A DNA stretch of 64,000 nt from Lingula anatina (taxonomy: Eukaryota; Animalia; Brachiopoda): positions 28,544,503 through 28,608,502 of the forward strand of contig CM120640.1 of NCBI GenBank assembly GCA_051362555.1, read 5' to 3'. The position numbers and the translations under genes are program-made. Positions 1 through 64,000 of the stretch are shown in pieces (position 1 is the first letter of the stretch; every line of letters starts with the position of its first letter). A model generated the notes under the pieces. The model searched no databases, had not been told where the DNA came from, and was given only the letters and a program-made list of their open reading frames with translations.

Positions 1-1300
1 CAAGCTCAAGTGCCGATATGGCTGAGATTCCAACGGGAAGAGGGGCACTGAACGCGCTTGAACCGGGCCCGCGTGCGAAGTGCTCGTAGTAGGCCGGTCT
101 CAGGGACGACAGGGCCGAAGAGGCCGGTAAAACTGTCGAAACAACACCCCCACTGACCGATGTACCGCTGGCCAGCGGCGATCTGCCGTTATTCGGAGTA
201 GACTTATTGTTTCCGATTAAACTGTCAATGGTGAAACCTCCCCCGGGTTTCGTGGCTATAGACTTTGAAGAAGTTGCTGATGAAGAGTTGGATGAGGATG
301 AGGATAACATTGTCCCTGTTGAGACGGTTGTTTTTAAAGGAAACGAGCCCTCGGAAATGGTATTTTGCAGACTCTGTAACGCCGGGCTATTGAGTCCTAA
401 ACTCATGGAACTGAGAGCTGAAGCCCGGGCGATATCTTGCGGTGGTAGTAAAGACACGGGGGGAGGGAGAGGTGCCATAAAGTGCGCATACGGCCCGGGG
501 AGCCCCTGGTGATGGGGGTGGAGATGCGCAGGAAGGTTGTGGTGGGAATGCATCCCCAAGAACGCCTGGCCGTATGGATGGTGGGTGGGCAGGAACGCCG
601 TGGGTTGGTGCATGAGATCGGGAGTGATGCGTTTGTAGCGTTTTCTTCGCCTCAGAAAACTGCCGTTGTCAAACATATCCTCGCTGGCGGGGTCTAGGGT
701 CCAGTAATTGCCCTTTCCAGGGTTGCCCGGCTCGCGGGGTATCTTAAGGAAGCAGTCATTTAGAGAGAGGTTGTGTCTGATGCTGTTTTGCCAGGCAGGG
801 AAACGTTCTCTATAATAGGGAAACCTGTTCATGATAAACTCACAGATTCCGCTGAGAGTGAGCCTCTTCCTGGGAGACTGAAGCACTGCCATGGTTATAA
901 GAGCTATGTAAGAATATGGCGGCTTCACAAGATTATTCTTTTTGTCTCTCCCGTTCTCTGCAGACTCGTTTTTGGTGTCTGCATCATCATCATCGTCGGC
1001 GCCGTCCGCATGACAATCTGAATCATTCTCCATCCCTTCTAACTCCTTGTCGGTACAGTCATCATAATCTTTATAGTCAATATCGTGATAGTCACTGTGA
1101 GCAAAATCTTCCTCTCCATCAGATCCACCGTAGGATTCCCCGGCAGAGACTCCGGGTGATACCTTACTAGTGGTCATGCTTTCCTGTAGACACTGCTGTG
1201 GGGAGGGTGCTAGGCGTTGTTTAGGCGAGTTCTGACGCAAGATTTCAGCGTCTTCGGCTTTCTGGTGTGGAGTCCCCGTGATTTCCATGTCGCAACGCAT
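1..1300 (-). CDS. foxD: Forkhead box D transcription factor, single exon, 3' end outside the window
   Basis: Manual minus-strand translation from ATG 1300 (alternative ATG 1288) is open to the window edge. It gives an acidic N-terminus, then a FoxD-type forkhead domain ([99 protein letters not shown], ~925-630), a His/Pro-rich region and an eh1/Groucho-binding motif FTIDSLIG (235-212). It is absent from the ORF track because no stop lies in the window. Confidence 0.96.
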
Positions 1301-1575
1301 CGCCAGCGTTCGATCTAGACGTCAGATCCCCTGTATAGATCCTAGGGAAAATCTGCCAGGCACACTACACACGCTGAAACACCTTTCTATCAGTGTATAG
1401 ATACGCGAACACGGTACTGTATCGACACACTGTTGTGATAATTCTCGCTGATAAGATCAGGATCGATTCCCAAGAGCGCTCTGCAGCTTTGGATCCTCTG
1501 TTCCTGAGTAATTAGCGAGGTGTTAGCTCGGAAAATTTATCGGAGATGATCCCAGTCCCTGTGAGATCCGAGCAC

Positions 1576-1703
1576 GACCACCCAGTCTGTCAATTGTTCC
1601 TCTCCCCAATTGAAACACCTACTTTTATAAACTACACTAGTCGCGTATGGCAGACACCCAACCACACAGCCCCTAGGTCACGTGGTTCTGGCTGTGTTAT
1701 TGG
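1576..1703 (-). promoter_or_regulatory. Putative FoxD core promoter (TATA and CCAAT boxes, GLI-consensus site)
   Basis: Minus-strand TATAAAA at 1629-1623, ~320 bp upstream of the ATG; CCAAT at 1703-1699; GACCACCCA on + at 1576-1584. Confidence 0.5.
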
Positions 1704-4181
1704 AGCGCCGGCGTATTACCATATCAATTTCTACAATCCGATCTGTAAACGCCCCCTTGTTGTAATTACACGCTTTTTACTTGATGGAGGAAATCACGTT
1801 AGGGGACCTCGTTGTGCCGATCATCGTGCTCACCCTCACACACACATACACCTTGAAGGAAAATTTTATGACAGATGGATGAAAGAAATGGGGCGAGAGT
1901 TTCACGGGTTACTGAGAACTGAGAAACAATAACGGCGCAGTTCGATTATTTAGAGAGCCGCGCACTTGGAAGGTCCCAGTGCGTCACGCACGTGAAATAT
2001 GTCACGGCAACTACCGCGTCACGGACCGATGAAATGGAACAATTTAGGAGGGAAGAAAAAACAGTCAGTTACAATCTAAATGATGTTTTAACGAATCATT
2101 ATGATAAAGTGTTTTGTCTCTAATCACCCTTTCGCCGTTTCTTACAATTTATTCTTTCTCCTCCTCTTCAAAGAGGTGCAGCAAAATGATGAGAAATAAA
2201 AATTTTATCAGACGGGTTTATTTTTCTAACCACTGTTGATACAACATATTGTCTCACTGCTGCACAGTATGGATAATTATTGTTGTAAACTGGTAGCGGG
2301 TTGATAGAAAAAATCGAAAAACAAACACCACTCCACTGGACGTCTTGAAACACGACTACAGTGCGCCGCCGATGTTTTAGAACTACAGTAAGAAGAGAGC
2401 CTTGCGGTGAAACGAAGGTTGATCTACAAACACAGCGGGACAATGCCAAGCATAAGCAAAGTTACACTTAACTGGGATCTGCAAAAATGTTCTGGAGGAG
2501 TAAAAACTACAGAGAATTGTTTTGATAAGCTTAGATGATAGTTTTATGCAGTCGACTACTCGCATTCGGTAGAGGATCGATTGTTGGGTCTTTCCGTCTC
2601 GCTCTTCGTGTCTCTCGTGATTACCGTGCTCATCGCTTTTGGGCTGTCCTAGACAAAGATCGAGGAAAAGAACCGATTCAAAACAAACGAATTTATTCAA
2701 AACATTTTGACCCACAGTTCTGTACGTCAAATAAATTTGAAAAACCTTCGTTGATATATTTTTAGAGAAGCGATCGACAGCAAATTGATTACCGTCTAGT
2801 TTCCAAATTTATTTTTGTAATCCCGAAATCGATTTTACTGTGAGGTCGACATTTGTGCTAGAAAAAGATTTTTTAGCTTGTTTTGCGTGCAAAATGAAAA
2901 CTGAAAAAGAAAAGACAAAGAAAAATGATCAGAACCACCGACGTGACTCAAAAATTTGCAATGTGCTAAATACCTTAGAGACCAAACAAACAGCTTCTCC
3001 TATAACTAAATAGCATTTACTTTTAAACTACTTGCTCCACTTATGTAAATACAATCTGCAACTCGATAGCAAAATTTATATTACCAGCAAGATATGATGA
3101 GAAGGGCCGACGGAAGAGTTGGGTAGAAAAAGTTTTGATACAACCTTAGTTCTGAACACAAACACTCGAGTGAGTTGACAAACTAGATAAGCAGCGTGTA
3201 AATTATTGTTATTGTAACCACGAGGCGGGTTTATTGCCGTAATTGCTCATTGGGCGATGTCTCACCTGATTCGTTTTCGGGTCGATTTGTTATATTCAAT
3301 GTGATGTGGACGTAAAGGAAAAAGAACAAAAATACATGAGCTTAACTGTTAATTTTCTTTTTTTCATTTTCATTTCTATTTTCTTTCTGTATTCACCAGC
3401 ATTTGCATTTCTTTAAACATGTATCTCCATTCAATAATTCTGCTATTTGTAATTGTGTTTTTCAAACTGCACCTGCTTCCATAATTAGCATAGTTACAAC
3501 TGGAGATGTTCTTACTAAATTTAGGTTCTTCAGAAAACTATCCCTCATAATGACAAAAAGGAAGGAAGGTCATTTCAAAATTGATGGCGTTTGTTTGAAA
3601 ATCCTTTTCACCAACGATCTAATACATTTACAGTGTAGTAACCGAGTCCCTAATTATCAAATAGTTCAACGGATTTACGCACAGGAGGTACAGATGTGTA
3701 CAACAAATAATTACGAACAAGTCGTCAGTGTCACTGCTTAGTGTCTTTGTGTATTGCATTACCTTTCTGTTGTGACACCTGTTTGTTTGCGTAAACATTG
3801 AAATGTTACGCGCGTTAGAGTAGTATCGCTTTGGATCACACTGAGAGCGTCCTGCGTAATGTCGGGCTCTTCAATTTTATCCCTTTAAGTATATACTAGG
3901 ACTACTATTTATGTGTGGTCCATAATGTTCAAATAGGATGGCGTGCTATATTGTACTTGAATAACCATATACACAAAATCAAAAAGATTGTCACAAACAG
4001 AGACACAACAGTGTCGTGGCCAATGTGGCCTCTCGATGACCAAACCCAGAATGCCACTTACGTCACTACATTTAAGACCTATTACACGTCACGATTTTAT
4101 TGAGTGCATACTTGTAACCAATTTATATGTGTGGTCCTCTTTTAAAATAAATGATCAGATTTCAGATTTGCAGAAGACCAA

Positions 4182-4223
<42 letters not shown>

Positions 4224-5111
4224 TGAAATTGAAAAACAGTTAATCGCTTTTTCAATTGCATAAGTAATACATTTTTGGATAACATTTTAAAAGATGGAAT
4301 ATGCAAATTAGCCCTGCAAACTACATGTACATTATCATTTATACGCGTCATTGCCTGCGCTACGTGTAACACGTCAGATTCGACGTAATATCTGTATATA
4401 CCTGAATATTATCCACTTAACTGCATACTACTAGCTGCTAATGTGTGGTCTGCCTGTTAAAACATGGCGACCCAATTTGCTTTGTATGTGATACTCTTTA
4501 TTTTCCCTCCCTCAGACTTGGGTCATTTTTTCTCTCTTTTTTTTCCGTCTTGTGAGAACATGCCGCTCCCGTATTTTGGTTTACCACACGACGTCGTCTC
4601 GTTTTCCCGCTAACGTTTGTCTTTCCCTTAGGCGACGCTGCTCCTCCAAACAAAAACTTGACTTTTCGCAAGGAAAATTTGAAAATAAAAGCAACACAGG
4701 GTTAGAACAACACTAAGTCGGGGAGCAAGAGTCGCTCCCATAGCCTTTCGTTCGCCATTTCTTGCTTTACCAAAAAATTGAATCAGTAGTTTAATCAGCG
4801 GGAAGACTTGGCAACCGACGCAAGCCTGTAACAATGATGTGACGCGTTTTCTAAGCGTCAACACTTGCAAAATTTTCTTCGACTTTCACTTTTTTCGTTG
4901 ACAGAAGAGAGCAGTTTGCTACCTTTTGTTTCACTTTTATTCGGACAAACAGTTAAAAATACAATATCATCAATATTTTAACTGAATTTGGAATTTTTAC
5001 CCACACGATCGGTTTTGACGGTATGCAATTTAATGTAAAACCTTTTACCGAATGTTTTCTAAGGATTGTGTAAGTTTATACAAAGTTGATGAGGTAAGAC
5101 TACAAAATGTA

Positions 5112-5157
5112 CTTTTATTTATTTATTTTATTTTATTTTATTTTATTTTATTTTATT

Positions 5158-5192
<35 letters not shown>

Positions 5193-5196
5193 TTTT
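5112..5196. repeat. (TTTTA)n/(TTTA)n microsatellite
   Basis: Tandem repeat read directly from the sequence. Confidence 0.9.
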
Positions 5197-8100
5197 TGTG
5201 TTGCTGTTAATTGTGAAATGTTTTAGATGCGTGAGCGTAAATCTTACATTTCCCTATCTTTGACAGATCTACAGTCTTAGGTTCGTACTTTTTATATTAC
5301 GTACCTGAATACCTGAGAACTCTAAAAGCCGTGCAGAAGCTTGAATAATAATAACATTTACATCTTAAAATTATGCAGGAACTTTAAAGATGGTGTGAAT
5401 ACATTGCCGACAAAACGTGTGGTCCAAAAACCAATATTGGAAATGAATCAGAGAGTTTGGGGAACATATTGGCGAAAATCCGGGACACCCGTCAATTCAA
5501 AACAAACATTACTGGCTTTGCGGAGCGTGTAATTAAGACTTGTGATTAACTGTAACGCTGGAAGCTGATCCCCCCGACGTTGATTAAAATTAACAAAGCA
5601 TGTCCAGTGAGCACATGTAGCGAGTGCTGCAATTTGTCCCGTCTGTCAGAGTGCTTTCAACACGCGCACTGCAATCAAGGGGATATCCTTACAACGTGTC
5701 AAATCGGCTGATCTTTTAACACAGAGGGCAAATTCAATCTGACACGGGCGCAAGATAAAAATTTGTAATCGGTTTGAAAATCTGTGTCATTTTCCGTTCA
5801 ATCTTTGTCTAAGCGGCAATAAAATTTAACAGATGGGGCAAAGATCATTGTGAGGGTTAAAGGAGTCCGAGAAAGAAAGCATGAAATAGCTCTTAAGAGG
5901 CACGACAGAACACAGCCAGAACATGGACTAAATGCCCAGAGGTTAGGACGATTTCATTGACCCTTGGATTATAGCGAATTAATCCAAATATTGCTGGAGG
6001 TGGAGAATACGTTCAACAAGAAATATTCAGAGCTCTACCAGTCTCAATTACGACAGTAACGGTTCACAATAACAATCGGTGAATCATTATACTAATGGAC
6101 CTTTAATCCTTTCCTTAATCCCAACAACGCTTTCTCTCTCTTTCGTTTTCTTGGGTTCAGTCAAGGTTTGAATTCCAAGCTTGCGGATTCCAGTTTTCCA
6201 AATTATTTGCTTAACAACTTGATTAGTGCCAAGTGCTCTATTCGTGTAGCACGCCTGTATTATAATACGTTGTGTAATTCAACGAGATGAGGATTCAATT
6301 TTTGCTCCACTCTATTTGCGTGTGCCATATTTCTTGATTAAAGAAAAAAAAACAACAATTTTTTTTAAAAAATCCACATGCGGACCAATAACACTTTGGT
6401 ATTATCTTATGTACACTGTGAATAATTCAAGATTTCTGCTTCCCTTCAAAGGACAGAAAAAAAAACGCAAATTCAAATATTTAAATCTTAATCTGTGAGC
6501 CGCGGCTGAGGGTGCTTGCTGTGCCCAGAAAATCTCCAAAACCGCACAAGAAGCTGCCACTCCGAGAGCACTGTTCGGAGCTGCTGGAGCGGAAAGCGGG
6601 ATAAATTGTGCGTTATGGGAGCGGGGATGATCCGCCCCGCCCACCTGCCGTGGTGGAAAAACAGAGATCAATAAACGACCTACCTAATGAATCGAGGAGC
6701 AGGCGCAATTAAATAGGTCTAGCCGAACAAAAGAGTTCTCTAGTACTTGGAGTTAAAGCAGTATTGGTGACCGCCATTAATCAATATTTGAAAATAGCGT
6801 CATGTCATTGCGTTGGCTTTTGTCGATTTGTTTAGAAGAGGTAAAAGTTTGTAAGATTATTACAATTTCGTTATGTACAACCATGACTGCTGAGTAGAGG
6901 TATTAATACCCTATGTTACGGACAATGTACCAACCCCTAAACTGGTTAATATAAGCGTTATTACAATTTAAACAGCAGATGACGCGCCTTCTAATTCTTT
7001 TAAGGATAAAAATATCGTCTTCCAAGCGCTAATTATCAGTTTTTTATTTGTTGCAGAATTGTTTTATCACGAATAAGTGAAATATCATCATAAATCAAAT
7101 AAAAATATGAAGAAAATATAAACTTAAAGCAAAATATTTTAAATGATTTCACACCTACATTTTCCTCATTTGCCACCAAAAATAAAAGATCAAAGAAAAA
7201 GTTGCCAAGTCGGAGGTGGCAAAACTATAGTATTGGATTGGTTGAGCATTGACTGACCACAGTCAAATGTATCGTAACAAATATGTAAAATACTCTCATT
7301 TTCAGTACTATGATTTAGCGTTCGACACATTGCATATTGGCATTTTAATGTTTGCAAAAACAGCAGCAGCCAGCAAACAGGCAATTTTCTCATGGTTTAA
7401 ACCACAATTTGTCGCCGACCAGAAACCTGTCGCAGGGCTTCATGTTCCGTTAGTTTATTATGCTTTCTTAACCCCACAACTCCCAGAGGGGCAGCAAACT
7501 ACCACGTCAGATTACCGCCAACAGGCCCCGTCAGGTGTGTCAGCCAGGTACCCTACTGAGCTGCTTCAAAAGCCCTCTCGTACTAAGCGAAATGTTTAGA
7601 TAGACTTTACATTAAAGTACTCTGCAGGAGACCTTGCTTCATTCAAGCACCACAACTGCATATAGGTTATTTTTCTTGTTTTTCGTATCAGACCACCATT
7701 TTGTGTCTGGTCACCACGCCCCTGAAGCCAAGAAACGGGCAGGAGGTTGGATTCTTTTTTTTTCCTGCACTCCTTTGCTCTTATCTTTCAAATACACACA
7801 TACTTTTGAAGATTTATGCACTACCATAAAAATTATACCCATATATTACTTTCTTTCAGTTTTCTTCTGTTTGCATAGCCATTAGGAGCCCTGCGTCAAC
7901 TTTACGCAATAAACACAACTTTTCCATTTTCACTGAAAAGCGAGGATGGATAACCCTGAACCACCGCAGCAGCTGTCCACGTGCATTTCAACAACTCAGC
8001 CGTCCCCTTGATACTTCTATGGCCCATTGATTGCTTATTTTATTCCTGTTAGTCTTACGTCAGTGTATATTTGGCACAACTGTTGGTTTAACTGCGCTGG

Positions 8101-10226
8101 GTTCCTCCATCCGTTCAGCCGTATCGCTCTTCCGCTAGACCACCCCTGCAAGTCCCTAATTAATTTGCGTAACAAATTGGTGGATTTGAGAGGCATTAAT
8201 TCCGAGCATATACAAACATGGCAGGCTGGAGAAACAAGCAAAACCCAGTGATTCAGGGTCATTGACTTGAAAGAATCTCGGGTCGACTCCATAACGATGA
8301 AGAAATACATTATATATATGCTATGTTAAGAGAAGATGTTCAGAGAAAAACAGCTGCGCGGGATTTGGTGATATAAATTACCTTGAAAAATGTTTCCCCT
8401 TGGAAAGGAGAAATAATAATCATTGGCTGCATAGCACATTTTGCACGCGGGGCTCATGTAGAATGCCTAAGTAAAGGTGTCCTAAGTCAGTTTTTTTTTC
8501 ACAGCCCCTTAATATTCTTCATAAAGACAAAAACAGAAGAGATTACAAATAATAAGAAAACACATATTAAATCTAAGCACGACATGCAGAACTAAGCAGT
8601 GAGTAAACATTTGAAAAATAGCTAAATTGCAAAATTGTTTCTATAACAAATACGAACTGCGATGACCATCGAGCATTTTCATTCCACTATTTTATCCATT
8701 GCCACAAAAGGTTTTAGATTTTTAATACAATTTGTTGATCAGCAACGGAATGGTAAATAGAAACGTTCAAAGAAAAATATGCTGGCTAAGATGCAAATTA
8801 GTCTACAAATGTAGTAGCAGATGTCGTTACTTCGGACTTAAAATATATTACTAAAATCCAATCTCTAAAATATCATGCCAAATTTCCTTAAAAGGCTTGA
8901 CCATCTATCTAATCGGTTAAAAAAATTAAGGCTCGATCCTAGACTGAGTGTGCATAAAAAAAGACAACAAATTAAACAAATTCCATCTTCATGAAATATC
9001 ATGTTTCGGTCAGACACGGAAAAAACGTGTAAACAGAGAACACATATTCACTTGCAAAAGATCAGTCGACGCTAATTAACAGGCGCAGCAACATATTCCG
9101 CTGTAAATACAAGTTTGTTAATTTCATTAGCGTTTGCAAATACATGGACACGTCTACTGGGGAGCGAGGTGCTGTTCTTGTCAGTCTGTTTCACGATTAG
9201 TGGAAGCTTTAAACTTGTAGGTAACTGAACAGGAAGATCGTGATTCAGATAACCTAAGACATAGTCTAGCATTTGGCCTTTAGATTTTTTATTTTTCTTT
9301 CCGTGGTAGCCTTCTGCTTTCTAGTTAAAATAAAAAGATGGACAGTGGAGTAGCATGCTACTTTTCAGTTTGAATTTTTTTGGACATCACACTCTACACT
9401 TCCGATGCCTCTTGAAATTCATCATTATTAATCTACCACAAAAATAGAAAAAAATTGGTAAGGACAAAATTGACAGAGCTATAAAACTGAAAAAATATTT
9501 AAAATTGGCGAATATGGGCTATGTTTTGTAAACATACATGTATTTTCACATTGAATGAAGATTATGTCATCGATAGACGTCTAACATTCCACTGGTTTCA
9601 TTTCAAACAGCACGGGTAATGTTTTATCTTGGGAAAAAAGAAAAAAAAATGAATTAAATAAACATCAGACTTTATGTGATGGGTATACTCTATCATATGA
9701 AAATATTTCATTGTTCATTGAAACGGACATTTTTTGGCGTAGATTTAAGGTTAAATCCTCAGATATTAGGGGAATTAAGACCCGGTAGAACGTCGCTATC
9801 GAGTCTGGTGTATCTTTTTTATTATTCTTTGCCATGCTAGGTCTTGGGGCGTAGTGAGTTCTAGAGAGAAACGAAGGTTTCCATTTCAATAGAAACATCG
9901 GGCTCCCAGCTTGAAAACTATTGTTTGAAATAACACACTTGAATAGGAAAATACAGCGGTCGAGTAGACCTCTTCGATTTTACATAAACTGCTGTTTTTT
10001 AACCAAAAAATAAAAAGGAAAATGAGGTCCCATGGACACTTCGGCTGTTTCTCATTTTAGTTGATTTTTTCATGTTTTCACAACATAGTTTTCATGTAAA
10101 TGACATTGTAAACGAACAATTCGAGACAAGTGGGTTATGTCATACAACACAGAACAAATAAAACGACTTACTCGATCAACATCTGTACCCACATTTCTGC
10201 TTACTTCTTTACACTAAATCAAGCAA

Positions 10227-10286
10227 AAATAATAATAAAATAAAATAAAATAAAATAAAATAAAATAAAATAAAATAAAATAAAAA
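10227..10286. repeat. (AAAAT)n microsatellite
   Basis: Tandem repeat read directly from the sequence. Confidence 0.9.
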
Positions 10287-13200
10287 CTATTGAAATTGTC
10301 ATTTGCAAAAAATCTCATTTATGATTTACCAGTGTACATAGTGATAATATATATTAAGTTTGAGAACATCAGCTGCGTACTGGAAGATTAGTGGTACCAT
10401 GATATGCGTGACTTTATTGTTTATCCGTCTTTTTCATTTATTCGAGAAGGAATAGAGTATAGCATATTGTGATGCTCACATAAATGGTGTAAAATGAGTA
10501 TTTGGCATCAAAACGTAATATGAAACATCATTAATTTTTAAAAACATGCAAATAAATAGAAATGTGGCATTCAACAGGCTGGGCGGTTCAATCAATCCAT
10601 ATACTCTAATTTCAGTTATTCACCTGCTGCCCGATCTAATAAACAGATTTGCAAAGCATATCCGCAACTGAAACAAACAAAAAATAATTAAAAGAGAAGT
10701 TCCACAAACTATAACCAACTGCACTTCGAGATTTGGGCATGATCACCTTCACGTGACTGCCCGCCACTCACCGCTGGGTGCAAACCTCTTTCACGGGACC
10801 TTTACAAAGGCACAGGTGTAAAAATGCTACTTGTCACTTTATAACTACTTCTCGCAAATCCCCTAAAAACCACCACAGAAGGTGCCTTTGAAATAAACCC
10901 ATTACACGCCGCAAGTTGTAGCAAATATGGATCAATATAATTAGCCAATACAAACATTCACACTTACATCGGGGACCAATGATCCAAAATATTTGAGTTA
11001 GAGCCGCTTGTTTGAATTATAGTAGACAGATGTGTTCATAAAGCACCGGGTTGAATTTCACCCCCATGTATCCGCTACATTTACTGGAGTAATTAGCTAA
11101 CAGATATTGAACGGAATAACGACTTCAGTTACTTAATTACAGCCATTAAAATACTGCCGTTGTCAATAGGAAAGCTTTTAAAGAAATATATAATAAAGCC
11201 GGTATTGTCCACGTGGCTTTAAAGACGGGTTATACAAAATCCGAACGGAAAACACGATTAATTGTAATTTAGATTTCTGTATTTTTTGTGTGTTCAGTGG
11301 GTGCATTTGAGATTTTATCCATAGGGATTAGATGCAAGTGAGAGACTTCACGTCAATTCCGGGGTGCTTCTGGGTTCTTTTCCCCCCACCAACCCTACCA
11401 GCTTTAATCAATGCGGAGCAGAGGAGTTACATGGATTTCGTTTCAAATCTAATAAACAAATTTCGTTACTGCAACCTCTGATCTTTAAAATTTTCATATA
11501 TAGTTCATCGCCTCTGGGAAACCAAGCAACGGTTTTTATCGTTCTTTTTCTTCCCATTGATTATAAGAACAAGACCCAATATTTTTATCCGCGTTAATGC
11601 AGTTAACTGGCTAATTCTGACACGTCGTGGCAAAACGGCTGCAAAAACTTGAAAATAATATACACTGTAACACATGGAGAGCACTGAATTTATCTTGGAT
11701 GCCTTGAAGGAGAACTAACTGTTGTTTCTCTATAGCGCACAGGAACAAACATTGCTGCGGGAATATCAGATCACACAGAGTGACACACCCTATTCGGCAT
11801 GCGCAAGTGCACGAAGATCGATTGAGAGGAGAGTTTGTCCACTTGGCAAAAAAATATGGCCTGCTATTTGTTACATCTTTTATGAAAGTGCAATTGAATA
11901 GATGCATAATGTACCATCAATGACATATGTTAATGATGAGGGCATTTTGTGGATAGTATCATCAATTCTTTCCCCAAATCTTAATAAAATTTCCAACTTG
12001 CTTGGATCGAGTTTTGACAAACCAACAGGATGAAATCAAGGTGGATTACGCATAACATTTTTTGTTTAATAATAATCATCCTACTCTGTATGCAATAAAA
12101 ATCAAGATAAAATTCCACATATTCAATAAGATATGAAAAGCAAAAAATAAATTTCCTGGAGGGTTCGAAAAAAAAAAAAAACAATGATAATAATAAAATA
12201 AATAAATAATTAAAAATTAAAAAAGATGTGTGTGTGTACGTACTTGTGTATGCGTGTGTGCCTGTGATAAAATTTGTCATCTCCTGTCTCTTCAGATTTG
12301 TTTCCTGACTTAAATATATAGTCAAGTTTATATGTATATAAGTAATCAATGTCACCGGCCTCTATTGATGCATATTAGCTCAGAGGCAAGGCAAGTAGCA
12401 AGTACAATTATGTAATTTTTTCCCCTAAAACCATTTGTAAGTGTACTTGTTAAGAATGTAATGACCAGCAATCACCAAAACTACAGATATGAGAACCCTT
12501 CTTCTTGGACATTCGATACTAAGTTTGCTTATTTATAACTACTGCAACCTTCTAATTGTTTCTCATTTGCTTTGAGATCTGCCCTTCTCTTTGTAAGTAC
12601 GGACATATCAGGCACGACTATAAACAAATTGCCTAAATTTAGTCTTCAGATTTTGATGAACAACATAAATTGACTGTGAGTTAATTACACTTCGTGTCTC
12701 TAAAATGTCGAAGTTGTCCAAGTTGCCCACGCGATTTCCACTAGGGAAAAAATTCTCTGTCCACTTGGGGCATGTTAATACTTGACTTTTTGAGACCAAA
12801 TGAAAGTCAAGGTTAGGTTTCAGCTCATATTCTTTAAACATGAGCCAGCTAATATCCCAGTTTTGCCTATAAATATTAAGAACGAAACGAATTAATGAAT
12901 GAATTTAACCATTGCCCGTACTTGTTGCATCTCAATCACTAAATGTGTATTGGCCTTTCTACCATACTTTCTAATGTGACCTTCAAATCGTACAATTGTT
13001 GTTACCCTTATCAGAAACTGATCATTAAAGGAAAATTATGCAATTATTTTTTTTTTCATGTTGTCTTAGTCAAACTAATTAAGCAGACGTTTCCCATACA
13101 CTAGCATAAATCAAGGTCATATCCTTTTCGTACTACGAGAGTCATACAGGGATTTCAGTATTGGACGGACAACCAGGGGCAGAATTTGTCCTCTATTCCG

Positions 13201-16200
13201 GTAATTGTCCTGTACAGGAACAAATACTGCTGCCGGAATATCAGAACGCGGACAGAGGCATTAGTGCGTAAGGGTCGATCGTGCACAGATTAAGTCCACT
13301 TGACAAAAAAGATGTTCTATTGTTTACACAGAATTTCATCAAATGAATACAGTACTAGTCGCGTACGCAATAACACCAGCGTCATTTTTGTATACTCTAA
13401 AGCTTTTGTAAATGGCGAAAACAGTATTCTGTGTTCACCTTGCGTTTTATTGTAAATTATCCATTGTATTTGTTTTGTGTCTAGATTTTACAGATTTTTT
13501 TTTATTTTGGATTTGGTCTTCTGATTTGAAGATATTTAAGTGTTACTGGGGTCAGCGAAAATGTGTATATTGATTTATCAATAAGTTAAGCACAAGTAGA
13601 AATATGAAATACTGAGTTCGGTTAGGCAAGCATTAATTAACAATTACATTTAAAAATGGTTATAAACCAATTTCTCGAAATTGTCCAAAGCAGTTCCAAC
13701 AAGAAAGCAATGTTGAAAACATCGTTGGTGGTGTCCGAGGGCCAGAGGCGAAGATCGTCACCATGGTAACCAAATGAAAATGTTATCTGCCCTTGTTACT
13801 GTGAAAAACACGACCATGTGCCTCGTTTGTTGTAAGAAAACAAGGACGGTTCAGTTCGCTATTTGGAAAGGTGCTACCAACAAAACCAGGTCCCGCGTTT
13901 TGGCAGTGGATTGCGCTTCTGTTAGTTCTGTCCCTATTGAGATAATTATGATAATCTATCTCATCGCAACACCTCAAGGAAGAATAACAGAAGATGGAGG
14001 GAGGTTCTCGTGAGCGCATACAGACTGCGACCTTCAAATATTGACATAGAGAAGTTTCGCGTAGGATACAGAAGAGAAAAAACTAACGAATGCAACTTGT
14101 CAAAGCATTCTCTGCCAGACCGATGGTTCTGAATGACGTTCCTTTCTCGAAGGATTTGTGGATGGGATTTCTTGTGATCTTATCAAATTTGCTTTGGTCA
14201 TCTTCGTCGATATTTGGATTTCTCCTTGAAAGTGTTCACCACTTATTTTGATAATTTTTTTATCCAAACAATAAATAGCCAATGAGAATTTTAATGAAAA
14301 AACTTACGCTGGTCAATTTCTTGAACAATGTTCGCTCAGCCAAATGATTCGGTTTTTTTCACGATTAAAAAGTATTCTAGTCCAGCTTTTCTCAAAATGC
14401 CACATTCATTTTTCTTCAAAATCCACTTCAGTAGCCTTATCATTGAAAATGCCGAACTACATTAGTAGGTTCCAATTCAACTTGTACAAAGACAAATTGA
14501 GATTTTGCCTTAATTCAAAATCCAGGCACGAAGGAGAGCGTAATCCGCATGATGGGGAGGTACAACACTTTAAGAGTATTTTTATTCTTTTTTGTTGGAG
14601 AATTTTCGTTGTGAATGGGGATAAAGACTTGCGATTTTTCGCTTAGAATTGGTCGTATTCGCCTGACCCCCTCTTCAGCAGGTGCAAATCTCTCCACGTA
14701 GATCAAGTGGGCATCGAAGTGGATTGCACCGCTTCTATCACCTTCTTACCCCTGATGGTCCGCGCAGGGCTAAGCAAACAGCAAATAAGCTGTATTTATA
14801 GTTGTTTCAATGGCATTATTGCGGCTTTGTCACCCGTCATGGTGAAATTGACGTGAAATGTACATCGGTGGAGATGTCAACCAAGTTTTTGTTTGCAAAT
14901 CGCAACCCCTGAGCAATAACTGAGACGAGAAGAGAAAATACACAGCAAAGAGCGTTGATCAAATCGAAACAAGCTTTGTTTAGCTGCTTATGATTGTACG
15001 ATGGATTTTAAGGAAATTGCGGAGATACAATCAACATATATACACTATACCCTCCGGGACGATAATCCCCTGCGTATTGATGACGCGCGCGCTCCGACAT
15101 AATATCGTCTGCCACTTACTCTCGACGCTTCCTGTGGCTATTTTCAAATGATATTTGCGGACAGTACGATGGGAACTTGTCGAAAAGCTGATTCCAGTTA
15201 ATGTAGCCCATGGACTCTGTATTTCTGACCATAAGTATAGATTTAGATTAGTCAGAACCAGTGAATCAGTGAGTTTGGTCGAATCGTCACAGCAAAGCGC
15301 CAAGTTGCCACGACGGAATCGAACAAAGACCCCTTAATCGAAGACAGACAAGGAAAACGATTAAGATATAAAAACAATAAATTTACCCTTTTCCTTTGAC
15401 TCACACTTTATTATATTGCGACATCTTCACATCTTAGAAAGTTTTGAACACATAATCTCCTAACTATCGATTGTGTTTGTGTAATTGTAATGTTTAATAT
15501 ACAGTGATGTTGCGTTGTTAGATTTAATCTGTTAATTTGATAATGTTTCTTATAAAAAGCTTGGTCGATTACTAAAACAGTCCAAATAATGCATTTCTTC
15601 AAATAAAAAGTTGGCAAGATGCAAGACAACAAAAAAAGATTGATTCTCCTCTCTATTTTCGGCTCCATAATCAAATATCCTTCTATTTTTTCTTCTCTGC
15701 AGCTTTTTTTGAGAGCAAAAATTATCTTATGTACACTAACATTTGCTCAGCGTTTTGTTTGCTGTTTCAATCTTTGGTCTTATCCAACGAACGCGTTTGG
15801 CTAAAATATTTCCTTGCTGCATTTACACGCCTATGTAAGCAAGCAATACACATGTTCCGATGTTTATTCTAAGTCTACATGGACTGGTCATTCTAACTCT
15901 CTTCTTCCCATTTACTTTTGTGTTTACTTGTTTAAGAAAAAGAAAGAAAGAAAGAAATACAAATTCATGTTAGGTATAATGCTAAATATTTGCAAGACAA
16001 ACAAGCATATGAATGTTTCCTTTCCGTTTAAAACACGGAAAGTAAGTACAGTTTAGGTGAACGTCCTCGCTCACTGGAAGATGAAATATCATGGTAGCAG
16101 GTGACTACGCGTTTGGTTTAGGCTTACATCAAAACAACTCTATTTATTGGCATTGGTGTGTACTCTTTCATGTTGGAACAATTTCTTGGCGTGTTTTTCA

Positions 16201-18311
16201 TCGCAATGGACAAATTTCCGAAGATAAATGGACCAACAAACGACCGCTAGACCGGGAGAATTTTCTTAACCGGCTCACGGTGAGGCAATGAAACGCCCAT
16301 CAATTGAGGCCGGGACTTAGAGAAAAAAAAGAGAAAAAAAATCCTAATTGCATTTTCTTTATGAACTAGAGAAAAGGATTACGTTTGGAATGCTTGATTA
16401 TTAATCATATTTTATTTATGTTTATTGTTCTCTAAATTGATGAAAAATAAAGAGGATCGCATTGAAATGACACTGCATAATTAAGCCACAGATTTTGAAA
16501 ACCTTTACCTGTGATATCGTCGTCACATACATATCAAATTACCCCGCCCCCTCCTCCTTCAATTGCAACTTTTCATTAGATCATAAAATACTATAGCAGC
16601 ATTTAAAATAGAAGAAGAAACTTAAATTGACACATACTACTACATTTTATAGGTAAATTGGGGAATGCAGACATTAAAACGGTTTTATAAATAGTTTTCT
16701 CTTATGACCGATGCAATCTCTATTTCATCTTTTTTCATAATACCTATTTATTAAAACAATATGACGTAAAAGTATATAAGCATATTACATAATTTGTATC
16801 ATTTTGAAACAAAAACTCGCCCATTTTACCATTAAAGGATATTATATTCTTTGATGGCGTTAAAGAATTTTCTACCAAAACCTCCACAACTCTCACAGAA
16901 TAAGGACCATTGTGCTTATGTACATGTATATATTTTATTGTTCACAAGTGCTATTATACACTAAAATCTCCGACGAGAGTGTTATTTCTCTCTTCCATAT
17001 GTTCCCTCCATGAATTGACTGTTTTTCTAATCACCACGCGATTGGCCCTGTATCATTTAGAAGAAATAACATTTACTTTTGAGTAGTGAGGTCACCTGTC
17101 CGATAAAAGTAACTAATGATTACGAATGTGCTGCTGACGAACAATTAACAGCATATTTCGGAAGAAGAAATAAGCCACCTCAAAGTGGCCCGTGTGCTTT
17201 TATTGTTTTGCCACGTCTATAATTTCAAAGCGATGGGGCGATTTTTCACTGTAAATTATGACACTTTTACCGCATAACACCCTTTCGCCACTTCAAACTC
17301 AGCGCTTAAACGACACAGCAAAGTAAGCTGCAATGTGCGCGGAGCTGTTGCAACGTTTGTGATTACTTTTGCAGAAGGACCGATTAGATATCTTTTTTTC
17401 TTTTTCAAAGCATCATCCCATCTACCATCACGAAGGAATGTCTGATGAGATATGGAAACGTCTTTATCTGTGGATTAATGGCGTTTCAGCACAAAGAAGA
17501 ACGAGTTTTCCCTTCTGGCAACAAACACGTTTTGCTATAAAGAATTATTTATAAGTCGGACCAGGCGTAGAATGTGAGCTCAGACGAAAACAAACATGTA
17601 GAGAGAAAACAAACAAGAAACCTATCAAACAGTCGACCTGTTACTGACTTTGATACATGTATTACGTATTCCCATTTGTTACAAAGTACATGCACATGCC
17701 TCTAAATAATAAATATTGGGGTTTTCCAAGATGAAAGCATACATTTCAAAATGTTTTGATAAAGTTAAGCATCATTTGCCAATAGATATTAGATAAATTG
17801 ATTTCCTTATGTGTTAAAATAAGATTTTCATTTTTTTTTGTAAAAAAAAAAATTTAAGTCTACGTAGCAGTGCCTTTGCTTTAATGATAAAAAAATAAGT
17901 ACACAAAGCAACTCAATATATACATACATTGTATATTTAAATTTATTTTTTTAAATTTATTATTCTAAAGTTTGCAGCTACACATCAATACCCAATGAGC
18001 ATCTAGCTTTAAATTTCTTTGCATTAGAGCAACCATCTCTCTCTCATTTGGTTTGCTTAATGTATCTACAGATCTTTGTCATGACTATTGTGTTCTTCAA
18101 AAGCAAAGAATTTATTTCACGACTTACTCTTAAGACATATTGGATGTTACATGTTAACTATTTCAGATACTGCATCCAACTGCACTTGAGCTGTTCCAAA
18201 ATCAGTTGTAACAACGGAACCTTTGACAATCAATGTTATGTGTTCACCCATTACTGTACCTACATGTACATGTATCTGAAGGCTCCATATACAAAATAGC
18301 ATTACAATACC

Positions 18312-18317
18312 TTTATT
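18312..18317 (-). other. Putative polyadenylation signal of CBWD/ZNG1
   Basis: AATAAA on the minus strand ~155 nt after the TGA at 18473. Confidence 0.45.
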
Positions 18318-18472
18318 CTATTTAATTATAAGTTTGGTAGAAATGTGCCTTTTTTATCTACATGTAACTCTGCAACGTCGAAATATATGTACAGAAATCT
18401 GCTCAAGTGACGCTAGTGAACACAGACATGATCTTTCTGATAACTCCAGACATACTGTTTGCACATGCCATA

Positions 18473-21400
18473 TCAGCTGGATCCACTGTTACTTGTTTGT
18501 TCTTCAACCTTCATCATAAATAAATTCTGCAGAGTTTCCTTTTCTAGGTTTTTACCTATGCAATACGTGGAAAAAAAATTAAATAAAAAGAGTTCATATG
18601 AAAAACATGTTGATCAGTATGTTACAAAATCACAAAAAAGATAAAGGTTAAACTATTTTGTGTGTGTGTGAAAATATTTTTGTGATTCATAACATAATTT
18701 TTTATCTAATTCTTTAAAAAATAGTACAATATATCGTCATGTTTTGACGATAATGTTTATAATGCTTATGATATACAACCTTAATTTTCAAATTACAAAT
18801 ATAAGATTTGGCAGTAACATCGCAATCCATGTTGAGAAATACACTGTTATTTATATACAGACATTTATACAGACAATGATTCACACTGTATTCTGGGTGA
18901 AACAATTTACCTATAAAAACCAATCTGTTCATCCTCTGCTCTGATTCTTCCCATAGTGTTGTCTCCTGCCTGTCATACAATTCATGGACTGCTTGGACAA
19001 TGACTCTCCTTGGACAGTCCACAATACTGGTGACTCCCTGAAATAAGACAGTCATACTCTGAGTAAATGACTGGCAGGTGGTGTATTACCCAACCTCATG
19101 GGTTACATGTAATTATAATAAAAGTTCTGCATTTTCAAGGGAAAAAAGCAAAGCTCCTGACAACTTTGTCATCAGACATATCTGGACATCGTGATTAATA
19201 CCAAAACTGCTTGAAACAATCAACATAATACTCCAGTGCACTTTGATATTTGATCAGCACCTGGAAACCTCTATAACATGTAAGTGAATTAGCTAAGTTC
19301 TAATCTCCATTGTATAGCCTCTGATGGATGCCTAAAAAAACAACCTGGACTTCTGGTTGCTAAGTTTATTTTTCAAAAATCATACTCTAAATCATAAGAA
19401 ATTATATATTTTCTAGGCAGGAATAATAAAACTTTACTATTCTTCCAATTTTACAAACTTCATTACATCGTATATTTTAGTTTTAGGCACATGTATTTGC
19501 ACACTCATTTTGTGAGGCACACCCTAGTGGCACCCCCATTCAATGTGGTGCTATTACAACTTTCATGAAATATTGTTTATATTTCTTATTTGGATGGAAT
19601 TAAATTTTGATTTCAATTTAATTTGGAACATTTGACACTTGGGGTTATGAGTGCACTCATATGTAACACTGCTCTTTTTTTAAAACCCCATCCCAAATAA
19701 CTAAACATCACACACATGCTGTCAACTAAACACTGGCTGTAACTAAAATTTGGCTTTTGGATTTCTGTGCGCTGCTGTCAGTAAATCAAATCCTCTGTTG
19801 AAAAATTCTCCTCTCTCTCAAGTGTAAATGTTATTCCCACCAAGGTGAGAAGCTTCTCAACCTTTTCACATTTGAGCCATCATGTGGATTTCCTGCAACA
19901 AAGTGAAGCTATTCTAAACTGCGAATAAGCTGATCCTTTTTCCAAATGGAATTTTCAGCTTAAGCTGAATGTCATCATGGGGCTTGATCGAAGGTGTTAG
20001 AATAAAAAGCAGGAAAAAGAGGAAAAGAAACTAACTCTTTCCATCTGTAATGCATTGAGCAGAGTTGGGAGGAAATTTTAGTTAGAGCAACAAACATTGC
20101 AGTTACAAGCGGCATAATATTTGTTTTAACATCAAGTGACCTCAAATCTCGTGGCCAATCACATCACAGCTCGCCTGGGTGGTAGGGTTCCCTTCGTTGA
20201 TCTTCTACTACACAAACCCATGTTTTTTACACTTTGAAAAACTCGGTAAATCTGGTACCCATTTGGCAAAATTGATTTCTTTGGTTCTCCCTCAGTGTCG
20301 GTTTACTGGGGAAAAAGCTGGCTGGCTGTCAGATGTAAGGCAAACATTTGCTGCAAAACTCAATCAAGACAGTTGTGTTTCTCCGGATCACTTAAAAGAA
20401 AGTCAAAATGCATATGGCTTTATACTCAAGTGAAAGCGCCCTGTTGTTTTCTTTATTTTTCTTCAGCTAACTTTACAGTCTGCATCTGTCTGCAACATGC
20501 CTGATGGCTTTGGGATTACTCCATTCCTCAACATTTGCTGATGTACTGGAAGAAAGAACATACCAAAACTTTTTTTTGCTGGTTGGAAGATGTAATGGTA
20601 GAATAGACATGCACTCTTTGCCTTCAAGAGGGTCTTGACTATTTGCTAATGTCTCTTCATTCTTATTGTAAATAACCCTTATCACTCTTCTATTGTAGCA
20701 TGCCATATGTAACTTAATACAAACATCCCTTTTGAAAACTAATTGAAAATGCAGCTTACCTACATTATATCTTTTTAAAAAGATATCTGTTTTAGTACGT
20801 CTTATTATTTTTATATGATTTCATATGCAAAGATTTCATATGCAAACAATCTCAAATATGAATTAATTATTAGCACAATTAAAGCCTATGTTCCCTGTAT
20901 GAAGGACTCCATTTTAAGTAAAAGGTGGAAAGAGAAAAGTTCTGAGGAAAATTAGCTGACCAATGTTAAGAAGCAGCAGTTATTTAGCACATAAGGTTAT
21001 TTAATTACATTACTTGTATCAAACCTTAAAGATATAAGTTTATATAATTTGATAAGGAAGCAGCAGAGTGTATCATATCGATTGCATGCTACAAATTTTC
21101 CAAGAAGCTGTTTTCTGAAAACACCTGTATTTCTGTCAAAAAAAGTCTGTCTAACATTTATCAAAAACTTGTGCTTTCAAGTATGATTTCTGCCATGAAC
21201 TTGGTCAAATATGAAAGAAAAACATTAACAAAATTTAAGGGCAATTAGGTTCACATAAAATGTTCCCAAGTTTTTTTTCTTGAAAAGAACAAAATAACAG
21301 TTTACAGAAAATAAATCAAAAGGTGGTTCAAGCAAAATGAATCCTGAGCAGCAAACAAAAAAGAAAAAAAGAGGCAAAAAAAAAATAAATAAATAAAATA

Positions 21401-24400
21401 AAAATAAATTAAAACAGATTTGTCACAAAAATGTTTCTTCATACTTATATATGGGAAAGCACATGGGCATAAGTGGGGGTGAGGGCAACAGGGGAAACAC
21501 ACATATACACAGTATGTGCATGTATGACCTTATAGCACCACTGCTACAACTGACACCCTAAAAGTACTGGGCACCTGTTGTTCATAAATACCCCCTTAAT
21601 GGGGTGGGTGGACACGGTCTGGTGATTGATGGCTAGCCAATGGGCACAGGTGGAGAGTCCAAGGTCAACTTGGAGAGTCGGGTCTGAAACCCCCGTCTGC
21701 ACTAAAACCCAGGGGTTTCCTGAAACACTGATGACTTTATTTGGTGCTAAAAAGTGGTATTGGAACTTATATACATGTATATTTCAAGGGTATTTTTTAG
21801 TTTGAAAGAATACAAAATGATGATAAGTTTGCCTAGAACAAGAATAATGTCGATCACAACAGGAAAATTCAAATTTTCTTATCAAATATGCAATTCAATA
21901 ACAAATCTTTTTAAAGATTTAAAAATCCTGAATACTTACTGGGCCCAGCCAGTATATTGACATTTAAATGCCCATGTCTTTACCCAAAAAATTCTTGCCT
22001 GCAGACAATTTCAAAATTCTTTCGTTTGTAATAAACAACAGAAAAAATATTATTTTTAAAATTGCACTAAATATTGGTTCTAGGGTTTCCCTCCGGAAAT
22101 ACTGGGGTTAGAATATGGGACAAATATTGCCTGTACAAAGTACTGGGAAATAGGACTATAGTTTATTTTGAACTACACATGCCATTTCTGTCACCCTGGC
22201 TAAACATATATGAATTCGGCAAGTGTAACATTAAATTCATTCTTATGTCAACCCCTAGGGTTTTTGGTTTTTTTATCACTCCATTTTGGTTATTTCTACA
22301 TTCATTTTTACTATTATAACATGTTTTGCAATAAAACTTTGCTGAACAAACTCAAAATTCACTGCTTTGCATTCTTGTTCATTACCGGATGTACCTATTT
22401 TGGTAGGAATACCCATTTTGGCATAACATATACACATGTAGCCTTACTTTAATTTTCAATCTAATTCATCATAAATTTGCTATCCCCTCACAATAAAATA
22501 TTCATTCTTGGTGAAGCGCATATTGTTGAAATATCATTTCCCAACACTCTGGGGGTTGCAAGCGATGTAGGTGGTGCAAAATACAAACCAGAACATCTTG
22601 TTTCCATGGTAACCTTTTGTGCAAAGGGTACAAATTGCATTACACGGGCAAACACATGCACATGCCAAAGACTATTTAAGCAAACACTCAATTCCAACTG
22701 ATATTTTGAAAGATGGGCCCATGTTAAAACTAGGGGACCAGTTAAGTCAAGTTTTTGCAATAAATTGCATATTTGTTATTGTAGTCCTCATTGAGACAAT
22801 TACCGTAATTCTAACCATAGCTACACTGGCGGTAGAAAAACAAAAGGTCGCGGTTTGGCCGTTGGGGAAGTTGTACATATCTTTCTACAAATATTGACTC
22901 TGTAAATTTTCTTACAAGATACATCCATTCCTTTCTTAATTATCTTAACGTGTCAAAGCGGTTTTCACTTTGCCAATTTGAGCCTGCATTTTGGTTGGTG
23001 GAGCAGAGGGAAACACACACAGACAGTAATGGCCCAATTAATTATGTTCTATATCTTTCCAATGGTTTCCACATGACAAGTTTGCAGAACCTTCTGTTTT
23101 TTTCCTTTTTAGATTTGATTCCATTTACTATCTGTTTTCTTTACAGGCAAAGGGTGTGAAGTTTAGCTGTTCAGCCAAGTACAATAAAAACATTATACCT
23201 TTTCAAATTTCAAGCTTACAACATCAATCTGAAGACAGCTAAAACTATACCTTCCTAGGAATGTGAAGGGAATTATACTTAATCTTATATTTAAAATTCG
23301 TAAATGAAGCTTACAAACAAAATATATAAAAACTAAAATTACATGTCTCTCATCATATTATTATTTGGATTCAGTAATATATATTACAAATTTTCAACAT
23401 AACAAAAAATCGTTTACAACAAACATAGCTGAAGAGTCCTCACTAATCTATTTCATATTTCCACAACTAGTTGTGCTAAATCCATTTGTTTCTAGCAAAA
23501 ATGTGGAAACTGTATCATTCCCATTTCTCTGTTGGAGAACACGATTTAGGTGGAGGAGATTATGCTAGTAATTGTTTGACATCCCTGCGCCATGTGCTAC
23601 ACACGGTCGCTGCATGTGTGGTTTGCAGAAAATCATCCCCGAACAATGATTAAAGAATTGGTTCACTAATCAAATACCAATTTAACACAATGCCAATCTG
23701 TAGAATAGCAGAAAGAAAGAAAATCTTTATCATTACAGTATTTAAACAGAAAAGTACATTTTTTAAACATCTCGAAGTAGTGTACTTATCTGCCTTCATT
23801 TGTTAATAACACATTTTGGAATTTAGAAAGGAATTTTCTTAACCATATGTATTGTTTTAACTTTTGTATAAACAATCTGCAGTGTATAAAACCTTAACAC
23901 AATCCATTTATTCAGCCATATATTTGGTTTGTGGGGACCAGAAAATATGGGAGAACATACCCATACCAAATAGATTTCATTTTTTCACAATTTTTAATTG
24001 TAAGTGTCCATCTCTATTATTCTATTCTTACTTTGCAGATTAAGGTTTTTCTATCATGTCCTAATAACATAACCTTATCCATTTCTGTTTTAAAAATGCC
24101 AAAATGCCATTGGTTACTTATCTGTTTATTCTGGCTTATAAACAACAAAATAAAATCATGAAATCACACTGTTATACCTTCTTAGTTAGTTCAAAAACCT
24201 TTCAAATGTTCCTCATTGTGCAATCATGCTGGTGATAAAATTTTGGCAGCATATTGCTGACACTCCATCAATCTCCATTAGATAGCACTTCATTCTCTTC
24301 CATGTATATATCATTGTTAACCTCAATTTAATTAGTGAAAAAAATATACCAAGGCAATATCTTCCAGAGTGCTCAATATAGGTGTAAATTTCTTACATCC

Positions 24401-27400
24401 AAGAATTAATGGCTCATTTTGGAAGTTCAATTAAAATACACATTTCTGGTAGTAGGGAGGCTTAGACAAAAGTTTTACAGGTATGATAATTTACTTGCTT
24501 GTTATTAACACAGTCCTCACCTAATATTTGGCACCTGGACTAAACTGTCACCAAATATCAGCCCCTCCTTCAGAAGAAATTTATTCTTTGGAGTCGCGGT
24601 TCTGTCCGAGCACTTACAGAGAGGGAGGCTTGGTAAGGCTGGTCCACTCTCCTGCAACCACACACAGTTGCATAAGGACCACTATCAAAACATTACACTG
24701 TTTTGTTATTGCTTCCTTCAAATGTGATTTCCATAATATTTTTTCTACTTGTCAAATCTAATTTCATCCAAATTCTCCAGTGGTGCCCCCAGGTGCTGGT
24801 ATCAATAAATTGCAAGATGGTAAAAATGTGGCCAATCGCACAAATTGATGTCAAAACAGCTCTATGTGGGAGGCGGCTCTGGGCCGCATTTAAGGGTGTG
24901 TTGAGGAATATTAGCCCCAGCTAACATAGCACAAGTTTTGACTCTTCTCAGAATAGAGTATATTGACTTTGTACTGCGAGCTGCATAACCGTACTGGCTG
25001 CCAGATACAAATTACCTTCTCTCATATGTGCCTTATTATTTATCATGAACTTGGTATTTAATAGCATGTATATAATGAATGTATTAATGTACAAGTTATG
25101 TCTAATACATACACACATAAATAGAGATACAGCTGAACGTATATCTGTAACATCACCTAGTCAAACAGAGCAGTTTTGTATCTAGTAAACGTACAGAAGC
25201 ACTGTAACAAACCTGCAGAAATGCCTGCAATCAAATATTATCAATAAATTCATTATTTTAGAGATCAGAATTTGTTAAGGTACATAGTTTCCACTTGTGC
25301 TTGCTGTAAAAATAACGTGGGATAGTTTTCAAGGAAGTCCAAGAGGACAACAGTTGACAAATACTACATAAAACCAATTGTGATAGCACATGAAATGTTT
25401 CCACTTGTTGACTCTACCTCATAAATTCATTCAAGTCAATGTTACAAAACAAATTTTCCAGATCAAATAATTTAAAATTTCTCTCATTTGGACCATAATT
25501 CTTTATCATCCCTCACCACAATAAAGGCATAACCTCAAATTTTATTTTTTTTAAATAATTAGATTCGTAACATGGCATATTTGAGTAATATACAGGGGGT
25601 GTATTGTAGTCATTGTTAGTCTGAAATGCTGTATTTTGACACACATAATCCTGCCAAAATAAAATGAGCCTATCAAGCATAAGCCTAGCAAAGTAAAATG
25701 AGCATTTCAAAGCTACTTGTATTGTTATGTTTACATTAGAATATAGAAAAAATCATAAAATGCTAATAAATATACAATAAAAGTAAATAAGATAAATTTT
25801 TTTGTCATTTTTTTTCTTTTTCTACAAATTATGTTATTTCACTAAAACAAAAATCAGCTGGAGAAACCAAAACAAATAACCCAATACCTTCATCCGTAGT
25901 ATATCCATTGTATTCCCCCCAGGGTTGGTCACTTTCTCCCAAAGGACTGTGTCCATGAACTCATTCAGTGCTGCCTTAGTGAGGCTTCCCTCAACCTCAA
26001 ATGTCACTGTTGTCACAGTCTGAATTGAAATGAAAAAACATGCTTTTTAAACAAAGAACCACTGGTCCCAGTCAACCACTACGAACATGAAGGATGAGAG
26101 TTTTTCATCCACAATGACTGCTAGTGATGCAAAATCAATTTGGAAATTTAAGTCACCATTTTCACATTTGACCTTGTATATTTTTTTAAACAATATGGTG
26201 CAGGCTTTGGTAGTTATAATAATAATTTGTTCAAGATAAGAAAAAATCAAAGTCTACCTGGTATATTTTGTCTTTATATTTTTATCAATACTTTCATGTA
26301 GAGAGTTTTTTCTTCTGTACCTTAATTTATACTTTTTTGTGTTGTTTGATTCATTAATTATTTTGTTGCAAAATTTAGTACTGACATTAATCATAATGTA
26401 AAACAGAAATAGTAAGATATGAAATTTAAAATCAATTTTATGAGCATTGTCCTTATAATATTTATAAATATAAATGTAAAGAAACAGAGAATAAAATTTA
26501 CAAGACAATCTAATGTGCTGAACTTGGAAATAAAATAAAAATTTTCTCACAGGACTCCATCTTAAATATCAATTCTAACCTTTCAGTCTCTATAATACTC
26601 TGAACAATAGAAAATGTGTAAAAATAATTCTTAATAACCAAGCTTTGTTTATGGTAGCTTATGTGCATGGTTTGTCACTCAATTTCCTTTTGTTTTTTTT
26701 GAGAGAGGGGACTTCACCATGCCCTTTAATAAGTAGATTCCACTTTACCATTGCCTAAAGGTACTTGTGACCTTACTAAGAAATGTTCCTAGTTTAAAGC
26801 AAAAACAGTGATGAAAGCATCTGAAAATCAATGTCAAAATCACTTTATACGTGGTAAATAAATTCTGGAAAAGAAACATCACCTTTGCGCCACATCTGAT
26901 TACATAGGACTGAGCTTTCCATTTCTGAAACTATTTTTAGATCTAAAAAAATAAATTGATGTTTTTACTTATTTGCAGTAATATGGTTAAAAACAGGCAT
27001 TATTGCAAAAGTGGCACAAATTTCACAAAAATAAATACAGCGATCAAAGAAATCATGAACTCACAAATATGATCATAATAGGCAGGGTAAGTGAGTTAGT
27101 AGGTGCTATGCAGTACATAGCATGAGAATTTCAGTAATTCATTTTTTAAAAATAAAAAATGTAGCCATCTACTTGATATGTCTGTCATACTGTTTGTTTC
27201 TGTGTATAAAAACCAAGGGAACCTCTTCAACCTCATGCCTTTTATGCCACTGTGTTTTAACTAAAAATGCTGGTGTCAACCAAGCATATATCCTGTGCCA
27301 CTTACCTTGTCTAAATGATGTGATCCACCAGCAGTGTTCTGATTCCCCTTGAAGTTAAATATCTCATCAACACTGTAACATTAGAACAAGTTAAGTTCTC

Positions 27401-30400
27401 TCAAAATAACATTTTCCAAAAGTAAAGCATAAAAAGAATAATTAAAAATATTATAATTAGATTTTTTAAAATAAATTTTTTAGTTTTCCCTACAGTAAGT
27501 GAAAAACTAAAAATGTGGGAGTACATGAAATACACAATAAAGACTTTTGTTATTTAGATTATTTAGAAAGAAAACTTAAATGAAAGGGAAAATTGTAAAA
27601 TAAATTATTCCAGTATGATTTGCTGACCATGATGCCATTCTTAAAAAGTCTACTTTTCTAATAACATGCATGTATATAATGACTAGTAATTTAAGTGAAA
27701 ATTCTCCATGATTCCTAATATGTATTTTTTCAAGTACTATAGCTTAATATGTGTCATTCACTAACCTACTCCTGCTTCTGCCATCATAGGCATTAAGATC
27801 CAGGATCTGAGGAAGATCAACTCTGCAAAACAGAAAATATTAATAGTTCAATTCCATCAAAACTATACATTTTCTAATCGACTTTCATATACAATCCACA
27901 TGTATCTTAGCATCAAGACAATTAGCTTTTCCTAAGTTTTAATTTCTTAAATAAATCCAAATTTCATTTTTCGAACTTTGCCACAAGATGCAAATCTTTG
28001 AGAGCCCAGATATCATTCTTCCCAGTACCGTGCTGATTGTGCTTGATGTGATGAGATTTGAGAGCATGCTGCTTTAACTTACTGTGCTTGTTGAGTTTCC
28101 ATCCTTCTAGCAACACTGTTTATAGAGCTGTAAATAAAGAATTCAAATTTAGTGAAAAAAGTACTTACATAACAAAATGGGCAATGGCTGTTATAAATGT
28201 GAAATACATCACAAGGTCTTTAAACATACATGCACATCACAACTTCATTTAGAAAGTATAATGACCCTATCAGGAAAGTGATAGGATCAGGATATACAAT
28301 GCCTCTGCCATAAATTTAAAATATTGTCCTTCAATGCTATCTAAAATATCAGTATAATACAGATTATTTTATATAACCATCATATGTTTACAGCTGAATG
28401 TCTTTAGTCTAGTATATTACGAGCTGCAGCTGCACTAAGCAAAACAGAATGCTACATAATATCACTTATGACAGACAGCTCACATGTTTCACTTCACCAT
28501 GACTAAACAAAGTATTGTCTGTTCCCAGCTGTTATTAAACTGAAAAATCCGATGTTTAAATACCCACGCCACTTTCAAACACTTAGACTTTTTCAGTGAA
28601 ACAAAGATGTAAATGACATTAATGCATATGTCACGTTGTACCATAGGATAAAAAATTTTATTTATGCACATATTACACTCGTCAGTGACATACAAATATA
28701 TGAAACAGTAAAATGTCTAAATATGTGAGAAGAGCAATATCATTAAATAACCATACCCACTTGTGTCACATTACCTTAGCTGAGCTCTCAAGTCATTCAG
28801 TTCCTCATCATTGACTAAATCTGTTTTGTTTATTATAATCACATCTGCCAGTGCAACTTGACTGAAAGGCAAATGTTTCTTTTCAAATGTCAGTAATAAA
28901 TGAGCCTTCACCAATAGCAACTAATGTTATACTCAATTTTTAAAATAGAAATTTAATGTAAATGTAAAATATGCATGCACCCATATATCTGGATTTATAA
29001 AATTTAAGTCAAAATGTCAAAAATAACAAATGCATACTAGTTGATGGATCTTATTCTTCACATGATTTCTTCAAAAGCTGGTATTCTTCATTCAAGAAAA
29101 AGGTGTGTAAGCTCACCTAACTGCCTCATTGATGACACCATCTGGTTTCTGTTCCAACAGGTGCTGAAAGATACAGTAATGCTGGTAGATTAAAATACAT
29201 GTACTCACAGGAACATCCAAGAGGACAAAGAGAGACATCCCGTGATCAGTGACTTAAAAATAAAATTCAATATATAGTATGCGATATACGTGATTTTTAC
29301 TTTAAATTGTACTTACCTGCAAACAGAACTTTGCATCCACAACTGTCACAATTCCTAAAAAAATAAAATCCATCTTAAAAACAAACCCCCCTTTAAAGTA
29401 ACAAACAATATACAAGCTTGAACAAAAAATGTAAAATGCTCAGTTTTGCCTTGTGTTCGTGTGATACTGTTTTTCTTTCATGTTTTTCTCTCTGGTATGG
29501 ATAAGAGATTATTGACATATAAAAATACTTACCATCTAGATAAATATCACTACACAACTCTTCATCTATCCAAAACATTGATGCTATAGGACCTATGAAA
29601 AAACAGAAAAAAAGCACCATCATCTTTTGGAAAAATTTGCCAACTTCTGTATTCAAAATGTTCATGCACGTTAAAAAAAACCATTTAAATAATCACAAAC
29701 CACATAAGTATAAATACCTGGATCAGCTAGACCCGTTGTTTCCAATAAAATGTAATCAAATTTTCCTTTCTTTTTCATCAAATTTTCAATGGCCTGGACC
29801 CCATTGTCTCTGCAAGGAAAAATGAATATATTCATTTTCTATTCATAAAGAGATTAGACATACAAGAGATTTTCATTTCAACAACCACTGGTTATAGAAA
29901 AATAATACAAAGTCTTCAATTTTCATTCAGATCTTGTTCACATAAAGCCCGTAGAATCTGAACAAATTTTATTTTAAATTTTTAAATGAACAACAGCTTT
30001 TTCCAACTGAATAACAATATGAATGTCAGCTTTTGAAAGAGCAAAAAGCTCATGAAATGCAGTATGTATGCTTTTAAATTAGTTTTCTCTTCCTGCATTT
30101 AGAAAAATGTTGACCTGGAATTCAGAATCCATTATACATTGCTGTCAGTTTGTTTCAAATACTGAACTACATAACTCTAAAAAGGAACAGGTTTCAGGGA
30201 GGAGTAGCAGTATCCAACTGCAGATATTCCCTTCAAACCTAGTGCTTTCTTTTGTGTGTTTGTGTGTGTTTATTCAACTTACTTAACTGAACAACAGAGA
30301 CAACCATTCCTCAGCTCTAACCATTCTTCATACAGTTCTCCAGACTGCCCTATGGACATTGACTTTTCTATTGCACTGCCTGACAGCACAAACCATGAAA

Positions 30401-31251
30401 AGTAAATTATAATGCAATCAATTGTGTTACACTTACTTTGTGATCCAACTTTTCTCTGAGAGACACTTGTGTCATTTCAATATTGAACTGGTGAAAGATA
30501 TAGCTTTAGGTTAGTGAGCCCATTTTACAACTTTGTCTGATGAATACATGGACTTTTCATAAATTTCTCCCCAAATATGACAAGAAATATTTAACATTAC
30601 CTTAAAAAAACCTTCAACTGCTTTTAAACTACTAGTATTTGCCCTGTATTAATCTTACCTTCCCCAAACTCATTAAGGATGACAGCAATTCGCTTGCCAT
30701 GTTGCTCAGTCAGGATGTAATTCAACAAGGTTGTTTTGCCTGCACCTGAAATAAATACAACAGTATGGAGTTTAAAAAAAAGAAAAAAAAAAAAAACAAA
30801 GCATACAGTGTCTGTGAATAAATACATTTTGAAAAACCATCCCTGTAAAAAGGCAAATAAATGAACAGTAGGTAAACTGAACTTTTTCATGTTACAATGT
30901 GAAGGGTTTCTTTTCTCTTGTGGCTCACATTAATAAATAAATTAATTCATTTTTATTAATTTAATTTCTACAAAAGGTACAGAATAATTATGATTGGCAG
31001 GTTAAAGAAACTGATACAAACATCAACATTCTTGAAAATAGTAAGTTTTTGGTCACAACAAAACATATGCCGCAGAGGACGTAGTTGCTGTAGCAAACAA
31101 ACATAAACTGAGTAAACTTTTGACCAGGTCAGTCAGCCTTGGCTGTGTAGGAATGCATACCTAAGAAACCAGTTATGACGGTGACAGGGACTTTCGTTAT
31201 CTCAGCTGGTACCAACTCTGGAATACACTCCTCGTCTTCGGAACCAGACAT
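18473..31251 (-). CDS. CBWD: COBW domain-containing protein / Zn-regulated GTPase metalloprotein activator (COG0523 G3E GTPase), 14 coding exons, 369 aa
   Basis: Phase-compatible GT-AG exons: 31251-31161, 30745-30659, 30379-30283, 29809-29718, 29592-29533, 29354-29317, 29163-29117, 28861-28775, 28127-28083, 27822-27766, 27372-27306, 26019-25888, 19037-18911, 18555-18473 (1110 nt). Motifs: N-terminal CIPELVP, Walker A GFLGAGKTT, NEFGE, zinc-binding [17 protein letters not shown], and CobW_C (ILRMKG...RLVFIGKNL). Confidence 0.96.
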
Positions 31252-31619
31252 GACTCAGCTTGGCTGTTACAGCAGTTTGGGACACAGTTTGATGCTTCAA
31301 AAACATCCACTAGGAGAACCTATATAGTATAATACACTAGAAGTATCTGATATATAGGTGCTACACATTATACCAGTATAACACTGATACAGTGAAATTC
31401 AATTTCCTTTATCATGAATAAATGTGAAGCAGATATTTTTAGGGATACAAGTTACAATAACATTCTGTTGTGCAAATTTTATATGTAATGCCAAAGATTT
31501 TAGGTAAAATTGAATTCTTGAAAAATATTTTTCTTCCCATTAATAAATCACCACTGGACCTGTACCATGTACATGGTACCTGCAGCTCTATGTTATGAAT
31601 TTTTATGACCTCTGAAATC

Positions 31620-31950
31620 TGGGGTTCGCTATTGTAAAGGTCCACTATTTTAGAAGATGCAGGGTTCACTATTCCGAAGAGTTCTCTCTCACAAGGGTTC
31701 GCTATTCTGAAAAAGAGTATTGATATACAGTACAGTACAACCGCTTCACTTCATGAATTGTATTAGCAGTGTAATTGGAACATGATCCGGCGTAATGAGT
31801 ATTTCTTTCTTTGCAACCCTCTGAACATGTTTTTCGGAAGAACAGATTGTATTATGGAATAGCAAATTTGAAATAGCGAAAAACTCCAGCGGAGTGCTGA
31901 ACCTTCAAAATTGTATACCTTCATGATAACAGACCTCTGAAATGGTGACC
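31620..31950. repeat. Degenerate foldback element with ~16-bp subrepeats
   Basis: Left half has several GGTTCGCTATTCCGAA-like units (31621, 31661, 31694). Right half has inverted TTCGGAATAGCGAACC-like units (~31830-31950). Confidence 0.55.
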
Positions 31951-32122
31951 TTCATAACCAAGGCGCATCCGAGGGTTTTTATCAATGAAAAGGTCTAAAT
32001 GTGGAATTTTCAAACGCAGATAAGAAGTAGCATAACTTTACTAGGCTGTAACTGTTATTGTTCAGTTAAACAACCGAAAATTCTAACGTTAATGTTATAA
32101 AGCTGACTTTGTTAATTAGAGG

Positions 32123-32301
32123 CTGGGATAGCGCTAACACTCGCCAATTTAGCCAAATGCTAAAACTGACTGAAATTGGCTAAAGAAAAAGGGCTTGATT
32201 TGACATGTTTTAGCCAAATTATAATTATAACCATTTTGATAACAAATTGACAAAAATGTGGTGATATGGCTAAGCGAAAAAAATTGCCAGCGCTACCCCA
32301 G
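32123..32301. mobile_element. MITE with 5-bp TSD (hAT5-like)
   Basis: TIRs CTGGGATAGCGCT...AGCGCTACCCCAG, flanked on both sides by AGAGG (32118-32122 and 32302-32306). Confidence 0.75.
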
Positions 32302-33053
32302 AGAGGGAATTCTGAGTCTTGATCTTACCCTGATTGATCGATAGATTCTTTATTCCTGATCTGAGCTAAATCAAAGGACCTGACCGATTGATTTGTCTAG
32401 CCGATCGGTAACATGGCGATAAAGATAGGTGCATAGTTGCCCATGGTGCAAAATTTACCTGGAAATACGGTTAGTTCTAGTGTTATGTTGCGTTGAGTGA
32501 ATTTTTTGTATGTAGTACAATTAATCATTCAAATCAAGCACTAATTATATTTTTAAAGATACAGTGTTTAATAAATCACATATATTAAGTTATTTTCATT
32601 ACAGTTATATCAAATCTTTACAATATATTTATTAGGTTGAGTCTACAATTTTAAGGGACGAGCCAAATAGCGTGTAAAAACAAACCTTTCTCAATTGAAG
32701 AACGTTTAAGAATTTCAAGACAAGCCCAACATTATCGTGAAGCTCACGTACACGTGTGTGTGTGTGTGTGTGTCACACATTGAATGTCTTTTATGATCAT
32801 ACGTCGACAGTCAATTTTTAATCAGATAAATAGTCAATGTAATGTTAAACACCGCACGTACGTTTTTTAGCATACGCACACATTACATGTGCAATGTACC
32901 TATTTTTGTATGATACATTTTTTCGGCTGATTATTAAAATGAACTGCCTAGCATATGGTACTACTTGTGCATGTGTAGCTGTACTGTACATGTACTAGAC
33001 ATGACTAGCACATTGTTTGTACGTAACGACTTCCCGTGTTGTACAGTACTGGA

Positions 33054-33265
33054 AGGGGCGGATCCAGGAATATTTGGGGCGGAGGGGGAGGAGGGGTCTG
33101 CAGATGCGAAGCTGTCCCGACTCCCCCCCTCCCCCCCCCCCCCCTCCCCCGTTGGTATTTTAGAGGACGAACGAATCTATTTTCTACGGTTTAGATTTTT
33201 TTACCAGAGACTGAAGGAGGGGTCAAGACCCCCCTGACCCCCCCCCCCCTTTAAATCCGCCACTG
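33054..33265. mobile_element. MITE-like element with G/C homopolymer tracts
   Basis: Ends AGGGGCGGATCC...AATCCGCCACTG resemble the termini of the 43252/50103 MITEs. No clean TSD. Confidence 0.5.
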
Positions 33266-33488
33266 AAGTATGACTTGCCTTTTATATTTATGTCTTTTTT
33301 TTTGTGTCTGTCACTGAATGCAATCACGGCTCCTTGACGATAATATGATAATGTTGTTTTCTTGTTGTTTAATTATAATTCATTTGTAGATACTAGATGG
33401 GTAAACTAATCCCCACAATATGGTACTCTGTAGACGATTAAGCGCCTTAGATAAACAAAAAGAATCGCAAACTTTCCTTGTTTTTATT

Positions 33489-35047
33489 ATGGTATAGATA
33501 AAGTACGAGGCGCTGAGCTTTACGCGAAATAGAGCAGATTTTAAAGGGAACCGGAGAAGATCAGCATTGGTCAGAATTGTGCCGGAAGTGACGTGCAGTG
33601 GTGTTAGAAACGAAGCTGAGTGGTCATTTTAACATAGAGGTGAACGGCAGTGAAGATGGGTTGTCGGAGGAAAAAGAAGTTTTCTAAACAACATGGTAAG
33701 ATAACTCTCTTTTTTTACGCATTTTGGGCAGAGAAAACTTGTAGAAATAATAAATGCATGATATGAAAACGTGACACGGAACTTGAAGGTGCAAAATCGT
33801 GCTTAATTTGCGGTCAACTTGTTTAGAAATAAATGCTGCGTCGACCGCCAGCGCGACAAAAAGCGTAAAGGGGAAATAATTCCCGGGAGTCTATAAATCG
33901 TTGTCATGTGGAAATTTGGCATTAATATAATCCGATATGTCCATATCTAAGTATTTTTGGGTGTTTTATGGTATGGGCTGCAATTAAAACGATGTTTTAG
34001 AGGTCTTGAAGGGCCTTGTGAAAACCAGGAAGTAGTTCGTTACTAACAAGTGGAATGTACCGATCTCCGACTGCTGTGCACAGCTGTATCTTTTTTTCAA
34101 TATATTGACGAATTTTTAGATCTTTATATGTCCATCTGGCATGAAATTCCACACACATGATCACACTGATATAGCCTACCTTTTACACTGGGGAAGGCGC
34201 TAATCAGAAACAAATGCCAAGACAAAGGTGACATTCTGACAGCCTCTTATCTGAGTTAAAAATCACTGACAAAAGAGACTGGCAATCAATTTCCTCAGGC
34301 TGGCAATCATTAGCCTATAGAAATTGGTCATGTTACATCTTATCTACCTGTGAGAATCGTTTTACCAACTGAGTATTGCATAATAATGTCAATTATTAGT
34401 ACTTTGAGCTAGTCTTAATTACCTGTCAGCTCACCTGAATTCTCTTTTTGTCTTTTTGGGAAGATCTTGTCAGTGAAATGTTTTATTTGTCCTGTGACAA
34501 AAATTTAACCATTTACAGCCTCCCTGGAATTATTTTCCATTTACACTCTTTGTCGCAATGGCGGTCGATGCAGCATTCATTTTAAAACAAGTTGACCGCC
34601 AATTAAGCACGATTTTGCACCTTCAAGTTCCATGTCACGTTTTCATATCATGCATTTATTATTTCTACAAGTTTTCTCTGCCCAAAATGCGTAAAGAAAA
34701 AGTGTTATCTTACCATGTTGTTTAGAAAACTTCTTTTTCCTCCGACAACCCGTCTTCACTGCCGTTCACTTCTATGTTAAAATGACCACTCAGCTTCGTT
34801 TCTAACACCACTGCACGTCACTTCCGGCACAATTCTGACCAATGCTGATCTTCTCCGGTTCCCTTTATTGGCGAGGCGAAGCCTAGACAATTATCTGCTC
34901 TATTTCATGTAAAGCTCCGCACCGAGTGCTTTATCTGGCTTAAAGCACCCTGTGCACTGGTGCGTGGAACGCATTCGTGGATGACGTGACTTTACACGAA
35001 ATAAAGCACGGCGCGACCTATTGTCTTTTGACAGGAGAGTGCTTTAA
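33489..35047. repeat. ~230-bp palindromic dispersed repeat (copy 1), split by the insertion at 33545-34864
   Basis: 33489-33540 joined to 34865-35047 gives the reverse complement of the intact copy at 46419-46651. Confidence 0.85.
33545..34864. mobile_element. Non-autonomous DNA transposon with ~355-bp TIRs (Kolobok-like)
   Basis: 33545-~33900 is the inverted repeat of ~34510-34864. Termini TTAA|AGGG...CCCT|TTAT; an AGG terminus with a TTAA target is typical of Kolobok. No internal ORF. Confidence 0.85.
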
Positions 35048-36650
35048 AAATGTTTATGTAAGGACAGAAAAACAAACACAATTTTGCACCTTTTTATTAT
35101 ATGACGCAAGAAAATTTACTGCCCTACTCTGACCATGTGTTACTGACAGTAGATGTAATCTATATTTCATTGCTTTGCAGAAACAAAAATGTTTTTTTTT
35201 TTTTTGTGATTTTCTTTCAAGCTTCATTTCATTTTCTAGAATTAAAATGAATACAGCTAATAATTCAATTATATGTAAATCGTTACAAGCTATAGGACGT
35301 GGGGAATCTATACACTAAATAATTATTTTTAATTAAAAAAAAACACCAGGATACCCAGTATATACGTAGCCAAAATAGGTACGTCTCGGGTATGTTTTCC
35401 TCTGATGCATGTAGGCCTTACTTTCAAATAAGATGACATTTTGTTCAAAATAACAATTTGAAGTTCAAAACACAGTCTAGAGAAATATGAAATTTTATGA
35501 ATACATTGTACATTGTACTTGTCGGTCCACTCTACAGTGTGTCTGAAAACAATGTTAGAATTCTTTTCCATATGATCATGAATAATGTTGCCGCTGGAAC
35601 AACAGCATATCATGTAATCTGTTACTTCTCTACCCTTTTGTAATACTCTGTTTTAGTAGCTTTCTCTAACGGTTAGTAACTAATTAAATTTATGCACTAC
35701 TGCTAATAAATTGTACATCTGCCGTCAAAACTGGCGAGATATTGCAATACATACTTCAAAACCCATATTTCACAAATAAACAGTTTAAAGAAAAAGTTAA
35801 TAAACGGAATTTATTAAAAGTTAGCTGATCAAATAAACCACTTTGTCTCAAATGCATTACCCACTCATCTACTAATGAAATAAAAAGATATAAACCAATC
35901 CTAAGATACTGCCTATTAAAAGGACTCTCTTTTTGGTCTCTATTTTTATCTTTTTGCCTCAAGGAATAAGAAGCCCAGACATTACATATGAGTAGGCCTA
36001 CTATAAGGCCATAGTCTGATAATACGCTGAATTTTAACTAGGCAGATCGCATTTTGCCTTAAATGACAAAATCCTGATTAAATCTCGTCGATGGAATTAA
36101 AAAGAAATCTAATACAATTTCTGTGGGGAAACTCCTGGTTGAGCGATGGAAATTCCCACACGCCAATTATAATGCACAAATAGTTTCCTGAGACCTTAAC
36201 TTATCTGTACATGAGATCAGGATCTATTGTCAATCAATGAAGAGACCGTCCTTTATTCTACATCAGATTGGCACCAAAGACAATCTGTTCGGTTATCCAA
36301 GTTTCTCGCGAGTTGACAGGTTTGGTGATGTTAATTGTACGTGTCCTTTAGAAATGATATTTTCAGAAAAAATCTCTAGACGGTTGAGTTCAAACAGTTA
36401 TACGTATTTTTATGGATAAATAATTTTGTATTGCATAATCAGAGTCAAACAGCTTATTAATTTTCTTTGATGCCAATCTGATCCTTTAAGAATTAACAGT
36501 GCCAAATGGCCAGTGATGAAAATTAACCAACTTTATGCTGTGTGACCGACTTCTACGGATCGGCAATAATCTAATGGATACACGATAAAATGATAAAATA
36601 CAAACACCATATAAGCCCTGCTTGTTCTCTAAAAACCTTCTTTTTTTTTC

Positions 36651-36710
<60 letters not shown>

Positions 36711-36950
36711 AGTCTAACAAAATTCATGTCTTGTTTTGTTACCGATTTTCATCTGTTGCAATGCAAATAAAAATGCAAGGATTTATAAGATGAAGTGCTC
36801 TGCATACTTTCAACTCAGCTGATGCTGAAATGAGAGAACCTTTGGTACGTAAACTCTAACTACCAAGCCAAACCTTTTTTACCGAAATGTTTTTCAACTT
36901 AAGATGCAATGCCCTTCTGATTTTTTTTAGATTTTACCAAAACAAAGAAA

Positions 36951-39900
36951 TCAACATTCCAAGAATCCTTTCTCTCTTGAAAATAAAAGCCGCCAGATTT
37001 GTGGCGGTGAATCCATTACAAGATAAGTTATTACTTCCCCAGGAGGAGATGAAGAGTTCAGGACAGTGTTATCGAATGCTATTCCTTCCCACTGCTTGCT
37101 GGCCGTGGGGAGTTTGTATTCTCGCATCTCAGAGGTTGCCAAGTCCCACGAGCGCAGGACACGAAGGTTGTCCAATAGAGCAAACAAGGAGTTATTGAAA
37201 ACTGTCAGCGACCCAATCTTGGTTTCTACTTTAATAGCCTGCAAAGGCACTGGCACTAGTTTCTCAGATGATGTCTCCGACTTCAGAATGAAGACCTGGA
37301 TAAAGTCAGTCGACGAGCCGAAGAATGTGCCAGAGGTATTGTCTTTTTGGGGATTGCCGTACCAGGACATTTCGCTGTAGGTTATGCCTTCGAAGACTGC
37401 TTTCTCGCCTGTGGAATTATATACGTTTATTATTATCATCTACACACGTAATCGGACAATACAAGCAGTGCGTTACCAAAAGTCAAATGAATGATTCAGA
37501 AAAAGATAACTTAACACCAATCAACTTTGAATAAACATTGAAATTGAATTGAGTGTTAAATTTCATAAAAAAAGAGCCATTTCCAGCGTTGATATTCAGT
37601 ATCGACAAAAATGATGGAAAATCAACCGTTTGTGGTCATTATCTACACAAGTAATTGGACAAAACAACCAAGAGTGCGTTATCAAGAGTCAAACGAATGA
37701 TTCAGAAAAGGAAAACGTTACACCAAACAACTTTGAATAAACATTTAAATTAAATTGAATTGGCTGTTGTAACTCGTAAAAAGAGCCATTTCTAGCATTT
37801 ATATTCAGTATCGACCTAAAAACTGATTCAGCGCTATGGCATCGACAACCGTTTGATCCTGCAGGTTGTAGAGCAGTGCCTGGTTGGTTGGGTACTCCGT
37901 GGCGATGTAGATCATATCCGGTGCCGCTGAACTACCGAAGGTCAACCCTTCAATATCATATCTTTCTTTTTCTGAAAAGAGCACGATCACAATTTTGGAA
38001 AATAAAAACAGAAAAGAAAGTTAAGAGTAGTTAATAGGGAGAGTACTAAATGGAGCTCAATTTCGACAAAACAAAGCCGTTGACAAGTCAATTAATAACC
38101 ACTTAAATAGAAATCCAATTCAATGACTGTCACCTTTCTGATTTTTGTAACAGCTTTTTCTTCACTTCCTTACCGCTGATCTGTATGTATTCCTCAACTT
38201 TTTCACTCTGGAGGTGGATTTTGGCCAAAATATTCCCAGAACATGTCCACAGGTACAGACCAGAGTGATCCAGCAACGCATCACTCGGCTCAAAAAACGG
38301 GGGCAGGCTTATGTTCAGTCTGTGACAACGGTGAGACTCGTGAAGACCAAAATGCAAACCTGAAAAATAATATTGGGAATTGCATTAATTATTTTCATAC
38401 AATTATCTTTGTGATTGTAAATGGCAGCTATAGCAAATAAAAAGTTATGCCCTTCTATAATGTTAAAGAAATTAAAAACCAAAAGAAAGGAAACCCCAGT
38501 TTATACAGGGCTTTGTTAACCGACAATTGCTTTCAAGCTAATTTCTTTTGCAGCTTATTATATGTAAGTAACTGAATGAAAATGTACTTGATTTTGGCGG
38601 TGAAATTTCAGGAATATCTTCTTCTTTGAACAAAGCGGAATATTTTCTAAAGTGAAGAGAAAAGGTGGACAACATGGCCACACACAGGAACACGGTCAGA
38701 ACGGCAGGTCCAATGACGTCATGGTAGCCCGACTTGGAGTGATGTCTGATCCTGTACAGTCTCAGCTAAGGTTGGAAAACATAGCTCATTATAATATGGG
38801 TCATTTCAAAAACAATGGCTTAATTTTTCATAGTTTAAAAAAAATTGAATATCAGAAGTTTTGTAAAATTGAACTTCCTGAAATGTTTAATCAATTAAAC
38901 ATTTAAAATCCAAAGAAAACAAAGTTAATTTATTAATCATGTTATTGACTGACTGTTTTACTGTTCAATCGATCAATCACTTGATTAATTGGCTGAATTA
39001 TCGATCGATTGACCGATTGATCTACCGCTCAGATCGTTCGTGTCTTTACGTTTGTTCATATACAGTTTTCTTAATTTGCAACGGGTTACTTACATAGAAC
39101 ATGACGGCGGCGTATATCAGTATTAGTATGGCCAGGGGCATGAACAGCAGACCTACCACCCGAGCGTCTCTGTCCCCAAGGGACACCAGGGCACCACTGA
39201 GAGTTACCTGCAATACAGAGTGGACGTCAGAGTGTTTTCTTTGGCTGGGGTGTAAAAACAACAGCATACTCTATACAAGAAGGCAAAAACGTGGAAATAA
39301 TATTCATTCAAAACGAATAATTGTAAGTCATTTTTTTCTTTTTTTTTTTTTTTTTTTTGTATTATTATGTTGAAGATACAGTATTTAAGAATGTTGAGAA
39401 CATTAGAGAGCTTTAACAACTGAAGGAGTAAGGAAAAACCAAGCAAGAGGAACAGGTTCAATTTACCAATAATAGCGAAGACGTTAGCCATTGAATGAAG
39501 GTTCTTTCATTTGCAAAATATGTTTTTGGTTCTACTTTCAGACGTTTCATTGCTTTTGGTTGCTCTTTCTGGTCATCTGGATTTGTCTTGTGATGATTCT
39601 TCGAGAACTTGGGCAGAATGAAGTTTCTGTATCTCAGACTTTCTGTACAAAATGAGACACTTTATTTAATGAAGCTATATAATAAGAGTGAGTGGACAGA
39701 AAGACTGTTGTATACAGATACGTAAGTGACATACATTATTCCCCCAGAGAAAACTGCGCAGTGACGCATATCGCCTTATCCACACACCCAATGAAAACAA
39801 ATATAAAGGTGTCTATTTCCCTCAGTTTACACTCGACCCAACACGTCGTTAATATGCAATCCTGCTCCCAGCTATGGCTATACAGTGCATTTTGCGGTAA

Positions 39901-42900
39901 CCATCTTCGTTACCTTCACTACAGTATCAAAAGTCAACAGCACTATACTCACAATGGTTAAAAAATAAAATCGGAAAAAAAATTATGATGATCGAGGCTT
40001 CTTAAAATGACTAGGAATAGACAATAGACAATGTATTTAGATCGTGGATGAATAAAGCAAAACTAATATTGTACATTAAAGGAATTCATTGTTGAGCGAG
40101 AAAAAATGATATTTGAATCTACCGGGGTAGTATGTTCATGTAGGTCTACTTAATAGTAACCCGATGTGTTTGCAAAATGTCAAAAATAAAGCGAAATTTT
40201 CTTACTCTGTTCCTCCTGGATGTCGGGAATTTTCCCACTTTCAATTGTCATGGTGATGCTCTCACGACTGGATCCGGCGTAATTCAAAGTGCCGGAGGAA
40301 TGATCGCCAGCTGTGACATAGGCTGAATCCTCATCCTGGAAGAGGTAATCATTTTTGCCACGGTCTGAAATAACCTAAGGAAAAAACGTAAATTGCATGC
40401 AACTAAATACGTCCCAGCAGAGACAGTAAGTATTGTATTGCTTTATTCGACTTGCCTTCACTATCAGTGAGTTGAAAAAGACATAAATTCACATGAATAT
40501 ACCACTTCCTTCTAACTGAATTTCCTCAACAGTACATTTTCAAATGATACATTTTCAAATAAAAACAACATCGTTAACGCAAACATAATGTGGCAAATTA
40601 ACATTAAAATCTTTTTAAAAGGTCTTACATAACACTTCTACACACCTTGTTATAAACACGGTTATTCTTCTGAATTACATCATCATTGTACCAATATGGA
40701 AATTCCTTGACTTTGAGAGGAAAAAAGCTAGCAGCCGAGTGTTGAAACTTGGAAAACTTTGGCACAGGGCGGATGAATGGAGATTCCACTAGGGCATCAA
40801 GCCACTCAGGCGGAGGAATCCTGAGCTTCACTTCGAGGATTGTGTACGGAAACAACCGATAATCTTGGTTCTTGATTATACCTTGAAATAAACATAATGT
40901 ACAGGTCAATGGTGTATTTTAATGAATTTCATTTGACCAGGAATTGGCATTACACCTATAAACTGATGGGCAGTAATGGAATGATAGTCACAGAAAGACT
41001 AATGATAGTTACAATATAAATAAGAGTAGTTGACCTAGTCACAATTTATCAAGAAATGAAAGGTTAAGTTCTAAACCAAGAACCGTTTCCAACCTTCTTC
41101 ATTGCGCTTCCACTCAGACTCGCATCTAAGACGATCCCCCTCGTCTATCATGGTTAAGTCAACATCGATAGTAATCCGTACGTCATTATTGTCTGGTAGC
41201 TGAAATGCCGTCCTCTTATACACTGTCCTCACTAGGGGCTGCAGGTTTTCTTTGGTTATTTGCCCCTGTATGTCACTAGCCAGTGCTTTCTTTGCTTCCC
41301 GTGGAATAGACTTTGACTCTCCTTAAACGAGAGGGCGGTGTTATTATTATCAATGCCGCAAAATAAATTAAATAAGAAAAAAGATGTTCATCAAAACAGC
41401 ATAACAAAATAGCAAGTAGTCTTCACATTAGTTCTGTTAGTACCGTATCTGTTTGAATTCGTGCCTAGTCTTGAAAAGAGAATCCACACATGGCAGTCTA
41501 CTCTTACCAAGCATATATCCTTTGACGTCATCCTCAGCCAATAGAAAACGTTCTTTAATGCTGTTCTCCCACACCCAGCTTTCATGATGTGTCTTCCTCT
41601 CCACAAACACCTCTGCACCGGGTGGGCCGTCTATTCTTGGACTCTAACAAGAAATACAAAATATTCCACAGGCTTAATTTAAACTTTGTCAAGTAGACAT
41701 TTAGATACAAATGAAAAAAATAACTTTTTCACATAAATGGCACATACAAAAGATATATATATTCAATTAAGTACTAGAAATACGATTGGGACTTACGTTT
41801 TTGCCATGCGGTAGATTGTACCATCGTAATCGAATCAAAAAGGCTCCTTCCTCAAGCTTCACCCGCCTGTGGTAGCAGGCCAAGCTAGGGTTGTCTAAAT
41901 ACACCGATGAGACCCATGTTGTAGATGGTGGAGTACTCTCTAACAGATTTTCGTCTGGAGATATTTTCTGTTTTGCCGGAAATTTGGTCCTGCAACATTT
42001 TATGAATGATCAACAAAAATATAAAAACAAAGCTCTGTGTCATGTCTGGTTGAAGCTGTTTAGTAATCCGCACAAGAAAGCGATCACAAGTTTAGCACTA
42101 CCAAACAGATTATTTAAAGTGGAAGCAATAACAATTAATTTTGATTTGCACTGTTTAGGATTAATTTACAGTTCATTTACAAGATGGCATTACAACAACA
42201 ACAACAACAATAACAATAATAATAATAATAATGCACTTATTGGAATACATGACCTACTTAATAAGCTAAATGGAATGTAACTATTGCCTGGAAGCTTTTA
42301 CGAGAATTCTAGATCAGTTTGCATTCGCTTATTCGTGGCCTGAAGATCATAGCGATCTTCTCTGAGATTTTCTCTTTAAAGAGATAGAGTCTCATCAAAT
42401 CTGATATCATAAAGTTCATTGGAATATTGTATCTGGCCTGATCATTAAGTCGTCTATTGTCAGGGTTACCCCTATTGTGCATGTAGGTAAACAAATATTT
42501 TAAGAAATTTATGAACGGTCCAGAGTCCATGGACTAACAAGTACCAAGTCACACAAAATAAAATTTAATTATTCAACAACTCTTTTTGTTATTCTGACTT
42601 CCAAGCATCTAAAGAAAAACCTCGTCGGTCTTCAATAAAAGTATGTCAAGGGCAAACGACGTCTCTCATCAAAAACCGCCAGAAAAATGCCATTGTATTT
42701 TTAACAGTTCCAGCCAATTTTTGTCTGAGATTGTCTTCGACTCTTTGACTAACACTAAATAACACTATATCCGGTTTACACGTGCGCAAACCACGTGGAG
42801 TGTAGTGTATTACCGATAAAAAGGATATATTATTTATTTATAATTTTCTACTCCCAAGTTTTCTGTAAACCCTTAGATTGGTGCTTCATGATAGGGTTTT

Positions 42901-44332
42901 CTATAACTCATATTTTTATACCCTTTCTCATAAGTGATAACAGACGCACCACAATTTAATAAATTATTGCTCGTTTTCCTTCCAATGCCTGGTTCACAAG
43001 CAAAGTTCATTTATGAGACACATTACTTGTACAATTTTCTCACAAAGAACTATATAAACTATATCACCCGTATACAGAAACATATCTACTAGTAACTGCA
43101 TAAAATTATTCCCCGCATAAACAACTATAAAAAAAAAGAACTCTTACGCAAAACCATTAATATATAGGGCTCGTATGAAAATTGGGTCAGTGATATTTGA
43201 CACACAACATTGTTGATATAAAACCCATCAGATCGCAAACGTCACCTCATACAGGGGCAGATTTAGGCCGTCTTCTGGGTCTTCTGTAAGACGGTCAGAT
43301 TTTTAAGTTAACATTGACGGGTATCTAATTTTTTCTGTCGGAAGACGGTCAAAAATGGAGGATGGATCAACAAAGATAATTTGGAAGACTGTCAGAAAAT
43401 ATCTCTGGATCTGCCCCTGTCATACTACACTTCTGTAAATGCATATGTTGCAGGCCAGATCAGAATCCAGTCCAGGGGCGGTATTCTCGAACGTTTTCGA
43501 CGTCGAAATTTTTTCGTCTTCGATTCGTTAAAAAATTCGTGAACGATTTCGATGAAAAAATTTTCGATAGCTTCCAGAATACCGATTTTTCGGATTCGAT
43601 TAGGATTCGATGAAAAATTCGTTTTCGATAGCTTCGAGAATACCGCCCCAGTTCTGAACTGACCTACAACAATCAAAGATAGCCAAAATCTCGCGACTTA
43701 GCGTAAAATCAGGCGTTTTTTTTTTGCGGGATGTGAAAGAGAGTGTGTCTAGAAATAATGACAGACTATAGTGAGTGCAGTGCAGCGACGAGTAAAAGGT
43801 GATAAAATTTATCCACGGATATTTTTTTGTGTTTTTTTCTGATTATTTTCTCTTTCTACGCGCTTTTCTTTTTTTTTTTTTAACGACATTCCCAATCCAC
43901 ACAGTTTCACCTTTAAGGGGGGAATGTAGGTTGGAGATTTTCTCTTTAAATAAAGGTCTTAGTTTTTTTTTTTTTTTTATTCCTGTCACATTCATTTAAT
44001 GTATCTTTGAAACATCTAATTATGCTTGAAACACATCTCCAACTTCATCGTGTGACTTGGATATTTGGGGACAAAAACACCATTTTTAGCCGTCTGATTT
44101 TCTCAGGCACCTGGACAGCTATAAATGCTTTTAATGGTATTATAACACTTGAACAAAGTACTACAAAAGTGAGACAGGGATTTTTCTTTAGAGACTTATT
44201 GATGATTTTATCTATAAAAAATGTGAAATAACATCAAAATATTAAGGAATTTTCACTTTCAAATTCAATAAATTGGAGAAGAGAGGATCAATCAAAATTT
44301 TTAAAAAGGCACTTGTAGCATGGAGATTTAAC

Positions 44333-44377
<45 letters not shown>

Positions 44378-47300
44378 TGTATTTATTTGCAACTTAAAAA
44401 GTTGGATTTTACAATAAAAATTAATAGTGGTGAAATGCACGATCTTAAAATAACCTTTTAAGTGTTAAAATGATGCGATACACATTAAAAGTTCATAAAA
44501 GCCTCAGTTCTTAAAATTTGATAAAGCCCATGGGATAAAAGTTTTGGATGATCGTACAGTCCTCAGTTTTGGCACAGTGTACTTATAAACCCGGTGCAAA
44601 GTGTTGGAACTTTCATTTATCTCTGGTAGCAAATGATGGATTTTGTGTCCTTCGGAGTACATGTTATGCAATAATGTTTTAGATAGTCCATCTCTTCTAC
44701 AAGCAAGAGTGATAAGTTTACACGTTTCAAGTGCCCCATCATAGGGCTGCTCTGGGAATATAATCTTACATGCTCTAATCTGGATGGATTCATTTTTATC
44801 AACTTGTTGTTGTGTGAGACCTGGTTGCCACACCTGACATGCATATTCTAATGTAGGTCTGACTACTGATGTGTAAAAGCTTACAAGTTCATTGGTTGGA
44901 ATACCCGCTCTTTTCAAAAGCTTAAGATTGTGTAGCCTTTTACTTGCTTTCTTTACAAATATCACAGATGTGACCTTCCCAGCTCATATCACTACTGATC
45001 CTAACCCCTAAGAAGACAGCAGACCCCACTTTCTCAATCCTTTGATTCTCTACTAGTAAGGGTGTAGTTTTGTGTCCATTTTTGGAGAAATCAAATATGA
45101 TCTCTTTGGTCTTGGTAGTATTTATTGTTAGTTTATTAGCAGAGAGTGAGTTCTGTTGTTGCATCAGGGAGATTGTCCTGCAGTTCGGTATTCCCGTAGC
45201 TTAGAATTGTGGTGTCATCTACATATTTGAATGTGTCACATTTGGTGCTCAGATCATTAATCATAATAACAAATAAAACTGGACCAAGTTTTGTGCCTTG
45301 TGGTACACCAGCATTAATGCATAGCCAGTCTGATTTCACACTACCTATCTTCACACTTTGTTTCCTCTCAGTTAGGAAGCTGTAAATCCAGTTTGAAATA
45401 ATTCCAGGGATACCTAATTCAGACAGTTTTTGGTTAAGCAGGGTGTGGTCTATTCTATCGAATCCTTTAGTATAATCGACCAAAAGCATTCTGGCATATT
45501 GTCCTAGAGTGTCAGTCTGCCTTGCAATAAGGTCTATAGCTTCGATCAGTGCGTATGTCGTACAGCTCCCTTTCATGCTGCCGAACTGCCTAAGGTCAAT
45601 CTTATTGGTCACAATGTCCCAAATCCATTTAACAATAAAACCCTCCAATAACTTAGAGAGCACATGGTAAGGGATATAAGAAAGGCATATACGGATTTTT
45701 AAAAAAGAATATTGGGTGTAAAAAAGAGCACTAGTGATAACTTAGTTTATTGTACATAATTTAGTATATTATGAAAAGCGGGAGATACCCACTTCCAATA
45801 AGTATGAAGCTACGATTTTTTAATATTGCTTTAAATCCCCTCTTCGAAAAATTGTAAATAGCGTGCTATAAAGATCTACTCAAGAAAAATTTTGCTTGGG
45901 TAATTTGAGTACGGATTAACTGGAGAAACTTGGCTTGTCATTAATTTTTCACGAAAATATGTCAGATAACTCTGTACTGTCCTTGACAGAGTAAAGATTG
46001 AAAGATAATTTCAGACAAACATTGACCGAGAAAATATCCACAAGGAGTAAAGGGCTATTGTACCAACATGTGGTTGAAAATTTTACACTGTAATTCTATT
46101 TAAATAAGCTAATTTCACATAAATGTAAGGAATTAATTGTCAAATTTTGACTTTCATCACATAATCTAGCTATAGAAACGGCAAGGTAAACAGGCACAAA
46201 TAAAAATTAAGAACCTGTAAACTATGTATTTTAGATGACATCGAGGATGAATTTCATTTTATTCTTTTAAGAATTTTAAAATGTTTTTGCTTCAGAACGA
46301 TTAGACAGAAATACATCAAAAATTTTATTAAACAAACAAAGTGTTTTCAAGCTAATTAAATTGTTATCCATTAACTACGTTTACAATTAAACTACTTATG
46401 AAAGTACTTAAAATGTTCTTAAAGCACTCTCCTGTCAAAAGACAATAGGTCGCGCCGTGCTTTATTTCGTGTAAAGTCACGTCATCCACGAATGCGTTCC
46501 ACGCACCAGTGCACAGGGTGCTTTAAGCCAGATAAAGCACTCGGCGCTGAGCTTTACGCGAAATAGAGCAGATAATTGTCTCGGCTTCGCCTCGCCAATT
46601 ATCTGCTCTATTTCGCGTAAAGTTCAGCGCCTCGTACTTTATCTATACCATCAGAGCTTGGACATGATGACGTTGTTATGTCCAAGATCAGAGCTAGGAT
46701 TAACGTCAGCCTGAAGAGTTTTTATCATAACTACTAGTAATTTTTTTTTTACTTTATATTTTTATTACATTTCATTCTGATGAGCCATAGGGCGCAAGGG
46801 TTTAATTAATTGAATTGAACTGAATTTCACAAATAACATGGACCTCGTATGGAATGATTAACAGTACTCTCAAGTCATTCGAATGCAGTGTTTTATACAA
46901 CTTGGGATAACCATAATTAAATGCTAGTTAAAGAATTGAATAGACTGGAATGGCTTTACACATGTTCACGAGGACTTAGACCCCTCGGGTAAGACCCCAT
47001 TTCCATAGATTTTAGATCGATCTATCCCTGTGGGGAGTGTCACTAGATTACTGTCAGCTTAGCCGGCTTAAGCGTCTGTCCCGCCTACTGAAAGCTGTAA
47101 GGGGGTAATTAACGATGGTGCGCGCTCGGCTGACTGCAATATTTAGCGTGAACCCCCAGGGAGTTAGGTCGATCTAAATCTTAATCCCTGGATCGATCTA
47201 AATCTCTGGGAATACACCCTAAGAGATTAGAATGAGTATGAACTTTTATCAGGAGTCAGAAAAGTCATCTTACAGGTGGACAATGCAGCTCAGTTAAATT

Positions 47301-48489
47301 TGACAGCTTAACATGCTGCTTGTCTCTCTCTCCTCGGGTGGCACGATTGTCGTCATCGGACCACGTGACCACGTAGCTCATTAACTCCCAGGCTGAGCAA
47401 AAAGGACGTTTTTTAAGCCAAAAATTTACAAAACGAGCTTTTAATTTGTGTATTTGGCTAACGATATCGTTAGTTGGGCATGTTCTCTGAAGAATATGTT
47501 CCGTTCAGGCCATTAGTTAGTTAGAGCCGTGTTTCAAGCATAATTAGATGTTTTAAAGATACGCATGTACATTAAATGAATGTGACAGGAATAAAAAAGC
47601 TAAGACCTTTAATTTAAGAGAAAATCTCCAACCTACCGGGTACATTCCCCCCTTAACAGCAATTTTAAGTCGTGTACAACAATAATTATTTTCGTAAACC
47701 TTGTGACAATTACATTATTTACAGAAAATCAGTAAATCAAAATGCTTTAAAAGATTATATAAATCAAATCTTTGAAGTTAACAAAAAAAAAACTTACCTT
47801 TTTTTGTCCTTGAACACATAAACTGGCAAGTGTTTTATCAAAGCTGCCTTGACAGCAAACGTATCTTCCGCCTTCACCCAATACTTCACGCTTTTCCTTT
47901 CAAACACATCACTTTCGCCATTTTCTTCCGAGTCTGAGCCCTTGGATCCCTCGCACTCTGCTTGGACACTTCTAATGGTACCGTAAACAGCGCTTACGTG
48001 AAACAGAAAGGCCTCTAGTTCGTTGAAGGCCCTCCCAAAAAACTGCTCGTGGTTCTGGGCAAAATACCAGTTGCTGACGACCCCGGTTAGCTTGTCGTGT
48101 TGTTCGACTATCATACGGAACCCCTCACCATTCAGCAAAGTGAATTTGGCCAATTCTTTAAGCTCTTCAACAAAATTGTCAGTGAGCTCAGTCAATCTCT
48201 GAATCGGCGAGAATCCGTTTTCGCGTTTACTCTTCGAGCTTTGACATTTTTGCTGTAAATCATCTTCTTGGTTCTGTAATCTCTGCAGTGTTATTCGAAG
48301 TTCCTTGATTTTGACGGAGATGAATTGTTTGGTTCTTCCTAACTCGTCAATGAGAATTTGGACAAATTCTCCTTCGCTGTCATTTCCACTGGATCGCTGT
48401 ATGAAACTTTTTAAAGTGTCGTACTGCAGACTTTGGTATCCGTGCTTGGATTCTAGACAAAAGCGGTTAAATTGTTCCTCGTATTTCAT
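36951..48489 (-). CDS. VTC4: VTC4-like polyphosphate polymerase (SPX - VTC catalytic domain - DUF202 3TM - C-terminal beta-propeller), 12 coding exons, ~973 aa
   Basis: Phase-compatible GT-AG exons: 48489-47798, 41989-41797, 41643-41508, 41321-41094, 40881-40646, 40374-40206, 39642-39467, 39207-39094, 38765-38588, 38359-38174, 37971-37816, 37408-36951 (2922 nt, no internal stop). Motifs colinear with yeast Vtc4: MKY..QYDTLK, LAKFTLLN.EGF...HDK, FERKSVKYWV, KHLPVYVF, SSVYLDN, IRLRWY, VFVERKTHHESW, SIKERF, PLVRTVYKRTAFQLP..DVRITID, FPYTILEVKL, PPEWL, PVPKFSKFQH, KVEPKTYFANERTFIQWL, YHDVIGPAVL. Confidence 0.93.
37435..37815. repeat. ~200-bp tandem duplication forming VTC4 intron 11
   Basis: Two diverged units (~37435-37635 and ~37638-37815) share blocks such as GAATGATTCAGAAAA, CAACTTTGAATAAACATT, AAGAGCCATTT and ATATTCAGTATCGAC. 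Confidence 0.8.
43252..43419. mobile_element. MITE (hAT5-like), copy 1
   Basis: TIRs CAGGGGCAGAT...ATCTGCCCCTG; 5-bp TSD TCATA; near-identical copy at 50103-50269. Confidence 0.85.
43476..43648. mobile_element. PIF/Harbinger-like MITE
   Basis: TIRs GGGCGGTATTCTCGAA...TTCGAGAATACCGCCC; 3-bp TSD CAG; interior rich in TTCG/TCGA. Confidence 0.8.
44333..45663 (-). mobile_element. 5'-truncated LINE (CR1/L2-group) reverse transcriptase remnant in VTC4 intron 1
   Basis: ORFs 45663-45136 (LLVDYTKGFD, GVPQGTKLGPVLF, YVDD), 45164-44940 and 44965-44504 (RPTLEYACQVW) are separated by two frameshifts. They are followed by a short 3'UTR, AATAAA and a (TTA)n tail at ~44333-44377. Confidence 0.9.
46419..46651. 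repeat. ~230-bp palindromic dispersed repeat (intact copy 2)
   Basis: Hairpin with ~50-bp arms (46530-46644) around the loop TCTCGGCTTCGCCTCGC, plus a short IR TTAAAGCAC/GTGCTTTAA. Inverted relative to copy 1. Confidence 0.85.
46993..47219. mobile_element. Degenerate MITE candidate
   Basis: Imperfect IRs TTCCATAGATTTTAGATCGATC / GATCGATCTAAATCTCTGGGAA with TAA on both flanks. Confidence 0.4.
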
Positions 48490-49975
48490 CGTACCTGATG
48501 GAAAATGTTGACATGCAATCCAATTTTTGGTGCGTTTAAACTAAAGCCCGTAGAATTCACTTATTTTTTAGTCTTAAAAAAACAGCTGGTGCATTTTCAT
48601 TCTATTTCCGACAAGAGACCAGAAAGGTTTTAGTCAGTACTTAGAGCGTAAGAAATGACCTAATTCTTGTTTATCTGTTTCTCAGATGATAATATAAATT
48701 TTGAAAAAATCCAATTAGTTTTTACTTCTATCTGCTGGTATCACTTAAGGTACACCTTCAACAAGCACAGCGCTAATGGGTCGAGGTGATGGTACCTCAC
48801 TTTTTACATACTAAGTCTGTACATCACGACTGAGATGCCAAGCATAGCGCAGCACACTCAAGCACACCCACTGACCTGGGTTTGGTGATAACCGTCTTCC
48901 CACCTGTATGTTCTTACCTAATACTACAGTTCGAACAGAAAACAACAGGCCGTACCGTCCCTTGTTCCGTGTAGAGTCAGGACACGCACCGCTAACGAGC
49001 TGTGGTTCGAGTCAGATAAACCACTTGTCGCGAGGCTTCAAGCGAAAAAGAGGACGTCATGCACTTCAATTGTAAATGAAAGATAAATAATATAAATAAC
49101 AAATTCGTCTCCCCTATTATCTCCTCTATGCCGCGTTAAGTTCCTCGCCTCACTCTTACTTTATCTATTACATAGGGTTTTAGTATTCGCCTTGACCCTC
49201 CCAAAACGGTTGATATTCAACAGTCAGACGTAACACTGTGATATCATATTTACTTGACTATGCACAACTTGGAAATCATTGGAATGAAAAATTTTGCAGG
49301 AATTGTGGGCGTTATTTGATAGTATCGCAAATTCACTAATCGAGTGAAAAAATTTAATCACATCATTCGGAGTTTTTTCTCAGTATTAGAATTGTACGAT
49401 TAACCTAGTTATCCAATTTGCATTAAAACGAATTTTAAGTACAAATATTTGATTTCAGGATAGCGAAACCAGCATTGTCTAATGTGGACATTAATATTTA
49501 TGAAATCAACATTATCTCAGGGTCGGTCTCTTTTTCTCTCTTGTGTTACCGTTGGTAGCAATTTATTGCCGCCATGCAGTCTATTCAACGTCTGTCTGTC
49601 CAGTTTCCTTTTCATTATTTTCTCTCTGCATCTTAGAAAAACCGAGGAAAATGTAAAACGCCATCTTGTCCGTTTTTTTTTTTTTTTTCTTGTTGGTTAC
49701 TCTGCCTTTAAATCACATTTACAATCACGGAAGAGAAAGCAAAATTAGAGACAAAAATCTCGGTAAAGTAATTAATTTAAGTAATTGAAAGCACACCTCT
49801 CTCCGATGACAGAAAAGGGAGAGCCGGTGACGATCCTAAAATCGTCGAGGTACTTAGGCCCCATTATTTCCATTTGGCTCGTTTGATCTCTTCCACAAAA
49901 AAAAAAAAAAAAAAAAAAAAAAATTCGAAACACCTGGGACAATTTCGTTAAAGCCGGTCCCAGGTCCGAGCGTTA

Positions 49976-50437
49976 TGTAACCGGAGTCCCTGTATCTAGT
50001 TTTAATGATCGACTGTTTAGATAGGATACAGTTATTTACGCTCACTAATAGTTTACGGCACGCAGGAATCCGTGTGATTCCCTATAAAAACTGGGCCTCT
50101 AACAGGGGCGGATTTAGGCCGTCTTCTGGGTCTTCCGGAAGACGGTCAGATTTCCAAGTTAACATTGATGGGTATCTAATTATTTCTGTCGGAAGACGGT
50201 CAAAAATGAAGGATGAATCAACAAAGATATTTTGGAAGACTGTCAGAAAATATCTTTGGGTCCCCCCTGTCTAAAGTAGAAAGAGGGAGACCCCGGGAGA
50301 TCGTCGTGACTGTCCCTGTCTGCGTGCCAGCCTGTAGTCCGTGTGGGAAGAATAAACATCTTCATGGACTGTAACTGAAGTTGTTCTGAGTTTTAAGCCG
50401 CCGTTCTCTTAAAAATAAGTAACCAACCAAGGTTACA
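49976..50437 (+). mobile_element. Probable solo LTR interrupted by a MITE
   Basis: Termini TGTAACC...GGTTACA; TATAAAA at ~50083 and AATAAA at 50351; ~290 bp once the MITE is removed. TSD not clean. Confidence 0.55.
50103..50269. mobile_element. MITE (hAT5-like), copy 2
   Basis: Near-identical to 43252-43419; 5-bp TSD TCTAA. Confidence 0.85.
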
Positions 50438-53400
50438 GTACGTATCTGTATGACAAATCTATCAATCAAAATAAATAGTTCTAGCAATTTTACAATTGCA
50501 ATCCCCGAATTTGCTCTTGCCAGGCATCATCGCTGATGCTCATAGCTGATTTTGTACATTTTCCTCTTTGTGAAAATGATTTTGAAACCTTTTTATAAAG
50601 ACCATGACACATATTAGTTTGCGATTTAGTCTGTAATTTTTAAAAAGCAAAACTGAATGTTCGATATTAAAATGTCTATCGACCAATAAGTGCATTTGAA
50701 AGACATACTGTTATTAAATAATATCAAATAGTAACAGAATCTACGTGAGCCTGTACTCTTATCCAAAATACGCTCGGTTTTGCTCGGAGTTTCCTCACAC
50801 GTAGTAATCGCGCCCTATCCTTTTTGGAGGAAAGTCACTCCAACGATCACAACCAACTGCCCAGGGTTATAAACGTAAGGTAGAATGCAGCTGCGGTAGT
50901 GTGCGCAGAACAACCAAAATGTCGCAACAAACACAATACTTTGATGCTGATCAAATACCCGAGATTTCTGTGCGTGAATTTGAAAGAGAACTGAAAAAAG
51001 TTCATTTGCTCGTGTGACGTTAGAAGACCATGAATATAATAGAAAGGAAGGCCATCACAACATACCTCATTGTTATTTAACCAACGTACTTTACGTTACG
51101 TTTTAATATCGTGTAATACAAAAACGTTCGTATTTTCGGATTTTACTCCACTCAAAAGATACGGGGATACACAAGTATATCCAAAGCAACAGAAAAAATT
51201 CTGTTGTATTTCACTGATGCCCAAATTCCTGGTGGCTGTAATCAGCTATTTAATGGTGATAGAAAAAAATTTACTTCGGTTAGCTCCGGCTGTATAAACT
51301 GTATTTTCTTATGAAGAATATACCAGGAAATTGTTGTGTGTTCTTCGGGCGAAGAGTCAATTACCAATCTTGAAGCGTTCCCTCAGTGTTTGCGCAGTTT
51401 ATCTACCACCGTTTAGCTTTAAAATGTCAGAAAATGAAGATTTGTAAGCGTCATTCGAAACTGTCTCATAAGTAATAATCAAGCAGTGCGTCAATAACAA
51501 AGGTTCAAGTCGTTTCTCACACCCGGTTAAAAAGAAAGAATTAATTGGTCTTTATTACATTTAATCGCCCCTGAAACATGAGCTCATCGTTAGATCTTGT
51601 CAGCCGTCAGAACGCGTTCAATTCTAGGCTTCATTTCCAATCTCAGGTGAGATCGATCTTTGCCTACGTTTGATGTGAATAAGACTTGAATGCAATACTG
51701 CAGATCATTAAATTACAGACTGATTTAGCATGTGCGCTGCAACCTGTAGGCTCACTTCCTCATTATGCTACAACAGGCAGATCAATGAGACCAGTTTTCA
51801 GATCAGATCAGATCAGAAAAGAAAATTTGCTGCTGTTTTTTTTCTTTGCCCTAAAAATGTGGTCAGATCAGACATAAGTGATTTATGGTCGATTTTAGAA
51901 ACCATATTGTCTAATTGAATATACACCTCCTTTTAAGTAGGAATGTCACGAGAGAGAGAGAGAGAAAGAGAGAAAGAGAGAGATTTGCACACAAAAGAAA
52001 CATCAAGTCAAGCCTATGGCAGCAAGATTGCCAGAGAATGTCTTTCATTAAGCCAGATCATATATACAAATGACTATCTGCACTATATCGACAGTTATCC
52101 CTAAATCTAATGAAGACAATCATTCAAATAGGGTCGAAGCGAGCGACAAACTAAGGAGATCAAAGATGAAGTGAAAAGGTCAGCAGTTATTATGCAAATT
52201 CTACGTTGAAAAACAGCGTCTGCCAAGAAATGATTCTGATACAAAAACAATTCATACAAATGGCCGATTAGAATCATTTCTAACTAAAAGTTTCAGTCAA
52301 GTTTTATCATGGAAATCATGCTCCAAACCTGACAATAGGTTTGGCGCTCATGTTAGATTGGACTCGATGGGGTCCATAATGAATGTTGCGTCTCGGTTTC
52401 ACATTTCTGGCGCTGGTTAACATTTAGACACTGAGCTAGTTTATGGGAAAGCAGTCAATGCATACATATTTTTCTTGCGTCGCTGCAAGTGAATGCAATC
52501 GAAGCTAATGATGCGCATCGTTTGCTAGAGTGGAAAAAGTAATACATGAATTAATGAAGAGGAAAATTACCAAGCTCTGTTCTATTATTACTGCTGTCAT
52601 TTATGGCTCGCAAGTAATAACCAGTTTGGTCAAATTCACTGCTTATATCTTTTAATGAAGTACTCGAGCGCGCATGCATTCGCACACGCAGGTGACACGA
52701 AAGATAAACAGGCAGGTAGACAGGTAGGCAGTCGGAGTGAAACGGTCGGAAAATTTACAAATAGCCGGATTGACTATACTAGATATATTATCAACTGCAA
52801 GACAGGCTGATTTGCGTCATGAAAATTAAGAAATATTGAGTTTTCTTCCGATTTTCCCTTTTATCCCCTTAAAAAATATATCCCACACCAAAATATTGGA
52901 CTCTTTTATTCCAAAAGACAAAAAATTGCTCTTTCTCTTTTTTCTTCGGTGCAATATGCATTATTTCTTTCCTAAACTCAGAACATTATGTAATAAAGAC
53001 ACCTCATATATAGACTCCTTCCTAGATCGTCCACTATTTTCTGTCATTATTTTCTATTTTTGCTGCAGTTATTTTGGTTTCAGTGTCTTTTACAAACATC
53101 TTTCAATTTTGAATATTAAATCGGATTACATGAAACATTCCATTTGATTCTCCCATCTGCATTTCATTTTATTTAGGGACATGTACTTAGCATTGTAAAA
53201 TTTCACCTTTTTTCCTTTTATTTGCCATCGTCTACTTTGCATTTATTTAATCCACGCCGTGATATTCCTATGTGTCCTCTTACAACTTACTTTTCAATTA
53301 AGATGTTAAAAACATACAATCATAACGTGCACATCATTAAATATAGTCCAGAAATTATTTAAGGTGCAAATTATCAGTCTAACAATATGTTTATTATGAG

Positions 53401-55251
53401 TTTGTGTTGACTACAAAGTATGAAATTAGAATTAATGAACAAACACCATATTTGTTATGAATCGCAGATCTAGATACATGATAGTCGCTGTTCATTAGAC
53501 TCCTTTGAATGAAATTGTTGTCCTCTCATTAAATGATGGGTTGTAGCAACGTTGACTTCACTATAGTTTCAGGACATGTAATGACAACACAACAAAACAC
53601 GAGTCAAAAATAAGTTTTATGAAACATCTCACCGTTACGAAACGTTCTCAAACTGGATAATGCTGGAGCAGCTAAATGTAAGTACCTTGAATGCGGCTAT
53701 ATATATTCCACTAAATTTGAAATTTTCGTAGGTCGATTGGAATTTAAATCCGTCTATTTAACTGCTAGTATTTGAGAGGTAGATGGCAAAATCAAACTAC
53801 ATTTTAAAAACTGTTTCATTTCTTGTATAAAAACAGTGTGGCAAATTCCCCATTGATACCTAAGAGCATGAAGTTACAATTACGATATATAGAGATCTGC
53901 CGTAGAGAGCATTGCGGCCTCTACTAAAGAGACATCCGAATACAGTGCAGTGATTTAATGCCCTAGACCATATCACTTAAACGCACTGAGCAGTAAATGA
54001 AAGAACAAATTGCTTAAATATTAATAATAATCACCATAATAAGTCCATATCAATACGACTCAAGACATACACAACCGAAGGTAGATTTGGTTTTCATATT
54101 TATCAGAGGACAATTAAGATACAGTGCCACTAAAAGTATTCTTTTTATCTTAATATCTCTCTTTTTACCTTGTCTTTATTTGTGATACTGAGGCTTTGGA
54201 CCGTGCATAACGAAAGTACTTTATCACGAAAAAGAAACGTATAACTAATTTCTTTGGTAATTTCGCAAAATTAACAAAAATATGCTTTAAAACACAAATG
54301 TCAAAATTCAAATTTTAAAATGATAGTAGTAGTACTAAGAGGAACGATATTGATGATATTATAACTATAATATAATCTTTGCAACTACTAAGTTATTGGA
54401 ATTGTTTTTTGTTTTTTTTTCTCTTCCAAAATACATGCAAAGGTCTACTCCTATTTGTATTACTGCATGAGACGGTCATAGAAAGTTCACAAGCGAAAAA
54501 TTATCCGTCCTTTGAAATAACACCTAAACAAACGACAGAACTGGCAACTAAATTATCTCACAATGACAATGAAAGAATATGACGCTAGTTTTCCATATTT
54601 CCACTTTTGTGTGAAAAAAAATTTATAAAACTGCAAATCTTAAAGTGATTAATTACAACACTCGAAGTCGTACAATAAGGGAACAAAATGCTAATTTACG
54701 CATTTAGCACCAATTACTTATTAAGTGGTCGATCTTAATAAAAACGTGTTTATTCCCATCACGTGTTTGGCCATTACCTTTTCTTTGATATATTCCACTA
54801 CTGTGAACAATTGAAAAGCAATCATTTTGCAAATGCCACCACTGTATTACTGCCGCCACTTTCAGTTTCATTTTATTGTGATTCGCGTTGGCACTTTTGT
54901 TTTTTATCCCTAAGGTTATTATTTTTTATCTAGTAATAACTGTAGTCCACATGTTACAATTTACACACACACACACACACGCACACACACACACAAACCA
55001 AGTCATGTTCAGTTTAGATCTCGAAGACCTGAAACATGCCGCGTGATTTTACTCTTCTCTAGACTCGGAAAAATTACATAACAAATTATTAGCACCCCCC
55101 TCCCCCTCCCCCCAAAATATACATATATATACACAATTAAAATTAATAAATAAATAAATAACACGAGACATGTATTTATGCCCGAACATCAGGAGGTGTT
55201 TATTTGAAATGTATATACACATTTAAAGCGATAAATAGAATATATGTAAGT

Positions 55252-58041
55252 ACCAGATGGTTTCGCCAAGAAGTTTCCATTATCAGTATTCCTTCTTTGT
55301 AGCATATCAACTACCGCCAGTGACCGGCTCTTTTCCTCGATACTGGCGTTTGAAGGCTTGTTCTAGACGGCGTGTCTCGTTTTTCCTGCGCCGTTGTGTT
55401 TCCTGGTAAAGGTGTAGACACTGGGACTAGCACCGTCTCGTGAATAGCAGCATAATACCTGTTTCACCTTCACAGCATTACACTACTATTCCCGATACCA
55501 TCTAGTCTGAAAATCTTCCTATCTAAGTGCCGAGAACTCTGTGGATTTCAATTTAAGGCGGCCCCCGTGATATTCTATCTGAAATAAGTGAAAGAGAAAA
55601 CAGTGAGACACTTTCGAATTTTTTCTGAACGTCGAGCATTATTGTAAAATCATACAATTAATAATATCCAGGTACTTACCTTTGCCATGTGATGCAATTT
55701 GCCATCCTGCTTCGGGGTGTTTATAAATGTAAACTGACGGTCATACGACATTGAATGAGACTATTTCTTGTTCTTTGTCTCTCTCTGTAATATGTCACTT
55801 GCTAAAATATGAAGCACATGAACAAGAACCACATTCATTTTATATGGCATAACCATCTAGAAGGCGAATCATACCCATACTGCCGACTGCTGATGTCTCT
55901 ATCATTAGGTTTCCATTTTGACATCTACACATATATCATAACTGAAAAGAGAATATCAAAAGCACCTGTTGCACATTTCCTCGTTTAACCTCAAACAATC
56001 TCAGATTAGATCATTGTTTGAGTATCACTTTCGGATGAAAATAAATATGAAATCAATACAATTTTATGGTTGCTTCCGCAATTGTGCGTCGTGGTCTTCC
56101 TCGAAACAACCAACAACCAAATGCTTAACACATTTAAAACCAGCTTTTAAACAATATCAGCCAACATCGATATCATAAACTATCAGTTGCGTTTGACTAA
56201 CTCTAAGTCATAGGTGGCAAGTAAAATGAACGTGTCGCCCAGCTCAGTGGCGGAGATAATCTGAACAAATGACCAACTTCTGAGTCAACCATTTGGCCAT
56301 GACATCGTCAGTCATATACCTAAATGCAACCTCATGCTTCTTTTAGTGTTAGACAAAATCTTTTCAGTTATACATCAGGCACAGTGACACGCACACATGC
56401 GAGCACAGTATTTTATAGTGCGTCAGCACACACGCACATACCAATGTACGCACGCTCATACGACAATCGGTATATGTATTGAACGTTATCGTAGTAAATG
56501 ACGAAGATAATGCAGGGTGTTTATCAAAACTGTACTTCCATATTTATACCGACTTGACTTCTTATCAATCATTCGGCGCCCAAATTTCGCTAGACTCTAG
56601 TTTTGTGCTTTATATATATATATATATATAACAGTAAAATATGACAGTAAAATAAAAAAAGTGTGCTCAATATCGAGCACTAAATCTCAAGCGCTTAGCT
56701 TCACTAACATTTTGTTAAGTTAATATGCTCTCCAATATATCAACAACAGGTTATCCGATAAAGGGAAAATGACAAACTATGGGATGAGGTAATACCGTCA
56801 ACGTGTAAAGGATTCATTAAACCTTATCCAAACATGTCACCAACCTGTTTCCTGAACGTTTCATCGTTGACACTGATGCGACCTTCACGTAGCAGCCGAG
56901 GGAAATATTCTCATACCTCAAGTCCCTGCCAGCGCTATGGCGACTGTACAACGAAACACTGGCGGACGGGGGTGGTTTACATACCGAGGGCGTTTGGGAT
57001 GTTCTATTTTTCGTCATGTTCATGATAATATTGATGAACTTTCTACATCACTGATAACACAATGAAGCCTGAAAACAAAGTGAAACAAAAATTTGCCATA
57101 CGTAAATGCGTAGTGAGAATTTAAAAAGTTGTATCTTGATTTACATTGCTTGACGGTAACAGAAGACATACCATCAAAACACAAAGTAACTCCGATAACT
57201 TAAGTACATGAACCATATAAGGCCTTACGTATAGTACATTTTTAGAAGTACAAAAGGTAGCATAATATAAGCCTGGCTGTTACGAACCTTAGAACCTTGC
57301 CCCGTTATGTTACAGTGTGGGTCTAGCCAGTGAGCATGAAGTGTCAGTCATCCGCAACTCTATGTCGAGTTATTTTCTTATGAGAAATAAATAGTAGTCT
57401 GTTGTTCTGTACCGACCTTTCATGTACATGTTACTCGCCAATTATAGTAAAAGTCCAATTGTGACTTTTAATGCGCCTGATTTTTTTCTTTTAAATAAAT
57501 TTTCAAGAGAGAAAAAAAAAACAGAAAAAGTACGATGTCAATTGTGTCGTCCCCACGCCCTTATTATTGAAGTAGTGCCGTCAAGTGAACGGCGGGCAGT
57601 AACAAAAAGTTTAACTTTTACATGGTCGTATATTGCTTATTAGGCATAACAACAAGGCCAGGATGATAATCGGAGGAGATGATAAGGGATATAATAGCAA
57701 CATCACGTCCTGACCGACAGAGGGTGATTCAACTGCGTGTGTAACTAGTATAATCCACAGGCGTTATGTTCATATTGTCATTTGACTGTAACGTGTGGAT
57801 CAGGTGATCTGCTCAATATATATCCAAACTTACCTCAATAGCTCTGGTATAAATCCGCCCATTTACACATGTGGTGTTCTTATGCAGTTCTAAGATACCA
57901 AGAAGCCTCATCCTCATCTAACCCATGCTTTCAGCTTGCATCTTATGTGGAGAGGTCTACGGACGATGACAGCCACCTGCCCCATTCGTATTCATCCTAT
58001 CTCTTTTCTCTCTTCTCACCAGTTTCTTCCTCTTTCTTCCC

Positions 58042-58092
<51 letters not shown>

Positions 58093-58880
58093 ACGCACGC
58101 AAACACACACATCCGTGAGGCACACTCAAAAGACTGTGCATCATACCACAAGGAGAACTTTATAAATGTCCCCTTGTTCAAACTAATGTCAACTAGAACA
58201 ATTTCTAAACAAGCACGTGTTCTGGGTGTTTTTCAAGTTTATGTGCACTCTTTTCTGGGGATGCGAACTCTCTTAGTGCAGCAGGAAACAAGCGCTGAAT
58301 AGCTTTAATAACCATTACCACCTAGGCAGCAAGCTCAGAAATTAAAGGGACCAGACGTTAAAAGGCAAGGAAAAGCGTTCGTCAAAAGTTAAATTGCGTC
58401 CAGTTTTTCATTTAATATACTTTACTTGGCGAATCCGGATGATCTTCATAATCATGCCTTGATTTTCCAATGGCAAAACATCCGATCCAATGTACCGGTA
58501 GAAAATCACATGCAGTGGCAGTCACATGCAGGCCTGTGTACACATGTACCTTTTAACGTGCAAGCGAACTACCTCACGTAAACGTGCGCTATCAATTACC
58601 GTCGTTGAAGCTCACATGGACACGTGCATATTCATCCATCCCTTTTAACCCCCTCCACACACACACACACAAACACACACACGCGCGCACGCACGCACGC
58701 ACGCAAACACATACACACATTCGTGATTCACATATACACATGCAAACACTTTCAAAATCAATCACGGACGTTCATTTACAAACAGATTTCAAACACTGTG
58801 CGTACTTACCAGCACGCTATGGCATAAGCAAGTTATCCACCGGCTAACTAATGATCAACAGTTTATTAATTCCACTCACC
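55252..58880 (-). ncRNA. Candidate spliced non-coding transcript or distal 5'UTR exons
   Basis: Strong minus-strand donors after 58880 (AAG|GTGAGT), 57834 (GAG|GTAAGT) and 55680 (AAG|GTAAGT). Strong acceptors before 57068 and 55578. No recognisable long ORF. Confidence 0.35.
58045..58088. repeat. (CT)n microsatellite
   Basis: Tandem repeat read directly from the sequence. Confidence 0.9.
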
Positions 58881-61800
58881 TTACGCGCCCAGACATCGCG
58901 CGTTGCTACGAGCGGAAAGTGATACTCTTCAGGCGCGATTTATGATTCAGATCAACATCTATCAGAAAATTAAATTTTCAATTAAAGCACAAGGCGATCT
59001 GAAATACGGTAACTGAAGCTGTACACACGGGTTGCGGCGTTATTTGTTAGTATACACTTGCTCCTATAGCTACGCCGAAGATAAGCGGCTGCATTTTATC
59101 GGTTTGTGCTTATGTCTTATCTTACAGTCACTTTGTATGAGAATAATGACTTGTGGAATATCATGCAAATTATGTAATATGATACAATACTTGACAACTG
59201 TGCTTTTTCTGCCGGGACCTGACAGTCCTGCTTTCTTTATACCTGCTACCACTGGCAGCTTTTCTATACCAACGTTTTTGAACGATCTTCGGTTCTAAGT
59301 AATAAATCATACATAAAAAAAGAGTGGAAGAATGGTAAAAATGGTTCACATACAGTGACGGGATTGTGGCTAACACCTGATGGTACAAAGAGCAAAGGCA
59401 GTGCATAGTGGAGGTGAAGATTTGCCGCAACACGAAGTTAACACTTTTATAAAATGATATGCCCAAGAAATGCTTTTCTCGATTTTCCTTAAAATAAGAA
59501 TGCCCATATGAACGGCAGATAGAAACATGTAGACATCACTGATACAGTTGGTCATGAATCAATCACATCACTCGGTCATTATACTTCGATCATCGGTCCT
59601 TTGTCTTCCGCTTAAAGAATTAAAAATCAGATAAATCGCATTCTGCACGTTTAGTTTTCCACAGCGAAGATCAATGGGTTTTCTCAGGTCATTCTCTTGT
59701 TTAATGTCTGGAATAAGGAACAAGTTTACAATTCTACTTTATATAAGTAGTTGTTTAAAATGTTATTCTATCCATCTCTTTGCCGCTTATCTTTTCTTTT
59801 TGTGATACGACAGTTATAAGAGATTGCGTTATTAATACGGTTGGGAGCTGCTGTCAAAATTAGAAGTTAACAAACAAACTGTGAAAAAAGCTATCAGTGC
59901 CCAGATGCCAAATACGTCTAGGATAATACCCATGTGTGAGAATAAAATAAGTAAATAAAACATAATACCACGTCCTCTACTGAAAATTGGATATAACATG
60001 TTAGTATTCGTACTGCATAAAAGGCTAGGTAACCAACTTCATGAATACCAATGCTTCTTCGTTGAGACTGCGAGACTATGGTTTGCAAACAATCGTATAT
60101 AGAAAGTTGACAGAGTGTGATACTGCCAAAATCTCTCTCTCTCTCTTTCTCAAGTCAAAAAGCTAGAGACAAACGCCATTGAATATTTTCAACACAACCA
60201 AAACCAAAACCAAGCATGTGACTCGAGTAATAACCATTTGTATGAGACGTCCACATATTCTACAATCACTACAACGTTCACATCGGTATTCCTCACCAGC
60301 AATGGTGCAAATTTTCGTCGATACTTGAAACATAAATATTCATCTACAGTATCCAATACTTACCATAGTGTTGCTCTACTCTAGCTGGAACAGTGTTCAA
60401 CATGACTTCGTGGACTTTTCTGACAGGGGTCTAGTCTGAGGCATGTATTTATACTATATCCTCCACCTACCTCCACTCTCTGTCATAAGTCCCGATTTCA
60501 AACTATGTGTAACTTACCATTTATAGACAAAAACATATTAGTGAAGCCCATCATCAAACCAACACTACCTCAAGACCCATTGGCCTCTTTTAACTCATGA
60601 AACTTGCCTGGATTCAATGGCTTCAATAGGGCCCATTAAACGCGATCACTCTCGACGCTAATTACTTATTACTGTGCCGCAGCCAAAATGAAGCCAGTCC
60701 TTTTTTAAGGTTTAACAAGTGTTGCCATGGAGACTATGATTATAGCAGGAAGAAGTCATTAGTCTTCCATGAAGGAAACTGTGCCGGCTCATGCAGTGGA
60801 CATTGCACTGACCTCATCGACCCAGCTGCACCAGGCCACACTGACCACTTGCCCCCTCTCAAGTTCTCAGACAATGGTAATCAGATAATGGTCAACCGGA
60901 TAGCCGAGCTGGCTTCATGATAGTTTTCGTGTCGTTTCCGTAAAATTGTGCATAGATACGTGTTAAAGTACGTGTGCATCAAATGTCGTTAAAAAAGAGT
61001 CAAATACACAATGAAAGTTTAAAGGAAATAACCAATTCCACGTAACGTTAAAAAGTTCGTTCTGGTTAATCTACCATACTTAGCGTATTGTAATAGTCTA
61101 CCCATTTTTCCACTGTCCGGTTCACAATGTACATATCGTAACCGCTAACAATTAAGACCAAAAGGTCTTCTAATATTAAATGTTATATAAGTTAAAAATC
61201 ATGCCAACTTTATTAAATGGGTAGAGAGAGGGGTGAGCGTGTTTATCAATGTCGATGCACACTTTTTAATCCAGCGAATTTCAATATTGTTCTTACATTA
61301 TTGATATTTAAATCATGCTATCGATTCCCTTTCCTTGAATGCCTTGTTCTTTGGCTTATAGCATGACTACCTATGGATCTTCGTATTTAGAAACGTGCAA
61401 TGTGGGCTACCCGACGACGGAGGATAAGCTATGAAAACCACGCTCGCGTTTTCCCGCCATTGCATACGTAATTTCTCGAAGGATAAAAGGACTTGACTAA
61501 CGTGCGAGTTAAGTTTACCGAAATGATAAGAAACAACCCCGAACCCGTTGTAAACAAGATTATACGCGCGTAAAAACATACCCTCGTTTGTCAAAGCCGT
61601 ATATTTAAACCGTCTCCATAGCTGCATTCAACAGTTTCGCAGGTATACCACTATTCTGAAGTCTTAAAATATTAGGTAACCAGTGCCTACATTGTAAAAT
61701 GCCCTTGGAGCTTATCTGTTGTTGTATGATATCGGTTGGATAATACCGTTTACCTTCTTGTTCCACGTCTTGCCACCATATCTAACAAAGCACGTTAAAT

Positions 61801-64000
61801 TCTGCCGAAACCTACTGCACAATTTAAAAAAGATAAGAATTTCCAGCATTGCCTATTTATGTGCAGTTATTTCATCTAGAAAATATCTTTGTTTTCAAAA
61901 TTTAGCTAAGGCAATACTCACCCACTCTAGTCCATTTTCAAGAACACGATTTCTTCCCAATTTGATCAGTGCAGTGTTATTCATTTCTATTAATTGAATC
62001 TGCGCGCAATCACAGCTTTAAGGGCACGGGTGAAGGCGACAAAAAGTACATATGCACGCTTTAAATAGCGCGCAAAAAAAGTGCAGCCGTGTCCTGTTGA
62101 TGTAATATCATATTGCCATTTTCAATATTTTATCTTTGTTCGTTTGGTTCCAGTTATCCTCTAAACGAGTACCGCCTAGCTGTTTTAACCAGCGTCTGGA
62201 CAAGCACACCAAATGACGAGAATATCATGTTGAAATCATGCAAATCGAAGTTCTAAGAAACGCAAATTACTAACGACATATATGTATTTCAAAATGGCAC
62301 AATCATTGTCAAATTAGCACCCTGTGGCAAAGTGAGACCAACATTTTCAACAGTGGCGAAGTTGTATATTATAGACTCAGGGACAAGACGACTATTAAAT
62401 TTTTTTAGTCATAAAATTGTTCTGAACTATCCCCCTGGTCATTCCAAGCTGAGCCACGTGGTGGCCTTCAGCTTCTTCCTAAACCCGTGGTTTTGCACGC
62501 TATCATATCATTTACTCAATATGAAACGTATCCACTGCCATCCTTATTAGCTTACTAGTTCTCCCACTGGGGTTGTCTGGGTTCCGGGTTCATCCTTTCT
62601 TCACAGTCCATCTGACTTACACATATCGCGCACCTATTTGATGAACGGCCGTCCATATGGTCAGCTCACTATCCGTTCAAATGACCGTTGTCCACTATGA
62701 TTGCCGTTCTAATGTCCACTCACCTATCCCACGCTAGATTATCTCCCTGTTCCCCTGGCACCTACTATTTGCCCTAAGCCTCCAAAGCCCGGCTATCACC
62801 CCGCCTATGACCCGCTATTTGCTCAGTGTTAAGGGTCCGTGTAAGCAGTTGAATCGTTCTGTGTATGCGCTCGATAATCCGCTAGAACGCTGTCAGATCA
62901 ACTCAATATTAAATAGATATAAATGAGGTGCGTTAAAGGCCGAGGGCGCGGGAATATCAGTGGGGTGCTCAAAGACATCGCGTTCTATATGTTGCCTTTG
63001 TCAAGAAAAATATGCCATGCTTTCTTATTTGGTGTTTTCCTACAAGTTGCCCATAGCGATAGAAAGAATACGATTTCATGCGGGTCTCGGGTTTTTCCCA
63101 GTAACTGAAATATGCGTTTTCTCATCAGTAAACATGTCAAAGTGTACAGGTGAGACTGCACGAAAGATAGGACATGTGTTCACTGAGCTTAGAACAAATT
63201 AGCACAATTTTTCTTTATCTTAGTATTTTTGGATCATGTCTAACTTACTATGTAGCTTTGATCGTGTTATTTGCATCCCTTTCGAGTGGTACGTAAGATA
63301 TTCCATAATCAGAATGAGATATGCTTACATTTCAAATCTTTATTTTCGATAAATAACAGATTCAGAATGGGCTCCTTAACTTTCGAATTAAAAAAGTCGA
63401 ATTGGATCTCGGTGTTATCTCATCTGCGCAACAAACGCATTTAAGAAAAATTCAGCTTCAAGAATAAGGAATTTTACACAGAACTGACAGAATGAAAAGT
63501 GCTAGAAAGTTTGTAATTCGACTTTGAACAGAAAAGTACAATGTACAATCAGACATCGGTGAAGATATCAAGGACGTGGTAGCGAGAACAAAAACTCCTA
63601 CATGTAGAAATCTGCGAAAGAGACTACTTTGCCTTTCTGTTTCATGCGCGAATTCCACCAGGCATATTATGCATACGGTAGTCTTCCATCATTATCTTAT
63701 TTCCTGAAAAATCAGGAGACTAGAACCGAATTCGATCTACGTGTTCACTCTCTGTTGTAGAGTCACAGGATTAAAAGTAACATCATGAGTGGGAACTCAA
63801 AGAATTTAATACTTGCCTGAATATCGTCCAAGTCCGGGCTATGAATTCAACTACTTCTCATAGCACGGAACACCTTCCGATTGGCACCCACGGGTCGGTT
63901 ACAGTTTCCTAGTTCGACAATTGCCCTCTACACTTCAAACGGGCGCTAAAAGCACACGTTAAAAGCCTATATCACTATGTAGTCACACATAATAAAGTTT

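What the first reader, a model, noticed from the sequence alone, without database searches (positions are those of the whole stretch)
48091..48489. SPX domain has lost most of its inositol-pyrophosphate-binding lysines
Seen: the canonical helix NYTGFxKIIKKHDK reads NGEGFRMIVEQHDK (K to M, K to E, K to Q; only the last K is kept). The N-terminal YxxLK is retained and MKF is MKY. Established: these lysines form the basic surface through which InsP7/InsP8 activate VTC. Inference: the enzyme may be uncoupled from PP-InsP phosphate sensing, being either constitutive or regulated another way.
Basis: partly seen in the sequence, partly recalled or inferred. Interest (0 to 1): 0.7.

Follow-up and report, generated by a model that had tools for sequence, protein, structure and literature searches.

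The report
Brachiopod polyphosphate polymerase with disabled sensor
The phosphate-shelled brachiopod Lingula has an intact gene for the yeast-type enzyme that makes polyphosphate, which a review says animals lack, and its phosphate-status sensor has lost three key lysines that two worm copies keep, so the enzyme likely works without the usual signal.

Summary
48091-48489 (- strand) encodes residues 1-133 of a 12-exon, 973-aa VTC4 gene (SPX, catalytic tunnel, three membrane helices, beta-propeller), 16 residues from the RefSeq Lingula anatina protein and next to animal cobW and FoxD genes. The register is secure: yeast K129, K132, K133 read M126, E129, Q130; Y22, K26, K136 are kept; Y19 and G4 also changed. 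The SPX fold is intact in the model (pLDDT 93), and all nine catalytic positions checked are kept. Two Owenia (annelid) orthologues keep the whole pocket, so the loss is derived on the Lingula line. In yeast, K129A (with Vtc3 K126A) gives full ligand-independent activity, but triple mutants lose stimulated output, so 'always on' is likely, not shown. SPX decay itself recurs in protist VTC4s (at least 4 changes on my tree). The surprise is the host: a review says animals lack Vtc4, and lingulid phosphate granules were proposed to be polyphosphate with no enzyme known. The scan found the Owenia gene before; no paper was found. Expression is barely shown (one read pair).

The parts
47798..48489 (-). 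Exon 1 of VTC4-like gene: SPX domain (aa 1-180), linker and first strand of the catalytic domain (K202)
48478..48489 (-). SPX N-terminus MKYE (canonical MKFG); G4E adds a negative charge
48409..48432 (-). S20 (yeast Y19, changed), Y23 and K27 (yeast Y22, K26, kept)
48091..48132 (-). Ligand helix: N120 kept, M126 (yeast K129), E129 (K132), Q130 (K133), K133 (K136, kept)
   Evidence: yeast numbering from PMC9911596 section 8
41990..47797 (-). Intron 1 (5808 bp, GT-AG), holding a broken LINE-type reverse transcriptase fragment
40646..41989 (-). Exons 2-5 (41989-41797, 41643-41508, 41321-41094, 40881-40646): VTC catalytic tunnel domain with R284, R286, K312, Y375, R377, E433, K435, K461
40206..40374 (-). 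Exon 6: low-confidence linker between catalytic and membrane domains
38588..39642 (-). Exons 7-9 (39642-39467, 39207-39094, 38765-38588): DUF202 / three membrane helices
36951..38359 (-). Exons 10-12 (38359-38174, 37971-37816, 37408-36951): SdiA-regulated / phytase-like beta-propeller, predicted on the lumenal side; stop codon ends at 36951

Best explanation
This is the SPX sensor of an intact Lingula VTC4 gene that keeps its catalytic residues but has lost three of five ligand-pocket lysines, so it likely no longer responds to inositol pyrophosphates and likely makes polyphosphate without that signal. Shown: intact 12-exon gene, substitutions and their register, kept catalytic residues, intact pocket in both annelid orthologues. 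Predicted: the SPX bundle still folds. Inferred from yeast: the tunnel domain would transfer the gamma-phosphate of ATP to a growing chain and the membrane helices would pass it into an organelle; the SPX brake, normally released by InsP8, would be off or weak because two of the four positions whose mutation activates yeast VTC (Y19 and K129) are changed here. Output would then be set by where and when the gene is expressed and by ATP, not by cytosolic phosphate status.
For: Gene: 12 exons, all 11 introns GT-AG, no stop, 16 differences from XP_013413499 and none in exon 1. Constraint: of the 40 variants shown (112 found) in DNA run X9, 11 are exonic, 9 synonymous; 0 of the 12 indels shown (22 found) are exonic although 1138 of 2651 bases are exon. 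Catalysis: 9 of 9 positions kept; closer to yeast Vtc4 (E 8e-72) than Vtc3 (E 4e-30). SPX model pLDDT 92.9, Z 17.9, rmsd 2.2 A over 171 residues to 8i6v_E. Changes fall on the pocket face (G4, Y19, K28/K31, three lysines) while buried positions stay. Owenia P0094/P0095 keep MKFG, Y19, Y22, K26 and KIVKKHDK and are sister to Lingula at 99/97. Yeast vtc3 K126A/vtc4 K129A has maximal activity without ligand; Y19F,Y22F is partly active and insensitive (PMC10167327 section 8; also 10.1101/2025.05.30.656997 passages). Trypanosomatid Vtc4 works with no SPX at all (PMC13251457 passages).
Against: Yeast Vtc4 triple mutants of either cluster reduce InsP6-stimulated synthesis (PMC9911596 section 8), so loss of the pocket may lower output. 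The yeast brake is an SPX-SPX contact between Vtc2/3 and Vtc4; no such partner is known here, so the activating mutants may not transfer; they were also made in both subunits at once. Y23, K27, K133, K2 and R125 remain. Only one RNA read pair was laid on the gene (run X16, exon 4), which could be DNA carry-over. A Vtc1-like channel partner or a second Lingula paralogue was not searched for effectively. The Fisher test is post hoc and marginal.
Confidence: 0.5

Rival explanations
1. The sensor is lost and the subunit has only low activity on its own; regulation sits on another subunit (an unseen Lingula paralogue with an intact SPX, or another partner), as in yeast where only one of the SPX domains senses.
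For: Yeast triple mutants reduce stimulated synthesis, and Vtc3 and Vtc5 SPX domains are not the working sensors (PMC9911596). Owenia has two copies. The word-based search missed Owenia once, so it could miss a Lingula paralogue.
Against: Only one Lingula record appeared in three searches. The two Owenia copies are sister to each other (100/99), an annelid-side duplication. All catalytic positions are kept.
Confidence: 0.25
2. The pocket still binds a ligand through K2, Y23, K27, R32, R125 and K133, with lower affinity or another preference (for example phosphate or nucleotides), shifting the set-point rather than removing control.
For: Two of three phosphate-binding-cluster residues and one surface lysine are kept, and R9 and R32 are basic where Owenia is not.
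Against: E4 and E129 put acidic groups in the pocket segments; net charge -2 against +3 to +6 in four intact homologues.
Confidence: 0.17
3. The gene or its SPX is drifting under relaxed selection and the changes have no function.
For: Lingula has the longer branch (0.64); its SPX is a few points less like outgroups than Owenia's in 6 of 7 comparisons; a LINE fragment sits in intron 1; RNA support is thin.
Against: Intact frame and splice sites, 9 of 11 exonic variants shown are silent, exon 1 identical in protein between two assemblies, confident SPX model. The variant data cover exons 2-7, not the SPX exon.
Confidence: 0.08

Closest known systems
Saccharomyces cerevisiae Vtc4, catalytic subunit of the VTC complex (PDB 8I6V, 7YTJ, 5IIG/5IIQ, 3G3Q)
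   Same: SPX - tunnel domain - three membrane helices in the same order; catalytic residues kept; SPX fold.
   Different: Animal host; three pocket lysines, Y19 and G4 changed; the second InsP6 cleft (K300, R302) reads A331, D333; extra C-terminal propeller; different subfamily in the tree.
Owenia fusiformis VTC4-like proteins CAH1787178.1 and CAH1773898.1 (uncharacterised records)
   Same: Same four-domain design over 99% of the length, 33-34% identity, sister group 99/97.
   Different: Both keep a complete inositol-pyrophosphate pocket.
Hyperactive yeast alleles vtc3 K126A / vtc4 K129A and Y19F,Y22F (PMC10167327)
   Same: Lingula has lost the residues matching K129 and Y19.
   Different: Laboratory single changes in a Vtc3-Vtc4 complex; Lingula has further changes, keeps Y22 and N123, and has no known Vtc3-like partner.
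SPX-less or SPX-degenerate VTC4 of trypanosomatids (PMC13251457), apicomplexans, Fabomonas, Sexangularia
   Same: VTC catalytic domain kept while the sensor pocket is lost.
   Different: Protists; in apicomplexans the SPX is broadly diverged, whereas in Lingula the change is confined to the pocket face.

Membership tests
SPX domain | Three-helix bundle with short N-terminal helices | tested here: met
   Model pLDDT 92.9; top seven matches all SPX proteins, Z 17.9-13.3; Atlas structure TM 0.85 to an XPR1-type SPX
SPX domain | Pfam PF03105 at its gathering score | tested here: not met
   18.9 bits against 27.8; the Owenia copies with intact pockets also fall short (21.1, 22.7), so this does not track the pocket
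Inositol-pyrophosphate-sensing SPX | Phosphate-binding cluster Y22, K26, K133 (yeast Vtc4, PMC9911596) | tested here: not met
   2 of 3 kept: Y23, K27, Q130
Inositol-pyrophosphate-sensing SPX | Lysine surface cluster K129, K132, K136 | tested here: not met
   1 of 3 kept: M126, E129, K133
Inositol-pyrophosphate-sensing SPX | Measured InsP6/7/8 binding | not testable with these tools
   needs ITC, MST or NMR
Vtc4 polyphosphate polymerase | VTC tunnel domain with catalytic residues (R264, R266, E426 from PMC9911596; K200, K281, Y359, R361, K428, K458 recalled) | tested here: met
   PF09359 E 2.7e-61; 9 of 9 kept
Vtc4 polyphosphate polymerase | DUF202 domain with three membrane helices | tested here: met
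   PF02656 E 6.6e-12; helices 590-619, 623-655, 666-694; three hydrophobic stretches
Vtc4 polyphosphate polymerase | Makes polyP from ATP and moves it into an acidic organelle | not testable with these tools
   needs expression and assay
VTC complex | Vtc1 and Vtc2/3 partners forming a five-subunit channel | not tested
   no genome held; searches were limited to proteins near or above the query's length
SdiA-regulated / phytase-like beta-propeller (C-terminal domain) | Sequence or fold match | tested here: inconclusive
   Atlas features 0.94 and structure TM 0.70/0.77 to PF06977 clusters; no Pfam hit in Lingula, weak PF13449 hit in Owenia P0094 (E 2.8e-4); my own model is low-confidence there

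The most novel reading that the evidence does not exclude
Lingula has turned an animal polyphosphate polymerase into an always-on phosphate pump by removing its inositol-pyrophosphate brake, and uses it to fill the calcium-phosphorus granules that feed its apatite shell: a molecular route for phosphate biomineralisation through polyphosphate in an animal.
Probability: 0.2. Interest if true: 0.93.

Novelty: new variant of a known kind. Interest (0 to 1): 0.78.

Why it matters
A 2023 review states that within Opisthokonta Vtc4 occurs only in fungi (PMC10657179 passages), and no animal polyP polymerase was found in my searches. Here one lies in an animal gene neighbourhood, with orthologues in a second phylum. 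A 2013 review proposed that the Ca- and P-rich granules of lingulid brachiopods are calcium-polyphosphate, noted that polyP had not been identified in them and quoted the accumulation mechanism as 'virtually unknown' (PMC3824353 passages). This gene makes that directly testable. The Lingula/Owenia pair is also a natural experiment on SPX control: same design, pocket lost in one and kept in the other, bearing on whether SPX is a brake or an activator of VTC.

Tried and rejected
Contaminating fungal or protist DNA: rejected (cobW exons at 18717-30929 and a FoxD-type gene at 2-1321 in the same window; held by 10 DNA runs of one organism label in 4 studies, 2 of them possible sources; Owenia sister group). 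Register shift: rejected. Pseudogene: rejected as main reading. Plain orthologue of the fungal-type VTC4 of other holozoans: the tree holding Lingula, Owenia, Syssomonas, Corallochytrium, Creolimax and Ichthyophonus together is rejected (p-AU 8.6e-5; the group was chosen after seeing the tree). Origin (retention from a choanozoan ancestor or transfer from a protist) is unresolved: sister to the Choanoeca group at only 91/83, and a grouping with the Gymnodinium group is not rejected (p-AU 0.29). Expression: no RNA holder listed; 0 reads on exon 1 in X12, X15, X18 and 0 on exons 2-7 in X13, X19, from 6-26% of each run, with no control stretch, so no test; DNA run X10 laid nothing. The sensitive HMMER search of cluster representatives never ran, so the range in animals and any Lingula paralogue or Vtc1 stay open. 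The first exon join had wrong boundaries and was redone; one search crashed and was redone. The first careful tree did not finish. Paper search was too loose (11,620 papers; none of the 25 listed holds 'vtc4'). No electrostatic surface could be computed: no model coordinates were returned. No complex prediction was sent.

Full report
What is there. The finding covers codons 1-133 of an ORF on the minus strand, 48489-47798. It is exon 1 of a 12-exon gene ending at 36951; all 11 introns are GT-AG and the 973-codon frame has no stop. The product differs at 16 residues from XP_013413499.1, 'vacuolar transporter chaperone 4-like [Lingula anatina]', and at none in exon 1. The window is therefore Lingula anatina or a very close relative. 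Domains: SPX (Pfam 18.9 bits, under the cut-off), VTC (E 2.7e-61), DUF202 (E 6.6e-12), and a C-terminal domain that resembles SdiA-regulated / phytase-like propellers. Three membrane helices would put the propeller in the lumen; four N-glycosylation sequons lie in or next to it. Neighbours are a cobW gene and a FoxD-type forkhead gene; that FoxD and CBWD are linked in vertebrates is recalled, not checked.

The observation. The alignment with yeast Vtc4 has no gap across the ligand helix. With the yeast numbering of PMC9911596 (passages and section 8 read), the phosphate-binding cluster Y22, K26, K133 reads Y23, K27, Q130 and the lysine surface cluster K129, K132, K136 reads M126, E129, K133. 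Each new codon is one base from lysine. Y19 is also lost (S20), G4 is E, and two lysines of helix 2 found in Owenia (K28 in one copy, K31 in both) are gone. Net charge over the three pocket segments is -2, against +6, +6, +3 and +4 in four intact homologues. Of 185 proteins examined, 138 had an N-terminal part that could be aligned and 128 filled all six columns; 99 keep all six residues, 12 have at most one basic residue at the three changed places, and 3 have none. The set is rich in fungi and unnamed near-duplicates.

The fold and the enzyme. The SPX part folds with pLDDT 92.9 (57-row alignment) and matches SPX domains of Vtc4, XPR1, SPX1 and Gde1 at Z 17.9-13.3, above unrelated bundles at 11.5 or less. 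The whole-protein model matches Vtc4 structures first. Nine of nine catalytic positions are kept (three named in PMC9911596, six recalled). In DNA run X9, 9 of the 11 exonic variants among the 40 shown (112 found) are silent, and none of the 12 indels shown (22 found) is exonic. This covers exons 2-7 only. RNA support is one read pair in exon 4 in run X16.

Relatives. One search gave 81 hits among 2351 candidates with no other named animal, with an alignment of five, gave 121 among 7992 (120 listed) and two Owenia fusiformis proteins on contigs of 41 and 62 Mb that cover 99% of the query. Both Owenia proteins keep the complete pocket; in residues 120-133 they agree with Lingula at every shared position but the three lysines. 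On a tree of 40 rows that I picked from the 185, using 328 columns of the catalytic and membrane domains (SPX left out), Lingula and Owenia form a clade (99/97); its sister is a group with the choanoflagellate Choanoeca flexa (91/83, not firm); fungi, ichthyosporeans, Syssomonas, Corallochytrium and green algae lie in a separate clade (100/99). Scored on 37 of the 40 rows, intact versus degenerate pocket needs at least 4 changes: loss of the pocket recurs in VTC4s, and trypanosomatid Vtc4 has no SPX at all (PMC13251457 passages). The Lingula loss is derived, as its nearest rows are all intact.

How it likely works. In yeast, SPX of Vtc2/3 binds SPX of Vtc4 and inhibits; InsP8 breaks the contact; vtc3 K126A/vtc4 K129A reaches maximal activity without ligand, and Y19F,Y22F or N123A give partial, ligand-insensitive activity (PMC10167327, passages and section 8; the allele is also used as hyperactive in 10.1101/2025.05.30.656997, passages). 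Lingula has changed the residues matching K129 and Y19. Against this, triple mutants of either Vtc4 cluster lower InsP6-stimulated synthesis in the purified complex. I put strongly reduced ligand binding at about 0.8, an active enzyme at about 0.75, and the combined reading (active and signal-independent) at 0.5. These are judgements, not computed values. The link to the shell is inference only: Owenia has the enzyme too, so the enzyme does not need a phosphatic shell (that Owenia has none is my own knowledge); only the pocket loss is peculiar to Lingula so far, with n = 1.

What is in print. PMC10657179 (passages) says Vtc4 is present only in fungi within Opisthokonta; its Figure 1 with InterPro counts was not visible to me. 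PMC3824353 (passages) proposes calcium-polyphosphate granules in lingulids without an enzyme. Searches for Lingula + polyphosphate (9 papers), VTC4 + metazoa + horizontal gene transfer (5), VTC + choanoflagellate + polyphosphate (0), Owenia + polyphosphate (2), VTC4 + brachiopod (0), Lingula + transfer + phosphate + biomineralization (15) and polyphosphate + brachiopod + granules + shell (10) showed no paper on an animal VTC4; of these I saw listings only, except the two reviews named. Subscription papers, Wild et al. 2016, Hothorn et al. 2009 and the Lingula genome paper with its supplements were not seen and may mention the gene. The database record already calls it VTC4-like. Earlier notes of this scan describe the Owenia gene and its propeller; none on Lingula or on the pocket was shown.

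Verdict. Observation confirmed; interpretation partly supported. A new variant of a known kind: an animal, propeller-bearing VTC4 whose sensor pocket has been selectively lost. Interest 0.78, mostly for the host and for the testable link to phosphate shell building.

Noticed in passing
window 36951-38359 (-): C-terminal SdiA-regulated / phytase-like propeller after the third membrane helix, with cysteines at both ends (C719, C973) matched in Owenia; similar tails by eye in P0003 (Choanoeca), P0004, P0005, P0007, P0147, P0196. It may act on or bind polyP in the lumen.
   Followed up: partly
window 44504-45741 (-): Broken LINE-type reverse transcriptase fragment (RVT_1, E 9e-23) inside intron 1.
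   Followed up: partly
window 18717-30929 (-) and 2-1321 (-): cobW/CBWD exons and a FoxD-type gene (best match FoxD3/Genesis) downstream of VTC4; a FoxD-CBWD linkage is recalled from vertebrates.
   Followed up: partly
window about 41540 (-), aa 331-333: The second InsP6 cleft of yeast Vtc4 (K300, R302) reads A331 and D333 here; it is not kept in Owenia either.
   Followed up: partly
window about 43260-43400 and 50110-50250; 43920-44040 and 47530-47660: Two pairs of dispersed repeats seen by eye, probably small mobile elements.
   Followed up: no
P0003, P0108, P0148, P0167, P0186: Holozoa hold two different VTC4 subfamilies: Choanoeca with the animal type; Creolimax, Ichthyophonus, Corallochytrium and Syssomonas with the fungal type.
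   Followed up: partly
P0136, P0138: Mucorales records in which SPX-VTC is joined to biotin carboxylase domains; fusion or gene-model error not checked.
   Followed up: no
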